Shown: one piece after another, positions 1 through 64,000 of the stretch
How positions within the stretch are numbered: the first letter of the stretch is position 1
Layout: each line of letters begins with the position of its first letter
Origin: Actinomycetota bacterium
GTDB taxonomy: Bacteria; Actinomycetota; UBA4738; HRBIN12
NCBI GenBank assembly: GCA_035249905.1
Contig: DATFFT010000011.1
Coordinates: 3,502 to 67,501, forward strand
Length of the DNA: 64,000 bases
Direction of reading: 5' to 3'
The notes under the pieces: model-generated
Database searches by the model: none
What the model was told of the DNA's origin: nothing
The model's input: only the letters and a program-made list of their open reading frames with translations
Translations under genes and position numbers: made by a program

Positions 1-990
1 TACGACGGCACGATCCGGGCCGGCCGGTTCTTCAGCGGGGAGTTCACGGGCACCGGCCTGCGGCTGCGCGAGTTCCGGAGCGATTTCCAGCGCACGGGTC
101 AACCGATGGATTTCGTGTCCCGCGTCGACCTGCTCGACCCCGACGGGTCGGTGATCCGCCGGGAGGACATCAGGGTGAATCACCCGGCCAGGATCGAGGG
201 GCTGTGGATCCATCAATCGAGCTTCGGCTGGGCTCCGGTGATCGAGGTGACCGACGGGGGTGAGGTCGCCGCGTCGGGGCCGGTCGTGATGGATCGCGAC
301 CTCGCGCCCGAGGGCGTGGTCGAGTTCGCGATGCCATGGCGCGGGGTCGTGAAGCTTCCCGGGGCGGGCACCGACGGGCTCGACCGGGCGATCGAGCTCG
401 AGCTGTGGCCCGATAGCCGCGCCCTCACCGCGCTGCTCGCCGAGCAGGAGCCACAGGCGATGCTCGTCGAGTTCGATCCGATCATCCGGTTCTCGGTGTG
501 GGAAGGCGCGCTGACCGATCTGTCCACCAACCGCCTCGACACGACCGGGCTCGACGAGGTGTCGTCGGGCATCGTGGGGGCAGGCCGCACGGCCGACCTC
601 GCCGACGGGGCGGCACTCGCCGCGGGAGACGCAGGCTCGGGCGCGACGATCTCGTTCACCGAGCTCCGGCAGTACTCGGTCTTCCAGGTAGGCCGCGACG
701 CCGGGGTGCCCCTCGTGCTGGCCGCGGCTATCCTCGTCCTCGTGGGGCTCTTGCCCGCGCTGTACAGCTCCCGCCGCAAGGTCTGGGTCCACGCCGATCC
801 CGACGGCGACGGGTCGCTGCTGCGCGTGGGCGGTCTCGCGATGCAGCGCAAGCCGCAGTTCGAGGAGGAGTTCGACCGCCTGGTCGGCGCGCTCGTGTCG
901 TCGGCCGGTGGCCGGCGGGCTCCGGACCCCGGGGGGCCGGGACCGGATCAGCGAGAGCCGGAGGAGCACGAGAAGGTGCAGACGCCGTGA
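1..990 (+). CDS. resB: Cytochrome c biogenesis protein ResB/CcsB, C-terminal part (5' end outside window)
   Basis: Frame 1 is open from base 1 (YDGTIRAGRFF...) into listed ORF 106..990. It has the ResB-like segment IRVNHPARIEGLWIHQSSFGW and a C-terminal TM helix VPLVLAAAILVLVGLLPALY. Its stop overlaps the ccsA start (GTGA at 987-990). Confidence 0.8.
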   Translation, partial: YDGTIRAGRFFSGEFTGTGLRLREFRSDFQRTGQPMDFVSRVDLLDPDGSVIRREDIRVNHPARIEGLWIHQSSFGWAPVIEVTDGGEVAASGPVVMDRDLAPEGVVEFAMPWRGVVKLPGAGTDGLDRAIELELWPDSRALTALLAEQEPQAMLVEFDPIIRFSVWEGALTDLSTNRLDTTGLDEVSSGIVGAGRTADLADGAALAAGDAGSGATISFTELRQYSVFQVGRDAGVPLVLAAAILVLVGLLPALYSSRRKVWVHADPDGDGSLLRVGGLAMQRKPQFEEEFDRLVGALVSSAGGRRAPDPGGPGPDQREPEEHEKVQTP

Positions 991-1949
991 CCGATCTGCA
1001 ATGGGCCCGCATCTCCAACGACGCGTTCAACGTCGCGTTGTTCGCCTACATCGCGGCGATGGTGGGCTACTTCGCCCACCTGGCGTTCAAGCGCGACGCG
1101 ATCTGGCAGATCTCGAGGGCGGTGGCCGTCGCCGGCGTCGTGGCGAACATCGTCTCGATCATCGCGCGCGGGTTCGCGGCCGATCGGGTGCCGTGGGGGA
1201 ACATGTACGAGTACTCGTCGCTCCTGGCGCTGCTCGTCGTGATCGGGGCCCTCGTCGTGGTCGAAGGCGTGTACAAGGTGCGCTCGCTCACAGGATTCGC
1301 GCTGATGTTCAGCGTGCTCACGATGGCGGTGGCGGTGTCGTTCCTCTACGTGGGGCCCGGGCCGCTGGTCCCCGCGTTGAACTCGTACTGGATCAAGATC
1401 CACGTGCAGGCCGCGATCTGGGGGTCGTCGCTGTTCGCCCTCGGCGGCATCGCGACGATCGCCTACCTCGTGGTCGACCGTGCGGAGCGTCGGAAGCTCG
1501 ACGCGCTCGGCTCCAAGGATCGTCCGCCGATCATGGGCGGCGCCCTCGATCTCGACGCCGACGCCGACGCGCCGGCCGATCTCGTGCCCGACTCGGCCGA
1601 AGACGTCGAGACCCGTCCCGCCAAGCGCCGCCTCGTGCCTTCGGCCGCCGGGCTCGACCGGCTCGCCTACCGGATCATCGCTCTCGCGTTCCCCATCTGG
1701 ACGTTCGCGGTGATCGCCGGCGCGGTCTGGGCCCAGGAGGCGTGGGGTCGCTACTGGGGCTGGGACCCGAAGGAGACGTGGTCGTTCATCACCTGGGTGA
1801 TCTTCGCCGGCTACCTGCACGCCCGCGCCACGAACGGCTGGAAGGGACGTCGCGCCGCGCTCATCGCGCTCGTCGGGTTCGCCTCGCTGCTGGTGACGTA
1901 CTACGTGGTGAACCTCTGGATCGTGGGTCTGCACAGCTATGCGAAGTGA
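987..1949 (+). CDS. ccsA: Cytochrome c-type biogenesis protein CcsA/ResC (heme handling)
   Basis: In-frame GTG at 987 inside ORF 498..1949; the upstream part of that ORF is an Arg-rich shadow. The product is multi-TM with the Trp-rich heme-handling motif WGRYWGWDPKETWSFITW. Confidence 0.88.
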   Translation: MTDLQWARISNDAFNVALFAYIAAMVGYFAHLAFKRDAIWQISRAVAVAGVVANIVSIIARGFAADRVPWGNMYEYSSLLALLVVIGALVVVEGVYKVRSLTGFALMFSVLTMAVAVSFLYVGPGPLVPALNSYWIKIHVQAAIWGSSLFALGGIATIAYLVVDRAERRKLDALGSKDRPPIMGGALDLDADADAPADLVPDSAEDVETRPAKRRLVPSAAGLDRLAYRIIALAFPIWTFAVIAGAVWAQEAWGRYWGWDPKETWSFITWVIFAGYLHARATNGWKGRRAALIALVGFASLLVTYYVVNLWIVGLHSYAK

Positions 1950-2045
1950 GGGCACAGCCGTCTCCGGTCGCGCCGATGCCGGTGATACAGTGCGCGCGTT
2001 CCGGCCCGTGCGCGGCCCCGACGTCAGGTAGGAGAGAGACCGATC

Positions 2046-3134
2046 GTGCGGAAGAAGGTGCTGTGGACCCTCGGCTCATTGGCCGCGGGACTGCTGCTCG
2101 CGGCGTGCGCACCGAACGCCACACAGGACACCTTGCAGCCGGTCGGCGACGTCGCCAAGCAACAGAAGGCGCTGTTCGTGCCCGTGTTCTGGGTGGCTGT
2201 CGCCGTCTTCGTGATCGTGCAGGGGGGCATCCTGTACATCGCGATCCGCTACCGCCACCGCAAGGGGCGCGACCGCATGCCGAGGCAGACCCACGGCAAC
2301 ACGCGCCTGGAGATCGGATGGACGATCGCCCCCGCCGTCGTGCTCGCCGTCGTCACGGTGCCGACGGTCGCGATGATCTGGGACCTCGCCCGCCCGGCCG
2401 GCGAGGGAGCCCTCAACATCACGGTCGAGGGCTACCAATGGTGGTGGGGATTCGCCTACCCCGATGACGACATGGTGACCGACTGGGACCGGCCGATCAC
2501 GATCGCCGACACGATGGTGGTGCCGACCGGGCGCCAGATCTCCCTCGCGCTCGAGTCGAAAGGTGGCGGCGCGCAGGACGCCAACCAAGATCCGGACTTC
2601 CAGGTGATCCATTCGTTCTGGGTGCCGGAGCTCTTCGGCAAGCAGGACGTCGTACCCGGGCGCACGAACCACATCGTGTTCAGCGTCGACGAGCCCGGCA
2701 CGTACACGGGCCAGTGCGCGGAGTTCTGCGGCCTGCAGCACGGCCGCATGAAGCTCGAGGTCCGTGCGCTCGAACCGGCCGACTGGGACGCCTGGGTCGA
2801 GAACCAGAAGACGCTCGCGCCCAGCCCGACCGATCCGCTCGCGCAGCAGGGCGAGGAGCTGTTCCTGAACCCACTCAGCGACGGTCGAGGGGCGTGCATC
2901 CAATGTCACGCGGTCGGTGGCGACGGCGCAACTGCGGCGCCGAACCTCTCGCACTTCGCCGACCCGGAGCACACGTGCTTCGCGGGGTGCAACTGGCCGA
3001 TCGAGGACCGCGAGGCGCTCGCTGCCTGGCTGGCGGACCCTGGTGCCGTGAAGCTCGGGGCGAAGATGCCCGACTACCAGCTCACCGACGAGGAGATCGA
3101 CGCCCTCGTCGCCTACCTCTACAGCCTGACGTGA
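2046..3134 (+). CDS. ctaC: Cytochrome c oxidase subunit II with fused C-terminal cytochrome c domain (caa3 type), probable lipoprotein
   Basis: GTG start preceded by AGGAGAG. Signal/lipobox-like N-terminus LLLAACAP. CuA motif CAEFCGLQHGRM. C-terminal heme c motif CIQCH with a downstream KMPDY Met ligand region. Confidence 0.93.
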   Translation: MRKKVLWTLGSLAAGLLLAACAPNATQDTLQPVGDVAKQQKALFVPVFWVAVAVFVIVQGGILYIAIRYRHRKGRDRMPRQTHGNTRLEIGWTIAPAVVLAVVTVPTVAMIWDLARPAGEGALNITVEGYQWWWGFAYPDDDMVTDWDRPITIADTMVVPTGRQISLALESKGGGAQDANQDPDFQVIHSFWVPELFGKQDVVPGRTNHIVFSVDEPGTYTGQCAEFCGLQHGRMKLEVRALEPADWDAWVENQKTLAPSPTDPLAQQGEELFLNPLSDGRGACIQCHAVGGDGATAAPNLSHFADPEHTCFAGCNWPIEDREALAAWLADPGAVKLGAKMPDYQLTDEEIDALVAYLYSLT

Positions 3135-3153
3135 CGGAGGCGATCACCGAACG

Positions 3154-5028
3154 ATGGCGAGCGTGACCGTTCCCGAGACCGCACGTGGCCTGCTCAGGCG
3201 CCCGACCGCGATCACCGGCGCCTCCAGCTGGCTCACCACGGTGGACCACAAGAAGATCGGCATCATGTACGGGGTCGCCGCGTTCCTGTTCTTCATCGTC
3301 GGCGGTCTCGAGGCGCTGCTGATCCGCACGCAGCTCTACCGGCCCGACGGCACCCTGCTCAACGCCGACCAGTACAACCAGATCTTCACGATGCACGGCA
3401 TCACGATGATCTTCCTGTTCGTGATGCCGATGTCCTCGGCACTGTTCAACTACCTGATCCCGCTGATGATCGGGGCGCGCGACGTCGCGTTCCCACGGCT
3501 GAACGCGTACAGCTTCTGGGCCTTCGCGCTCGGAGGCCTCTTCCTCTACTCGAGCCCGTTCCTCGGGGGGGCTCCGAACGGGGGCTGGTTCGGGTACGCG
3601 CCGAACTCGACCACCGACCCGTCGATCGGCATGACGTTCTACGCGCTCGGGCTGATCATCACCGGTATCGCATCGACCGCCGGCGCCGTCAACCTGACCG
3701 TGACCGTGGTGAACATGCGAGCTCCGGGCATGTCGCTGTTCCGCATGCCGCCGTTCGTGTGGATGGGCCTCGTCGTGCAGTTCCTGCTGGTCTTCTCGCT
3801 GCCGATCATCACGGTGGCGCTGTTCCAGCTGCTGTTCGATCGCAGGTGGGACACGGCGTTCTTCGATCCGACCCGGGGCGGCGACCCGATCCTGTGGCAG
3901 CACCTGTTCTGGCTGTTCGGCCATCCCGAGGTGTACATCCTCATCCTGCCGGCGTTCGGCATCTTCAGCGAGGTCCTGCCGGTGTTCAGCCGCAAGCCGC
4001 TGTTCGGCTACCAGTTCGTGGTCTTCTCGGGCATCGCGATCGGGTTCATCGGCTTCGGCGTCTGGGCCCATCACATGTTCGCGGCCGGTCTCGGCCCCGT
4101 CGCGAACACCGCGTTCGGCATCTCGACGGCGATCATCGCGGTGCCGACCGGCATCAAGATCTTCAACTGGATGGGCACGATGTACGGTGGCGACATCCGC
4201 TTCACGTCGGCGATGTTGTACTCGGTCGGGGGCGTCGCGATGTTCGTGATCGGCGGTCTCTCGGGCGTGACGCACGCGATCGTGCCGAGCGATTACCAGC
4301 AGACCGACACGTATTACATCGTGGCGCACTTCCACTACGTGATCTTCGGCGGCGCCGTCTTCGCGTTCTTCTCAGCCTTCTTCTACTGGTGGCCGAAGGT
4401 GTTCGGGCGCCGGTTGGGCGAGGCGTCGGGGAAGGTGCAGTTCTGGATCCTGCTCGTGGGGTTCAACCTGGCCTTCGGTCCGATGCACGTGCTCGGCCTG
4501 CAGGGCATGATCCGCCGTGAGTACTCCTACCCCGAGTCGCTCGGCCTCACGTTCTGGAACCAGGTGTCCACCGTCGGCGCGTTCCTGATCGCGCTCTCCG
4601 TGCTGTTGTTCGTAGTGAACGTGGTGCGGACCCACATGAAGGCCCGTGGCGAGGCCGTCGAGGACCCCTGGGACGCCCGCACGATCGAGTGGATGACGAC
4701 GAGCCCGCCGCCCGTGCACAACTTCGACGAGATCCCGACCGTTCACTCCCTCGACGAGTTCTGGCACCGCAAGTACGTCGAGGACGAGCGCACCGGCACC
4801 CTCGTGCCGGCCCAGGCCGGCGCCGCCGACACGCACGACGAGGGCCACGCCGCCCACGGCGCGATCCACCTGCCGAGCCCGTCGTTCTGGCCCCTGGTCT
4901 CGGCGTTGGGCCTGCCGATCATGGGCTACGGGGTGTTGTACTCGTGGTGGCTGGTCGGCCTCGGCGCCCTCGTCGTGCTCACCGGCATCTTCGGGTGGGC
5001 GCTCGAGCCGTCGGTGGCCGAGGAGTAG
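3154..5028 (+). CDS. ctaD: Cytochrome c oxidase subunit I (624 aa, with extra C-terminal two-helix extension)
   Basis: Canonical heme-copper oxidase motifs (WLFGHPEVYILILPAFGIFSEV; HHMFAAG; VAHFHYV). The C-terminal extension reads HLPSPSFWPLVSALGLPIMGYGVLYSWWLVGLGALVVLTGIFGW. Confidence 0.95.
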   Translation: MASVTVPETARGLLRRPTAITGASSWLTTVDHKKIGIMYGVAAFLFFIVGGLEALLIRTQLYRPDGTLLNADQYNQIFTMHGITMIFLFVMPMSSALFNYLIPLMIGARDVAFPRLNAYSFWAFALGGLFLYSSPFLGGAPNGGWFGYAPNSTTDPSIGMTFYALGLIITGIASTAGAVNLTVTVVNMRAPGMSLFRMPPFVWMGLVVQFLLVFSLPIITVALFQLLFDRRWDTAFFDPTRGGDPILWQHLFWLFGHPEVYILILPAFGIFSEVLPVFSRKPLFGYQFVVFSGIAIGFIGFGVWAHHMFAAGLGPVANTAFGISTAIIAVPTGIKIFNWMGTMYGGDIRFTSAMLYSVGGVAMFVIGGLSGVTHAIVPSDYQQTDTYYIVAHFHYVIFGGAVFAFFSAFFYWWPKVFGRRLGEASGKVQFWILLVGFNLAFGPMHVLGLQGMIRREYSYPESLGLTFWNQVSTVGAFLIALSVLLFVVNVVRTHMKARGEAVEDPWDARTIEWMTTSPPPVHNFDEIPTVHSLDEFWHRKYVEDERTGTLVPAQAGAADTHDEGHAAHGAIHLPSPSFWPLVSALGLPIMGYGVLYSWWLVGLGALVVLTGIFGWALEPSVAEE

Positions 5029-5030
5029 AC

Positions 5031-5669
5031 ATGGCCGACCTCGCGATCACCCCCGGGAGCGGCGCGGCGGAGCCGCACGACGAACATGCCACCACGACCG
5101 GCCTGCCGAACACGAAGATCGCGATGTGGGTCTTCCTGGCGTCGGAGTGCTTGCTCTTCGGCGCGCTGATCACGACGTACGTGCTGTACCGGGGGGCGAG
5201 CGACACCGGACCCTACCCCGCAGACGTCTTCGACATCCCGTACACGTCGGTGTCGTCGTTCGTGCTGCTCGCCTCGTCGCTGACGATGGTGCTGTCGCTC
5301 GCGTCCGCTCAGAAGCGCGACGTGGCCCGCATGCGCCTGTGGCTGCTCGCCACCGCGCTCCTGGGGCTGACGTTCGTCGGCGGTCAGGTCTACGAGTTCA
5401 CGGCGTTCTACGACGAGGGCCTGTCGATCACGACGAACCTGTTCGGCACGACGTTCTACGTGCTGACCGGCTTCCACGGGGTGCACGTCACGGTCGGCAT
5501 CCTGATGCTGCTCTCGCTCGTCGGGTTCTCGGTGGCCGACCGGCTGCCCGACGACGCCGCGTTCCCGGTCGAGATGGTGGGCCTGTACTGGCACTTCGTC
5601 GACATCGTCTGGATCATCATCTTCACGGTCGTGTACCTGATCCCGACCCCTTCCCCGGCGCCGGCCTAG
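5031..5669 (+). CDS. ctaE: Cytochrome c oxidase subunit III
   Basis: ATG at 5031, 2 nt after the ctaD stop, in frame in ORF 4689..5669. Motifs KIAMWVFLASECLLFGALI and FYVLTGFHGVHVTVG. Confidence 0.9.
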   Translation: MADLAITPGSGAAEPHDEHATTTGLPNTKIAMWVFLASECLLFGALITTYVLYRGASDTGPYPADVFDIPYTSVSSFVLLASSLTMVLSLASAQKRDVARMRLWLLATALLGLTFVGGQVYEFTAFYDEGLSITTNLFGTTFYVLTGFHGVHVTVGILMLLSLVGFSVADRLPDDAAFPVEMVGLYWHFVDIVWIIIFTVVYLIPTPSPAPA

Positions 5670-5680
5670 GAGGACGACGA

Positions 5681-6043
5681 GTGTCCGAGACCGAGACCCC
5701 GTTCCAGGAAGAGCTCGGCGCACGCGACCTGGCCGACCCGCGCGAGTCGCAGGCGGCCCACCACGAGCATCCGAGCGCCAAGGAGTACATCCGCATCGGC
5801 ATCATCCTCGCCGTGCTGACCGCGCTCGAGGTCGCGACGTACTACGTCGACGTCGGCAGCGCCCTGCTCGTGCCGACGCTGATCGTGCTCGCGGTGATCA
5901 AGTTCGCGCTCGTCGTGATGTGGTTCATGCACCTGCGGTTCGACAGTCCCACCTACGCGCGGTTCTTCGTGATGGGCCTGGCCGGCGCGGCCACCTTGTA
6001 CCTGATCGTGTTGATCTCGTTCGGCGTCTTCGCGGTGGAGTGA
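5681..6043 (+). CDS. ctaF: Cytochrome c oxidase subunit IV (small prokaryotic caa3/Bacillus-type)
   Basis: GTG at 5681 preceded by AGGAGGA at 5668-5674. The 120-aa product has three hydrophobic helices (IRIGIILAVLTALEVATYY; LIVLAVIKFALVVMWFMHL; FVMGLAGAATLYLIVLISF). It sits directly after ctaE. Confidence 0.72.
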   Translation: MSETETPFQEELGARDLADPRESQAAHHEHPSAKEYIRIGIILAVLTALEVATYYVDVGSALLVPTLIVLAVIKFALVVMWFMHLRFDSPTYARFFVMGLAGAATLYLIVLISFGVFAVE

Positions 6044-6045
6044 CG

Positions 6046-6876
6046 ATGCGTCTCCCCGCCTGGCACCTGCACCCCGACGTCTGGCTGCTGTTCGGCTCGA
6101 TCATCGCCGCCTACGTGATCGGCGTCCGCCGTCACCTGGCGGTCACGGGCGAGCAGACCCCCCGGCGGAAGCAGGTGCTGTTCCTCACCGGCATGGGCGT
6201 GTTGTGGCTCGGGGCCGACTGGCCCGTGCACGACCTGGCCGAGGGCTACCTCTACCTGATGCACATGACCCAGCACCTGCTGTTCACGCTGATCGCGGCG
6301 CCGCTGCTGATCGCCGGCATGCCGGCGTGGATGCTGCGGGGCCTGCTGGCCCCGCCACCGCTCAGGCGGGTGTTCCGGTTCTTCACGCGCCCGCTCGTCG
6401 CGTTGATCGTGTTCAACGGCGTGTTGCTGTTCACGCACTGGCCCGCGGTCGTCGAGGCGTCGGTGGGCTCCGAAGCGATCCATCTCGCGCTGCACGTGCT
6501 GATCGTCGGCTCGGCGCTGGCGATGTGGTGGCCGGTCATGTCGCCGCTGCCCGAGATGCCGGCGCTCAGCCCGCCCGGTCAGATGATCTACCTGTTCCTG
6601 CAGTCGCTCGCACCCACGATCCCGGCGTCGTTCCTGACGTTCGGACGTTCCTCGCTCTACCCCGTGTACGCGGGATTCCCGCGCATCTGGGGGATCTCGG
6701 CGCTGAACGACCAGCTGATCGCGGGGCTGATCATGAAGCTCGCCGGAGGCCTGCTGCTCTGGGGCGTGATCGCGGTGATCTTCTTCCGCTGGTACGAGCA
6801 GGAACAACGTGACGGCCTCGACCGGTCCGCGTACCAGAACGTGCAGCGCGACGTGGAGGCCGAGCTGGGACGATGA
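6046..6876 (+). CDS. ctaG: Cytochrome c oxidase assembly factor CtaG (caa3_CtaG family membrane protein)
   Basis: ATG at 6046, 2 nt after the subunit IV stop. Polytopic membrane protein with LMHMTQHLLFTLIAAPLLIAGMPAW, typical of this family. It follows the cta genes. Confidence 0.78.
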   Translation: MRLPAWHLHPDVWLLFGSIIAAYVIGVRRHLAVTGEQTPRRKQVLFLTGMGVLWLGADWPVHDLAEGYLYLMHMTQHLLFTLIAAPLLIAGMPAWMLRGLLAPPPLRRVFRFFTRPLVALIVFNGVLLFTHWPAVVEASVGSEAIHLALHVLIVGSALAMWWPVMSPLPEMPALSPPGQMIYLFLQSLAPTIPASFLTFGRSSLYPVYAGFPRIWGISALNDQLIAGLIMKLAGGLLLWGVIAVIFFRWYEQEQRDGLDRSAYQNVQRDVEAELGR

Positions 6877-6908
6877 GCCACCGGATGAGCCACCGGATGC
6901 GCCGCCGG
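6873..6908. repeat. Three tandem 12-nt units (ATGAGCCACCGG x2, then ATGCGCCGCCGG) spanning the ctaG stop codon
   Basis: Read directly: 6873-6884 and 6885-6896 are identical, and 6897-6908 differs at 2 positions. AAGGAG at 6909-6914 and the ATG of the next gene at 6926 follow. Confidence 0.9.
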
Positions 6909-6925
6909 AAGGAGCTGTCGGATCG

Positions 6926-8224
6926 ATGAGCGAGGGCAAGAACCGGCAGAGCCTCTTGCTGCCGATCCTGTTGCCGGCCGGGGTCCTGATCGTGATCGGC
7001 CTCGTGCTCTTCGGGTTCTCACGAGTGCTCCTCACCGTCTCGCACGCGGCGGCCACGGTGGTCGCGTTGATCGTCGCGGTCGCGGTCGTTGCCGTGGCGG
7101 GGTGGGTCGCATCGAGGCAGCGGGTCACGGGCGCGACGCTCTTCTCGATGGTCGCCGCCGTCGCGGGCGTCGCCATGGTGGCCGGGGGGCTCGCCGTCGT
7201 CGCCGCGCCCCTGCAGGAGGAGGGCGGCGAGGAACCGGGTGGCGAAGCGGTCGTGCTCGCCCTCGCCGCACCCGAGGGTGCGGCGGTCGACGGGTTCTCG
7301 ACCGATGCGTTGGCGGCGCCGAGCGACGAACCGTTCACGATCGCGTTCGACAACGCCGACCCGTCGACCCAACACAACGTCGTGCTCTTCGACGGCCCCG
7401 ATGCGGACGCGCCGGCGCTGTTCACCGGCGAGCTCGTCACGGGCCCGGCCCAGATCGACTACCGGATCGAGCCTGTGCCCGAAGGGGAGTACTTCTTCCA
7501 CTGCGAGGTTCATCCCACGACGATGACCGGCACGTTGACCGCCGCGCCCGGCGAGGGCGGCGAAGGCGGGGAAGGCGGGGGAGGCGGGGCCACGACGGTC
7601 GTCGCCTCGGACCTATCGTTCGACACCGACACGATCGACCTGCCGGCCGATACCCCCACGACGCTGACGCTCGACAACCGCGACGACGGCATCCCGCACA
7701 ACATCGCGATCTACACCGACGACTCCCTGGGTGAGTCGCTGTTCGTCGGCGACCTCGTGACCGGGCCGGCCTCGGTCGACTACGAGATCCCGGCCATCCC
7801 CGCCGGTGAGTACTACTTCCATTGCGACGTCCATCCCGACATGAGCGGTACCGTCGTCGTCGAGGGAGGCGGAGGCGGGGACGGAGGAGGCGATCCCGGG
7901 GGAGGCGAAGACGGCGGCGACGCCGAGGGAGAGGGCGGTGCTGCGGCGGCCTCGGTGGCGGCCGAGAACTCGGCGTTCGATCCGACGACGCTGAGCTGGG
8001 AGGCGGGGGCCGAGACCACGCTGACGTTCGACAACCGTGACCCGGTCGACGTCGCCGGCCCGCACAACGTCTCGATCTACGACGGCGACACCGCGCTGTT
8101 CCAGGGTGATCTCGTCGAAGGCCCCGCGACGGTCGACTACGCGGTACCTGCGATGGAAGCCGGCACGTACGACTTCCGATGCGACGTGCATCCGGACATG
8201 ATCGGCACCGTCGAGGTCACCTGA
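6926..8224 (+). CDS. Membrane-anchored protein with three tandem type-1 (blue) copper cupredoxin domains
   Basis: ATG at 6926 after AAGGAG. The N-terminus has about 3 hydrophobic helices. Three repeats each carry a His...Cys-x2-His-x2-3-Met ligand set (HNVVLF...FHCEVHPTTM; HNIAIY...FHCDVHPDM; HNVSIY...FRCDVHPDM), separated by Gly/Glu/Asp linkers. Confidence 0.8.
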   Translation: MSEGKNRQSLLLPILLPAGVLIVIGLVLFGFSRVLLTVSHAAATVVALIVAVAVVAVAGWVASRQRVTGATLFSMVAAVAGVAMVAGGLAVVAAPLQEEGGEEPGGEAVVLALAAPEGAAVDGFSTDALAAPSDEPFTIAFDNADPSTQHNVVLFDGPDADAPALFTGELVTGPAQIDYRIEPVPEGEYFFHCEVHPTTMTGTLTAAPGEGGEGGEGGGGGATTVVASDLSFDTDTIDLPADTPTTLTLDNRDDGIPHNIAIYTDDSLGESLFVGDLVTGPASVDYEIPAIPAGEYYFHCDVHPDMSGTVVVEGGGGGDGGGDPGGGEDGGDAEGEGGAAAASVAAENSAFDPTTLSWEAGAETTLTFDNRDPVDVAGPHNVSIYDGDTALFQGDLVEGPATVDYAVPAMEAGTYDFRCDVHPDMIGTVEVT

Positions 8225-8829
8225 CGACCTCGCCGAGTACCTCCGCGCCGGGCTCCACCGCTCCCGACGAGCAGCCTCCCCGTCGCCGCGCAGGACGCAT
8301 CGCGCTCGTGATCGGGGCGGGGGTGCTGGTGGTCGCGGTCGCGGGGTACGCGCTGCGGCCGACGAGCGATCCCCGGGAGGAGGGGGGCGTCGCCGAGCTC
8401 GAGGAGCCCTTCCCCGGCCTCGAGGGCGAGGCGGTCGTCGGTTCGCCGGTCGACACCGGCGCCATGGACTGGTCCGTGCTGGTCGTGAACGTCTGGGCGA
8501 ACTGGTGCGAACCCTGTGAGCGCGAGCAACCCGCGTTGCTGGACGTGCAGGCCGACTTCGCTTCGCGGGGTGTCGAGTTCGTGGGCGTGAACTACCGCGA
8601 CGATCGCGCCGCGGCAGCGCGATGGATCGAACGGTTCGACGTCGCGTACCCGAGCCTGTACGACCCCGACGGTCGAACGGCGAGCTCGCTCGGTTTCCCA
8701 TTCCTGCCCGACACCTATGTGGTCGATGCCGACGGAACGATGCGCTTCGTCGTCTACGGCGAGACCAACGCCCAGGAGCTGTCGGGTCTGATCGATGAGC
8801 TGCTCGCCGAGCGGACGCCGAGCCGTTAG
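8179..8829 (+). CDS. TlpA/ResA-like thiol-disulfide oxidoreductase (thioredoxin fold, membrane anchored)
   Basis: WCEPC active site in VVNVWANWCEPCEREQP, with an N-terminal anchor IALVIGAGVLVVAVAGYAL. The start is uncertain: ATG 8179 overlaps the cupredoxin gene by 46 nt, and I saw no later in-frame ATG/GTG before the TM segment. Confidence 0.78.
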   Translation: MRRASGHDRHRRGHLTTSPSTSAPGSTAPDEQPPRRRAGRIALVIGAGVLVVAVAGYALRPTSDPREEGGVAELEEPFPGLEGEAVVGSPVDTGAMDWSVLVVNVWANWCEPCEREQPALLDVQADFASRGVEFVGVNYRDDRAAAARWIERFDVAYPSLYDPDGRTASSLGFPFLPDTYVVDADGTMRFVVYGETNAQELSGLIDELLAERTPSR

Positions 8830-10640
8830 ACGATCGCGTCGAGCGCGACGGCGCCGAACAACGCCGCGAGGTACACGATCGAGTAGGTGAACAGGCGCCA
8901 GGACGCGTCGGGTTCAGCGCGACGCCAGAGCACCAGCGCGCGGTAGACGAACACGCCGCCGAGCACGACGGCTGCGCCGAGGTAGAGCGGCCCCATGCCG
9001 GCCACCGGGGCGAGCAGCAGCGTCGTGCCGAACAGCACGAGCGAGTACAGGAAGATCTGCCGCCGGGTTTCGTCGTCCCCCTTGACCACGGGCAGCATCG
9101 GCACGCCGGCCGCCGCGTAGTCGCCACTGAATCGAAGGCTCAGTGCCCAGAAATGCGGGGGGGTCCAGACGAAGACGATCGCGAACAGGATCCAGGCGGG
9201 CCACGCGAGCGAACCCGTGACCGCAGCCCACCCGATCAACGCAGGTGCCGCACCGGCGGCGCCTCCGATCACGATGTTCTGCGTCGTGGAGCGTTTGAGC
9301 CACATCGTGTAGATCACGACGTAGAACGCGATCGCGGCCAGTGACAGCGTCGCGGCGAGCACGTTCACGGTCGACGCCAGGAACAGGAACGAGAACGCCC
9401 CGAGCCAGAACCCGAACGCGAGGGCCCGTTCGGGCGATACCAGGTGGGCCGGGAGCGGCCGGGAGCGGGTCCGGCGCATCACCTCGTCGATGTCGCGGTC
9501 CAGGTACATGTTGATCGCGTTCGCCGCGCCCGCGGCCAGCGACCCACCGACGAGCGTGGCGAGCGCGAGCCAGAGCGGCGGGACCCCGCCCTGTGCGAGC
9601 GCCATGGCGGGCACCGTGGTGATGAGCAGCAGCACGATGATCCTGGGCTTCGTCAGGCGGTAGTAGGCCGTGATCGTGTCACGCACCGACGGCGGCTCGG
9701 CCACCTCCGCCACCGAGTCGGGATCGGGGGGCGGTTCCCGCACGACGGGCTCCCGACGGGCGACGACCGCGAGCGCCACGATCGAGGCCCAGATCGCCGC
9801 CGACGTCGCCACGTGCAACGCGCGAGGCCACGTGGCGAGCGCCGTCACGACGTTGAGGCCGCCGACCCCGATCTGGACCACGAACAGGGCTCCGGCGAGC
9901 GTCGAGAGCCCGACGATGCGTCTCGATCGGACGGGCATCGTCCGAGCCCGCACCGCGAGCCAGAGCGCGAGTGCCGCGACGACGACCGCGAGCACGCGGT
10001 GCGCGAACATCTCCGCGGCGCCCCGTGGCCCGAACGACGGCACGAGCCGCCCGCCCATCAGCGGCCAGTCGCGGAACGCGAGCCCGGCCCCCTCGGCCCG
10101 CACGTAGGTGCCGACGAGGAGCAGGGCGAACGTCGCGAGTGCAGCGAGGGCGGCCAGCCGGGCGTAGCCGCGGTCGCCGGCCGGTTCGTCGCCCTCGAAC
10201 GAGAGGGTGGTGGCCGCGATCAGCACCCCCAGCACGACCATCGCGAGCCCGAAGTGCAGCGTGACCACCGCCGGGTCGAGGGCGCTGTTGACCACCGCGC
10301 CGCCGAGGGCGCCCTGAACCCCGAAGAGCGGCACGAGTGTGACGGCCAGCCAGATCGCTCCGCGCGGGGTCGAGCTCGGTCGGCCGCGTCTCGAGCGCAG
10401 GAGCTCGACGATGCCCACGACCGCCAGCGTCACCGCCAACAGCCCCGAGACCACGCCGAGCAGCCGGTGGGCGTACTCGATCAGCGTGTGGTACTCCCAG
10501 CGCGGCACCCAGCTGCCGAAACACGTCGGCCAGTCGGGGCATCCGTCGCCCGAGCCGGTCGTCCGGACCACGCCGCCCCACGCGATCAGCGCGAGCGTCG
10601 ACGCGGTCGTGGTCACCGCGAGCTTCTGGAACCGGGTCAT
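8826..10640 (-). CDS. ctaB: Fused heme A synthase (CtaA/COX15, N-terminal) and heme O synthase/protoheme IX farnesyltransferase (CtaB, C-terminal)
   Basis: Start taken at ATG 10640 (MTRFQKLAV...); the 154 codons upstream in ORF 8826..11102 are Arg/Ser-rich and not protein-like. The N-terminal half has CPDWPTCFGSW (CtaA). The C-terminal half has NMYLDRDIDEVMRRTRSRPLP and the UbiA-type prenyltransferase pattern (CtaB). Confidence 0.85.
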   Translation of the reverse strand: MTRFQKLAVTTTASTLALIAWGGVVRTTGSGDGCPDWPTCFGSWVPRWEYHTLIEYAHRLLGVVSGLLAVTLAVVGIVELLRSRRGRPSSTPRGAIWLAVTLVPLFGVQGALGGAVVNSALDPAVVTLHFGLAMVVLGVLIAATTLSFEGDEPAGDRGYARLAALAALATFALLLVGTYVRAEGAGLAFRDWPLMGGRLVPSFGPRGAAEMFAHRVLAVVVAALALWLAVRARTMPVRSRRIVGLSTLAGALFVVQIGVGGLNVVTALATWPRALHVATSAAIWASIVALAVVARREPVVREPPPDPDSVAEVAEPPSVRDTITAYYRLTKPRIIVLLLITTVPAMALAQGGVPPLWLALATLVGGSLAAGAANAINMYLDRDIDEVMRRTRSRPLPAHLVSPERALAFGFWLGAFSFLFLASTVNVLAATLSLAAIAFYVVIYTMWLKRSTTQNIVIGGAAGAAPALIGWAAVTGSLAWPAWILFAIVFVWTPPHFWALSLRFSGDYAAAGVPMLPVVKGDDETRRQIFLYSLVLFGTTLLLAPVAGMGPLYLGAAVVLGGVFVYRALVLWRRAEPDASWRLFTYSIVYLAALFGAVALDAIV

Positions 10641-10734
10641 CGAGTCCTCGTCGTCGGGTCTGGCCACGTCCGCGGCCACCGCGTGACCGATGATAGTGGG
10701 GGGCTGCGGGCTGCGGCTGCGAGATACTCCGCGC

Positions 10735-11631
10735 ATGACCGCACCTCCGGCGCCGCGTAGCGAGGTACTCGGGCCGTTCCGCCCCGTCGTCGACGAGGCG
10801 CTCGAGGGATACCTGGCCGAATGCTCGGCGGACCTCACGCGGCGAGACGTCAGAGCCGGCGCGCTCGTCGACGAGATCGCGCGGCTCGTCCGTGCGGGCG
10901 GGAAGCGCCTCAGGCCGGCGTTCTGCTTCTGGGGGTACCGTGCCGCTGGTCCTGCCGGGCCCGCCGCGATCGACGTCGGCGAACCCATCGTGCGGGCGGC
11001 ATCTGCGTTGGAGCTCCTGCACACGATGGCCCTGATCCACGACGATCTGATGGACGAAGCGACCGAGCGCCGGGGCGTGCCGTCGTCGGCTTCGCGCCTC
11101 ACCGGCCTTGCGGCCGACCGGGGCCTGCCCGCCGATCATCTTCGGTTCGGCCGGTCGGCCGCGCTCCTCGCGGGCGACCTCGCGGCCGTTCTCGGCGACC
11201 GGCTGTTGCTCACGAGCGGCTTCGACCCGCAGGCGATCGCCCGGGCGCTCGTTCCGTACCACGAGATGCGCATCGACATGGCCGCGGGTCAGTTCCTCGA
11301 CGTCGCGGGAACGGCAGACGGTCTCGTCGCGGCCTCCGCGGCCAGGTTGAAAGGAGGAAGCTACACGGTTGAGGGGCCGCTCCTGGTGGGGGCGGCGCTC
11401 GCCGGCGATCGCGACGACGTGCGTGAGGCCCTCCGGGCGTTCGGCGCCCCCCTCGGCGAGGCGTTCCAGCTCCGTGACGACCTCCTCGACGGCGAGGCAC
11501 TCCCCGGGGTCGCGCCCTCGGACGTGAACGCTCTCGTGGATCGCGCTCGCGCAGCCCTGCGCGACGCCCCGATCGATCCCGATGCCGCCGCCGGTCTCGA
11601 CGGCCTCGCGAGCCTGGTTGCGATGGCGTGA
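10735..11631 (+). CDS. Polyprenyl diphosphate synthase (short-chain FPP/GGPP synthase type)
   Basis: First and second Asp-rich motifs LIHDDLMDEATERRG and FQLRDDLLD. ATG 10735 chosen; ORF 10690 is an alternative. Divergent from ctaA-ctaB. Confidence 0.85.
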   Translation: MTAPPAPRSEVLGPFRPVVDEALEGYLAECSADLTRRDVRAGALVDEIARLVRAGGKRLRPAFCFWGYRAAGPAGPAAIDVGEPIVRAASALELLHTMALIHDDLMDEATERRGVPSSASRLTGLAADRGLPADHLRFGRSAALLAGDLAAVLGDRLLLTSGFDPQAIARALVPYHEMRIDMAAGQFLDVAGTADGLVAASAARLKGGSYTVEGPLLVGAALAGDRDDVREALRAFGAPLGEAFQLRDDLLDGEALPGVAPSDVNALVDRARAALRDAPIDPDAAAGLDGLASLVAMA

Positions 11632-11638
11632 GGACGGT

Positions 11639-12070
11639 GTGCGGGTGAGCGAGGACCCCGGCGGCCTGCGACGCCGGTTCGGCGACGTCCCGACATGCCG
11701 CGTCGGCACGGTCCGCCCCGACGGGGGACCGCACCTGGCCCCCCGCTGGTTCACCTGGCGCGACGACGGGATCTGGGTCTCGACGCGGGTGGGTGACACG
11801 GTCTGGGAACACGCGGTCCGCGACCCTCGGATCTCGGTGCTGATCGATCGCGGGCGCGATTGGACCGAGCTCGCCGGCGTGCGGGTGGACGGGGTCGCCG
11901 AGGCCTTCCCGGCCGAGCACCCCGATCTGCGAGGTCCGATGTCGGCGTGGCACGAGAAGTACCGTCAGATGTTCGCGCGCGACGGCTTCGAGGGGTTCAC
12001 CCGCGACGTGCCGGCGCTCGGGTTCCTTCGGGTCGTGCCCGCCCGGGTCGACTCGTGGGACCATCGTTGA
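11639..12070 (+). CDS. PPOX-class (pyridoxamine 5'-phosphate oxidase-like, probable F420/FMN-dependent) small oxidoreductase
   Basis: About 143 aa with the family-typical pattern CRVGTVRPDGGPHLAPRWFTWRDDGIWVST...GVRVDGVAE...LRVVPARVDSWD. Start is GTG 11639 or 11645. Confidence 0.62.
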   Translation: MRVSEDPGGLRRRFGDVPTCRVGTVRPDGGPHLAPRWFTWRDDGIWVSTRVGDTVWEHAVRDPRISVLIDRGRDWTELAGVRVDGVAEAFPAEHPDLRGPMSAWHEKYRQMFARDGFEGFTRDVPALGFLRVVPARVDSWDHR

Positions 12071-12143
12071 GCCGCGTTGCCCGCCACGGAGGCTGCGGGT
12101 AGCGTGGGACTGCGCGTTCCGGCGCACTGCGGTAGCCTGACGA

Positions 12144-12161
12144 TTGTGAATCTTTTCACAA
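12144..12161. promoter_or_regulatory. Rex-type operator, TTGTGAA-N4-TTCACAA (also contains a CRP/GlxR-like TGTGA-N6-TCACA core)
   Basis: The sequence TTGTGAATCTTTTCACAA is a perfect 7+7 inverted repeat. It lies 31 nt upstream of the GTG at 12193, in the 122-nt gap preceding the 26-gene respiratory run. Confidence 0.7.
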
Positions 12162-12192
12162 GCTGTGCCCCGAGCGCGCAGGGGGGATCGAC

Positions 12193-13443
12193 GTGAACGC
12201 ACAGCTGGTCGAGACCGATGTGCTCGTGGTCGGGGGCGGGCCCGGTGGCGCGGCGGCCGCGTACTACGCGGCCCGACAGGGGCTCGACGTCACGGTCGTC
12301 GATCGATCGACGTTCCCTCGCGAGAAGGTCTGCGGCGACGGGTTGACCCCTCGTAGCGTCGCCGCCCTGCTCCGGATGGGGGTCGACACCGACGATCCGC
12401 GGTTCGTGCGCGTCCAGGGCCTGCGGGTGTACTCGCGCGACGCCGAGATCGAGCTCCCGTGGCCGGAGCTGTCCAGCTGGCCGGGGTACGGCCTGGTGAT
12501 GCCGCGGGCGGAGTTCGACCACCTGTTGATCCAACGTGCTCAGAAGGCGGGCGCTCGGTTCCTGGAACGGACCGAGGCCGTCGCACCGACGTTCCGGGAG
12601 AGCTGGGTGACCGGCGCCACCGTGCGACCCGCCGACGACAAACAGAGCGAGCCGACCGAGATCCGGGCGCGGTTCACGATCGCCGCCGACGGGGCGGCGA
12701 GCCGGTTCGCGAAACCGGCAGGCGTGCGGCGCGACGGTTCCCGCCCGCTCGGCATCGCGGCGCGCCGCTACTACCGCACCCCGTACGACCCGGGCCCCTG
12801 GTTCGAGTCATGGCTCGACCTCTGGGAGGGCGACCTGCTGCTTCCCGGGTACGGCTGGTTGTTCCCGATGACCGGTGGGCGCATCAATCTCGGGGCGGGC
12901 CTGCTGAACACGTTCAAGGACTTCAAGCAGGTCTCGGCCCAACGTCTGTTCGACGCGTTCGCGACGATGCTCCCCACCGCCTGGGAGATCTCCGAGGAGA
13001 CCGCCGAAGGCAGGGTGCTGTCGGGGCCACTGCCCATGAGCTTCGACCGGACCCCGCAGGCGGTGCCGGGCATGCTGCTGATCGGCGACGCCGCGGGGGC
13101 GGTCAACCCCTTCAACGGGGAAGGCATCGCCTACGCGATGGAGACCGGAGAGGTCGCGGCCGACCTCGTGCACGAGGCACTCGTCAAGGATCGGCCGGGC
13201 ATCACGATGATGTACCCCACCGTGCTTCGCGAGCGGTACGGGGACTACTTCCGGATCGGGCGCGGGTTCGCGAAGATCATCGGCCGCCCGGCGATCATGG
13301 GCCGCGCGACGAGGTACATGCTGCCCAGCCCCCGCGTGATGAGCTTCGCGTTGCGGGTGATGGGCAACCTCAGCGACGGGCCCGACGGCGACCGGCAGGA
13401 TCGCCTCTTCCATCTGATGCAGCGGATCGCGAGGGCGGCGTGA
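12193..13443 (+). CDS. Geranylgeranyl reductase family flavoprotein (menaquinone side-chain reductase MenJ-like)
   Basis: FAD fold DVLVVGGGPGGAAAAYYAARQG, then KVCGDGLTP and LIGDAAGAVNPFNGEGI. Positioned just before nuoA. Confidence 0.85.
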   Translation: MNAQLVETDVLVVGGGPGGAAAAYYAARQGLDVTVVDRSTFPREKVCGDGLTPRSVAALLRMGVDTDDPRFVRVQGLRVYSRDAEIELPWPELSSWPGYGLVMPRAEFDHLLIQRAQKAGARFLERTEAVAPTFRESWVTGATVRPADDKQSEPTEIRARFTIAADGAASRFAKPAGVRRDGSRPLGIAARRYYRTPYDPGPWFESWLDLWEGDLLLPGYGWLFPMTGGRINLGAGLLNTFKDFKQVSAQRLFDAFATMLPTAWEISEETAEGRVLSGPLPMSFDRTPQAVPGMLLIGDAAGAVNPFNGEGIAYAMETGEVAADLVHEALVKDRPGITMMYPTVLRERYGDYFRIGRGFAKIIGRPAIMGRATRYMLPSPRVMSFALRVMGNLSDGPDGDRQDRLFHLMQRIARAA

Positions 13444-13459
13444 CCGATAGGATTCGCGC

Positions 13460-13912
13460 GTGCTGACCGACTACCTGCCGATCGTGGTGATGGCGGCGCT
13501 GGCGGTCCTGTTCGGCGTCGCCTCGCTCGTCGTCTCGCGCATGTTCCGTCCGCACCGGCCGAACCCGGTGAAGCTTTCCGCGTACGAGTCGGGAAACGAC
13601 CCCGTCCGGCTGCCCCGGGGCGAGAAGTTCAGCGTCAAGTTCTACGTCGTCGCGTTGCTGTTCATCATCTTCGACATCGAGGCGATCTTCCTGTTCCCGT
13701 GGGCCGTTCGGTTCCGCCAGCTCGGCCTGTTCGGGCTCGTGGAGATGGCGTTCTTCATCGGGCTGGTGTTCGTGGCCTACGTCTACATCTGGCGGATGGG
13801 CGGGTTCGACTGGGCCGGACGCGCGGAGACCCCGCCCGAGGAACGGACCGGGCGCGCGCACCCCGACCTCGAGCCGGCCCCGCGCGAGGAGGAGACCGCC
13901 GGTGCCCGTTGA
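13460..13912 (+). CDS. nuoA: NADH-quinone oxidoreductase subunit A (with about 35-aa charged C-terminal tail)
   Basis: YESGNDP...[22 protein letters not shown]; first gene of the A-N order. Confidence 0.9.
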
Positions 13913-14420
13913 GCGACTCGAAGGTGTGCACCTGGGCAAGGCCCCCGAGGAGGTGGAGGAAGAAGTCAGGCGCGGTGTGCTGTTGACCACGCTCGACCGG
14001 GCCGTCGGATGGGCTCGGAAGCAGTCGATGTGGCCGGCCACGTTCGGGCTGGCGTGTTGCGCGATCGAGATGATGTCGGCCGGCGCCGGGCGGTACGACC
14101 TTTCACGCTGGGGCATGGAGCTGTTCCGCGCGTCGCCGCGCCAGTCCGACCTGATGATCGTCGCCGGGCGGGTGAGCCAGAAGATGGCGCCGGTCCTGCG
14201 ACGCGTGTACGACCAGATGCCCGAGCCTCGCTGGGTGATCTCGATGGGGGTCTGTGCGAGCGCCGGCGGCATGTTCACGAACTACTCGATCGTGCAGGGC
14301 GTCGACACGATCGTGCCCGTCGACGTGTACGTGCCCGGGTGCCCGCCGAAGCCGGAGATGCTGATGCACGGCATCCTGAAGCTGCAGGAGAAGGTCCGCA
14401 CCACGGAGCCGTTCAAGTGA
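13902..14420 (+). CDS. nuoB: NADH-quinone oxidoreductase subunit B
   Basis: [22 protein letters not shown] and [10 protein letters not shown] (N2 cluster cysteines). Confidence 0.93.
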
Positions 14421-14920
14421 CCCCCGCCGAGCTCGCCGAGCGCGTGCGGTCCCGGTGCCCAGACACGGTCGTGGCCCGCGGCGACGTGTCGACGATCGTC
14501 GACCGAGACGACCTGCTGGAGACGCTCGCGTGGCTCCGAGACGACGACGACCTCTCGCTCGGCTTCTGCTGCAGCGTCACGGCGACCGACTGGCCGGGAT
14601 CGGACCCGCGGCTGTGGGTGGCCTACGAGCTGCGCTCGATCGAACACCGGCACCGGCTTCGCGTGAAGGTCGGACTGGCCGAGGGCGACGCGCACGTGCC
14701 GAGCGTGTCGTCGCTGTACCCGACCGCGAACTGGCACGAGCGGGAGACGCACGACTTCTACGGCATCGTGTTCGACGGCCACCCCAACCCGCGCCCCTTG
14801 ATGCTGCCCGATGGGTGGGAGGGCTTCCCCTTGCTGAAGACCGAGGAGCTGGGTGGCGTGAACACCCGTTACAAGGGAGCGTTCATCCCGCCCGTCGACA
14901 CCCGGACGACGACGACCTGA
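14417..14920 (+). CDS. nuoC: NADH-quinone oxidoreductase subunit C
   Basis: GTG 14417 overlaps the nuoB stop (GTGA). Motif [23 protein letters not shown]. Confidence 0.9.
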
Positions 14921-14931
14921 GGGGATCCGAG

Positions 14932-16242
14932 ATGGCCGACGCTCCCACCCCCTCCGCCTCCGGCCGGCAGACCGGGATCGACGCGGGTCCCGGCGAGGCG
15001 TACGTCGACGAGCGCACGGGTGAGCTCCGACAGGAGACGATGATCATCAACATGGGGCCGCAGCACCCCTCGACGCACGGGGTGCTCCGGCTGCTGTTGG
15101 AGCTCGACGGCGAGACCGTGATCGGATGCACGCCGATCATCGGGTACCTGCACACCGGCATCGAGAAGAACACCGAGTACCGCACGTGGATGCAGGGCGT
15201 GACCTACGTGACGCGGGCCGACTACCTCTCCCCGTTCTTCAACGAGCTCGGATACTGCCTCGCCGTCGAGCGGCTGCTCGGCATCGAGGCGCCTCCTCGC
15301 GCCCAGGTGATCAGGGTGCTGATGAACGAGCTGAACCGCATCTCGTCGCACCTCGTATGGCTCGCGACCGGTGGCATGGAGCTGGGCGCCGTGAGCGTGA
15401 TGCTCTACGGCTTCCGTGAACGCGAGCTGCTGCTCGACATCTTCGAGGAGGCCACCGGCCTGCGCATGAACCATGCGTACATCCGGATCGGCGGGGTGAT
15501 CATGGACCTTCCCGACGAGGGCGTCCCGCACATCGAGCGGTTCCTCGAACAGATGCCGGCGCGCATCGACGACTACGAGCGGCTGCTCGACGAGAACCCG
15601 ATCTGGCTCGAGCGGAACGTCGGCGTGGGGACGCTCTCGGCCGACGATGCGCTCGCCCTCGGCGTCACGGGCCCCATGCTGCGCGCGGCCGGCGTGGCGA
15701 CCGACGTGCGCAAGGACGAGCCCTACTGCGGGTACGAGACCTACGACTTCAAGGTGCCGGTGGGAACGGGGGCCGACGCGTACACGCGCTACCGCCTGCG
15801 CATCGAGGAGATGCGCGAATCGATGAAGATCGTGCGCCAGTGCCTCGATCGGCTAGAGCCGGGCCCCGTGATGGTGCAGGACCCGAAGGTCGCATGGCCC
15901 GCGAAGCTGTCGGTGGGTCCCGACGGCATCGGCAACGACCCCGCGTACGTCCGCCACATCATGGAGGAGTCGATGGAGGCCCTGATCCATCACTTCAAGA
16001 TGGTGACCGAGGGCGTCGAGGTCCCGTCCGGCGAGGTGTACCAGGCCGTGGAGTCGCCGCGGGGAGAGCTCGGCTTCTACGTCGTCTCCGACGGCGGGCA
16101 CCGTCCCTACCGGGTGAAGATCCGCGACCCCTCGTTCGTGAACCTGCAGGCGGTCCCGGCGATGGTCGAAGGCTCGCTCGTCGCCGATACGATCGCGACG
16201 ATCGCATCGCTCGACCCCGTGATGGGCGGGGTGGACCGCTGA
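14932..16242 (+). CDS. nuoD: NADH-quinone oxidoreductase subunit D
   Basis: ATG 14932 in frame in ORF 14455..16242. Motifs [18 protein letters not shown] and a C-terminal DPVMGGVDR. Confidence 0.93.
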
Positions 16243-16829
16243 TGGCGATCTTCGAAGGCGAGCGGCTCGACGAGGCGCGAGCGATCATGGCCCGGTACCC
16301 AGACGGCCGCCGGCGGTCGGCCGTGATGCCGCTGCTCTACCTGGCGCAATCGGTCGAAGGGTCGGTCACGCGCGATGCGCTGCGCGAGATCGCCGAGCTG
16401 ATCGGCGTGCGAACCGCCGAGATCGAGGCGGTCGCCACGTTCTACACGATGCTTCGCCCGCGCCCGACGGGCACCCATCTGATCGCGGTGTGCACGAACC
16501 TGTCGTGCGCGCTGCTGGGCGGCAACGATCTGCTGGAGGCGGCCCACGAGGCGACCGGTGTCCCGGTCGGTGGGGAGATCAGCGACGACGGCGAGTTCAG
16601 CGTGCACGAGGAAGAATGCCTCGGCGTCTGCGAGCTTGCCCCGGTGATCCAGGTCAACGTCGCGAACCACGATCGCGTGACGCCCGAGCGCGTGCGCGAG
16701 ATCGTCGGGTCCCTGCGCTCGGGCGACGTTCCCGAGCCGGCCAGAGGGCCGGCGGTCGAGAGCTTCAAGGCGGCGTCGCGCATCTTGGCCGGGCTCGAAC
16801 CCCTGGCCGAGGAGGGGGCGACCGCGTGA
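16242..16829 (+). CDS. nuoE: NADH-quinone oxidoreductase subunit E
   Basis: ATG 16242 overlaps the nuoD stop by 1 nt (TGATG). 2Fe-2S cysteines in VCTNLSCALLGG and ECLGVCELAP. Confidence 0.9.
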   Translation: MAIFEGERLDEARAIMARYPDGRRRSAVMPLLYLAQSVEGSVTRDALREIAELIGVRTAEIEAVATFYTMLRPRPTGTHLIAVCTNLSCALLGGNDLLEAAHEATGVPVGGEISDDGEFSVHEEECLGVCELAPVIQVNVANHDRVTPERVREIVGSLRSGDVPEPARGPAVESFKAASRILAGLEPLAEEGATA

Positions 16830-18208
16830 GCGAGTCGCAGAGGGTGCTCACCGCCCACTGGCACGACCCGAGCGTGATCCCGCTCGCCGGGTACGAAGCC
16901 GCCGGAGGCTACCGGGCGCTTCGAGCGTCGCTCGGCATGAGCGCCGACGAGCTGATCCAGGTCGTGAAGGATTCGGGGCTCCGCGGACGGGGCGGGGCCG
17001 GGTTCCCCACGGGCATGAAGTGGTCGTTCGTGCCCCGGGACTCCGGCAAGCCGACCTTCGTGACCGTGAACTTCGACGAATCCGAGCCCGGCACGTGCAA
17101 CAACCGCGAGCTCGTCGAACGTGAGCCGCACGCCCTGATCGAGGGATCGGCGATCGCGGCTCGCGCGATCGACTGCCACCTCGCCTTCATCTACGTGCGT
17201 GGCGAGTACCTGTGGCAGGGCCAGGTGCTGCAACGGGCGCTGGACGAGGCCTACGCAGCCGGCTACCTGGGGCGCGGCATCATGGGCGGCGACTACGACC
17301 TCGACGTCGTGCTCCACCGCGGCGCCGGTGCATACATCTGCGGCGAGGAGACCGCCCTGCTCTCGAGCCTCGAGGGGTTCCGCGGCCAGCCCCGTCTGCG
17401 GCCGCCCTTCCCCGCCGTCGAGGGCCTCTACGAGTCGCCGACCGTGATCAACAACGTCGAGACCCTGATGAACGTGCCGCACATCGTGAACAACGGTGCG
17501 GACTGGTTCAAGTCGATCGGAACCGAGAAGGCTCCCGGCACGAAGGTGTTCACGATCTCGGGCAAGGTCGAGCGTCCCGGCAACTACGAGCTGCCCATGG
17601 GCACGCCGATGCGCACGTTGCTCGAGGAGCACGCCGGCGGCGTGCTGGGCGGGAGGGCGCTCAAGGCCTGGACGCCTGGCGGTTCCTCGACTCCGTTCCT
17701 CACGGCCGACCACATCGATGTCGGCCTCGACTTCGAGTCCGTGATGGAGGCGGGTTCGCTGCTCGGCACCGGCGCGATCATGGTGCTCGACGAGACCGAC
17801 TGCATGGTGGAGGCCGCCCGGCGGCTCGTCGAGTTCTACGCCCATGAGTCGTGCGGCAAGTGCACGCCATGTCGTGAGGGCACCTGGTGGGCCTCCCGGG
17901 TGCTGGGGCGCATCGAGTCCGGACACGGCCACGAGGAAGACCTGCCGGTCATGGCCGACATGGGCGAGCACATCCTGTTCCGCGCGTTCTGCGCGCTCGC
18001 CGACGGCGCGGTCTCGCCGATCCAGTCGACGCTGAAGCACTTCATGGACGAGTACGACGCCCACATCCGCGAGGGGCGCTGCCCGGTGACGGGCAGGGGC
18101 CCGGGCCGCGAGCGCGGCGGCGATCATCCCGCCGAGGACGATCGTGCCGCACCTGACGTGACGTTCGCGGGGGCCGGTCCGTTCGAGATCCAGGGGGCCC
18201 CGTCGTGA
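16826..18208 (+). CDS. nuoF: NADH-quinone oxidoreductase subunit F
   Basis: GTG 16826 overlaps the nuoE stop. FMN/NADH site GRGGAGFPTGMKW. N3 cluster ESCGKCTPCREG. Confidence 0.93.
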   Translation: MSESQRVLTAHWHDPSVIPLAGYEAAGGYRALRASLGMSADELIQVVKDSGLRGRGGAGFPTGMKWSFVPRDSGKPTFVTVNFDESEPGTCNNRELVEREPHALIEGSAIAARAIDCHLAFIYVRGEYLWQGQVLQRALDEAYAAGYLGRGIMGGDYDLDVVLHRGAGAYICGEETALLSSLEGFRGQPRLRPPFPAVEGLYESPTVINNVETLMNVPHIVNNGADWFKSIGTEKAPGTKVFTISGKVERPGNYELPMGTPMRTLLEEHAGGVLGGRALKAWTPGGSSTPFLTADHIDVGLDFESVMEAGSLLGTGAIMVLDETDCMVEAARRLVEFYAHESCGKCTPCREGTWWASRVLGRIESGHGHEEDLPVMADMGEHILFRAFCALADGAVSPIQSTLKHFMDEYDAHIREGRCPVTGRGPGRERGGDHPAEDDRAAPDVTFAGAGPFEIQGAPS

Positions 18209-20616
18209 GCCGGCCGGAGCAGCTCGTGAGCCTGACGATCGACGGCAAGCAGGTCGCCGTGCCGGCCGGCACGCTGCTCATCCGTGCCGCCGAGCAGGTC
18301 GGGGTGGAGATCCCTCGCTTCTGCGACCACCCCTTGCTCGAGCCGGTCGGGGCCTGCCGGCAGTGCTACGTCGAGATCGAAGGCCAGCGGAAGCTGTTCA
18401 CGTCGTGCACCACGACCGCGACCGAGGGCATGGTCGTCAAGACCCAGAACACGAGCGACGTGGCCCACGAGGCACAGGTCGCGAACCTCGAGTTCCTGCT
18501 CTTGAACCATCCGCTCGACTGCCCCATCTGCGACCGCGGTGGGGAGTGCCCGCTCCAGGATCAGGCCCTGGCGTTCGGGCCGGGGGAGAGCCGATACCGC
18601 GAGGCCAAGCGGGTCTTTCCCAAGCCGATCCCGCTCTCTCCGCTCGTGAACCTCGATCGCGAACGGTGCGTGCTCTGCGCGCGGTGCACGAGGTTCTGCG
18701 ACGAGATCTCGGGCGACCGGTTCATCGAGATGTTCGCTCGTGGGGCGGCCCAGCAGGTCAGGATCTCTGCCGGTGAGGACTTCCGGTCGCCGTTCAGCGG
18801 GAACACGGTGCAGATCTGTCCCGTCGGTGCGCTGACCTCGACGCCGTACCGGTTCGTCGCCCGGCCGTTCGATCTCTCGACGGTCGACACGGTGTGCCCG
18901 CATTGCAGCGCCGGCTGCAACATGAAGCTCGACATGCGCGGGGGTGAGGTCGTGCGTCAGCTCGCTCGCGACAACTACGACGTGAACGACGCGTGGCTCT
19001 GCGACAAGGGGCGGTCGGCGTTCCGGTTCCCCGACGCTCCCGGTCGCATCGCGACGCCGCTGATCCGCGAGCGCGGGCTCGAGCCCGCCTCGTTCGGCGA
19101 GGTGCTGACCCGCGTCGCCGGGTGGACCGACGGCGCGCGCGTCGCGATCCTGACCGGCGGCCGCCTGATGGACGAGGACTACTACGCGCTGTCGAAGCTC
19201 GCGCGCACCGTGTTCCGAACCAACGACCTCGATCATCGCCGGGCCGGCGACACCGGGGCGACCGCCGCGGAACGGCACGCCGCGGCGAAGCCGATGTCGC
19301 TGACCTACGACGACGTCGAGGCCGCGTCCGCGATCGTCGTGGTGGGTCTCGACGCCGAGCAGGAGGTGCCGATCCTGCACCTGCGGTTGCGGAAGGCCGC
19401 CCGGCGCGGAGCCCGGATCTGGGTGGTGCACCCGCGGCGCACGCGCCTGCACGACGTGGCCACGCACGTGCTCTGCGCTCCGGAGGACGAGGCGCGGCTG
19501 CTCGCGGGGGGAGCCGACGACACGCTCGACGAGGCGCTGGCCGCGGTCCGCGAAGCGGGCGCAGGCGCCGTCGTGCTCGCGGGGGAGCGACACGGTGCCG
19601 CCGATGTCGCGAAGCGGGCCGCCGAAGCCACCGGTGCCCGGTTCCAGTACGTCACGCGTCGGGCGAACGACCGGGGCGCGTTGCTCGCCGGCGTGCACCC
19701 GTCGCTGCTGCCCGGCGGCCGCGGGCTCGATGAGGTCGACGACGTCGAGGCAGCGTGGGGCCCGCTGATGAACCGGGAGCCGGGAAGGGACACGATGGGC
19801 ATCCTGCGAGCGTGCGCCGACCGCGAGGTCGACGTCGTGTTCCTGGTCGGCGTCGACCCGCTCCGTGACGTGCCCGACGCCGAGCTCGTGCGTCGGGCCC
19901 TGGACAACGTGCCGGTCAAGATCGTGCAGTCGCTCGAGCTCGGCTCGCTGGAGCCCTTCGCCGACGCGTTCCTGCCGGCGAGCGCGTTCCTCGAGAAGGA
20001 CGGGCACGTCTCGACCTGGGAGGGCCGGGGCCAGCGACTGCGCGCGATCCGCGGGCGCGACGGCATCAGCCTGGCCGACTGGGAGATCTTCGCGAGCATG
20101 GCGCTCGCGTGCGGAGGAGATCTCGGGTTCGAGACGCTCGACCAGCTGCACGACGAGATGGGACGGCTCATGGCGGCGCGCGAGGACGGCAGGAGCGAGC
20201 TCGGCGCCGTCGCAGCCCCGGCCGAGGTCGAACCTGGCGACGGGCTCGCGCTCTTCACCTACCCGCTGCTGGTCGACGAGGGCCGCCTGTCCGAGGAAGC
20301 CGACGAGCTGAAGGCCGCACTCGGACAGGCGCCCTTCGTGGAGCTGCATCCGACCGACGCCGCCGCGGCCGGCATCGTCGACGGGGGCCGCGCGATGGTG
20401 CGAACCGATGCCGGAGCCGCCGAGCTGCCTGCGCGGGTGACCGAACACATCGCCGCCGGCGCCGCGTTCGTGCCGTTCAACCAGCCGGGCCTGGCCGCGA
20501 ACACGTTGTTCTCCGGACGCATGGTCACCCGCGCCCGCATCACGCCCGCCGAGAGCGACCCCGCGCGCCCGGAGGGCGCCGAGGCGGTCGGCGCGGCCAT
20601 CGGGGGCGAGGCCTGA
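18205..20616 (+). CDS. nuoG: NADH-quinone oxidoreductase subunit G (803 aa)
   Basis: [28 protein letters not shown] and [11 protein letters not shown], followed by a molybdopterin-like domain. Confidence 0.93.
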
Positions 20617-21746
20617 TGGACTGGATCGACTGGGCGATCCTCGTGGTCAAGGTCGTGATCGTGTTCTTGGGGCTGCTGATCGCGGTGATGCTCTACATCT
20701 GGATGGAGCGCAAGGTGATCGCCGACATGCAGACCCGCGTCGGTCCGATGCGGGCCGGCCCTCGCGGTGTGCTGATCACCCTCGCCGATGGGATCAAACT
20801 GTTCTTCAAGGAAGGCATCACGCCGACCGCCGTGGATCGCCCCGTCTACGCGGTCGCCCCGATCCTCGCGATGTTCCCCGGGTTCCTCGCGTTCTGCGTG
20901 ATCCCGTTCGGCACCCAGGTCACGTTGTTCGGCCGGGAGATCTCGTTCCAGCTCGCCGACCTGAACATCGGCATCCTCTGGATCCTCGCGATGTCGTCGC
21001 TCTCCGTCTACGGGGTGGTCCTCGCGGGATGGTCGAGCGGCTCGAACTACCCCCTACTCGGGGCGGTGCGGTCGAGCGCGCAGATGGTCTCCTACGAGGT
21101 GGGCGTGGGCCTCGCGCTCATCGCCGTGCTGATGTACAGCGGATCGCTGCAGCTGAGCGAGCTGGTCGCCTCGCAGGACACGGTCTGGAACGTGATCCCG
21201 CAGTTCCCGGCGTTCCTCGTCTTCATGATCGGCGCGCTCGCCGAGACGAACCGTCCGCCGTTCGATCTCGCCGAGGCGGAGTCCGAGCTCGTCGCCGGAT
21301 TCCACACCGAGTACTCGGGCATCAAGTTCGCGATGTTCTACCTCGGCGAATACGTCAATACGGTCACGGTCGCGGCCGTGGGGGTGACGCTGTTCCTCGG
21401 CGGCTGGCGCGGATGGTGGCCGTTCGACGGCGCCGTGGCCTGGGTGGGCCCGCTGCTGTGGTTCCTGCTCAAGGTCACCGCGGTGATCTACGTGATGATC
21501 CTCGTCCGGGCGACGTTGCCGCGCATCCGGTACGACCGGCTCATGGACTTCGGCTGGAAGGTGCTGGTCCCCTTCGGGCTCATCTGGATCATGATCACCG
21601 GCGTCGTCGTGGTCCTGCCGCAGGAGTACGGGAACCGCGGGCGGTTCATCGCCGCCGCGGTCATCGTGGGGGTGGCCGCCCTCGGCACCCTGGTGGCGCC
21701 GTTGTTCGCGCGCGGGCCGTCGCCCGAGGAGGAGGTGCCCGCGTGA
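20616..21746 (+). CDS. nuoH: NADH-quinone oxidoreductase subunit H
   Basis: ATG 20616 overlaps the nuoG stop by 1 nt (TGATG). Motifs [20 protein letters not shown] and [27 protein letters not shown]. Confidence 0.93.
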
Positions 21747-22267
21747 GCGAGCCGCGAGATCCCGAGACGCGGATCGAGCCCGAACCCGGCGAGCAGGGCG
21801 CGTGGGAGTCGGCCGTCGCGATCGGGAAGGGCTTGGCAACGGTCTTCAAGCAGACGTTCCGGCCCGACGACACCGAGCGGTACCCGAAGGAGATCGCGCC
21901 GATCCCGGAGCGTTCGCACAGCGGCCGGCATCGGCTGAACAAGCACGAGGACGGCCTCGAGAAGTGCATCGGATGCGAGCTGTGCGCGTTCGCGTGCCCG
22001 GCCGACGCGATCTGGGTCGAGGGCGCCGACAACGACCCCGAACACCCGACCAGCCCGGGGGAGCGCTACGCGAAGGACTACCAGATCAACTACCTGCGCT
22101 GCATCATGTGCGGCCTGTGCGTCGAGGCGTGCCCGACCCGCGCGCTCACGCTCACCGACTACTTCGAGCTGGCCTTCACGAGCCGGGAAGAGGCGATCTG
22201 GACGAAGGAGCAGCTGCTCGAGCCGCCGCCGCCGCTCGGCACCGATCCCGCCGACCGGGAGGGGTAG
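21743..22267 (+). CDS. nuoI: NADH-quinone oxidoreductase subunit I
   Basis: GTG 21743 overlaps the nuoH stop. Two 4Fe-4S motifs, [12 protein letters not shown] and [12 protein letters not shown]. Confidence 0.92.
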
Positions 22268-22272
22268 CTCGC

Positions 22273-22893
22273 GTGCCGTTGGACAACGTCGTCTTCTGGG
22301 TCTTCGCACCGCTGTCGATCGCGACGGCCATCGGCATGATGGTGGTTCGCAACGCCGTGCACGCCGCACTGTTCCTGGTCGTGAACTTCTTCACGATCGC
22401 GGTGATGTACCTGCTGCTCGACGCGCCCTTCCTGTTCGCGGTGCAGATCGTCGTCTACGCCGGCGCGATCATGGTGCTGTTCTTGTTCGTGATCATGCTC
22501 CTGGGCGTCGATCGTGGGGACCCGCTGGGCGAGCGCCTGTTCGGTCAGCGCACGACCGCGGTGATCCTGGCCGTCGCGATCGTGGCCGAGGCGGCCACGG
22601 CCATCCGGGCCGGGGTCGGATTCGCGACGAGGGCGCCCGAGGGCTTCGAGGCGGCCAACCCGGGCGGGAATCCTTCGGCGCTGGCCGACGTGCTCTTCCG
22701 TGACTACTTCTTCCCCTTCGAGGTGACGTCGATCCTGTTGATCGTCGCCGCCGTCGCCGCGATGGTCTTGGCGCTCCGCCGTTCGAGATCGGTCACCCAG
22801 CGCGAGATCGAGGAACACGAGGGCGACGACCTCGAGGCCTACGCCATGGCGCCGCCGGGGGCGCCGCAGTCGATGCGGGAGGGAACCCGGTGA
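22273..22893 (+). CDS. nuoJ: NADH-quinone oxidoreductase subunit J
   Basis: GTG 22273. Motif [54 protein letters not shown]. Confidence 0.88.
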
Positions 22894-23195
22894 GGACGCC
22901 GATCGCGTACTTCCTGCTGCTCTCGGCGATCCTGTTCGCCCTCGGCTCGGCATCGGTGCTCTTGCGCCGCAACGCCTTGCGCATCTTCATGGGGGTCGAG
23001 CTGCAATTGAACGCGGTGAACCTCACGCTCGTGGCGTTCTCGCGCATGCACCTCGAGCTCGACGGGCAGATCCTGGCGTTCTTCTCGATGGTGGTGGCCG
23101 CCGCCGAGGTCGTGGTCGGCCTCGCGATCATCGTGGCCGTGTTCCGGCGAACCGGCACGGCCGACGTCGACCGGGCGGACGTGTTGCGCGGATGA
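22890..23195 (+). CDS. nuoK: NADH-quinone oxidoreductase subunit K
   Basis: 101 aa. Motif [22 protein letters not shown]...[13 protein letters not shown]. Confidence 0.92.
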
Positions 23196-25072
23196 TCGAC
23201 CTGATCGGCCTCGCGATCGCGATCCCGCTCGTCGCGGCTGGCGTCAACATGCTCGTCGGCGCCCGGCTCGGCCGGTACGCGGGCTGGCTGGCGACCGGGG
23301 CCATGGCCGCGTCGTTCGCGATTGCGCTGGGAGCGCTGCTCGACCTGCTCTCGCTCCCGGCGGGCGACCGCACCCAGGTCGTCACGGTCGCGGAGTGGAT
23401 CCGGGCCGGCGCGGCCACCGTCACGCTCGATCTGCGGGTCGACCCGCTCTCCATCACGATGGCGATGGTGGTCACGGGTGTCGGTTCGCTGATCCATCTG
23501 TACGCGATCGGCTACATGGAGCACGATCCGAGGCCGGGGCGCTTCTTCGGCTACATGAACCTGTTCTGCGCGTTCATGCTCGCCCTCGTCCTCGCCAACG
23601 ACTTCGTGCTGCTCTACCTCGGCTGGGAAGGCGTGGGCCTCTGCTCCTACCTGTTGATCGGGTTCTGGTCGGAACGACCCGAGGCCGCGAGGGCCGCCAA
23701 GAAGGCGTTCATCACGACGCGGGTGGGCGACGTGATGCTGCTGCTCGGGCTGTTCGCGATCTGGAGCCACTTCGGCTCGTTCGATTTCGACACCGTGCTG
23801 GGCGCGGAAGGTTCGCTCCCCGAGATCGCGACCGGCACCGCCACCGCGATCTCGCTGTTGATGCTCGGCGGCGCGGTGGGGAAGTCGGCCCAACTGCCCC
23901 TGCACGTGTGGCTGCCCGACGCGATGGCCGGTCCGACCCCGGTCTCCGCGCTGATCCACGCGGCAACGATGGTCACCGCGGGTGTCTACCTCGTGGTGCG
24001 GACCCACGTGCTGTTCGAGATCTCCGAGATCGCGCTCACCGTGGTGGCGGTGATCGGGCTCGCCGGGGCGCTCTACGCGGGGTTCGCCTCGCTCGGCCAG
24101 TACGACATGAAGCGGGCGCTCGCGTATTCGACGATGTCCCAGCTCGGGTTCATGTTCCTCGCGGCCGGCCTCGGCTTCTCGGCGGTGGCGATCTCGCTGC
24201 TCGTGGCGCACGCCTTCTACAAGGCCCTGCTGTTCCTGACGTCGGGCAACGTGATGCACGGGCTGCACGACGAGATCGACGTCCGACGGCTCGGAGGGCT
24301 CGTCCGCGACATGCCGTGGACCGCCGCCCTGTTCGCGGTCGGCGCCCTCGCGTTGTCGGGTCTGCCTCCGTTCAGCGGCTACTTCACCAAGGACGCGATC
24401 CTCGAGCTCGCGAGCCATGACGGCGAGGTGTGGGCCTACGTGCTCGGATCGCTCGGTGCGCTGGTCTCCGCCTGGTACATCGCCCGCCTGTTCTTCACCG
24501 CGTTCATCGGCGATCGTCGGTACGAAGGCCGGGCACACGAGGCGTCCACGCTGATGCGGGCCCCGCTCGTGGTGCTCGCGATCGGGGCCCTGTTCGCCGG
24601 CATGTGGCTCGCGCTGACGCCCGATGGCCGGCTCGCGACGTTCCTCGAGCCCGTGGTCGGCACCGTCGCGGAGGGGCACGCCGGTCCCTCCACACAGGTC
24701 CTGGTCGCGATCTCTGTCGTGTTGACCCTGCTCGGCATCGCCATCGCCTGGCGTCTGTATCGTCCGGGCGCCGCCGAACGATGGATCTCGTTCCCCCAAC
24801 GCGAGCCGGGCCTCGCCGGCGCGCTGGGCCATGCGTTCTACCTCGACGATCTCTACGCCTGGATCGTCGGTGCGGTCGGGCTCCGCGGGGCGGCCGCGCT
24901 GGAACGGTTCGACCGGCTCGTCGTGGACGGCGCGGTCAACGGGGTCGGGCGGCTCGCCGTCCGGCTCTCCGGGCTCGCGCCGATCTGGCAGTCGGGGAAG
25001 GTGCGCCGCTACGCCCTGTCGTTCCTGGCCGGCGGCGTGGCGCTGCTCGTGTTCGCCGTGGTGAGGGTGTAG
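23192..25072 (+). CDS. nuoL: NADH-quinone oxidoreductase subunit L
   Basis: Antiporter-like subunit with [16 protein letters not shown] and [32 protein letters not shown]. Confidence 0.93.
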
Positions 25073-26611
25073 ATGGACGCTCCCTGGCTCACGCTCGTGA
25101 TCGTCGCGCCGCTGGCCGGCCTGCCGGTGCTCCTGCTGTGGCGTTCGATCTCCGACGAGGCCGCCCGGTGGGTCGGCCTCGCTGCCGCGCTGGCGGCGTT
25201 CGCCGTCTCGATCGGCATGCTGGCGAACTTCGAGACCGGCGAAGCGGGCTTCCAGTTGGTCTCGAAGCACCCGTGGGTCGAGTCGGTCGGGCTCACGTGG
25301 TTCCTGGGCGTCGACGGGTTCTCGGTCTGGCTCGTGATGGTGACCACGTTCATGTTCCCCATCGCGATCGCCGCGTCGTGGAGGGTCGAGCACCAGGTGC
25401 GCCGCTACATGGCGATGGCTCTGTTCCTCGAGACGGTGATCCTCGGGGCGTTCCTCTCGCTGGACCTGCTGTTGTTCTTCCTGTTCTTCGAGGCCCTGCT
25501 GTTCCCCATGTACTACATCATCGGCGTCTGGGGCTCGAAGCGCCGCATCTACGCCGCCACGAAGTTCCTGCTGTACACGATGTTCGGCTCCGCGTTCCTG
25601 CTCGTCGGCATCCTGTGGCTCTACATCGAGTCGGGGAACCAGCTCGGGAAGGCGACGTTCGACCTCACGGTGCTCGAGCAGGTGCGCCTGTCGACCGAGG
25701 CCGGCCGATGGCTGTTCCTCGCGTTCTTCGTCGGGTTCGCGGTGAAGGTGCCGGTGTGGCCGCTGCACACCTGGCTGCCCGACGCCCACACGGAGGCGCC
25801 GACGAAGGGATCGGTCGTGCTGGCCGCGATCCTGCTGAAGACCGGGCCCTACGGCATGCTGCGATTCAATCTGGATCTGTTCCCCGAGGCGTCCCGCTAC
25901 TTCGCCGACGCGATCATGGTGCTCGCCGTGGTCGGTATCGTCTACGGCGCGATCGTCGCGATGATGCAGAGCGACATCAAGCGGTTGATCGCCTACTCGT
26001 CGGTCAGCCACATGGGGCTGATCGTGCTCGGCATCTTCGCGTTCTCCGCCGAGTCGATGAACGGTGCGGTGCTCCAGATGGTGAACCACGGGCTCTCGAC
26101 GGGCATGTTGTTCCTGGTCTTCGGCATGCTCTACGAACGCACGCACACGCGGGAGATCTCCGATCTCGGCGGCATCGTGCAGATCACGCCCTGGCTCGCG
26201 GGCGCCTACGTCGTCGCCATGTTCTCCTCGATCGGCCTGCCCGGCCTCAACAACTTCGTCGGTGAGTTCCTGGTCCTGCTGGGCACGTTCTCGGTCGATC
26301 GGGTGCTCGCATCGATCGCGATCCTCGGCGTGATCCTGTCCGCGATCTACATGCTCTGGTCGTATCAGCGCACGTTCCAGGGCCCGGCGAAGGAACGGTG
26401 GGGGACGCTGCGGGACCTGTCCTGGCGCGAAGGCGCGATCGTCGCGCCGATCGTCGTCGCGATGTTGTGGATCGGCCTGCAGCCCGGACCGATGCTCGAG
26501 CGCCTGCGTCCGACCGCGGAGCTGGTCTCGGAACGCATCCGCACCGTGCAGGTGGGCGAGGCGGTCGAGCCGCTGGCGCGCACGAGCGGCGCGGGGGAGG
26601 AGGGGCCGTGA
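25073..26611 (+). CDS. nuoM: NADH-quinone oxidoreductase subunit M
   Basis: AVKVPVWPLHTWLPDAHTEAPT and IKRLIAYSSVSHMG. Confidence 0.93.
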   Translation: MDAPWLTLVIVAPLAGLPVLLLWRSISDEAARWVGLAAALAAFAVSIGMLANFETGEAGFQLVSKHPWVESVGLTWFLGVDGFSVWLVMVTTFMFPIAIAASWRVEHQVRRYMAMALFLETVILGAFLSLDLLLFFLFFEALLFPMYYIIGVWGSKRRIYAATKFLLYTMFGSAFLLVGILWLYIESGNQLGKATFDLTVLEQVRLSTEAGRWLFLAFFVGFAVKVPVWPLHTWLPDAHTEAPTKGSVVLAAILLKTGPYGMLRFNLDLFPEASRYFADAIMVLAVVGIVYGAIVAMMQSDIKRLIAYSSVSHMGLIVLGIFAFSAESMNGAVLQMVNHGLSTGMLFLVFGMLYERTHTREISDLGGIVQITPWLAGAYVVAMFSSIGLPGLNNFVGEFLVLLGTFSVDRVLASIAILGVILSAIYMLWSYQRTFQGPAKERWGTLRDLSWREGAIVAPIVVAMLWIGLQPGPMLERLRPTAELVSERIRTVQVGEAVEPLARTSGAGEEGP

Positions 26612-28053
26612 TCGATCCGCCCCGCGTCGAGCTCTGGGCGATCCTGCCGGTGCTGATCCTGTTCGCGGGGGCCGTGATTGCGTTGGTGGGTTCCGCCTTC
26701 GCCCGCCGAGCCGATCAGGCGCCGTTCGCGCTCCTCACGCTTGCCGCGCTCGCTGCGGCGGCGGCGGCGGCCCTCTGGCTCTGGAACCGGGAGCCGACGA
26801 CCGCGCTCGAGGGCATGGTCAGCGTCGATCGCCTGGCGGTCGTGGCCACGCTCACGCTCTGTGGCGTCGGTGCGTTCGGGGCGTACCTCGGATACCACTA
26901 CTTCGAGCGAGACGAGCTGCGGCGGAACGAGTTCTACGCCCTGCTGCTGTTCGCCCTCGGCGGCATGGCCCTGCTGGTGGCCGCCGCGGATCTGATCGTC
27001 GTCTTCCTCGCGATCGAGGTGCTCTCCCTCTCGCTGTACGTGCTCACGGCCCTGACGTTCCGACGCGGGCCGACCGAGGCGTCGCTGAAGTACTTCCTGC
27101 TGGGAGCGTTCGCGTCGGCGTTCCTGCTCTATGGCGTCGCGATCAGCTACGGAGCGGTGGCGACCACCAGCATCCAAGGGCTGGCGCGGGGGCTGGCCGG
27201 CACGACCGGGGACCAGTCGCTCGCCATCGCCGGCGCGCTGCTCATCGTGGTCGGCCTCGGGTTCAAGGTCTCGCTCGTGCCGTTCCACATGTGGACGCCC
27301 GATGTCTATCAGGGTGCCCCGAGCCCGGTGACGGCGTTCATGTCGGCGGCGACGAAGGTGGCCGTGTTCGTCGCGCTGGTCCGCGTGCTGCACGTGGCGT
27401 TCGTGGGCCTGCAGTGGGATCTCGGTCCCGCCATCGCAGCGCTATCGGCGGCCTCGATGGTGGTTGGCAGCGGGCTGGCGATCGCCCAGACCGACGTCAA
27501 GCGCTTGCTCGCGTACTCGAGCGTCGCGCAGGCCGGGTACATCCTGTCCGCATTCGTCGCTCCCGATCGCGACGGCATCGCCGCCGCCCTCTTCTACGTC
27601 GTCTCGTACGCTGCGGCGGTGATCGGCGCGTTCGGAGTCGTGATGCTGATCTCCGGCGGCATCCGGGAGCAGACCGGCTTCGAGCGCTTCCGGGGCCTCG
27701 GCCGCCGCCGGCCCGGTCTGTCCGCGCTCCTGACGATCTTCCTCCTGTCGCTCGCGGGCATCCCCCCCACGGCGGGCTTCGTGGCGAAGGTGTTCGTGCT
27801 GGGCGCGGCGACGAGGGCCGGCTACTGGCCGCTGGTGCTGATCGGCGCGCTGGCCGGGGTCGTCGGCGCCTTCTACTACCTGCGCATCGTCGCGTTGATG
27901 GCGATGCGTGAGCCCGAGGGGGACGACGTCGCCGATCCGTCGCCGCTGCCTCGGCTGGTGCTCGCGGTGCCGGCCGCGGCCGTCGTCGTGCTGGGTATCG
28001 TGCCGGGCGTGATCGTGCCGGTGCTGCGGGAAGCGGGGGTGCTCACATGGTGA
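26608..28053 (+). CDS. nuoN: NADH-quinone oxidoreductase subunit N
   Basis: GTG 26608 overlaps the nuoM stop. Motifs FKVSLVPFHMWTPDVYQGAPSPVTAF and VKRLLAYSSVAQAGY. Confidence 0.92.
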   Translation: MIDPPRVELWAILPVLILFAGAVIALVGSAFARRADQAPFALLTLAALAAAAAAALWLWNREPTTALEGMVSVDRLAVVATLTLCGVGAFGAYLGYHYFERDELRRNEFYALLLFALGGMALLVAAADLIVVFLAIEVLSLSLYVLTALTFRRGPTEASLKYFLLGAFASAFLLYGVAISYGAVATTSIQGLARGLAGTTGDQSLAIAGALLIVVGLGFKVSLVPFHMWTPDVYQGAPSPVTAFMSAATKVAVFVALVRVLHVAFVGLQWDLGPAIAALSAASMVVGSGLAIAQTDVKRLLAYSSVAQAGYILSAFVAPDRDGIAAALFYVVSYAAAVIGAFGVVMLISGGIREQTGFERFRGLGRRRPGLSALLTIFLLSLAGIPPTAGFVAKVFVLGAATRAGYWPLVLIGALAGVVGAFYYLRIVALMAMREPEGDDVADPSPLPRLVLAVPAAAVVVLGIVPGVIVPVLREAGVLTW

Positions 28054-28060
28054 GGCCGCG

Positions 28061-29071
28061 ATGAGCCGCGGGGTGATCCCGGGCCTCGAGCCGCCCGACG
28101 CCGTGCTCGAGGCCGACGTGCGCACGCGGCTCGATCAGGTCGAGGAGGCGCTCGAGAAGTCCGTTCGCATCGAGGCATCGGGCATGCTGACCGAGACCTC
28201 TTCGTACCTGATCGCCGCGGGCGGGAAGCGGTTCCGGGCGATGCTCGTGCTGCTCGCCGGGTACTTCGGCGACCCGGCCGACCCGCGGCTCGTCCCCGGT
28301 TCCGTCTCGATCGAGCTCGTGCACCTCGCCACGCTGTACCACGACGATGTGATCGACGAGGCCGAGGCACGCCGCGGCGCACCGAGCGCCAACATGCGAT
28401 GGGACAACACGGTGGCGATCCTCACCGGCGACTTCCTGTTCGCGAGGGCCTCGGAGATCTCGACGGAGCTCGGGACCGAGATCTGCCGTCTGCTCGCACG
28501 CACGATCGCGGTGCTCTGCGACGGACAGATCCGCGAGGTCTCGAGCTCGGCCGAGGTCGAGCAGGAGATCGCGAGCTACCTCGAGATCATCCGGCGCAAG
28601 ACCGCCTCGCTGATCGCGACGTCGTGCCGGCTCGGAGGCATGCTGTCCGACGCCGATGCCGAACACGTCGACGTACTCGAACGGTTCGGCGAAGCCCTGG
28701 GCATGGCGTATCAGCTCTCCGACGACATCATGGACATCACGTCGTCGCAGATCGAGCTCGGCAAGGAACCCGGCCAGGACCTGCGGGAAGGCGTCTACAC
28801 GCTGCCGGTGCTGCATGCGCTGGCTTACGACGAGCACCGGGGAGAGCTGGCCCGCATCCTTTCTCACGGCGCGCCCGACGGGGAGATGCTCGACCGAGCG
28901 CTCGACATCGTGCGGTCGGGCGGGTCGGTCGACGTGGCCCGCGCGGCCGTGACCGACGAGGTGCGAAGGGCGACCGGGCTCGCGATGCGGCTCCCCGGCG
29001 GCCCGGCGCGACATGCGCTGATCCAGCTGGCGAAGTTCTTGGCGGGCAGGTGCGGGGCGGTGGCCGCGTGA
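28061..29071 (+). CDS. Long-chain polyprenyl diphosphate synthase (heptaprenyl/menaquinone side-chain type, GrcC1/HepT-like)
   Basis: LYHDDVIDEAEARRG and YQLSDDIMD. Starts 7 nt after the nuoN stop. The position between nuo and htpX matches the mycobacterial grcC1-htpX neighbourhood as I recall it. Confidence 0.87.
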   Translation: MSRGVIPGLEPPDAVLEADVRTRLDQVEEALEKSVRIEASGMLTETSSYLIAAGGKRFRAMLVLLAGYFGDPADPRLVPGSVSIELVHLATLYHDDVIDEAEARRGAPSANMRWDNTVAILTGDFLFARASEISTELGTEICRLLARTIAVLCDGQIREVSSSAEVEQEIASYLEIIRRKTASLIATSCRLGGMLSDADAEHVDVLERFGEALGMAYQLSDDIMDITSSQIELGKEPGQDLREGVYTLPVLHALAYDEHRGELARILSHGAPDGEMLDRALDIVRSGGSVDVARAAVTDEVRRATGLAMRLPGGPARHALIQLAKFLAGRCGAVAA

Positions 29072-29111
29072 GGACGCTAGGATACGGACGCCCGAGGGGC
29101 CTTCCACTGTC

Positions 29112-29477
29112 ATGAGTGACTACTACTCGTCGTACGGGGTACTGCTGGCGGTCGTCGCCGCAGGTGCGCTGCTGGTCGCAGTGGCGTTCACCACGGCACG
29201 GCTCGTCGCGCCCGCCAAGCCGAACGCAGAGAAGCTCACGACGTACGAGTGCGGGATCGATCCGGTCGGCGAGGGATGGTCGCAGAGCCATGTCCGCTAT
29301 TACGTGTACGGCTTCCTGTTCGTGATCTTCGACGTCGAGAGCGTGTTCCTCTTCCCGTGGGCTCGGGTCCTCGAGGACATCGGCACCGCGGCGGTGGTCG
29401 AGATGGCGATCTTCATCGCCATCTTGGCAGTCGGCCTCCTGTACTCGTGGCGCAAGGGGGTCCTGCGGTGGGCCTGA
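29112..29477 (+). CDS. nuoA2: NuoA paralogue, second complex-I-like set
   Basis: 121 aa. Motif YECGIDPV...[22 protein letters not shown]. Confidence 0.88.
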
Positions 29478-29977
29478 TCACCGAGAAGACTCAGCTGACC
29501 AGGATCCAACCGGTCAAGTTCATCCTCAACTGGGGGCGTCGCTACTCGCTGTGGGTCATGAACTTCGGCTTGGCGTGCTGTGCGATCGAGTTCATCGCGG
29601 CGTCGACCGCCAAGAACGACTTCATCCGTCTCGGCGTGATCCCCACCGCCCACGGTCCGCGCCAGGCCGACCTGCTGGTGGTCGCCGGCACGCTCACCGA
29701 CAAGATGGCGCCCGCCCTCAAGCGGGTCTACGAGCAGATGCCCGACCCGAAGTACGTGATCTCCTTCGGCTCGTGCTCGAACTGCGGCGGTCCGTACTGG
29801 GACAGCTACTCGGTCACCAAAGGCGTCGACCAGATCGTGCCGATCGACGTGTACGTGCCCGGGTGCCCGCCGCGGCCCGAGGCGCTGCTGCACGGCATCC
29901 TCGAGCTGCAGCGGAAGATCAAGGATGAGGACATCCAGGAGAAGTTCGGTGCCGTCACCCAGCCAGCTGTCTCCTGA
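29468..29977 (+). CDS. nuoB2: NuoB paralogue, second set (N2-cluster cysteines retained)
   Basis: GTG 29468 in frame in ORF 29249..29977. Motifs [22 protein letters not shown] and [10 protein letters not shown]. Confidence 0.88.
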
Positions 29978-30473
29978 CGACGTCGCCTCCCGGTTGCGGG
30001 CGCGCTTCGGCGACGATGTCTCCGACGTGGCCGATCAGCACGGCCACGCGGTCGCGACCGTGACCCGGGAGCGGTACCACGACGTCTGCCGCTTCGTGCG
30101 CGACGAGCCCGAGTTCGCGTGCGACTATGCCGATTTCACCTCGGCCGTCGATCTCGGCGAGGAGCGGGGGTTCGAGGTCCTGACCCACCTGTTCTCCACG
30201 GCCCACCACCACAACGTCCGCGTGAGGGTCGCCGTGCCCCATGACGACGCCGTGCTCGCCTCGGTGAGCGACCTCTGGGCCACGTGCGACTGGCACGAAC
30301 GGGAGACCGCGGAGATGTTCGGCATCCGCTTCGAGGGTCACCCGATGCCGGTGAAGCTGCTCCTGTCCGAGCCGTTCGAGGGTCACCCGATGCGCAAGGA
30401 CTTCTCCCTGATGACCCGCGAAGCGAAGCCGTGGCCCGGTGCGGTCGAGGGCGAGGAGGACGAGGAGGCGTGA
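29925..30473 (+). CDS. nuoC2: NuoC paralogue, second set (start uncertain; not fused to a NuoD domain)
   Basis: [20 protein letters not shown]. Only about 182 aa. Its stop overlaps the nuoH2 start. ATG 29925 overlaps nuoB2 by 53 nt; alternative starts lie at 29949 (GTG) and 29967 (CTG). Confidence 0.8.
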
Positions 30474-31483
30474 TCGACGTCTTCGCCGCGGCCGGCGTCT
30501 CGTTCATCGAGGAGCTGACCTCCAACTTCTGGCTCGCGCTCGTGCTCAAGACCGTGCTGGTCATGGCCTTCTTCCTCGTGGTGCCGCTCGGCATCGGCTA
30601 CATGGAGCACAAGGTGCTGGCGCACATGCAGGCCCGTGTGGGCCCGATGGAGGCGGGCGCCTTCCACGGGTGGGCCCAGCTGATCGCCGACGGCGTGAAG
30701 TTCATCCAGAAGGAGAACCTCGTGCCGGCCGCAGCCGACCGCACGGTCTACTCGCTCGCTCCTGCCGTGGCGATGGTGCCCTACATCGCCATCCTCGTGG
30801 TGCTGCCGTTCAGCGACACCTTGTTCGCTCTCAACCTCGATGTCGGCATCTTCTTCGTCATGGCGATGTCGAGCGTCTCCGTCATCGGGGTGCTGATGGC
30901 GGGCTGGTCGAGCGCGAACAAGTTCTCCCTGATCGGCGCATTGCGTGCCGCCGCGCAGCTGATCGCCTACGAGCTGCCCCTCGTGCTGGCGGCGGCGGGG
31001 GTCGTGATGCTCTCCGGGGTGACGTCGATGGTCGGCATCGTCGAGGCCCAGGAGTCGATGTGGTACGTGATCCCCCTGTTCCCACTCTTCCTGATCTTCA
31101 TGGTCTCCTCACTCGCCGAGCTGAGCCGCACCCCGTTCGACATGCCGATCGCCGACTCCGAGATCATCTACGGCGCCTACACCGAGTACGGGGGGCTGAA
31201 GTTCGCGTTCTTCCTGCTCGCCGAGTACGGGGGCATCGTGGCGCTCTCCGGCATCGCCGCGGTGCTGTTCCTCGGCGGGTATCAGGGGCTGCCGGGGATC
31301 CCGTTGCCCGACCCGATCTGGATGGCGATCAAGATCGGAGCGCTGTCGTTCTTCGTGATCTGGCTCCGCGCGACGTACCCGCGACTGCGTGAGGATCAGC
31401 TGCAGCGGTTCGCGTGGCTCACGCTGATCCCGATCTCACTCGTGTGGATCCTTGGCGCGGCCACGTTCAAGGTCGCGTTCTGA
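30470..31483 (+). CDS. nuoH2: NuoH paralogue, second set
   Basis: GTG 30470 overlaps the nuoC2 stop (GTGA). Motifs MEHKVLAHMQARVGPMEAG and LAELSRTPFDMPIADSEIIYGAYTEYGG. Confidence 0.9.
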   Translation: MIDVFAAAGVSFIEELTSNFWLALVLKTVLVMAFFLVVPLGIGYMEHKVLAHMQARVGPMEAGAFHGWAQLIADGVKFIQKENLVPAAADRTVYSLAPAVAMVPYIAILVVLPFSDTLFALNLDVGIFFVMAMSSVSVIGVLMAGWSSANKFSLIGALRAAAQLIAYELPLVLAAAGVVMLSGVTSMVGIVEAQESMWYVIPLFPLFLIFMVSSLAELSRTPFDMPIADSEIIYGAYTEYGGLKFAFFLLAEYGGIVALSGIAAVLFLGGYQGLPGIPLPDPIWMAIKIGALSFFVIWLRATYPRLREDQLQRFAWLTLIPISLVWILGAATFKVAF

Positions 31484-31495
31484 GGAGCTGACGCC

Positions 31496-32026
31496 GTGGC
31501 CATCGACACCCCACCCATCGACCAGCCGGAAGCCGGCGCCGGCCAGGGGCTGCTCAAGGGCCTGACGGTCACGCTCAAGACGATGCTGCGGCCCGCCGTC
31601 ACGGTGCAGTATCCGCACGTCAAGCCCGACCTTCCGGCGCGGACCCGAGGCGTGATCGCGCTGAAGCAAGCGAACTGCACCGTCTGTTACAAATGCGCGC
31701 GCGAGTGTCCCGACTGGTGCATCTACATCGACGCCCACAAGGAGACGCACGAGCCGGCCTCCGGTGGGCGCGGCCGGTCGATGAAGGTGCTCGATCGCTT
31801 CGCGATCGACTACGCCCTCTGCATGTACTGCGGCATCTGCGTGGAGGTGTGCCCGTTCGACGCGCTGTTCTGGAGTCCCGAGTTCGAGTATTCGGAGTAC
31901 GGCATCGACGAGCTCACCCACGAGAAGGAACGCCTCGAGGAGTGGACCTACACGGTGTTGCCCCCGCCGCCACTCGAGGAGGGCGCGGAGCCGCCGCAGG
32001 AAGAGCCGGCGGAGGGAGCCGCATGA
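31496..32026 (+). CDS. nuoI2: NuoI paralogue, second set (both 4Fe-4S motifs retained)
   Basis: [12 protein letters not shown] and [12 protein letters not shown]. Confidence 0.88.
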
Positions 32027-32526
32027 GTGCGCAGGAGTATGCGTTCGTGGTGCTCGCCGTGGTCGGGAGCCTCTCGGGGATCGCCGTTGTGACCTCGACG
32101 AACGTCGTCCACGCCGCCCTCTACCTCGTCGTCGCGCTGCTTTCGGTTGCGGGCGTCTACCTGTTGCTCGGCGCCGAGTTCGTGGCATGGGTCCAGATCC
32201 TGATCTACGTGGGGGCGATCGTGATCCTGTTCCTGTTCGGCCTCATGCTCACGAAGGCCCCCATCGGACGCGACGCCCTCGACAACCAGCAACGGGGGGT
32301 CGGGGCGATCGTCGGCGTCGGGGTCTTCGCCGGGCTCGTCTTCCTGATCCAGGATGCGTTCCCGATGCAGGACGCCCAAGCCTTCGAACCCGCTCGCGGC
32401 ACCACCGACGTCGTCGGCGATGCGATCTTCCGCAGCTACGTGCTGCCGTTCGAGGCGGTCTCGTTCCTGCTGCTGGCGGCGCTGATCGGGGCGATCGTGC
32501 TCGCGAGGAAGGACGACTCCACGTGA
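32023..32526 (+). CDS. nuoJ2: NuoJ paralogue, second set
   Basis: ATG 32023 overlaps the nuoI2 stop (ATGA). Motif [50 protein letters not shown]. Confidence 0.86.
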
Positions 32527-32825
32527 TCAGGTTGCCGCTCGTGCTGATGTTCTCGGCGCTGCTGTTCTCGGCGGGGGTCTACGGCGTGCTCGCCCGCCGG
32601 AACGCGATCATGGTGCTGATGGCCATCGAGCTGATGCTGAACGCCGTCAACGTGAACCTCGTCGCGTTCGCCGCGTCGCTGCAGCAGATGACCGGTCAGG
32701 TGTTCGCGTTGTTCGTGATCGCTGTCGCCGCCGCCGAGGTGGGGATCGGGCTCGCCATCGTGATCCTGCTCTTCCGCACGCGTGAATCGATCAACGTCGA
32801 CGAGGTGAACCTGCTCAAGTGGTGA
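32523..32825 (+). CDS. nuoK2: NuoK paralogue, second set
   Basis: GTG 32523 overlaps the nuoJ2 stop. Motif [25 protein letters not shown]...[13 protein letters not shown]. Confidence 0.88.
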
Positions 32826-34819
32826 ACGTGCTCGCCGCCGAGGGGGAGGTGGCCTTCGAGGCCACCACGAACGGGATCTGGTTCGTCGAGCACGCCTGGA
32901 TCGTGGTGCTGTTGCCGTTGGTCTCGGCCGCCCTGATCCTCTTCCTCGGCTCTCGCACCCCCGGCAAGGGGGCGGTCTACGGCATCGCCGCGGTGGGGGC
33001 GGCGTTCGTGTTCTCCATCGGTGTGCTGTGGCACTTCGTCGAAGGCGGAGGGCCGTTCGAGGGCAGCATCGACTGGTTCACGATCGGACCGCTCCATCTC
33101 GAGCTCGGCATCCTGGTCGACGGCCTGACCGGCGTCATGCTGGTGGTCGTGACCGCGGTCTCGCTGGCGGTGCACGTCTACTCGCTCGGCTACATGCACG
33201 GCGACGAGCGGTTCACCTGGTTCTACGTGGTGCTCTCGCTGTTCACCGCAGCGATGCTCACGGTGGTCGTGTCGAACAACCTGATCCAGCTGCTCGTGGG
33301 CTGGGAGATCATGGGCATCTGTTCCTACCTGTTGATCGGCCACTGGTGGGAGGTCAAGGAGAACTCCGACGCCGCGATCAAGGCGTTCATCACCACGCGG
33401 GTGGGCGACGTCCCGTTCATGTTCGGCATCATCGCCCTGATCGCCGTCACGGGGTTCACGACGACGAACATCGGGGAGGTCTCGCACGAGCTCGGGCTCG
33501 GCGAGGTCTCGCCCTTGTTCGTATCGGTCGCGGCTCTCCTGCTGTTCGGTGGCACCGTCGGGAAGTCCGCTCAGTTCCCGCTGCACGTGTGGCTCCCCGA
33601 CGCGATGGCCGGCCCGACGCCGGTCTCGGCGCTGATCCACGCGGCGACCATGGTGGCCGCCGGCGTGTATTTGATCGGCCGCCTCTTCGAGGTCTTCCTG
33701 CTGGCCGACGAGTGGGTGCTCACCATCGTGAGCATCGTCGCGGCGATCACGGCGCTGGGGGCGGCACTGCTCGCGATCGTGCAGGACGACATCAAGCGCG
33801 TGCTCGCCTACTCGACACTCTCGCAGCTCGCGTACATGGTCGCCGGACTCTCGCTCGGCGAGCTCGGCCTCACGGCCGGGTTCTTCCATCTGTTCACGCA
33901 CGCCTTCTTCAAGGCGTTGCTGTTCCTGTGCGCCGGCTCGGTGATCCATGCCGTTCACTCGAACAACATGAGCGAGATGGGCGGTCTGAGGAGGTACATG
34001 CCGATCACGTTCTGGACGATGCTGATCGGTTCGCTCGCGCTCGCCGGCATCATCCCGCTCGCTGGGTTCTGGTCGAAGGACGAGCTGTTGGTCGTGGCCC
34101 ACGAGGAGCATGCGACCTGGCTGTTCGTCGTGTTCCTGGTGACGGCCGTGATCACCGCGTTCTACACGATGCGCATGGTGATGCTCACGTTCTTCGGGGA
34201 GTACGAGGGCGAGGCACACCCGCACGAGTCTCCGAGGACGATGACCGGTCCGCTGATCGCGCTCGCGGCGGCCACGATCGGCGTCGGCCTGCTCGGAGCC
34301 CCACAGCTCGACGCGGTCTTCGGGAAGTGGGTCTTCTTCGAGGAGATCCACGAGGCGGTCTTCATGCCGTGGATCGCGGTGCTGTCGACGGGGGGCGCGC
34401 TGCTCGGCCTCGCCTCCGGATACGTGCTCTATAGAGAGCGGAAGGCACGGGATCCGCTGCAAGCGCCGATGGGGCCAGCCTGGAACCTCCTGCAGAATCG
34501 GTACTACATCGACGAGCTCTACATGCGAGCGATCGTTCGGCCCGTTCGCGACACCTGGTCGGCGGGTGTGAACTGGTTCAACCAGGTCGTGCTCGACGGC
34601 ATCGTCGACGGTGCCGCCGTCGTCACGAGGTGGGTCGCCCAGCTGGTCGCCTGGTTCGATCGGACCGTGATCGACGGCGCCGTCAACGGGGCCGGCGAGG
34701 TCGCCGGACGCACGGGCAACGCCCTGAGGTACCTGCAATCCGGCAACGTGCAGTGGTATGCCGTCGGGCTGTTCGTCGGCGTGATCGCGTTGGCCGTCGT
34801 GTTCATCCGAGCCGTCTGA
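32819..34819 (+). CDS. nuoL2: NuoL paralogue, second set (666 aa)
   Basis: [17 protein letters not shown] and [32 protein letters not shown]. Confidence 0.9.
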
Positions 34820-34838
34820 GAGGAAGCGTGGAGGCCAC

Positions 34839-36374
34839 ATGACCTGGGAGAACTCGGCCATCACGATCGCGACCCTCCTGCCCGTCGTGGGCGCGATCGT
34901 GATCGCCCTGATGCCGAAGTCGAGGGAACGCGAGATCCGAGGCATGGGCATCGTGGTCTCGGGGGCGGCGCTCGCGCTCGCGATCGCGATCGCGATCGGA
35001 TTCGACTACGGCACCGACGGGCTGCAGTACGAGCTCGACCTGGACTGGATCGGCACGATCGGGGTGCGCTTCCACGTGGGCATCGACGGCATCTCACTGC
35101 CGCTGTACGTGCTGACGTTCCTGCTCACGTTCCTCTGCGCGATCTACACGTGGCGCTTCGTGCCCGACCCCGGCCGCACCCGGGGGTTCCTGGCGCTGAT
35201 GCTGCTGCTCGAGACCGGCATGGCCGGCACCTTCATCGCCTTCGACCTGATCCTGTTCTTCGTGTTCTGGGAGCTGGTCCTGGTGCCGATGTACTTCCTG
35301 ATCGCGATCTGGGGCTCCGCCAACCGCGAGTACGCCTCGATCAAGTTCTTCCTCTACACGCTGTTCGGCTCGATCTTCATGCTGCTGGGCTTCCTCGCGA
35401 TGTACTTCCAGGGGCCTGATCCGCACACGTTCGACATGGTGGTGCTCCGCGACTTCGGCGCCGGAGGCGGGTTCGGCCAGACGTTCCAGCTGGTCGTCTT
35501 CGGCGGGGTGGCGCTCGGGTTCGCGGTGAAGGTGCCGATGTGGCCGTTCCACACGTGGCTGCCCGACGCGCACACCGAGGCCCCGACGATCGGCTCGGTC
35601 CTGCTGGCGGGCATCATGCTGAAGATGGGCACCTACGGGTTCATCCGCATCGCGATCCCGTTCCTGCCCTACGGCGCCGAGAAGTACGCGCCGTGGATCG
35701 GCGCGCTCGCCGCGATCGCGATCGTCTACGCCGCGCTCGCATGCCTCGCCCAGAAGGACCTGAAGCGGCTGATCGCGTTCTCCTCGGTCGGCCACATGGG
35801 GTTCGTGATGCTCGGCATCGCCACGCTGACCGAGATCGGCATCCAGGCGGCGATCTTCGGCATGGTGGCCCACGGCGTGATCACCGGCATGCTGTTCTTC
35901 TGCGTCGGGTCGATCTACGACCGGTACCACACGCGCGAGATCGCCAGGATCGGCGGCGGCATGATGCAGACGATGCCGAAGCTCGGCGGCGTGTTCGCGT
36001 TCGTCGCGATCGCCTCGCTCGGACTGCCGGGCCTGGCCGGGTTCTGGGGCGAGATCATGGCGCTGCTCAGCTCGTTCAGCCCCAGCGAGGTGTTCCTGGC
36101 CGATCAGGTCGGCCTGTTCCGCCTGTACATGGTGATGGGCGGCATCGGCACGGTGCTCACGGCCGGCTACTTCCTGTGGATGCTGCAGCGCGTGAACATG
36201 GGCACCCTGCCCGATCAGTGGCGACAGGCCGGCCTGCGCGACGTGCTCGCCGTCGAGTGGGTCTCGTGGCTTCCGCTGTTGGCGCTGATCCTCGTGCTCG
36301 GCCTCTATCCGAGGCTGGTGTTCGGGGTCACCGACGATGCCGTGGGCGGCTTGATGCGCCTGCTGGGGAGCTAG
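34839..36374 (+). CDS. nuoM2: NuoM paralogue, second set
   Basis: AVKVPMWPFHTWLPDAHTEAPT and LKRLIAFSSVGHMG. Confidence 0.9.
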   Translation: MTWENSAITIATLLPVVGAIVIALMPKSREREIRGMGIVVSGAALALAIAIAIGFDYGTDGLQYELDLDWIGTIGVRFHVGIDGISLPLYVLTFLLTFLCAIYTWRFVPDPGRTRGFLALMLLLETGMAGTFIAFDLILFFVFWELVLVPMYFLIAIWGSANREYASIKFFLYTLFGSIFMLLGFLAMYFQGPDPHTFDMVVLRDFGAGGGFGQTFQLVVFGGVALGFAVKVPMWPFHTWLPDAHTEAPTIGSVLLAGIMLKMGTYGFIRIAIPFLPYGAEKYAPWIGALAAIAIVYAALACLAQKDLKRLIAFSSVGHMGFVMLGIATLTEIGIQAAIFGMVAHGVITGMLFFCVGSIYDRYHTREIARIGGGMMQTMPKLGGVFAFVAIASLGLPGLAGFWGEIMALLSSFSPSEVFLADQVGLFRLYMVMGGIGTVLTAGYFLWMLQRVNMGTLPDQWRQAGLRDVLAVEWVSWLPLLALILVLGLYPRLVFGVTDDAVGGLMRLLGS

Positions 36375-36383
36375 AGCCACCCG

Positions 36384-37856
36384 ATGGACGTCGACTACCA
36401 CGCCCTGCTGCCGGAGTTCATCCTCGCGGGCACGGTCCTGCTCGTGCTCGTCGTCGACGTCTTCCTGCCCGAACGCACGAAGTGGTTCGCGATGCCGCTG
36501 GGCCTCGTCGGCGTCGTGGCCTCGCTGGTGGCCGTCGCCACGCTGATCGGGGCCGGCACCCGGGTGAGCTTCGGCGGCACCTACGTCGTCGACGAGTTCG
36601 CGCTCCTGTTCAAGGGCTTCTTCCTGGTCACCGCGGTCGTCGTGCTCTCGGTCTCGCTCCGTTACTTCCGGGAAGGCGGCTTCTACCAGGGGGAGTACTA
36701 CTTCCTGCTGCTGACCTCGTTCCTCGGGTGCGTGATGATGCCGAGCTCGCGCGACCTGCTGCTGCTGTTCATCGCGCTCGAGCTCGTGTCGGCGCCGGGG
36801 TTCCTGATGGCCGCGTTCCGCAAGGGCGACGTGAAGTCGAACGAGGCCGGGGTGAAGTTCTTCATCATCGGCGTGCTCTCGACCGCCGTGATGCTGTTCG
36901 GCATGAGCCTGATCTACGGCGTGACCGGCGGCGAGACCCAGCTCGCCGAGATCGCGTCGGCGCTCGCCGACGTTCCCGGTGAGCTGCAGACCCTGACGTT
37001 CGCGGCGATCCTGTTCGTCGTCGTGGGTTTCGCGTTCAAGGTCTCCGCGTTCCCTTTCCAGTTCTGGGCTCCCGACACGTACGAGGGATCGCCGGTGCCG
37101 GTGGCGGCGTTCCTGGCCGTCGCCTCGGCCGTCGCGGGCTTCGCCGGCCTGTTGCAGCTGATGTTCGTGGCCTTCGCGGAGCAGCACGAATTCTGGGTGC
37201 CGATCTTCGCGTTCCTGTCGGTCGCGACGATGTCCGTGGGGAACTTCGTGGCGCTGCGCCAGACGCAGATGGTGCGGCTGCTCGCGTACTCGGGCATCGC
37301 GCAGTCGGGCTACATCCTCATGACGTTCGCGCTCGTGACCGACGACGCGGCGTCGAACCGCACGGCCTTCGCGGCGGGGGTCGCCTACATCTTGATCTAC
37401 GGCATCATGAACCTCGGCGCGTTCGCCGCCACGGTCGCCGTCTCGAGGCGCCACCCGGCGCTGCAGCTCGCCGACTTCGCCGGGCTGCGCGAGACCGCGC
37501 CCGTGATCGCCGTGGGCATGGCGGTGTTCATGATCTCGCTCGCCGGCGTGCCGCCGACCGGCGGGTTCTGGGGGAAGCTGCTGATCTTCCAGGCCGCGAT
37601 CGAGCGCGGCGGGGGGCTCGGGCCGGCGCTCGCCGTCGTGATGCTCGTGAACTCGGTCGTGAGCGTCTTCTACTACCTGCTGGTGCCCCGGCAGATGTTC
37701 CTCCGGGAAGCGGCGGATCGCTCGCGGCTTCGTGTGCCCGCCCTCGTGACCGTCGTCGTGGGCGCGGCGACGATCGCGCTCGTGGGCATCTTCGTGCTGC
37801 CGAACCCGGTGGCGCGGCTCGCCGAGATCTCGTCGTTGGTCGGCCTCGGGCCCTGA
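36384..37856 (+). CDS. nuoN2: NuoN paralogue, second set
   Basis: FKVSAFPFQFWAPDTYEGSPVPVAAF and MVRLLAYSGIAQSGY. Confidence 0.9.
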   Translation: MDVDYHALLPEFILAGTVLLVLVVDVFLPERTKWFAMPLGLVGVVASLVAVATLIGAGTRVSFGGTYVVDEFALLFKGFFLVTAVVVLSVSLRYFREGGFYQGEYYFLLLTSFLGCVMMPSSRDLLLLFIALELVSAPGFLMAAFRKGDVKSNEAGVKFFIIGVLSTAVMLFGMSLIYGVTGGETQLAEIASALADVPGELQTLTFAAILFVVVGFAFKVSAFPFQFWAPDTYEGSPVPVAAFLAVASAVAGFAGLLQLMFVAFAEQHEFWVPIFAFLSVATMSVGNFVALRQTQMVRLLAYSGIAQSGYILMTFALVTDDAASNRTAFAAGVAYILIYGIMNLGAFAATVAVSRRHPALQLADFAGLRETAPVIAVGMAVFMISLAGVPPTGGFWGKLLIFQAAIERGGGLGPALAVVMLVNSVVSVFYYLLVPRQMFLREAADRSRLRVPALVTVVVGAATIALVGIFVLPNPVARLAEISSLVGLGP

Positions 37857-37922
37857 CGCACCGCTGGATCGGGATCCGACCCCTCGTATCGACCTGCCTG
37901 TGGCACCATTGGTCTCGAAGGA

Positions 37923-38816
37923 GTGATGACGTTGACACCTGGGATCAACCGCGCCAAGACATGGGTGCTGATCGCCGGACTGCTCGGGCTGTTCCTGCTG
38001 GTCGGATATCTGATCGGCGGGCGAGCGGGCATGACGGTCGCGCTCGTGCTCGGCCTCGTGTTCAACTTCGCGATGTACTGGTGGTCCGGCTCGATCGCGG
38101 TGCGCTCGACGCGTTCGCGCGAGGTGAGCGAGCAGGAGTACCCGCAGCTCTACCGCATCGTGCGGGAGCTGACGCAGGCCGAGGGCATGCCGATGCCCGG
38201 CATCTACGTCTCGGAGATGCAGCAGCCCAACGCGTTCGCGACAGGGCGGAACCCACAGAACGCGAAGGTCGCGGTGACGCAGGGCATCCTGCAGATCCTC
38301 GAGGAGCGAGAGCTGCGGGGCGTTCTCGCCCACGAGCTGAGCCACGTGGCGAACCGCGACATCCTGGTGGCCTCGATCGCAGCCGCGATCGGCACGTCGA
38401 TCAGCTACCTCGCGATGATGGCCTTCTGGTTCGGGGGAGACGACGAGGGCGGCGGGAACCCGATCGTGATGCTCGTGGCGTGGATCCTCGCGCCGATCGC
38501 CGCCGGCCTGATCCAGATGGCGGTCTCTCGCTCCCGCGAGTACCAGGCCGACGAGTCCGGCGCCTTCCTCTCCCGCGACCCGCAGGCGCTCGCGAGCGCG
38601 CTGCAGAAGCTCGAGCAGACGAGCCGGCGGGTCCCGCCGCCGCACTCGCTGCAACCGGGCGAAGCGCACCTGTTCATCGTGAACCCGCTGGCCGCGCTGA
38701 AGGGCAGGGGCGTCATGAGCCTGTTCAGGACGCACCCCCCGACCGAGGAACGGGTGGCCCGGCTGATGGCCGTGCAGGACGAGATCCTTCGACGGCAGGG
38801 CCCGATCGGCCGGTAG
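37923..38816 (+). CDS. htpX: Zinc metalloprotease HtpX (M48 family)
   Basis: HELSHVANRD zinc motif, N-terminal TM helices, and C-terminal FRTHPPTEERV. Confidence 0.92.
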   Translation: MMTLTPGINRAKTWVLIAGLLGLFLLVGYLIGGRAGMTVALVLGLVFNFAMYWWSGSIAVRSTRSREVSEQEYPQLYRIVRELTQAEGMPMPGIYVSEMQQPNAFATGRNPQNAKVAVTQGILQILEERELRGVLAHELSHVANRDILVASIAAAIGTSISYLAMMAFWFGGDDEGGGNPIVMLVAWILAPIAAGLIQMAVSRSREYQADESGAFLSRDPQALASALQKLEQTSRRVPPPHSLQPGEAHLFIVNPLAALKGRGVMSLFRTHPPTEERVARLMAVQDEILRRQGPIGR

Positions 38817-38853
38817 CGACGACCGGCGGGCGGCCGCGGGGTGCGTCTGGCGT

Positions 38854-39591
38854 GTGCCTGAGCCGGGGACCGACGCCGTGAGCGAGAGACCGCCGGCGGG
38901 GTCTCCGATCGCGATCCTCTTCGACGTCGACGGGACGCTCATCGTCACCGGCGGCGCCGGAACCCGAAGCTGGCGCTGGGCGTTCGAGCAGCTCCACGGG
39001 ATCCCCGCCGACATCGGCGAGTTCTCGGAGGCCGGCATGACCGATCCCGTCGTCGCCCGGAGAACCTTCCGGAGCGTCATCGGGCGCGAGCCGGATCCGC
39101 GGGAGATGGCGCGACTCCTCGCCGCCTACCTCGAACGGCTCCCAGAGGAAGTCGAGAGCTCCGAGTCCTACCAGGTGCTCCCGGGAGCCGAGGATCTCCT
39201 CCGCCGCCTCTGCGAGGGGGGACTGCTCCTGGGGATCGTGACCGGAGCTCTGGAGGCGGCGGCGCACATCAAGCTCGCGCGCGCCCGGCTCAACCGGTTC
39301 TTCCCGTTCGGCGGATACGGGTCCGACTCCGACGACCGGACCGAGCTCACCCGCCGAGCGATCGAGCGCGCGGGCTCGATCCTCGGGCGGACGCTTGCCC
39401 CCGCGCGCATGTACGTCGTCGGCGACACGCCGAAGGACATCGACGCCGCCCGAGGCGTGGGTGCCGTGGCCGTCGGGGTGGCCTCGGGGCACTACTCGAT
39501 GGAGGCTCTGAGCCGGGCACGCGCGGACATCGTCCTGCCGTCGCTGCGGGATCCGATGCCTGGGCTCGAGTGGGCGTCGAGGAAGGGCTAA
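38854..39591 (+). CDS. HAD-superfamily hydrolase (phosphatase-like)
   Basis: Motif I ILFDVDGTLI, then VVGDTPKDIDAAR. Start is GTG 38854 or 38878. Confidence 0.75.
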   Translation: MPEPGTDAVSERPPAGSPIAILFDVDGTLIVTGGAGTRSWRWAFEQLHGIPADIGEFSEAGMTDPVVARRTFRSVIGREPDPREMARLLAAYLERLPEEVESSESYQVLPGAEDLLRRLCEGGLLLGIVTGALEAAAHIKLARARLNRFFPFGGYGSDSDDRTELTRRAIERAGSILGRTLAPARMYVVGDTPKDIDAARGVGAVAVGVASGHYSMEALSRARADIVLPSLRDPMPGLEWASRKG

Positions 39592-40391
39592 CCGATGGCG
39601 TACCTCAGGAAGAGATGAGATCCGTGCCTGCGGACGCTCAGAAGATCCCCGGAGATGGATCGAGACGGCAGAAGCTCGGCTCCCTCGACGAGCCCCGGTC
39701 GGCCGCCGACATCGGAACGCCCGGCGAGGATCGGCGACAGCGTGAGGAAGAGCTCGTCGAGGAGGTCCGTCTGGAGCAGGCCGCCGATCACCGAGGGGCC
39801 ACCTTCCGAAAGCACGATGCGATGGCCCTCACTCCGGATGGCGGCGACAGCATCGACCGGATCGATCGATGGGCCGTCCCCCAACGCGACAGCGGTCGAC
39901 GACCCGGGGAGTCGACCCTCCAGCTGCGTCGCGCCATAGCGCGTCGTCAGGATCAGAGCCCCCGACTCCAGCGCCGGGTGATGAGGGTTCACCTCACCGC
40001 GTGCGGTGAGCAGGACCAGGCGGGGCTCGTCTGCGCGTCCCAGATGGTTCCGGAGCTCGGCGAACTCGATCGCCGCGCCAGGATAGATGAACGTCGGTGT
40101 CCACAGCGAATCGGGCGCGGCCCGTAACGTGCCCGCCCCGATGAGGACGGCGTCGGCGCAGGCTCGGAGCAGGCCCATCACGTAACGATCGGCCTCGCTT
40201 CGCCCGCTGATCATCTGGCTGGAGTGATCCTGGCCCTCGATCGCAACCACCCCGTCGAGGGAGGCGACGAAGTTCGCGTACAAACATGGGGCTTCGAACC
40301 CCAGGCTTCCCCCGTAGAACCGCTCCAGATCGTTGGGGAGGTCGTAGGAGGGCAAGCCCCGCCCCTCGAACACCAGATCCATCGGGACCAT
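39588..40391 (-). CDS. RibD C-terminal domain / dihydrofolate-reductase-like NADPH reductase family protein
   Basis: ANFVASLDGVVAIEG...VLIGAGTLRA...GGPSVIGGLLQTDLLDELFLTLSPILAG, typical of the RibD_C fold. Starts 14 nt downstream of folE. Confidence 0.7.
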   Translation of the reverse strand: MVPMDLVFEGRGLPSYDLPNDLERFYGGSLGFEAPCLYANFVASLDGVVAIEGQDHSSQMISGRSEADRYVMGLLRACADAVLIGAGTLRAAPDSLWTPTFIYPGAAIEFAELRNHLGRADEPRLVLLTARGEVNPHHPALESGALILTTRYGATQLEGRLPGSSTAVALGDGPSIDPVDAVAAIRSEGHRIVLSEGGPSVIGGLLQTDLLDELFLTLSPILAGRSDVGGRPGLVEGAELLPSRSISGDLLSVRRHGSHLFLRYAIG

Positions 40392-40404
40392 GGCGGGTCA
40401 ACCC

Positions 40405-41094
40405 CTACCGAGGGCGGGTCACGGCGTGCAAGAACGCCTGACGGAGCTCAGGGTCCTCTTCGTACGTACCTCGCCAGAAGGACGTCCACGTGCTGGACTG
40501 CTCCTCGCGGACCCCACGCATCTGGGTGCACAGGTGCGTGGCCTGCAGATGCACGGCCACCCCGTGGGGGTGAAGGACCTCGACGAGCGTGTCGGCGACC
40601 TGCTGCCCGATGCGCTCTTGGACGGTGAACCGTCGCGCGAACAGCCGAACGAGCCTGGTCATCTTCGAGATCCCGATGATCTGTTCGTGGGCGATGTAGC
40701 CGATGTGGGCGGAACCGTGGAACGGCAGGGCATGATGCTCGCACAACGCGAAGAACGATATGGGTCCCTCGATGACCTGGCTGATCCGGCAATCCGGCCC
40801 TCCTCGGCATTCCGTCGGAAACGCGGTCAGCAGCTTGGGGTCCCCTTCGTATCCCGACGTCGAATCGAACAGGGCCTTCAGGAAGCGTCGAGGCGTGTCC
40901 CTGGTAGCCGGGGTATCGAGGTCCATGCCGAACGTCGAGAAGATCTCGGCCAAGTAGCTCTCGAACCGCTCCTGCAGTCCGGGGTCGAGGTCCCGCGGAA
41001 CGACACCCTCCCAAGGCGTCGCTTCTTCGGGATCACCCTCCCGGATCGCGGTCCGGGGGCCTTGAGCCGAGGTGGATCCTGGCTGATCGATCAT
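40405..41094 (-). CDS. folE: GTP cyclohydrolase I (FolE type), with N-terminal extension
   Basis: FFALCEHHALPFHGSAHIGY and LQATHLCTQMRGV. ATG 41094 chosen (AGGAG 8 nt upstream); the ORF extends to 41244. Confidence 0.88.
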   Translation of the reverse strand: MIDQPGSTSAQGPRTAIREGDPEEATPWEGVVPRDLDPGLQERFESYLAEIFSTFGMDLDTPATRDTPRRFLKALFDSTSGYEGDPKLLTAFPTECRGGPDCRISQVIEGPISFFALCEHHALPFHGSAHIGYIAHEQIIGISKMTRLVRLFARRFTVQERIGQQVADTLVEVLHPHGVAVHLQATHLCTQMRGVREEQSSTWTSFWRGTYEEDPELRQAFLHAVTRPR

Positions 41095-41269
41095 CGCTCG
41101 TACTCCTATCCGCTCGATCACGCTATCGAGGCGGCCCTGATGCCGCCTGCTTCTCGCACGTCGCGAGCACGTGCAGACTAGGTCGCCCGCTTCGCGTCCG
41201 CATCCGCGCCGTCGGGTGAGCGCCTCTCGAGGAAGAGGGGTCACGTCGGTTCCGGCCGAGACGCAGGTG

Positions 41270-42649
41270 TCAGGCCATCGTGCCGAGCACGGCTCGCACG
41301 TGGTCGATCGTCGTGCGCGGATTCACGAAGCACAGTCGCGCGAGCTTCTCGCCCCTCCACGTCGTCGGTTGCACGAACGCGATCTGGGACTCGAGGAGCC
41401 GTCGCCACCACGTCTCGTAGTCGGCGTCGCCCCAGCCCCTGCGTCGGAAGAGAACCACCGAGAGCTCCGGATCCATCACGAGCTCGAGCGCGGCTCGATC
41501 CCGGATCTCGTCGGCGGTCTCGCGCGTGAGCGAGAGCACCTGCTCGATCGCGTCGCGGTAGGAGTCGGTGCCGTAGGTCGCGAGCGAGAACCATAACGGA
41601 AGCCCGCGGGCCCGCCGCGACAGGTGGTAGGCGTAGTCGGCGGGGTTCCACTCGCTCCATTCGGCCTCGGGTTGGTTCACCGTGTCGAGGTAGCCGGCTT
41701 CCTGCCGGAAGACGCCGTGTGCCCTCGTGGGCTCGCGGTAGACGAGCGCGCAACAGTCGTAGGGCGCGAATAGCCACTTGTGCGGGTCGACGATGAAGGA
41801 GTCGGCGCGCTCGATGCCCCGGAATCGATCGCGCACCGACGGCGCGGCGAGCCCGGCGCCTCCGTATGCGCCGTCGACGTGGAACCAGATCGAGCGTTCG
41901 GCGCAAACCTCGGCCACGCCGGCCAGGTCGTCGACGGTGCCCGCGTTCGTGGCTCCGGCGCTCGCCACCACCGCGAAGACGCTCGCTGCCTCCTCGGGGC
42001 CGAGCCCGTCGAGACGCTCGCCGAGCGCCCCGCCCGTGAGCCGCCCGCGTTCATCGCCCGGCACCTTGATCACACCGACGTCGATCACGCGGGCGGCGGT
42101 GGCGACCGACGAGTGCACGCTCTCGGCCACCGCGATCTTCCATCCGGTGGCCGGACGTCCACCCAGCCGTGCGGTCGCGGTGGCTCGGGCCGCGACGAGC
42201 GCCGAGAGGTTCCCCGCCGAGCCACCGCTCACGAACACCCCGCCGGCGCCGGCCGGGAACCCGGCGAGGTCGGCGAGCCAGCGCAGCGCCTGGTTCTCTG
42301 CCCAGATCGCGCCCGCGCCGTCGATCCACCCCGCCGCGATCGTCGACGACGCCCCCACCACCAGGTCGAAGAGCACCGACGCCTTCGTCGGCGCTCCCGG
42401 CACGAACGCCATCGACGAGGGATGGTCCGTTGAGATCGTGGCGGGAGCCAGCACCTCGGCCCACACGCGCAAGGCTTCCTCGCCGCCGATGCCCTCGGGC
42501 GTCACGGTTTCCCTGGCGCGCCGGGTGAGCTCCTCGCCGGTCGCGGAGCCGTCGAGCGGCTGGGGGCTCGCGATGCGACCTCGGGCGTACGCGACGATCG
42601 CGCGCGAGAGCGCCTCGGTCTCGTCGGTGTAGCGGTGCATCTGTGCCAC
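41270..42649 (-). CDS. Pyridoxal-phosphate-dependent decarboxylase (group II, amino-acid decarboxylase family)
   Basis: FHVDGAYGGAG and SFIVDPHKWLFAPYDCCALVY (PLP-lysine region). 459 aa. Confidence 0.85.
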   Translation of the reverse strand: MAQMHRYTDETEALSRAIVAYARGRIASPQPLDGSATGEELTRRARETVTPEGIGGEEALRVWAEVLAPATISTDHPSSMAFVPGAPTKASVLFDLVVGASSTIAAGWIDGAGAIWAENQALRWLADLAGFPAGAGGVFVSGGSAGNLSALVAARATATARLGGRPATGWKIAVAESVHSSVATAARVIDVGVIKVPGDERGRLTGGALGERLDGLGPEEAASVFAVVASAGATNAGTVDDLAGVAEVCAERSIWFHVDGAYGGAGLAAPSVRDRFRGIERADSFIVDPHKWLFAPYDCCALVYREPTRAHGVFRQEAGYLDTVNQPEAEWSEWNPADYAYHLSRRARGLPLWFSLATYGTDSYRDAIEQVLSLTRETADEIRDRAALELVMDPELSVVLFRRRGWGDADYETWWRRLLESQIAFVQPTTWRGEKLARLCFVNPRTTIDHVRAVLGTMA

Positions 42650-42718
42650 GTCGGCACTCCCCTCACGCGCGAAGGGCCGGCCCGAAGGCCGGCCCCGCCG
42701 CGCCGTCTCGCTCGAGAC

Positions 42719-44101
42719 CTAGCTCGCGAGCTCCTGGCAGAACTCGCCGAACGCGTCGACGTAGGTCTGGATGTCGCCCTCGGTGTGCTGCACCGAGATC
42801 GTCCACTGCTCCTCGTCGCCGGGCGTCATGAAGATGCCCCGGTTGACCATCCACGGGTAGGAGGCCCAGTAGATGTCGGGGATCGTCTCGAGGAAGTCCC
42901 GGTAGTCCGTGAGCGGCTCGGCTCGGTACGACACGCAGCCCTTCGCCCCGAGATCGACCGTGTGCGCCGGTATGCCGCCCTCGGCGATCGCCCGGTTGCA
43001 CCCCTCGGCGAGCATCGTGCCGAGCTTGCCGAGGTGGTCGTAGGCGTCGCGGGTGAGCACCTGGGTCAGCGCCGCGAGGCCGACCGCCGACGAGAGCGGG
43101 TTCCCGTTGAACGTGCCCTGTTGGGCGGCCCCCTTCGTGACGTGCTCCATGATCGACGCGTCGCCCCCGAAGGCACCCGTGGTCGCGCCGCCGCCGATCG
43201 CCTTGGCCCACGCCGCGAGGTGCGGCACCACGCCGAATCGCTCGGCCGCGCCGCCGTAGGCGATCGTGCCGCCGCATTTGACCTCGTCGAAGATCAGCAC
43301 GGCGCCGTGGCGCTCGCAGGTGTCCTTGAGCGCCTGCAGGTACCCGTCGGCCGGCACCACGATGCCGATGTTCATCATCACCGGCTCGAGGATCACGGCC
43401 GCGATCTCACCGGGGTTGTCGGCGAAGGCCGCCTCGACCGCGGCGGCGTCGTTGAACGGGACGACGATCGTGGTGTCCCAGAGCGCCCGCGGGATCCCCT
43501 TCGACGTCGGCTGTGTGGTGTACCAGGGTCGACCGCTCTCGTCGACGTTGTGCCGCAGGTCGAGCACGTCGGCCTCGGGCACGACGGAGAACAGCACCGA
43601 GTCGTGGTGGCCGTGGTAGGACCCTTCCATCTTCACGATCTTGTCGCGGCCGGTCGCCGCACGGGCGACCCTGATCGCGTCCATCGTGGCCTCGGTGCCC
43701 GAGTTCACGAACCGCATCCGGTCGACCTGGAATCGCGAGCAGATCTCCTCGGCGAGCGCAACCGTCGTCTCGGTGGTCACGGCGAAGTGGATCGCGTCGT
43801 CTGCGGCCTTCTTGATCGCTTCGACGATCTTCGGGTGCGCATGCCCGACCACGTTCACGCCGAACCCGCCGTGGAAGTCGGTGTACACGTTGCCGTCGAC
43901 GTCGGTGACCGACGATCCCTTGCCGTGGGCTAGGTAGACCGGGTAAGGGTCGCCCGTCTGGAAGTTCGAGACCACGCCGTTCGGTAGCGACCTCGTGGCC
44001 CGCTGGTAGAGCTTCTCCGACGCCTGGGTCCGCGCCAGCCAATCCTTGGTTTCCTTGTCGGCGATCTCCGCCGCGCGCGCCTTCAACCGGTCGAGGTCCA
44101 C
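42719..44101 (-). CDS. Class III (HemL/GSA-aminomutase-like) PLP-dependent aminotransferase
   Basis: Start at GTG 44101, 8 nt after GGAGG; the upstream part of ORF 42719..44482 is an Arg/Gly-rich shadow. Motifs YQRATRSLPNGVVSNF, GSYHGHHD and LIFDEVKCG. Confidence 0.85.
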   Translation of the reverse strand: MDLDRLKARAAEIADKETKDWLARTQASEKLYQRATRSLPNGVVSNFQTGDPYPVYLAHGKGSSVTDVDGNVYTDFHGGFGVNVVGHAHPKIVEAIKKAADDAIHFAVTTETTVALAEEICSRFQVDRMRFVNSGTEATMDAIRVARAATGRDKIVKMEGSYHGHHDSVLFSVVPEADVLDLRHNVDESGRPWYTTQPTSKGIPRALWDTTIVVPFNDAAAVEAAFADNPGEIAAVILEPVMMNIGIVVPADGYLQALKDTCERHGAVLIFDEVKCGGTIAYGGAAERFGVVPHLAAWAKAIGGGATTGAFGGDASIMEHVTKGAAQQGTFNGNPLSSAVGLAALTQVLTRDAYDHLGKLGTMLAEGCNRAIAEGGIPAHTVDLGAKGCVSYRAEPLTDYRDFLETIPDIYWASYPWMVNRGIFMTPGDEEQWTISVQHTEGDIQTYVDAFGEFCQELAS

Positions 44102-44172
44102 GCGTATCACCTCCTGAGTCGGGCCAGGGTACTCGTCCCTTCGACGCCCGCGCAATGCTGGGGATGTTGCCC

Positions 44173-44670
44173 TCAGGGGCGGTAGTTCGTGAACTGCAGC
44201 GCCAGCCCGAAGTCGTGTTCCTTGACGGCGCGGATCGCCGCCTGCAGGTCGTCCTTGCTCTTGCCCAGCACGCGCACCTGCGCACCTTGGATCTGGGTCT
44301 GGATCTTCGGCACCGACCCGCGCACGAACTTCGAGATCTCCTTGGTCTTCTCGTCGCTGATGCCCGTGACGATCGTGACGGTCTGCTTGGCCGTGCCCTT
44401 GGCGGCATCTTCGATCGCGCCCGCCTGCAGCGCCTTCAGCGGGATGCTTCGCTTGACTGCCCGCTCCTGCAGCACCTGCCACGCCGCTTTGAGCCGATCC
44501 TCTGTGGCCGAGTGCAGCTCGATCGTGCCGTCGCCGAGCGTGATCGAGGTGTCGGTGCCCTTGAAGTCGAAGCGCTGGGAGATCTCGCGCCCGGTCTGGT
44601 CGACCGCGTTGCGGACCTCCTGCATGTCGACCTCGCTCACGATGTCGAAGGAGAACTGGTCTTTCGCCAT
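44173..44670 (-). CDS. yajQ: YajQ family nucleotide/cyclic-di-GMP-binding protein (UPF0234)
   Basis: MAKDQFSFDIVSEVDMQEVRNAVDQTGREISQRFDFKG is near-canonical YajQ. 165 aa from ATG 44670. Confidence 0.9.
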   Translation of the reverse strand: MAKDQFSFDIVSEVDMQEVRNAVDQTGREISQRFDFKGTDTSITLGDGTIELHSATEDRLKAAWQVLQERAVKRSIPLKALQAGAIEDAAKGTAKQTVTIVTGISDEKTKEISKFVRGSVPKIQTQIQGAQVRVLGKSKDDLQAAIRAVKEHDFGLALQFTNYRP

Positions 44671-44736
44671 GGGCCGCATCGTACCGCCGGCCGGTGCGGG
44701 GTGGCGCGGCGGTTCGCTATCCTCGATGCGCACCAC

Positions 44737-44820
44737 GGGAGGATGCCCGAGTGGCCAAAGGGAGCGGCCTGTAAAGTCGCCGGCGATGCCTACGGAGGTT
44801 CGAATCCTCCTCCTCCCACC
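44737..44820 (+). tRNA. tRNA-Tyr (anticodon GTA), class II with long variable arm
   Basis: - Acceptor GGGAGGA pairs with TCCTCCC.
- Anticodon stem GCGGC/GTCGC with loop CTGTAAA.
- Long variable arm.
- T arm GGAGG-TTCGAAT-CCTCC.
- Overall close to E. coli tRNA-Tyr as I recall it.
- The 3' end reads ACC then G, so CCA is not fully encoded. Confidence 0.9.
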
Positions 44821-45270
44821 GACCGAGGGGTGTTCTCAATACTGAGGCCCCTGACATCTCAGAACCCACAGCTACGGCCCCTCCGTGCTCCCGAACGCGA
44901 TCAGGCCTTCAGCCTGACGGTGGGTCCCTTCCGGCAGGCGAGCGCCTGGAATCGATGTCGGTCCAGGTTCCCTTCTTGCGCTTGGCCCGGCGATGCGGCC
45001 TCTCCGCCCCTCGCCTTCTCGTGCGTCTTCTTGGCAAGGAGGGAGCGAATGCGGTCGAGGTTCGTCGAGGGTGCCAACGCGATGCTGAAGGGGCGGGTTC
45101 GAGAACATCGGACACAAGTTCTTCCGCGTCTTCGGCCTGACGAAGATGACCTTCCACCTCGATGGATCACGCGAACTAGCAGGTTCGTCAGCCGCTACGC
45201 GGCAGTCCGCCTACCGACCGGGGGTCGCGCAATCCGGCGCGTCGTCGTGGCGGAGGCGGCTTCGGCTACC

Positions 45271-45558
45271 TCAGTTCCGGCCCGGGCAGGGTGCTGGCGC
45301 GAAGAAACCACCGTCCCCGACATCGAGCGGTGCACTGCCCACGTCTCTCGGGATGAGCCCGCTGATGGGTCCACCGTTGAGGGACGACGCTGGAGTGGTG
45401 TCCGTTCGGTTCGCGCCGGTGACAGAGACATCTCCGCCGCACCTCAGGAGAGGCGTGATGCCGTGAACGTGCGCCGAAGCGCTACCAACAGGAACCAATA
45501 CAAGCGTCATCGCGAGAACTGCACCGGTCACGTTCCGGCGTAAGCGACCCCTCATCAC
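45271..45558 (-). CDS. Hypothetical small secreted protein (about 94 aa, Sec signal peptide)
   Basis: AAGGGAG lies 6 nt before ATG 45555. The N-terminus RRNVTGAVLAMTLVLVPVGSASA-HV looks like a signal peptide with an AXA site. The mature part has 2 Cys. GC3 is unusually low for this window. A plus-strand ORF (45049..45543) competes with it. Confidence 0.4.
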   Translation of the reverse strand: MMRGRLRRNVTGAVLAMTLVLVPVGSASAHVHGITPLLRCGGDVSVTGANRTDTTPASSLNGGPISGLIPRDVGSAPLDVGDGGFFAPAPCPGRN

Positions 45559-45746
45559 GCACTCCCTTCACTCGCTCGGACCGTCGGGGGAAGTACGGGC
45601 CGCGAGCGGCCTGGGTTCACGCCGAGGGAGAAAAGGGACGCCGAGGCCGCTGAACGAGGCATCGCGGGTCTGCGGTCGGCAGGTGGAGTCGCGCGAGAAC
45701 TCGCCGGTACCGGTGTCGATCCGATGGTGCTTCATCCCGTCCATCC

Positions 45747-46244
45747 CTACGTCGAACGGTGTGCGTCGGCTGCCGCCGCCTCCATGCGCTCGAACATCTT
45801 GTGAGCCTGCGCCTCGTCCAGCGCTTCTTCGAGGACCGGAACATAAAGCTCCTCTTCCTTCGTGAAGTGCAACTTGACGAGTGTGTAGAGCCCGTACAGC
45901 ACCCGGCGGGCGTCGGTCAGCGCCTCGGCCGGCAGGTCGTCGCCAAGGAGCCGGCCCTCGACGTGCTCGAGCCGTTCGGTGAGGGCCCCAACCTCGACGT
46001 GGTCTCGAACCATCGGCGCCGTCGCACGCGGCGCTGCCATCGCGCGCTCCACTTCCGGGTACAGCACGGCTTCCTCGGCCTGTGCGTGCGGGATCAGATG
46101 CTCCCGCAGGAACGCCGACACCTCCGCGATCCGTGTGCGCAGTACGTCCGGCGGAACCGATCCGACCGCGTCGGCGACGTCACCGATCGCCTCGATGTGC
46201 GGCAGTAGGTCTCGGTGCTCGTCACGCAGCGGTTGCATGGTCAT
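45747..46244 (-). CDS. Hemerythrin-like (HHE cation-binding) domain protein
   Basis: LRDEHRDLLPHIE, LIPHAQAEEAVLYPEV and HFTKEEELYVP. Start is ATG 46244 (alternative GTG 46253). Confidence 0.75.
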   Translation of the reverse strand: MTMQPLRDEHRDLLPHIEAIGDVADAVGSVPPDVLRTRIAEVSAFLREHLIPHAQAEEAVLYPEVERAMAAPRATAPMVRDHVEVGALTERLEHVEGRLLGDDLPAEALTDARRVLYGLYTLVKLHFTKEEELYVPVLEEALDEAQAHKMFERMEAAAADAHRST

Positions 46245-46489
46245 CGGTAGCACCTGCCTTCCCTTCGAAAGCTCATGCCCAGGAACAGGAGCATCATCAG
46301 AGCTCCCACGAACCAGCCCATCCGTTCGTCATGGGTACCACACCTCCTGAGCCACCCTCTACTTCCGCTCGCTGTCGGGCGTGAGGGTCGAAGGCCCCAT
46401 TCCAAGCGGGACCCCCGATATCCCTAGTCAATGATGATGTGCCGGGTGCTCTGGATACGCGCCTGGAGGTTGCCTTATACGGTGAGTGG

Positions 46490-46981
46490 ATGGAATCGTC
46501 CGAGGCCCTCCCCGTCGCGCTCCGCGAGACGGTCGACGCGGACCTCGGCACGTTGTTCGAGTTCCAGGCCGACGCTGAAGCGAGCGCCATGGCAGCGTTC
46601 CCCTCCCGCGACCTGCCCGCCTTCCTCGAGCACCAGGCGAAGATCGAGGCCGACCCATCGACGATCACGAGAACGATCGTCGCCGGCGGGGAAGTCGTCG
46701 GCTCGATCGGCAGCTGGCCGGCCGAAGGGGACCGCGACGTCGGGTTCTGGATCGGACGCCCTCACTGGGGGAACGGCTACGCGACGGCGGCCTTGCGAGC
46801 CTTCCTCGATGTTGACCCTCACAGGCCGATGCACGCGCATGTGGCGGACCACAACGTCGGTTCCAGGCGGGTGCTCGAGAAGTGCGGCTTCGTGCTCGAC
46901 CACTCGACCCAAGAAGAAGCCGTGCTGGAACACGTGCTCGTGCTGACCGATCGACGCGGCAGGGGAGGTCGCTGGGCGTGA
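46490..46981 (+). CDS. GNAT family N-acetyltransferase
   Basis: VGFWIGRPHWGNGYATAALRAFL and HNVGSRRVLEKCGF. Start is ATG 46490 (alternative 46439). Confidence 0.75.
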   Translation: MESSEALPVALRETVDADLGTLFEFQADAEASAMAAFPSRDLPAFLEHQAKIEADPSTITRTIVAGGEVVGSIGSWPAEGDRDVGFWIGRPHWGNGYATAALRAFLDVDPHRPMHAHVADHNVGSRRVLEKCGFVLDHSTQEEAVLEHVLVLTDRRGRGGRWA

Positions 46982-47181
46982 TGAGCGGATCGTGCCGGAC
47001 CCACCGGTCCGGAAGGCTTTCATCGGTGCGGGACAAGACGATCTGGGCTTCGTCCATGAGCACGGCGGGACGACCGCCACTGACGTCGGCCACCGGTTCT
47101 TTCAGGATCGGGATGCTCCGCACGAGCACTGCAGCACGAGTCGTGAACGCCCCACGTCCCGGTGTCCTACCCTTCCCGAGC

Positions 47182-50100
47182 ATGCGCACGTGTTCCCGCT
47201 GCGGGGAGCAGAATCCCGAACGCGCCCGCTTCTGCCTGAAGTGCGGTGAGCCGCTTGCAACGGCGGGGCCCGCGCGGCTCGAGCGGAAGTTCGCCACCGC
47301 CCTGTTCGCCGACCTCGTGGGGTCGACGACCCTCGCCGAACAGGAGGATCCCGAGGTCGTCCAGGCGGTGATCGGTCGGGCGTTCGATCGGTTGTCGGAG
47401 GAGATCGCACGGTACGAGGGGCTCCTCGAGAAGTTCATGGGTGACGCGATCCTGGCGGTCTTCGGTGTGCCGCGCGCGCACGAAGACGACGCGGATCGTG
47501 CCGTGCGCGCAGCCCTCGAGATGCAGGCCGTGCTCTCGGAACTGAACCGCGAGTTCGCCGGCGAAGGGAAACCGCAGCTCGCCATGCGGATCGGTGTGGA
47601 GGCCGGCGAGGTGCTCGTCGACGTCGAGCGGGCGAGTGGCCCGCGTGACCGCATGCTGACCGGCGACGCGGTGAACACGGCGGCCCGCCTGCAGTCCGCC
47701 GCGGAGTCGGGTCGCGTGATCGTGGGCCCTGGGGTGTACGAGGCCACGAGGGACGTCATCGAGTACCGCGAGCTGCCCGACCTCGATGTGAAAGGGAAGG
47801 CCGAGCCCGTCCCGGTGTGGGATGCGCTCAGGATCCGCGCCAGGCAGCGAGGCGAGCGTCCCGAGCTCGGCATGCAGGCGAAGCTCATCGGGCGGGACGA
47901 GGAGCTGTCGGTCCTGACCCACACGTTCGAGCGGGTCCGATCGGAGGATCGCCCGGCGCTCGTGACGGTCGTCGGCGCGGCGGGTGTGGGCAAATCCCGG
48001 CTTGCCCGCGAGCTCGAGGCCTACGTGGACGCGCTTCCGGTGTTCATCCATTGGCGACGGGGCCGCTGTCTCGCATACGGAAACACCACCTATTCCGCGC
48101 TCGCAGACGCGATCAAGGCGCAGTGCGAGATCCTCGAGGACGACGTCGCCGACGTCGTGCAGAAGAAGATCGAGGACGCGGTCGAGGAGCTGTTCGGTGA
48201 CACCGAGATCGTCTCGCAGGTCGGCGCACTGATGGGTGTGGGCGAGCCCGGGACGTACGGCCGCGAGGAGCTGTTCGATGCCTGGCGCCGATTCTTCGAG
48301 CGGATGGCGGCGCGGTACCCATTGGTGCTCGTGTTCGAGGACATCCACTGGGCTGACGATGGTCTGCTGGACTTCATCGAATACCTCGGTGACTGGGCGC
48401 AGGGGCCGATCCTGACGGTGGCCCTTGCGCGGCCCGAGCTGTTCGAGCGGCGGGCGACATGGGGCGGCGGCAAGCGCAACGCGGCCTCGATCGCGCTCGA
48501 CCCGTTGTCCGCCGACGAGAGCGTCGCGATGCTCGACGACCTGCTCGCCGGCGGTCTCCCGGAGGAACTCGGCGGTGTGGTCGCAGCGCGGAGCGAAGGC
48601 AACCCCCTGTTCGTCGAGGAGATCGTCCGCAAGCTGATCGACGACGGCGTGCTGCGTGCGAGCGAGTCGTCGACCTGGGACGTCGTGACGCCCGTGAGCC
48701 ACGTGGACCTGCCCCGGTCGATCCAGAGCCTGATCGCGGCACGGCTGGACGGCCTGCCCGACGACGAGAAGGCGCTGCTGCAGGACGCCGCAGTCATCGG
48801 CCGGGTGTTCTGGTCCGGCGCCGTAGCCGCCTTGAGCGGCGCGGGACCTGCGGACGTGCGCGACGCGGTCGGCCGGCTCCGCGTCAAGGAGCTCCTGCTG
48901 CTCAACGACCCGCCGAGCTTTTCCGGCGAGCTCGAGTTCACGTTCCGACATGCTCTGATCCGCGATGGTGCGTACGACTCGTTGCCGAAATCGTTACGGG
49001 CATCGAAGCATGTGCAGGTCGCGCGGTGGGCGGAGGCGAAGGCCGGCGACCGCGCGGACGAGTTCGCCGCGCTGATCGCCACCCACGATGTGGAGGCCCT
49101 CCGCTACTTCGACGAGCTCGGCGACGTCTCCGCCCAGCGCTCGGTCGTGCAGCGCGATGCCCACCGATGGACGATGGCCGCGGCCGACCGGAGCGCCGCA
49201 CTGTGGTTGCCCGTCGAGGCGAGCCGCTGGTACGGCGAGGCACTCGGGCTCGCCCACGCGATCGGACTCTCCGCCGCCGAACGCGCCCCGATCGCCCGCG
49301 AGCTCTACGACGCATCGTTCGGCACGCTCACCGTCGACGAAACCATGGCTGCTGCGCGAACGGCGCTCGAGCTCTTCGAGGAGGCTGGCGACGGGCTCCA
49401 GGCCGGCGCGGCGGAGTCGTGGCTGATCATCCCGACGTTCCAGCAAGGCCGGCAGGAGGATGCGCTGGAGCACGGCCGCCGGGCGATCGCGCGCCTCGAG
49501 CCCTTCGGTGAGACGCGGGAACTCGCTGCCGCCTTGCGCTTGATGGGCCAGTTCCACTGGCGGCGCGGTGAGTCGGAGGCCGCGGACGGATGTCTGCGGC
49601 GGGCCGTGGAGATCGCGCGCCATGTCGGCGCGCGCGACATCCAGGCCGAGGCGATGCAGGACCTCTGCGTCAACCTGTCGCAGAGCGGCCGCCCGAGAGA
49701 AGCCCTCGCGACCCTCGACGAGGCCTTCCGCTTGGCGAAGGAGGTCGGCGATCGCCTGAACCTTCAACGGATGTACAACAACTACGCCTCGATCCTCGCC
49801 GTCTACGGATCCGAGTACGTCAATGCGCGCGCGATCGCCGCCGAAGGGGTAGAGCTCGGGCGCCGAATCGGGGGGATGGGCTGGCTCGCGTGGATCGTCG
49901 GGACGCTCGGTGAGATCGACCTTGCCCTCGGTGACCTCCCACGAGCCGAAGAGCTGACGCGAGAGGCTCTCGCGTACGCGCTCGAGTCTCACGACGAGCC
50001 ACTCGTGAGCCTGCGGTACCCGATCCTCGCGCAGGTCGTCCTGATGAGAGGCGATGTCGCCGAGGCGGAGGAGTGCATCGCGCGCGCACACGAGCTGGTG

Positions 50101-50622
50101 CGCGGGGATGAGGAGCCGCAGGGCGAGATCCCCCGGTCATGGATCGAGGCGATGCTGGCATCGGCCAGGCGGTCGCACGACGAGGCGATCGAGCACCTGC
50201 GACACGGCGTCGAGCTCGCCGAGCGATTCAGCGTCGACCTCGCACCGCAGCTCGAGCTCGACCTGGTCCGAGCGTTGGTCCCGCGGGGGGAGTACGAGGA
50301 GGCTGAGGCAGCTCGCGCGGTGCTCGGACTCGGGTGGAGCCCACTCGCGCGTGCCTGCGCCGACGCGGCCGACGGGCTGCTCGCACGCGATGCGGCCGCC
50401 GCCCTCGGGCCCCTGCGCGCGGCGGCCGACTCCTTCGACGCGCTCGGCACCAAGGTGGATCTGGCGCGAACGATGCTCGACCTCGGCCGGACCAAGCGGC
50501 GCGCTGGCCGCGATCCACGGCCCTCGTTCGAGCGAGCACGCGCCCTGCTGGTCGAGTGCGACGCGCGGTACTTCCTGCCGGAGGTGGACGAGGAGCTCGC
50601 CTCGACCGATGAGAGCCGGTAG
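47182..50622 (+). CDS. Zinc-ribbon / class III adenylate-guanylate cyclase / AAA(STAND)-type ATPase / TPR multidomain regulator
   Basis: ATG 47182 gives MRTCSRCGEQNPERARFCLKCGEPL. Cyclase motifs ATALFADLVGST and KFMGDAILAVFG. P-loop VVGAAGVGKSRL. The long C-terminal half is helical-repeat. No HTH seen. Confidence 0.85.
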   Translation: MRTCSRCGEQNPERARFCLKCGEPLATAGPARLERKFATALFADLVGSTTLAEQEDPEVVQAVIGRAFDRLSEEIARYEGLLEKFMGDAILAVFGVPRAHEDDADRAVRAALEMQAVLSELNREFAGEGKPQLAMRIGVEAGEVLVDVERASGPRDRMLTGDAVNTAARLQSAAESGRVIVGPGVYEATRDVIEYRELPDLDVKGKAEPVPVWDALRIRARQRGERPELGMQAKLIGRDEELSVLTHTFERVRSEDRPALVTVVGAAGVGKSRLARELEAYVDALPVFIHWRRGRCLAYGNTTYSALADAIKAQCEILEDDVADVVQKKIEDAVEELFGDTEIVSQVGALMGVGEPGTYGREELFDAWRRFFERMAARYPLVLVFEDIHWADDGLLDFIEYLGDWAQGPILTVALARPELFERRATWGGGKRNAASIALDPLSADESVAMLDDLLAGGLPEELGGVVAARSEGNPLFVEEIVRKLIDDGVLRASESSTWDVVTPVSHVDLPRSIQSLIAARLDGLPDDEKALLQDAAVIGRVFWSGAVAALSGAGPADVRDAVGRLRVKELLLLNDPPSFSGELEFTFRHALIRDGAYDSLPKSLRASKHVQVARWAEAKAGDRADEFAALIATHDVEALRYFDELGDVSAQRSVVQRDAHRWTMAAADRSAALWLPVEASRWYGEALGLAHAIGLSAAERAPIARELYDASFGTLTVDETMAAARTALELFEEAGDGLQAGAAESWLIIPTFQQGRQEDALEHGRRAIARLEPFGETRELAAALRLMGQFHWRRGESEAADGCLRRAVEIARHVGARDIQAEAMQDLCVNLSQSGRPREALATLDEAFRLAKEVGDRLNLQRMYNNYASILAVYGSEYVNARAIAAEGVELGRRIGGMGWLAWIVGTLGEIDLALGDLPRAEELTREALAYALESHDEPLVSLRYPILAQVVLMRGDVAEAEECIARAHELVRGDEEPQGEIPRSWIEAMLASARRSHDEAIEHLRHGVELAERFSVDLAPQLELDLVRALVPRGEYEEAEAARAVLGLGWSPLARACADAADGLLARDAAAALGPLRAAADSFDALGTKVDLARTMLDLGRTKRRAGRDPRPSFERARALLVECDARYFLPEVDEELASTDESR

Positions 50623-50676
50623 GCAGGCGATGGCGAGGACCCTGCTCGGTCGGCCACTCCTGCATCCAGGACGCAG

Positions 50677-51181
50677 TCAGGATCTTGTCGCCTCGAAGAA
50701 CTGCTCGAGCCGGTTCGCGAGTTCGATCGGATGGCTGAGGGCCACGCAATGTCGGCCATCGATCTCGTCCGCAAGGCATGGCCGGCAGCGGCCAGGGCTG
50801 ACCCCGCGGCGGGTGACGGTGGTCCCGGCCCGGTCGCATGGCCTCGGACGCGAGCTCGGGCGACACATCGTGGTAGTAGGTCGCGATGTCGTCGCGGTCT
50901 CGCTCGCGGGGCTCAAGGTCGTACCCCGTCTCGGACCACCAGTCGTCCGGGCGTTCGCCCGGCGACGGGATTATGCCGGCGACGAACACGAGGAGCTTTG
51001 CAGGGATGCGATCGCAGACGAGCGGCGCGGTGAATGCTCCGAACGACTGGCCGACCACCACGAGGCCGTCGTGTCCGCCGATCGGGCCGACGAAAGCGTC
51101 GGCGTAGGTCCCGAGGTCCGCTTCCTGGTATCCCGAGGCGGGAGCTATGGTGGGTCGTTCGCGCGGAGAGGGAGTGGGCAT
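50677..51181 (-). pseudogene. Alpha/beta-hydrolase remnant (N-terminally truncated, one frameshift)
   Basis: One frame carries the nucleophile elbow VVVGQSFGAF and YHDVSPELASEAM. A different frame carries the family-typical C-terminus DGRHCVALSHPIELANRLEQFF (ORF 50677..50916). The N-terminal HG/oxyanion region is missing. Confidence 0.55.
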
Positions 51182-51644
51182 GGCGGGGGGCAAGACGCGT
51201 CTACCGCCGCGGTGGGTCGTCGTGAGCTTCTGGCACGTGCACCGACTGTTCGTCCGGGTCACCGGGGGCAGAGGGCTGTGGCGTCCGCGCCCCGGGAAGT
51301 GGGGCGCTTTGCGCATCACGACGAGAGGCCGGCGAAGCGGTGAGCCGCGGAGCGTGATCGTCGGCTACTACGAGGACGGGCACAACCTCGTGTCGATGGC
51401 CATGAACGGCTGGGGCGCGCCGGAGCCAGCCTGGTGGCTCAACCTCCAGGCCCACCCCGAGGCGACGGTCGAGCTGGCCGGTGGGATCCGCCGTGAGGTG
51501 CTCGGCAGGGCCGCGTTGGGCGAGGAGCGTGAACGGCTCTGGCAGCGTTGGGCGGAGATCGACGAGAACCTCGAGGGCTACGCTGCTCGCCGCCCGCGCG
51601 AGACGGCCGTCGTCGTCCTCGAACCGCGTGCCGCGGCCGAGTGA
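51180..51644 (+). CDS. Deazaflavin (F420)-dependent nitroreductase family protein (Ddn-like)
   Basis: LRITTRGRRSGEPRSVIVGYYEDGHNLVSMAMNGWGAPEPAWWLNLQAHPEATVEL...ERERLWQRW matches this family's pattern. Confidence 0.75.
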   Translation: MAGGKTRLPPRWVVVSFWHVHRLFVRVTGGRGLWRPRPGKWGALRITTRGRRSGEPRSVIVGYYEDGHNLVSMAMNGWGAPEPAWWLNLQAHPEATVELAGGIRREVLGRAALGEERERLWQRWAEIDENLEGYAARRPRETAVVVLEPRAAAE

Positions 51645-51830
51645 GCGATCCTGCGGGCTGCGGATCGACTCGGCAAAGCCCGGAACGCGATCGCCTTCAT
51701 CGATGTTAGAGCGTGATGCTAGGCTCGCGCGCGCGATGGAAGGTGGCTTCGCTCGCATCGACACCAGGCTCGAGGCGATCTCGACGAGGCTCGACATCCA
51801 TCTCGACCAGCCGCGCGCTGAACGAGCAAC

Positions 51831-51986
51831 TCAGGCCGCGGGTTCGACCAGCTTCCAGGCGTTCTGCCAGGAGCCTCCCTGCATGTTCAGGAAGATGTCC
51901 AGCGCTCCCATCGCCTCGAGGATCCGAGCCGACGAGAGCGGGCCCGCACCCCCCACGTTCCCCGTACTGATGATGGCGATGAACAT
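51831..51986 (-). CDS. Candidate unannotated small ORF (51 aa): MFIAIISTGNVGGAGPLSSARILEAMGALDIFLNMQGGSWQNAWKLVEPAA
   Basis: Hand-translated; it is below the ORF-track size cutoff. Third positions are strongly G/C-biased. GAGGAGA lies just upstream, but the spacing is short. It sits 42 nt downstream of the stop of the 52029..53624 gene, on the same strand. Confidence 0.3.
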   Translation of the reverse strand: MFIAIISTGNVGGAGPLSSARILEAMGALDIFLNMQGGSWQNAWKLVEPAA

Positions 51987-52028
51987 TCTCCTCGCGGGGC
52001 GTTCGAACACATCTGTGGCCGGTCGCGG

Positions 52029-53624
52029 TCAGTCGCGGTCGGGCCAGGGGGCCACGTCGACCTCGTTCCCCTCGGGGTCGGCGAGCGTCCACCACTCAGG
52101 CGCGTTCTCGTCGCTGACCACGTGGCCCCCGGCGGCGATCGCCGCGGCGACGCGCGTCTCCGCCTGGTCGTGCGGCACGTAGACGTCGATGTGGATCCGA
52201 TTGCGCTGCGAGCGCGGCGCGTCCATCTGCTGGAACCACAACGGCGGTCCCTGGAAGTGGGGGTCTGCCAGATCCTCATCGTCAACCTGTCTGTAACCGA
52301 GCACCGCACGCCAGAACGGCATGACGTCGGGGATGACGAGGGCGTCGATCGCGATCTGGACGTTCTGCAAGCCGGTCAGGTCGACGCTCACGTCCAGCTC
52401 GCGCGCCGTGGCCGATATCCGCCGGGCCAGGTCGACGTGGCCCTCGTTCAGCCATCCGGGGCCGTGCGTGCTCAGACGGACCGTGACGCTGTCGGATCGG
52501 AGGTCGACGTCGGGCTCGAGATCGGCGCCGGCGGCCAGCCTTCCGATCGAGTCCACCAGCGCGACCCCCGCAGCGAACGACCCCGTGCGGAAGTGCGTGC
52601 ACGCGTCGTCCCTCACGATCCGCCAGTCGAGCTCGTGGAACCGGCTCGGTGCGATCCGTTCGCTCATCGGGCCCCCTTTCGCGATCGCGACGGCGAACTT
52701 CCCTCTCGATGAACGCTCTCCGACGAGGCCGAGAGCCTGCGGGAGCTCATCGAACGAGAACGTCTGCCTGATCGGCACCTGGAGATCGCCGTCCGCCGCC
52801 ATCCGGATCACGTTCGCGAACCGAGCAGGATCGCTCTGGGCGAACACGTTCGTCGCTCCCACGCCGCGAGCGCTCAACCCGTCCTCGTCCGCCGATCCCG
52901 TCGTCGAGACGACGTGACCGCCGTCCTTGACGAGCCCCGCGACGGAGTTGTGGGCGTCGCCCATGTTCACGGCGTCGATGAGCGCATCGATCCCGTCGGG
53001 GTGCGACCCGCGCACCGATCTCGCGACGTCGCCCCGGTAGTCCACGACCTCGCTGGCGCCGAGCGAGCGGATCCAGGACTCGTCGTCGGGCAAGCTCGTG
53101 GCGATCACCGTCGCGCCGAGCGCGGCCGCGATCTGGACCGCGTACGAACCGACGCCACCCGTCGCCCCCGTCACGAGGACGACGTGGCCGTCCGAGGCGC
53201 CGACGGCATCGACGGCCACCATCCCCGTGAGGGCGGCGAGCCCGACCGAGGCGGCCTGCTCGAACGAGAGCGTGGCGGGCTTCGGCTCGATGAAGCCGTT
53301 GGCGGGCACGACGATGAACTCCGCGTACGCGCCGCGACCCACGTGCTCTTCGGGGGGCGCGATCCCGGTTACCTCGCTTCCGACCGAGAAGCGCTCGACC
53401 CCTTCTCCGACGGCGTCGACGACGCCCGCGAAGTCCTTGCCCACCACGACCGGGTAACGGTGCTCCATCATGCCTCTCGCCATGCCCGACGCGACGAAGA
53501 CGTCGAACCCGTTCACCGACGATGCCTTCACCGCGACACGGACATCACCGGGACCCGGATCGGGGACGGCGATGTCCAGGAACGTGGCGGCGCTCCGGTC
53601 GTCCGGCAGTGCGAACGCCTTCAT
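52029..53624 (-). CDS. Fusion of MDR zinc-type quinone oxidoreductase, pterin-4a-carbinolamine-dehydratase-like domain and VOC/glyoxalase-like domain
   Basis: Residues 1-312 are MDR-like (VTGATGGVGSYAVQIAAALGA ... RGKFAVAI). Residues 320-415 are PCD-like (WRIVRDDACTHFRTGSFAAGVALVDSIG...DLRSDSVTVRLST). Residues 417-531 are glyoxalase_6-like (IHIDVYVPHDQAETRVAAAIAAGGHVVSDENAPEWWTLADPEGNEVDV). Confidence 0.8.
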   Translation of the reverse strand: MKAFALPDDRSAATFLDIAVPDPGPGDVRVAVKASSVNGFDVFVASGMARGMMEHRYPVVVGKDFAGVVDAVGEGVERFSVGSEVTGIAPPEEHVGRGAYAEFIVVPANGFIEPKPATLSFEQAASVGLAALTGMVAVDAVGASDGHVVLVTGATGGVGSYAVQIAAALGATVIATSLPDDESWIRSLGASEVVDYRGDVARSVRGSHPDGIDALIDAVNMGDAHNSVAGLVKDGGHVVSTTGSADEDGLSARGVGATNVFAQSDPARFANVIRMAADGDLQVPIRQTFSFDELPQALGLVGERSSRGKFAVAIAKGGPMSERIAPSRFHELDWRIVRDDACTHFRTGSFAAGVALVDSIGRLAAGADLEPDVDLRSDSVTVRLSTHGPGWLNEGHVDLARRISATARELDVSVDLTGLQNVQIAIDALVIPDVMPFWRAVLGYRQVDDEDLADPHFQGPPLWFQQMDAPRSQRNRIHIDVYVPHDQAETRVAAAIAAGGHVVSDENAPEWWTLADPEGNEVDVAPWPDRD

Positions 53625-53671
53625 CGTGCCCTCCGTCCTGATCTGGTCTGGTCACTAGTATCCGGCTGCTG

Positions 53672-54898
53672 ATGGTCGTGCGGCCTCGAGCGCGCGCCGC
53701 TCGTGGCGTCGTGCAGGGAAGGCGAACGTTGGACATACCCGAACGCTACGTGCGGCTCTGCCTGCGGGTGGGCCGCCACCTCGAGGACTTCGTCGATGCG
53801 TACATCGGCCCTTCGGAGTGGCAAGGAGCGGTGAACGCCGAGGACCCCGTCGACCCGGGACAGCTCCACGATGAAGCGCAGGCCATGCTGGGCGCTCTCG
53901 GCGACGCCGAGCTCGAGAACGATCGGCGGCGGTGGCTCCGCGCACAGCTCGAGGCGGTGGAGTGCATCTCCGCCCGCCTGGCAGGCGCCGAGATGGCCTG
54001 GGCCGACGAGGTCGAGCGGTGTCTCGGTGTTCGTCCCGCACGCACCGACTCGAGCGTCTTCGGGGAGGTCCACGAACGGCTGGATGAGGCGCTTCCGGGG
54101 ACCGGCGACGTTCGCGAGCGGTACGTCGCGTGGGATGCCGACAACGCCGTGCCGCGGCCCAAGCTCCTCACCGCGCTCGACCGACTGAGGGAGGTCCTCG
54201 GCCCCCGAGCGCACGAGCTGGCCACGATGCCGGCCGAGGAGTCGGTCGCCTACGAGACCGCCTCCGACGTCCCCTGGATCGCCTTCAACCGGTACGAGGG
54301 CGGGTTCCACAGCCGCGTCGAGGTCAACGTCGACCTCCCGATCTCCGTCGCGCTCCTCGTCGACCTTACCGCGCACGAGGCGTATCCGGGCCACCACACC
54401 GAGCGGGCGGCCAAGGAGCGGCATCTCTATCGAGACCTCGGTCGTCCCGAGGTGAGCGTCGTGATCACCCCGGCGCCCGAAGCCGTCATCTCAGAGGGCA
54501 TCGGGTTGATCGCGCTCGAGGAGGCGTTCGGACAGCAGCCCTTCGAGGCCGTAGCGGAGGCCCTAACCGACATCGACGTGCGTTTCGATCCAGGCGAAGC
54601 CGACGCGGTGCATCGGGCCGAGATCGCGCTGTACGCGGTCGGGACGAACGCCGCCTTCATGCTCCACGAGGACGGCGCGACGACGGAGGAGGTCGAGGGG
54701 TACGTGCGCCGATGGGACCTCGGTTCCGACGAGAAGGCCGCTCACACCGTTGAGTTCCTCTCCGATCCCTCGTCGCGCGCGTACGTGCCGGCCTATCCGC
54801 AGGGGCGACGGCTCTGCCGCGACTTCGCGGACCGCGCACCCGGGAACTTCACACGGCTCCTCACCGAGCAGCTGACGCCAGCAGATCTCCTCGACTGA
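53672..54898 (+). CDS. DUF885-family protein (putative metallopeptidase-like)
   Basis: LTAHEAYPGHHTER matches the HExxPGHH signature of DUF885. Start uncertain. Confidence 0.65.
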   Translation: MVVRPRARAARGVVQGRRTLDIPERYVRLCLRVGRHLEDFVDAYIGPSEWQGAVNAEDPVDPGQLHDEAQAMLGALGDAELENDRRRWLRAQLEAVECISARLAGAEMAWADEVERCLGVRPARTDSSVFGEVHERLDEALPGTGDVRERYVAWDADNAVPRPKLLTALDRLREVLGPRAHELATMPAEESVAYETASDVPWIAFNRYEGGFHSRVEVNVDLPISVALLVDLTAHEAYPGHHTERAAKERHLYRDLGRPEVSVVITPAPEAVISEGIGLIALEEAFGQQPFEAVAEALTDIDVRFDPGEADAVHRAEIALYAVGTNAAFMLHEDGATTEEVEGYVRRWDLGSDEKAAHTVEFLSDPSSRAYVPAYPQGRRLCRDFADRAPGNFTRLLTEQLTPADLLD

Positions 54899-55074
54899 GC
54901 CGACGCCGTCGGAGCTCGACCTGATGGCCCAGCTCGCCGGCATGACGGTGCGCGAGCGTTGGGGCGGGTGGAGGTCGGAGTCGTTCACGAACGATAGCCG
55001 GCAGCACGCCTCGGCCTGGGAGAAGCCGGCGGGCTGGAACGGGCTCGGGACCTGAAGCTGCCGGTTCGACCGCT

Positions 55075-56694
55075 TCAGTGGCAGCTCGTCGAGCCGCTGT
55101 CGGTGAATGGGTTCCCGGGCACGGGAAGGAATTCCCATTCGTAGGAGCTCGCGCCCAGCCGGAGCTCGAGCACGCCGGCACCCTGCTTCGAGGCCGCCTG
55201 GCTCGTGGGCAGCCGGACCGAGTCGTGGAGCCCGCCGATGCTTTTCCCGCCCGTGCCCACGAGGAACTCGCGAACCCCGGTCGAGGTGGCCGTACCATCC
55301 ACGTCCTGTGGCGCGAACCGCTCGTAGAAGTGTGAGTTGCCGGCGAGCACGATCTCGGCGCCGTGCTCGTCGAGCAGCCTGAAGAACGGCTTGTAGGTGG
55401 TGTTCACCTGGGCGTCGACCTTCTTCCGCGACGCGAAGACCGGCATGTGCAGCGCCGCGAGGGTGCACTTCGACGTGCTCGCCTGCAGGTCGTCCTCGAG
55501 CCACTGGGCCTGCGGAGAGTTAGCGCCGCACCCCCCGACCTCGTCGCAGACGGAGTTCAGGATCGCCACGTGCCACGCCCCGAGGTCGAACGAGTAGTAG
55601 CCGTCGTTCGACTGATGTGCCCTGGCGCCCCAGTAACCGAAGTACCCGGCGGCGCCGGGCGTGCCGTACTCCTCGTCGCCCGCGGCCGGATACGTGATCG
55701 ACCTGTACTTCCCCCACGAGGGATCGTAGGAGCCGTTGTACTCCGCGGGAGTGCCTCGTTCGTACTGCAGGTCGCCCACCGCGATCACCGCGTCGGCGCC
55801 GGCGAGCAGGTCGGCCGTCGCTCTGTGGGCACACCGCTTGCGGGTCGGATCGTCGAACCTCGGGTCGCTCGGAGCGCAGGCGATGTCGCCCGCCGCGCGC
55901 AGCACGATCGTGCCGCCGCCACCTCCGCCGGGCGTCGTCACCTGCAGAGATGACGACGCCGTGTTCCCTGCCCCGTCGAACGCTACGACGGTGTACTCGT
56001 AGGTCGTCGACGCGGCGACGGAGTCGTCCGTGAACGTGGTGGCGGTCGTCGTGTCCAGCAGGACCGAATCGCGGCGGACGCGGTAGCCCTCGACCCCCAC
56101 GTCGTCGCTCGAGGCGTTCCACATCAACACCACCGTGGTGGCGGTGAAAGTCGTCGTCTGCAGGTTCCCGGGGGGCGAGGGATCCTGATCGTCGTCGGGA
56201 TCGGGCGGTTGTCCGGGCTCGCACGACTTCACGATGTCGCGCGCGTCGCTCGCGCAGCCGTCGTGCCCGCCGCCCCCCCGGAGCGTGTCGGCGCCGACCC
56301 CTCCTTCCAAGGTGTCGTCGCCGGCGCCGCCGCGGATGATGTCGTCGCCCCGGCCGCCGGCCAACCGGTCACGACCTCCTCCGCCCTTGAGGACGTCGTC
56401 ACCCGGGCCACCGATTATGCGGTCCTTGCCGTTCCCACCGCGCAGGATGTCGTCTCCCCTGCCGCCCCTGATGACGTCGGCCCCGCCGAAGCCGCAGATC
56501 ACGTCGTTCCGTGCCGTACCGACCAACACGTCGTTGCCCGGCGTGCCGAAGATCGTGCAGGCCGAGCCCGGGCCGGCGTTCGACATCGTCGGCACCGCCA
56601 ACGCCATGGATGCGAGAGCGCCGGTAACAGCGAGAGCGGCCCACTTCCTCGCTCTTCGCGTCGCCGGATCGACGGGCCGGGGGGATCCGCGCAT
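55075..56694 (-). CDS. Secreted RTX-repeat / fibronectin type III / calcineurin-like metallophosphoesterase protein
   Basis: Signal-like N-terminus with RR (TRRARKWAALAVTGALASMALA). About 7 GGxGxD nonapeptides (GGRGDDILRGGNGKDRIIGGPGDDVLKGGGGRDRLAGGRGDDIIRGGAGDD...). FN3-like PPGNLQTTTFTATTVVLMWNASSDDVGVEGYRV. Phosphoesterase motifs AAGDIAC, VGDLQYE and LAGNSHFYERF. Confidence 0.8.
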   Translation of the reverse strand: MRGSPRPVDPATRRARKWAALAVTGALASMALAVPTMSNAGPGSACTIFGTPGNDVLVGTARNDVICGFGGADVIRGGRGDDILRGGNGKDRIIGGPGDDVLKGGGGRDRLAGGRGDDIIRGGAGDDTLEGGVGADTLRGGGGHDGCASDARDIVKSCEPGQPPDPDDDQDPSPPGNLQTTTFTATTVVLMWNASSDDVGVEGYRVRRDSVLLDTTTATTFTDDSVAASTTYEYTVVAFDGAGNTASSSLQVTTPGGGGGGTIVLRAAGDIACAPSDPRFDDPTRKRCAHRATADLLAGADAVIAVGDLQYERGTPAEYNGSYDPSWGKYRSITYPAAGDEEYGTPGAAGYFGYWGARAHQSNDGYYSFDLGAWHVAILNSVCDEVGGCGANSPQAQWLEDDLQASTSKCTLAALHMPVFASRKKVDAQVNTTYKPFFRLLDEHGAEIVLAGNSHFYERFAPQDVDGTATSTGVREFLVGTGGKSIGGLHDSVRLPTSQAASKQGAGVLELRLGASSYEWEFLPVPGNPFTDSGSTSCH

Positions 56695-56773
56695 GCCCGA
56701 CCAACACTAAGTACCGGTCTCGTACCCGGCAAGGGCCATCGGTGCCATCGTCCCCGGCCGAAGGTCGGTTGCC

Positions 56774-58297
56774 TCACCGCTCGGTGACCTTGCGGACGGG
56801 GGTCGGCGTACCCGGCGGCCCGCCGGTCGCCGACGGGTACTCCGCCACGCCGATGCACGTGAACAACAACGCATCCAGCGGTTCGCCGAGCACGCTCGGC
56901 ACCTCGCTGTCGAGGAACGTCATCCCGGAGGCGCTCGCGCCGAGGGCGTACGCCAGCAGGTGCAGGCGACCCTCGACCAGGCCGGCGGCCAGGTTGACCT
57001 CGCGGTACTCGCGGTCGTCGAGCGTGCCGACGTCGGTCGCGGCGATCACGACGAACGCGGCGTCGCGAGCGAGATCCTGCTCGAGGCACACGCGGTACAG
57101 CTCCTCTCGCATCGCACCGGGACGGACCGGAGACGAGAGATCCGGCCATCGGTAGACACCGGGGGCCGGCCCGTGGACGTCGTGCACCACGACGAAGTGC
57201 GGGAGGTCCACGCCGCGCAGCGCCGCTCGCATGCACGTCACCAGCGTCGACTCGGGGAGTCCGCGGGTGGGGTCCATGCGGCGCTGGGAGCCGCGCGAGA
57301 GCACGACGGCCTCGACCGGTTCGGTTCCCTTCGCGGGCACGCGGACCGGATCTCCGGGACCCCACGGTGGTCCAAGCGTTGCGCGGTCCCCGGCCCGCTG
57401 TGCCGCAGTGACGAGCGGGAACTCGACCGGCGCCGCGTCGATCTCGCCTCCCGCGGTCGAGCCGGTCGCCTCGATCGCCGGGGCGCCGTCGCCGAGCGCC
57501 ACGACCGCCACCGGCCACTCGTGGATCCCATCGGCGCCGACGAGCGCGGTGACCGTGGAGTCGGGGAAGCGGGTGTGCAGCCGTGCGGCGACCCCGGCGG
57601 AATCGGCAACCGAGTGGAGTTGGGCGAGCATCGTGCCGGCGTCCCAGTACACGTGGCGGAACCCCCGCTCGCGGTAACGCCAGCCGGTCCGCCAGGGGAC
57701 GCCGGTGACGACCACGGTGGGCGCATCACCTGTCGGCGGCGGTCCGATCCGCACGAGGGCGTGGTCCTCGGGGTCGTACCAGTGCACGCCCGCCGGCAGC
57801 CCGGTGCCGCCGGGCACGATCACGTAGAGCTCGAGCGGGAAGCGGCCACCCGCGGATCCGGCTGCGCGGAACAGCCAGGTTCCGTACGGGCGTTCCATCG
57901 TCCGAACGACCCCGGCGGAGAGATGGAGCATCCGGGAGAGGCTGGGCAGATCCGGCTGAGTGCGGGCGACCCGTGCGATGCCCGCGAGGACGTCGAGGGT
58001 GGTGGCGGAGGTCGTCGGCAGGTCTCGGGGAAGCGGCACCCGAGGCAGCCTCGGGTCGTACCGCTTGTAGAACCACGGCAGGCGATCGAGGTCGTTCACC
58101 TCGAGATCCTGCAGCACGCGGGGGTCGTCGACCGCCTCGTCCCACTCGCGGCCGGGTTCGTAGGACGTGAGACGGTGCAGCGCCTGCGTCTCGGTCTCCT
58201 CGCGCGGGTTCACGGCCGGCACTGTAGACAGGGCGGGAGATGACCGGCGTTCGGCTCGTAGGGTGACCTGAGCGGTATCGCCGACGGAAGGAGCCAT
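56774..58297 (-). CDS. Tandem nitroreductase-fold protein, SagB/ThcOx-type dehydrogenase family
   Basis: There are two nitroreductase-like halves. The first has FRAAGSAGGRFPLELYVIV...HWYDPEDHALV...RHVYWDAGTMLAQL. The second has VLSRGSQRRMD...GVYRWPD...EVNLAAGLVEGRLHLLAYALGASASGM. The start is probably internal to the listed ORF. Confidence 0.68.
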   Translation of the reverse strand: MAPSVGDTAQVTLRAERRSSPALSTVPAVNPREETETQALHRLTSYEPGREWDEAVDDPRVLQDLEVNDLDRLPWFYKRYDPRLPRVPLPRDLPTTSATTLDVLAGIARVARTQPDLPSLSRMLHLSAGVVRTMERPYGTWLFRAAGSAGGRFPLELYVIVPGGTGLPAGVHWYDPEDHALVRIGPPPTGDAPTVVVTGVPWRTGWRYRERGFRHVYWDAGTMLAQLHSVADSAGVAARLHTRFPDSTVTALVGADGIHEWPVAVVALGDGAPAIEATGSTAGGEIDAAPVEFPLVTAAQRAGDRATLGPPWGPGDPVRVPAKGTEPVEAVVLSRGSQRRMDPTRGLPESTLVTCMRAALRGVDLPHFVVVHDVHGPAPGVYRWPDLSSPVRPGAMREELYRVCLEQDLARDAAFVVIAATDVGTLDDREYREVNLAAGLVEGRLHLLAYALGASASGMTFLDSEVPSVLGEPLDALLFTCIGVAEYPSATGGPPGTPTPVRKVTER

Positions 58298-58299
58298 TG

Positions 58300-59157
58300 A
58301 TGCTCGAACGGGACGGATACCCTCCCGGCGTTCCCTGCTGGGTCGACACCGGCCAGCCGGATCCGGACGCGGCGGTCGCGTTCTACGGTTCGCTGTTCGG
58401 GTGGGAGTTCGAGGAGCGCACCTCCACGGGCTCCGTGCCGTACTACATCGGCCGGCTTCGAGGGCGCGACGTCGCCGGCGTCGGCGGCCGATCTGACCGC
58501 ACGCAGGCGATGTCGGCGTGGACGACCTACGTCTGGGTACAGAGCACAGAGGAAACAGCCGAGAAGGTGAACGACGCCGGCGGAAGCCCGCTGGTCGACC
58601 CCTTCGATGTGCCAGGTGCCGGCCGTATGGGAGTGTTTTCGGACCCTTCCGGCGCCGTGTTCGGCGTCTGGCAGGCCCGAGAGCACAGGGGTGCCCAGCT
58701 CGTGAACGAGCCGGGCACCTGGAACTTCAGCGAGCTCAACACGGTCGACCCCGAGGGAGCGAAGGCGTTCTACGGCTCGGTGTTCGGTTGGGAGCTGAGC
58801 GATCTCGACGTCGACGGCGACGGCTCCGGGTTCTTCCGGATGCCCGGCTACGGCGAGTTCCTCGCGAGCCGCGACCCGGATCTCTACGAGCGCCAAGAGG
58901 GTGTCAGCGCCCCGGCGGGCTTCGAGGACGCCGTCGCCTGGCTGGTGCCGACCGAGCGCGAGGGGTCCGACGAGTCCCCGTCGCACTGGAGCATCACCTT
59001 CGCCGTCGACGACGCCGACGCGATCGCGGACCGGGCCGCTGAGCTCGGCGGAGCCGTGCTCGTGCCGCCCATGGATGCTCCGTGGGTCCGGATGACGGTG
59101 ATCCGCGATCCTCAAGGAGCGGTCTTCACGGCGAGCAGGTTCACCCCGCCCGCGTAG
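58300..59157 (+). CDS. Two-domain VOC (glyoxalase/bleomycin-resistance/dioxygenase) family protein
   Basis: ATG 58300, 7 nt after GGAAGGAG. Repeated pattern PGVPCWVDT...FYGSLFGWEF and PGTWNFSELNT...FYGSVFGWEL, with GRMGVFSDPSGAVFGVWQ. Confidence 0.8.
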   Translation: MLERDGYPPGVPCWVDTGQPDPDAAVAFYGSLFGWEFEERTSTGSVPYYIGRLRGRDVAGVGGRSDRTQAMSAWTTYVWVQSTEETAEKVNDAGGSPLVDPFDVPGAGRMGVFSDPSGAVFGVWQAREHRGAQLVNEPGTWNFSELNTVDPEGAKAFYGSVFGWELSDLDVDGDGSGFFRMPGYGEFLASRDPDLYERQEGVSAPAGFEDAVAWLVPTEREGSDESPSHWSITFAVDDADAIADRAAELGGAVLVPPMDAPWVRMTVIRDPQGAVFTASRFTPPA

Positions 59158-59180
59158 GATCGATCGGCGTCCGCGAGGGA

Positions 59181-60272
59181 TCAGGCCTTCACCGGATAGC
59201 TGTACCTGATCTTGGCCGTGACCACGGAACACGTGGACGTGGGCGGTGATCGCACGCGCAGGAACGACTGTGTGCCCGAGCGCCCCTTGCTCTTGCGGCA
59301 GCCGTAGATGCCGCCGTCGATCACGAACGAGACCGACTCGATCCGCTCGCCGGGCTTGAGGGCCCAGTTCCAATAGACGGAGATGTTGGCGTTCGCGCAC
59401 AGGATCTGGGTCTGCCCGGGCGGCTGGTCCCGCGAGACCACGCAGCCGCCGCCGATCGCCGTTCTCTGCTCGTCGCCGACTCGGGCGTAGGCACGCCCGG
59501 CCTTCTGCTTGGTGGCGGTCAGTCGGATCTTCCCCCTCGTGATCTCCACCTTCAGCGCCTTCGAAGTCATCGAAAGCCCGTCCGGGTCGGTCGCGCCGAT
59601 CTTCACGAAGTACGTGCCTTTGGGGGCGCGCGAGCCGCCCCGCTCCTTGCCGCCCCAGGTCCAGCCGTTCACGCCCTTGGCCAGCGGGCCGAGCTCCTCG
59701 GTGAGGATCGGGGCGCCGCAGCACCGGCCGTAGGTGTCGGCCCTGAACACGGTCACGTTCGTCTCTAACGTGTCGGCCGCGAGGGAGTAGCCGATCTTCG
59801 TCGTGTCCTTGTATCCGTCGTCGACGAGGGGGTAGAACGGCGACGGCTTCGCCGAGAGGTTCGAGACCAACGGGGGCAACAGGATGAACGCCGTGCTCGT
59901 CACCTCGGGTCCCCCGCTCTGGCGCCGGACGTCGATCTCGTACGTCGTTGGCGCCGCGACCGAGAGCTTCTTCCAGGGGAACGGGACCTCGTGCGGGGAC
60001 TCGTGAGTCTCAGGGTCGACGAGGTAGTCCTTGGTCTTGATGGGGGCCTTCCCGGGCCGTCGGAGCCGCACCGTGAAGATCGTGGCATCGTCCGGTTCGC
60101 CGAACGTGAAATCGCCGAACGTGAACGTGATCGTCGCCGGCCCCCCGTAGGGCGAATAGACGGTCTCGGGGACATCCACGATCGCTTCGAACGATGCTGA
60201 CGCGGGTGTCGCGACGATCACGCTCATCCCGAGCACGATCGCCACCAGGAACGCTGTCGCCCTCTTCCGCAT
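59181..60272 (-). CDS. Secreted hypothetical protein with FlgD-like Ig domain
   Basis: Signal peptide MRKRATAFLVAIVLGMSVIVATPASA. Central segment SPFYPLVDDGYKDTTKIGYSL...WTWGGKERGGSRAPKGTYFVKIGATDPDG resembles FlgD-Ig-type domains. Six Cys in the mature part. Confidence 0.55.
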   Translation of the reverse strand: MRKRATAFLVAIVLGMSVIVATPASASFEAIVDVPETVYSPYGGPATITFTFGDFTFGEPDDATIFTVRLRRPGKAPIKTKDYLVDPETHESPHEVPFPWKKLSVAAPTTYEIDVRRQSGGPEVTSTAFILLPPLVSNLSAKPSPFYPLVDDGYKDTTKIGYSLAADTLETNVTVFRADTYGRCCGAPILTEELGPLAKGVNGWTWGGKERGGSRAPKGTYFVKIGATDPDGLSMTSKALKVEITRGKIRLTATKQKAGRAYARVGDEQRTAIGGGCVVSRDQPPGQTQILCANANISVYWNWALKPGERIESVSFVIDGGIYGCRKSKGRSGTQSFLRVRSPPTSTCSVVTAKIRYSYPVKA

Positions 60273-60330
60273 AGGGAAGGTATCGGCATCGGCGGCCCCT
60301 CGCTCGACCTCCCGCTTCCTCGGTCAGACT

Positions 60331-61107
60331 GTGCCGGTGCCGACCGACCGTCTCGAACGCGTGACCCGGCGGCTGGCTGCCGCGGGATGCGTCGCCGCCC
60401 GAGCCGAGGCCGAGGAGCTCGTGGTCGCGGCCCGCGAGGAAGCTTCCCTCGAGGGGTTGATCGCGCGCCGGGAACGCGGCGAGCCCCTCGCCTGGATCGT
60501 CGGCTCGACGCGGTTCTGCGGCCGCACCCTCCACGTCGAACCGGGGGTCTACGTCCCGAGAGCGCAGAGCGAGGAGCTGGCCCGCCGGGCCGCCGCGCTC
60601 CTCGCCGGCAGCGACGGCGGGTGGGCGGCCGACCTCTGCACCGGCGCGGGGGCGATCGCTGCGTACCTCATGGCGGAGGTGCCCGCAGCCGCCGTCATCG
60701 GCGTCGACATCGATCCGGTCGCCGTCGCGTGCGCCCGTCGCAACGGCGTGCGAACCGTGCGAGGCGACCTCGATGGGCCGCTAGGTTCCGGAGCGTTCGA
60801 TGTCGTCACGGCCGTGGCGCCGTACGTCCCGACGCGCGACATGCGCCTGCTGCGGGCCGACGTCCGGCGATACGAGCCGCGCCTCGCGCTCGACGGCGGG
60901 GGCGACGGCCTCGACGTGGTCGGGAGGGTCGTCCGGGGCGCCGCCCGTCTCCTGCGACCGGGAGGATGGCTGCTCATCGAGCTCGGCGGCGATCAGGACC
61001 GGACGCTCGAGCAGGCCCTCTCCGCGGCGGGCTTCTCGGCGGCGGTGACCTGGTCCGACGACGACGGCGAGCTCCGCGGCCTGGCCGCGCGAGCTCAGCC
61101 GATGTAG
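60331..61107 (+). CDS. PrmC/HemK-related SAM-dependent methyltransferase with non-canonical substrate motif
   Basis: SAM site ADLCTGAGAIAAY and GVDIDP. VTAVAPYVP stands where PrmC has NPPY. Confidence 0.7.
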   Translation: MPVPTDRLERVTRRLAAAGCVAARAEAEELVVAAREEASLEGLIARRERGEPLAWIVGSTRFCGRTLHVEPGVYVPRAQSEELARRAAALLAGSDGGWAADLCTGAGAIAAYLMAEVPAAAVIGVDIDPVAVACARRNGVRTVRGDLDGPLGSGAFDVVTAVAPYVPTRDMRLLRADVRRYEPRLALDGGGDGLDVVGRVVRGAARLLRPGGWLLIELGGDQDRTLEQALSAAGFSAAVTWSDDDGELRGLAARAQPM

Positions 61108-61221
61108 CCCCCGACGGTCGACCGATCGCGTACCTCGGCATCGTCGGGGTCCATCCGCGAGCGTACCCGCCCGGACCGACCGGCGAACACGCCTCGTCAG
61201 GCGCCGCGTCGATGTGGGACC

Positions 61222-62721
61222 ATGACGGCCCTTCGCCACTGGCGCTCGCCTACGACCACTGGACGACGGTTGGCAGAGACCACGACACGGAAGCCACGCT
61301 CCCTCGCCCTGGTGGTGCTCGCCGCCGGCAAGGGGAAGCGGCTGAAGTCGGGTACGCCCAAGGTGCTGCATCCAGTCTGCGGGCGGCCGGCGCTGTGGCA
61401 CGTGCTGCAGGCCGGCCTCGCCGCGAAGCCAACCAAGGTGATCGTGGTCGTCGGACACGGCGCGAACGATGTTCGGTCCGAGGTCGCGAGCTGGAGGATC
61501 TCGCCGAGGCCGGTGTTCGTCGAGCAGACGCGACAGCTCGGCACCGGCCACGCCGTACGGGCCGCCGAGCGGGCGGTCGGTCGCACCGACGACGTCCTCG
61601 TGATGGGCGGCGACTTCGACCCGGTCACCGGCGACGACGTGAAACGCCTCGTCGCCTCCCACCGGCGGTCGACCGCCGCCGCGACGATCGCCTCCACCGT
61701 GCTCGACGACCCCGGTGGCTACGGGCGGGTCGTCCGCAGGGGCTCCCGGCTCGTCGAGGTCGTCGAGGACGTCGACGCCACCCCAGAGATCCGCTCGATC
61801 CGCGAGGTCTCGATCGTGCTCTTCGCGTTCCGGCGCCGCGAGCTGTTCGCCGCGCTTCCGCTGCTCGACCGCAGGAACCGCCAACGCGAGTACTACCTGA
61901 ACCGTGTGATCCCCGAGATGCTCGCGGCGGGCCGGAAGGTGAACGCGGTCTCGGTCGACACCGGGGGGGCGATGGGGCTGAACTCCCGCGCAGGGCTCGC
62001 CGCGGTCGAGGCGGTCGTTCGCGGGCGCATCAACGCCGGGCACATGGCCAACGGGGTCACGCTCGTCGATCCGGGCGCGACCTACATCGATGTCGACGTC
62101 GAGATCGGCCCCGACTCGGTGATCTACCCGAACACGTTCCTCGAACGCGGCTCTCTCGTCGGCGTCGCCTGCGGCATCGGTCCCTCCGTCGCGATGGCCT
62201 CCTCGACCGTCGGCGACGGCTCCGTGGTGCGCTTCTCGGTGCTCGAGGGCGCGCGCGTCGGCGCGGGCTGCGAGGTCGGTCCCTTCGCGCGGCTCCGCGA
62301 CGGAGCGGTGCTCGACGACGGCGTGCAGGTCGGGAACTACGTCGAGGTCAAGGCCACCACGCTCGGCCACGGCGCGAAGGCCAAGCACCTCACCTACCTC
62401 GGCGACGCCGAAATCGGCGAGGGCGCGAACATCGGCGCCGGCACCGTGACGGTGAACTACGACGGGTACGCGAAACACACGACGAAGGTGGGTTCCGGGG
62501 CGCGGATCGGTTCGGATACGATGCTGGTGGCGCCGGTGAGGGTCGGCCGCGACGCCAACACGGGAGCAGGATCGGTGATCACCAAGGACGTCCCCGACGG
62601 TGCGCTCGGGGTCGAGCGCGCCGAGCAGCGGAACGTCGAGGGGTACCGGAAGCGCAAGGACGAGGAGCACCGTCGCCGCAGCGGGCGACGCACGAAGAAG
62701 CCGGCGAAGAGGAAGGCATAG
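61222..62721 (+). CDS. glmU: Bifunctional GlcNAc-1-phosphate uridyltransferase / glucosamine-1-phosphate acetyltransferase
   Basis: LVVLAAGKGKRLKS, then C-terminal left-handed beta-helix hexapeptide repeats and a Lys/Arg-rich tail. The start may be TTG 61270 rather than ATG 61222. Confidence 0.9.
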   Translation: MTALRHWRSPTTTGRRLAETTTRKPRSLALVVLAAGKGKRLKSGTPKVLHPVCGRPALWHVLQAGLAAKPTKVIVVVGHGANDVRSEVASWRISPRPVFVEQTRQLGTGHAVRAAERAVGRTDDVLVMGGDFDPVTGDDVKRLVASHRRSTAAATIASTVLDDPGGYGRVVRRGSRLVEVVEDVDATPEIRSIREVSIVLFAFRRRELFAALPLLDRRNRQREYYLNRVIPEMLAAGRKVNAVSVDTGGAMGLNSRAGLAAVEAVVRGRINAGHMANGVTLVDPGATYIDVDVEIGPDSVIYPNTFLERGSLVGVACGIGPSVAMASSTVGDGSVVRFSVLEGARVGAGCEVGPFARLRDGAVLDDGVQVGNYVEVKATTLGHGAKAKHLTYLGDAEIGEGANIGAGTVTVNYDGYAKHTTKVGSGARIGSDTMLVAPVRVGRDANTGAGSVITKDVPDGALGVERAEQRNVEGYRKRKDEEHRRRSGRRTKKPAKRKA

Positions 62722-62734
62722 GGGAGAGCGCGCC

Positions 62735-63715
62735 GTGGAGATCATCACCAAGAAGCGGATGATGCTGTTCACCGGCACGATCCACCCCGCGCTGGGGCAC
62801 GAGATCGCCGACTGCCTGAGCGTGCCCGTCAGCGAATCGGAGCTGCGGCGCTTCGCCTCCGGTGAGATCTACTTCCGGGCGAAGGAGAGCGTGCGAGGCG
62901 CCGACGTGTTCGTCGTGCAGACCCACTACGACCCCGTGAACGAGGCCGTGATGGAGCAGCTCGTCATGCTCGACGCGATGAAGCGGGCCTCGGCCAAACG
63001 CATCAGCGCGGTGATCCCGTACTACGGCTACTCGCGCCAGGACAAGAAGGCCATCTCCCGCGAGCCGATCAGCGCGAAGCTCGTGGCCGACCTGCTCTCA
63101 ACCGCCGGCGCCGACCGCGTGGTCAGCGTCGACCTGCACTCCGGACAGATCCAGGGCTACTTCGACTCACCGTTCGACCACCTCACCGCCCTGCCGATCC
63201 TCTCGAACTACTTCCAGGACGAACTCGGGCTGCACGGCGACGACCTCGTCGTGGTGGCGCCCGACGCCGGCCGCATCAAGACCGCCGAGAAGCTGCGCGA
63301 GTACCTGCACGCCGACCTGGCGTTCCTCTACAAGCGCCGTAGCCGCAAGGAAGCGCACAAGATCGAGGAGATGACCGTGGTCGGCGAGGTCGACGGCCGT
63401 CCGTGCGTGATCGTCGACGACATGATCGACACGGCGAGCACCGTCTCGGAAGGCACGAAGGTGCTCGCCCAGATGGGCGCCGGCCCGATCTACGTCGGCG
63501 CGACCCACGGCATCTTCAGCGGGAAGGCTCGCCAGCTGCTCGAGGAGGCCCCGATCGAGCAGGTCGTCGTGACGAACACGGTGCCGATCCCCGAGGAGCG
63601 GCAGTTCGACAAGCTGAAGGTCCTGTCGATCGCTCCGTTGATCGCCAGCGCCCTGCGCGCCGTCTTCGAGGACTCGAGCGTCAGCGAAATCTTCGGCGGC
63701 GCAAACCAGGTCTAG
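62735..63715 (+). CDS. prs: Ribose-phosphate pyrophosphokinase
   Basis: GTG 62735, 6 nt after GGGGAGAG. Motifs VIPYYGYSRQDKK and CVIVDDMIDTASTV. Confidence 0.92.
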   Translation: MEIITKKRMMLFTGTIHPALGHEIADCLSVPVSESELRRFASGEIYFRAKESVRGADVFVVQTHYDPVNEAVMEQLVMLDAMKRASAKRISAVIPYYGYSRQDKKAISREPISAKLVADLLSTAGADRVVSVDLHSGQIQGYFDSPFDHLTALPILSNYFQDELGLHGDDLVVVAPDAGRIKTAEKLREYLHADLAFLYKRRSRKEAHKIEEMTVVGEVDGRPCVIVDDMIDTASTVSEGTKVLAQMGAGPIYVGATHGIFSGKARQLLEEAPIEQVVVTNTVPIPEERQFDKLKVLSIAPLIASALRAVFEDSSVSEIFGGANQV

Positions 63716-63799
63716 TCTGGCCTGGACTACTCGATCCGCGACCTCGTTGTTGGGCGGCCGCTTCCAGCGCCCTCGCTGCGACGGACACCGACGGATCGC

Positions 63800-64000
63800 T
63801 CAGATGGTCGCCGGTATCGCGGTCAGAGGGTGAGTGGGGCGTCGCCAAGTTCCCGGAGGTGTCTCGTATGTGCAGACGAGTTCAAGAGTCTGGGGCACGA
63901 TCTCATCCAGCACCAGCTCCATCCGCTGGCCGCCTGCCACTTCGATGGGCGCCATACCGGTTCCGAGGTCCAGGAACACCCGCTCGTTCGGAATGGCGTT
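63800..64000 (-). CDS. 3' end of an unidentified gene (start outside window)
   Basis: Hand-translated open frame ...NAIPNERVFLDLGTGMAPIEVAGGQRMELVLDEIVPQTLELVCTYETPPG... ending at TGA 63802-63800. GC3 is high in the first 45 codons. No family recognised. Confidence 0.3.
   Translation of the reverse strand, partial: NAIPNERVFLDLGTGMAPIEVAGGQRMELVLDEIVPQTLELVCTYETPPGTWRRPTHPLTAIPATI

Follow-up and report, generated by a model that had tools for sequence, protein, structure and literature searches.

In a 64-kb stretch of DNA from an Actinomycetota bacterium (the window), we found ten intact nuo paralogues in the order A2-B2-C2-H2-I2-J2-K2-L2-M2-N2 (set 2; 29112-37856, forward strand), which most likely encode ten of the eleven subunits of the actinobacterial 'nuo2' enzyme. 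Sequence comparisons across relatives suggest that, together with a divergent NuoD2 encoded in trans, they probably make up a complex-I-type enzyme of eleven subunits that lacks NuoEFG and has had one of its genes displaced.

The canonical order and the tight boundaries described in an earlier note on this DNA were reproduced from the open reading frames and from Pfam searches, in which all ten products scored far over the curated cut-offs (Table 1). Only 40 non-coding bases are found inside the cluster (12 + 19 + 9 nt), and the stop codon of nuoC2 (TGA, 30471-30473) overlaps the GTG start of nuoH2 (30470) as GTGA, as had been noted. The length of about 182 aa given earlier for C2 holds for the alternative start at ATG 29925, whereas on three public contigs the genes, called independently, begin at GTG 29949, which gives 174 aa.

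Table 1. Positions of the nuo genes and of neighbouring genes in the window.
Feature	Position	Strand	Product and remarks
set 1 nuoA-B-C-D-E-F-G-H-I-J-K-L-M-N	13460..28053	+	complete; Pfam match per gene
nuoD1	14932..16242	+	sole NuoD gene of the 64-kb window
polyprenyl diphosphate synthase gene	28061..29071	+	PF00348 (identical public contigs)
nuoA2	29112..29477	+	121 aa; PF00507 Oxidored_q4, E 3e-36
nuoB2	29468..29977	+	169 aa; PF01058 Oxidored_q6; GTG start overlaps nuoA2 stop
nuoC2	29949..30473	+	174 aa; PF00329 Complex1_30kDa, E 8e-37
nuoH2	30470..31483	+	337 aa; PF00146 NADHdh, E 1e-99
nuoI2	31496..32026	+	176 aa; Fer4 dicluster; two CxxCxxCxxxCP motifs
nuoJ2	32023..32526	+	167 aa; PF00499 Oxidored_q3
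nuoK2	32523..32825	+	100 aa; PF00420 Oxidored_q2
nuoL2	32822..34819	+	665 aa; PF00662 + PF00361 Proton_antipo_M; C-terminal extension
nuoM2	34839..36374	+	511 aa; PF00361 Proton_antipo_M
nuoN2	36384..37856	+	490 aa; PF00361 Proton_antipo_M
htpX-type M48 peptidase gene	37923..38816	+	PF01435 (identical public contigs); directly 3' of nuoN2

The residues expected of a working enzyme are in place. B2 carries all four cysteines of cluster N2, in a 13-residue motif and in PGCPP, and I2 has both of its cysteine motifs, each of 12 residues; these ligands, which the earlier note had reported as kept, are conserved in 66-68 distinct orthologues. The YECG loop and the FDVE motif of A2 are kept across 72 orthologues, C2 has a normal NuoC core by alignment and by its solved-structure match, followed by an acidic, conserved C-terminal tail, and alignment showed that K2 retains both membrane glutamates. 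H2 retains the E-channel glutamates and L2, M2 and N2 retain the TM5 Glu, TM7 Lys and TM12 Lys/Glu motifs, which together with the Pfam matches bears out the view that these four genes are intact. Overall, the catalytic and coupling residues of set 2 are conserved over 56-80 distinct orthologues, and the cluster looks functional. The order without a D gene was seen in 80/80 related loci fetched, all from uncultured Actinomycetota, and 75 related loci share both the order and a C2-to-H2 gap of -19 to +8 nt, which is more than chance would give. Median identity of B2 is 89 % (77 loci). When compared within the same genomes, set 2 is conserved at least as well as set 1 (M2 80 % vs M1 56 %, L2 71 % vs L1 55 %, N2 71 % vs N1 56 %).

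Set 1, on the same strand and 1 kb upstream as the note had stated, is a canonical 14-subunit complex I and a possible source of NuoEFG for the nuo2 enzyme. Its D1 reaches 591 bits with M. smegmatis NuoD and shows the canonical Tyr of the quinone site ('TRADYL') as well as a Thr in 'GYLHTGIEK'. The polyprenyl diphosphate synthase gene fills the space between the sets, starting 8 nt past the N1 stop and ending 40 nt before A2, and the tandem is conserved in every fetched locus that reaches far enough upstream. The per-subunit comparison proposed in the note gave identities of 31-52 % between the sets, with just 31-34 % for I2 vs I1 and C2 vs C1, indicating old paralogues. Searches of the 64-kb window with D1, E1, F1 and G1 (tblastn) found no second copy of any of them, and a profile of 273 NuoD sequences, run on six frames with filters off, found nuoD1 alone (E 3e-182; next best E 1.5), so that set 2 indeed lacks D, E, F and G and no hidden nuoD came to light.

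Solved-structure matches place set 2 apart from set 1. B2 matched mitochondrial NDUFS7/PSST best (about 194 bits; M. smegmatis NuoB reached 153 bits), M2 matched Paracoccus NuoM (362 bits, against 274 for M. smegmatis) and N2 cyanobacterial NdhB (292 bits, against 191 for M. smegmatis NuoN). For both N2 and M2, the mycobacterial complex I subunits score below those of cyanobacteria, alphaproteobacteria and plant mitochondria. Set 1 resembles M. smegmatis complex I (PDB 8e9g), against which H2 also scores best, whereas B2, M2, N2 and D2 score lower against its subunits than against other lineages, which marks set 2 as an old clade of its own rather than a recent duplicate of set 1. The parts of B2, C2, A2 and H2 that normally touch NuoD are canonical, B2 most closely, and a D subunit is therefore to be expected.

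Such a subunit was found in relatives. A metagenome scan with an alignment of orphan D2 sequences yielded 27 loci with clusters of the order A-B-C-D-H-I-J-K-L-M-N. In these the gene separating C from H encodes a D2 homologue (48-58 % identical), and the other subunits are closer to set 2 of the window than to set 1 (B2 65-77 %, I2 54-73 %). Set-1-like L-M-N genes precede these clusters in 8/12 loci with enough upstream sequence, the other 4/12 having no nuo1 within 3-8 kb upstream, and a PF02636 gene lies directly 3' in 7/8 clusters extending past N. Within the window's broader family, this type of D2 occurs as an orphan gene, in three sub-classes, with a PF02636 gene at most 5 kb away in most loci with enough flank. 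The PF02636 genes near D2 clear the Pfam cut-off, and one of their products matched the solved 'NDUFAF7 homolog' structure 5ztz (E 7e-14). The window itself contained neither D2 nor a PF02636 gene. Furthermore, four MAGs hold both an orphan D2 and a D-less cluster (C2-family/D2 pairs MDH4113180/MDH4112093, MDH5225242/MDH5224656, MDH5312950/MDH5314536 and HET6713155/HET6714451), a link given by nearness of NCBI protein accession numbers (586-1586 apart within each pair) and not by a shared contig. Their C2 proteins are 80-85 % identical to that of the window, and MDH4113180 lies on JAOUEA010000175.1 within a D-less A2-B2-C2-H2 cluster. A dedicated second nuoD at another locus, which the note had named as evidence against its own reading, thus exists in close relatives, pointing to a probable enzyme of eleven subunits rather than a NuoD-less machine. 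New here are the in-cluster D2 with its methyltransferase gene in distant relatives, the methyltransferase gene near orphan D2, the co-occurrence in MAGs and the divergence of D2.

This divergence includes the quinone site. The quinone-binding Tyr87 is Trp in 75/75 locus-derived D2 sequences, Asp401 is Phe, and 'GYMHR' is present in 196/196 D2 sequences, where D1 has Thr at the Arg position. Provided that query residues 29 to 73 align without a gap, this Arg corresponds to position 118 in the precursor of mouse NDUFS2, which we take to be mature Arg85. In mitochondria Arg85 of NDUFS2 is methylated by NDUFAF7 (PMC3829151); as for bacterial homologues, those treated in published work come from alphaproteobacteria (PMC9006661). 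The pairing of NDUFS2 with NDUFAF7 (MidA) has its parallel in the MidA-homologous PF02636 gene linked to D2, in the operon or beside the orphan, and D2 may likewise be methylated; mitochondrial NDUFS2, unlike D2, retains the quinone-binding Tyr. The quinone cavity of H2 differs from T. thermophilus Nqo8 in 74/74 orthologues (Arg36 to His, Glu223 to Ile/Val, Glu225 to Asp), and the change at Glu223 is also seen in relatives with D2 inside the cluster. Since Trp at position 87 nearly abolishes long-chain quinone reduction in model enzymes, as cited in PMC4758237, reduction at the canonical site of D2 is uncertain.

Judged by gene order and content as described in published papers, set 2 resembles the Streptomyces nuo2 genes (nuoA2, B2, [C2], H2-N2; SCO4599-SCO4608), which are also additional to a full nuoA-N and have the same order without D, E, F and G. 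The htpX-type gene is a synteny marker for the cluster, and in Streptomyces, too, htpX (SCO4609) presumably lies downstream of nuo2. As the note had indicated, that operon has a function stated to be unclear (PMC3765725, PMC8388888, PMC9239103), and in it nuoA2, B2 and H2-N2 lie together while nuoD2 is separate (PMC3765725, PMC8388888), just as a second nuoD lies elsewhere in relatives of the window. Its proteins have been detected (PMC9739823), as have its transcripts (PMC3765725, PMC8388888, PMC9239103, PMC9739823). The two sets are about 25 genes apart in Streptomyces and one gene (1 kb) apart here, in a lineage of uncultured Actinomycetota that is represented by MAGs alone. Once D2 is counted, the subunits A, B, C, D and H-N are also those of cyanobacterial/plastid NDH-1, whose NdhB is the top match of N2, of the Desulfitobacterium 11-subunit enzyme and of archaeal Fpo, all of which lack the NADH module. 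Unlike these, the lineage of the window has D outside the operon, Trp and Phe in the D2 quinone site, a B2 that has the tandem-Cys N2 motif and matches mitochondrial PSST best, a 14-subunit operon in tandem, and no NdhS/NdhO-like or FpoF-like gene near the cluster.

Other readings have to be weighed against these observations. Set 2 could be a decaying duplicate without function, but beyond the missing genes nothing points that way: frames are undisrupted, Fe-S ligands and proton-channel residues are all conserved, the corresponding Streptomyces operon is expressed (PMC9739823, PMC3765725) and across about 50 species set 2 is better conserved than set 1, which contradicts this reading and leaves it hardly credible. 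A complex working without any D, such as a redox-regulated cation/proton transporter, would agree with 0/80 loci having a D gene in the cluster. In every solved relative, however, cluster N2 lies where B meets D, and C wraps around D, as is established for complex I structures. The canonical sequences of these contact regions are retained in B2, C2, H2 and the loop of A2, and a matching D2 exists; we regard such a complex as very unlikely.

Some sharing of subunits with set 1 would also agree with the tight tandem, which to that extent counts against a D2 encoded in trans. In one of the note's two proposals, set-2 subunits would borrow D1, E1, F1 and G1. The resulting hybrid would be a variant NADH:menaquinone oxidoreductase whose membrane arm differs, comparable to the swapping of NdhD/NdhF isoforms in cyanobacteria. 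The sets are co-directional and persistently adjacent, D2 is missing from the window, and hybrid assemblies were proposed by Streptomyces authors (PMC3765725, PMC9239103). However, a dedicated D2 family is encoded in-cluster in relatives and co-occurs with D-less clusters in related MAGs, the low identity of I2 and C2 to I1 and C1 means that a single D1 would need to accommodate two widely differing groups of partners, and the cavity changes in H2 go with those of D2, not D1. The borrowing of NuoD is thus unsupported, and the hybrid improbable. Alternatively, an enzyme containing D2 could dock NuoEFG of set 1, which would give a further NADH dehydrogenase with nothing but the NADH-oxidising module in common with the set 1 enzyme. 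This is compatible with the position of nuo2-type clusters directly after a set-1-like operon in all close loci and in 8/12 informative distant ones, with the lack of an alternative input-module gene beside nuo2 in the window, and with the C-terminal PPPPL motif common to I1 and I2 despite 31 % identity. The distant loci without nuo1 upstream and the non-mycobacterial affinities of N2 and M2 make it doubtful, and as background, other donors are generally assumed for 11-subunit enzymes that coexist with a 14-subunit one (PMC4453560, PMC11238625).

We therefore favour an 11-subunit enzyme with its own D2, whose gene would have moved to another chromosomal site while staying near that of an NDUFAF7-type arginine methyltransferase. 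D2 is predicted to assemble with the set-2 subunits: C2 and D2 would form the quinone module, seated on H2 and A2, with cluster N2 in B2 and clusters N6a and N6b in I2, and J2, K2, L2, M2 and N2 would form an arm that pumps protons. The electron donor may well be ferredoxin-like or otherwise different from NADH; entry through shared NuoEFG of set 1 is a more tentative option. The quinone pocket would be remodelled on both sides, in D2 (Tyr87, Asp401 and the Arg85 position) and in H2 (Arg36, Glu223), so that menaquinone binding or reduction and sensitivity to inhibitors should differ from those of the set 1 enzyme.

Downstream of the complete nuoA-N operon (set 1, nuo1), on the same strand and 1 kb away, lie the ten genes of set 2 (nuo2) (see the table). 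The canonical order of these paralogues and their overlapping or near-abutting boundaries, described in the earlier note, were reproduced from Pfam matches and junction sequences. All ten set-2 proteins score far above the curated Pfam cut-offs (E 1e-99 to 6e-10). The genes overlap at A2/B2, B2/C2, C2/H2, I2/J2, J2/K2 and K2/L2, and the other intergenic gaps measure 12, 19 and 9 nt. The C2 stop overlaps the H2 start in the GTGA at 30470-30473 with no D gene between them, as had been claimed; the length of about 182 aa given for nuoC2 corresponds to the ATG at 29925, and public gene calls on three metagenome contigs of identical sequence use the GTG at 29949 (174 aa), with L2 starting at 32822. 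The proposed comparison of each set-2 protein with its set-1 counterpart gives identities of 31-52 %, so the duplication is old.

Features of the nuo region in the window, and orphan nuoD2 loci of the D2 sub-class nearest to it
Feature	Location	Strand or place	Remark
FAD-dependent reductase gene, geranylgeranyl-reductase/MenJ-like	12193-13443	before nuoA1	PF01494
Set 1, complete nuoA-N	13460-28053	+	Pfam match for each gene
Polyprenyl synthase gene	28061-29071	+	8 bases past the nuoN1 stop; 40 bases before the second nuo series
Set 2, ten nuo genes	29112-37856	+	Pfam families A, B, C, H, I, J, K, L, M, N
htpX	37923-38816	after nuoN2	
Orphan nuoD2 locus, fetched relative L173	8085-12657		
Orphan nuoD2 locus, fetched relative L174	2723-8673		
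Orphan nuoD2 locus, fetched relative L175	6168-12292		

The absence of E, F and G from set 2 was borne out by tblastn with the set-1 proteins, which found no second D, E, F or G in the window, and the suggested six-frame search for a hidden nuoD (a NuoD profile of 273 sequences, filters off, all 64 kb) matched only nuoD1. With no nuoD between C and H and no nuoE, nuoF or nuoG, set 2 falls outside the 14-subunit operon type and has the 11-subunit (Nuo11 type) layout, a cluster lacking NuoEFG in the order A-B-C-(D)-H-I-J-K-L-M-N. Scans for promoters and terminators at the ends of the cluster and at the junctions between sets 1 and 2 returned nothing, which at the window's G+C of about 69 % gives no verdict on co-transcription. 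Long antisense ORFs to the nuo genes (for example 35094-39080 on the minus strand, 1328 aa) failed the third-position G+C test and were set aside as high-G+C artefacts. The surroundings of both nuo sets are menaquinone-related, and since menJ, grcC1 and htpX are adjacent in mycobacteria, both sets look like insertions into a block of the menJ-grcC1-htpX type.

The window shares with Streptomyces the A2-B2-(C2)-H2...N2 operon without D next to a full nuoA-N, the Streptomyces layout being taken from papers, which describe exactly the kind of second set that the earlier note had mentioned. By this gene layout, nuo2 here is of the Streptomyces type, a known but uncharacterised kind. On the Streptomyces second set, the literature calls the function 'unclear' and puts forward a hybrid with set 1 (PMC9239103), and the proteins of the set were detected by proteomics (PMC9739823). 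The literature that we found does not address the identity of nuoD2 or the working of the nuo2 complex.

Scanning the C2 alignment against one genome per species gave 192 relatives, of which 80 loci were kept, all from uncultured Actinomycetota MAGs. Every kept locus reaching far enough has L1-M1-N1 followed by A2-B2-C2-H2-I2-J2-K2-L2-M2-N2, and the spacing from C2 stop to H2 start ranges from -19 to +8 nt in 75 loci. The cysteine motifs reported for B2 and I2 are indeed present, with all four N2-cluster cysteines in B2 and two CxxCxxCxxxCP motifs in I2, and these ligands are kept in 66-68 orthologues. H2, L2, M2 and N2 are intact, as had been noted, and the proton-path residues are in place (the two NuoK glutamates, the TM5 Glu, TM7 Lys and TM12 Lys/Glu of L/M/N, and the E-channel glutamates of NuoH), the TM8 Lys of N2 excepted. 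Across 54-80 distinct orthologues, conservation covers the Fe-S ligands, the loop of NuoA, the glutamates of NuoK and the chain of Glu and Lys residues in L2, M2 and N2. Set 1 of these genomes is no better conserved than set 2 (set 2 vs set 1: K 87 vs 77 %, L 71 vs 55 %, M 80 vs 56 %, N 71 vs 56 %). The constant gene order, the kept residues and this conservation argue that the nuo2 cluster is a functional unit under strong selection and no remnant. At the TM8 Lys position of NuoN/NdhB, residue 249 of N2 is Ala in the window and N1 keeps the Lys; among 58 N2 orthologues the position varies (Ser 24, Lys 22, Ala 8).

The D1 protein (product of nuoD1) was used as query against 1.84 billion representatives, and the best 150 NuoD-like proteins were used. 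Several high-G+C candidates (P0193, P0276, P0251, P0189) were rejected as the second NuoD (NuoD2, or D2) on finding that their contexts are those of in-operon NuoD proteins of other complex I variants, and P0228 was rejected as lying in an I-C-D mini-cluster. The sole orphan among the candidates whose context was inspected was P0274, of 400 aa and 37 % identical to D1, which has no nuo gene nearby and a gene of the NDUFAF7/MidA-type methyltransferase family PF02636 (Methyltransf_28) just upstream. Its family is large and very conserved, with named members in Nocardioidaceae and Propionibacteriales MAGs; it has no dedicated NCBIfam model and passes the generic NuoD model only.

A metagenome scan with the D2 alignment gave 80 loci, of 85 to 48 % identity and of two kinds. 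Loci of the first kind carry an orphan D2 on high-G+C contigs, and most of those with enough flank also have a PF02636 gene no more than 5 kb away. In the second kind, 27 loci hold the D2 homologue between C and H of an 11-gene A-B-C-D-H-I-J-K-L-M-N cluster whose other subunits resemble the window's set 2 and not set 1. Set-1-like L-M-N precedes these clusters in 8 of the 12 informative loci, and a PF02636 gene stands directly 3' of N in 7 of the 8 that extend beyond N. The two kinds of D2 loci point to an ancestral nuo2 that comprised an 11-subunit operon, D2 included, plus a methyltransferase gene and often stood in tandem with nuo1; from it D2 would have left in the window's lineage (and, going by the papers, in Streptomyces), the methyltransferase gene being found near D2. 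An origin of set 2 by contiguous deletion of D-E-F-G from a duplicated 14-gene operon was rejected, since the relatives' A-B-C-D-H...N clusters have D and lack E, F and G. The 11-subunit cluster of locus L084 was also discarded as a source of set 2, being equally distant from both sets.

No D2 lies within the 64-kb window. We used tetranucleotide similarity as a heuristic for choosing the D2 sub-class nearest to it, not as evidence in itself; composition is closest in loci L136, L137, L140, L142, L143 and L144, where, in a conserved arrangement, selA-selB is followed by D2-proS and, 3-8 kb off, by a PF02636 gene. In this sub-class the orphan nuoD2 is always flanked by proS on one side and, on the other, by selA-selB, the genes for selenocysteine synthesis on the opposite strand. 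Named members are 'Actinomycetota bacterium' MAGs, a label shared with the C2 family, and four pairs of C2 and D2 accessions (MDH4113180/MDH4112093, MDH5225242/MDH5224656, MDH5312950/MDH5314536 and HET6713155/HET6714451) are only 586-1586 numbers apart, which corresponds to one genome's block. MDH4113180 lies on JAOUEA010000175.1, the contig of a C2-family locus (L013) with a D-less A2-B2-C2-H2 cluster. Thus, on the closeness of the accession blocks, a D-less cluster and an orphan D2 occur together in four MAGs, with C2 proteins 80-85 % identical to that of the window. This bears on the idea, put forward in the earlier note, that set 2 borrows NuoD from set 1. Such borrowing is unlikely, given that a NuoD of the D2 type is found inside the homologous cluster in relatives and, by the accession blocks, as an orphan gene in the same four MAGs as the D-less cluster, which belong to the wider family of the window.

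In comparison with solved structures, D1 is an ordinary actinobacterial NuoD, scoring 591 bits against M. smegmatis, and D2 is divergent, its top score being 281 bits to T. thermophilus Nqo4, whose numbering, read from the structure alignment, is used here. His38 is kept in D2, Asp139 is Glu in most sequences and Asp401 is replaced by Phe. Every one of the 75 locus-derived D2 sequences, whether orphan or in-cluster, has Trp in place of Tyr87, which D1 keeps. The motif 'GYMHR' is found in 196/196 D2 sequences, and D1, M. smegmatis and Thermus have 'GYLHT'. Its Arg falls on residue 118 of the mouse NDUFS2 precursor, provided that query residues 29 to 73 align without a gap, and we take this residue to be mature Arg85, given a 33-residue presequence and the bovine sequence. 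NDUFS2 Arg85 is dimethylated by NDUFAF7 (PMC3829151). The linked PF02636 genes, which belong to the related loci and not to the window, score 47-110 bits against a Pfam cut-off of 23.3, and one of the proteins matches the solved 'NDUFAF7 homolog' 5ztz (E 7e-14). Tyr87 hydrogen-bonds the quinone head group, and NuoD of piericidin-producing Streptomyces is reported to have Tyr87 changed to Trp together with a change at position 401 (PMC4758237); these Streptomyces changes would fit D2 paralogues, which we take as a lead only.

On the other side of the pocket, the Arg of the TM1 'ER' motif of H2 (Nqo8 Arg36) is His in 74/74 orthologues, and in the TM5-6 loop Glu223 is replaced by Ile or Val and Glu225 by Asp. 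The Glu223 replacement is common to the H subunits of relatives with in-cluster D2, and the quinone-cavity changes of H2 go in step with those of D2. Among solved structures B2 is nearer to mitochondrial PSST/NDUFS7 (194 bits) than to M. smegmatis NuoB (153 bits), and its motif GSCSNCGG (within 29468-29977) has an additional Cys. The C-terminus of C2 (30420-30473) ends in a 20-letter tail strongly conserved across the C2 family, which aligns with the beginning of the C-D linker in the fused NuoCD of E. coli. A PPPPL motif at the C-terminus is common to I1 (21743-22267) and I2 (31496-32026), which are 31 % identical, and in I2 belongs to a conserved 16-letter stretch; it may be a common docking element.

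The gene basis for a second enzyme comprises a full membrane arm together with B, C and I subunits that lack none of their cofactor ligands; related genomes add a matching D2 and a linked methyltransferase. We propose that the set-2 subunits and D2 would form an 11-subunit proton-pumping enzyme, in which N6a, N6b and N2 would conduct electrons to an altered quinone site, D2 being presumably methylated during assembly. As to the source of electrons, a donor independent of the set-1 NADH module is argued for by the 11-subunit architecture of set 2, by the 4 of 12 distant loci without adjacent nuo1, and by the greater similarity of N2 and M2 to cyanobacterial and alphaproteobacterial subunits; the very closely spaced, conserved tandem with nuo1 speaks for NuoEFG of set 1 being shared with nuo2. 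No FpoF-like, NdhS-like or ferredoxin gene adjoins nuo2 in the window.

Beyond its gene basis, the 11-subunit enzyme with D2 leads to a broader proposal, which we hold with somewhat less than even confidence: nuo2, NuoD2 and the NDUFAF7-like methyltransferase would define a widespread, previously undefined 11-subunit clade of Actinomycetota. The clade would be marked by a quinone pocket altered on the D2 side (Tyr87 to Trp, Asp401 to Phe) as well as on the H2 side (Arg36 to His, Leu or Phe, Glu223 to Ile/Val) and by a mitochondria-like methyl-arginine beside cluster N2, and its donor, acceptor or direction would be unlike those of canonical complex I, for example ferredoxin-linked, reverse-running or intrinsically piericidin-insensitive.

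Other complex I variants were met along the way. In L084 (8532-21227) the gene immediately after an 11-subunit A-B-C-D-H-I-J-K-L-M-N cluster encodes a pyruvate:ferredoxin oxidoreductase, which suggests a ferredoxin-fed enzyme. L086 (6705-16413) holds a variant with a 493-aa NuoH and, at the expected place of NuoI, a 354-aa protein without a Pfam match. L087 (6591-12287) has A-B-C-D, a short NuoG-like gene (447 aa) and H-I, then cell-shape genes, with no J-N genes within 5 kb of the cluster. L088 (1-2588) and L089 (759-3407), from an organism of 73 % G+C, show a small group of genes near which no membrane subunits lie; its products are a ferredoxin like NuoI, NuoC-like and NuoD-like proteins (the latter 383 aa, 'GPTHPVTHG') and an unknown protein of 160 aa.

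What the second nuo set does in actinomycetes, antibiotic producers included, has been an open question since Streptomyces genomes were read. What is new here is the proposed model, built from sequence comparison, of a displaced NuoD2 with Trp87, a candidate methyl-arginine position and an NDUFAF7-type partner gene, which turns the apparent paradox of a NuoD-less complex I into a testable model with a distinctive quinone site and a linked methyltransferase. The markers 'NR[HI]DW', 'GYMHR' and PF02636 allow its parts to be found in any genome. The operon link, if true, would tie NDUFAF7-type enzymes to NuoD by genomic evidence for the first time in bacteria other than Alphaproteobacteria. If the model is right, arginine methylation beside cluster N2 would be no mitochondrial or alphaproteobacterial speciality, the natural Trp87 enzymes would be a resource for quinone chemistry and inhibitor resistance, and actinomycete respiration should be modelled with two different proton-pumping enzymes.
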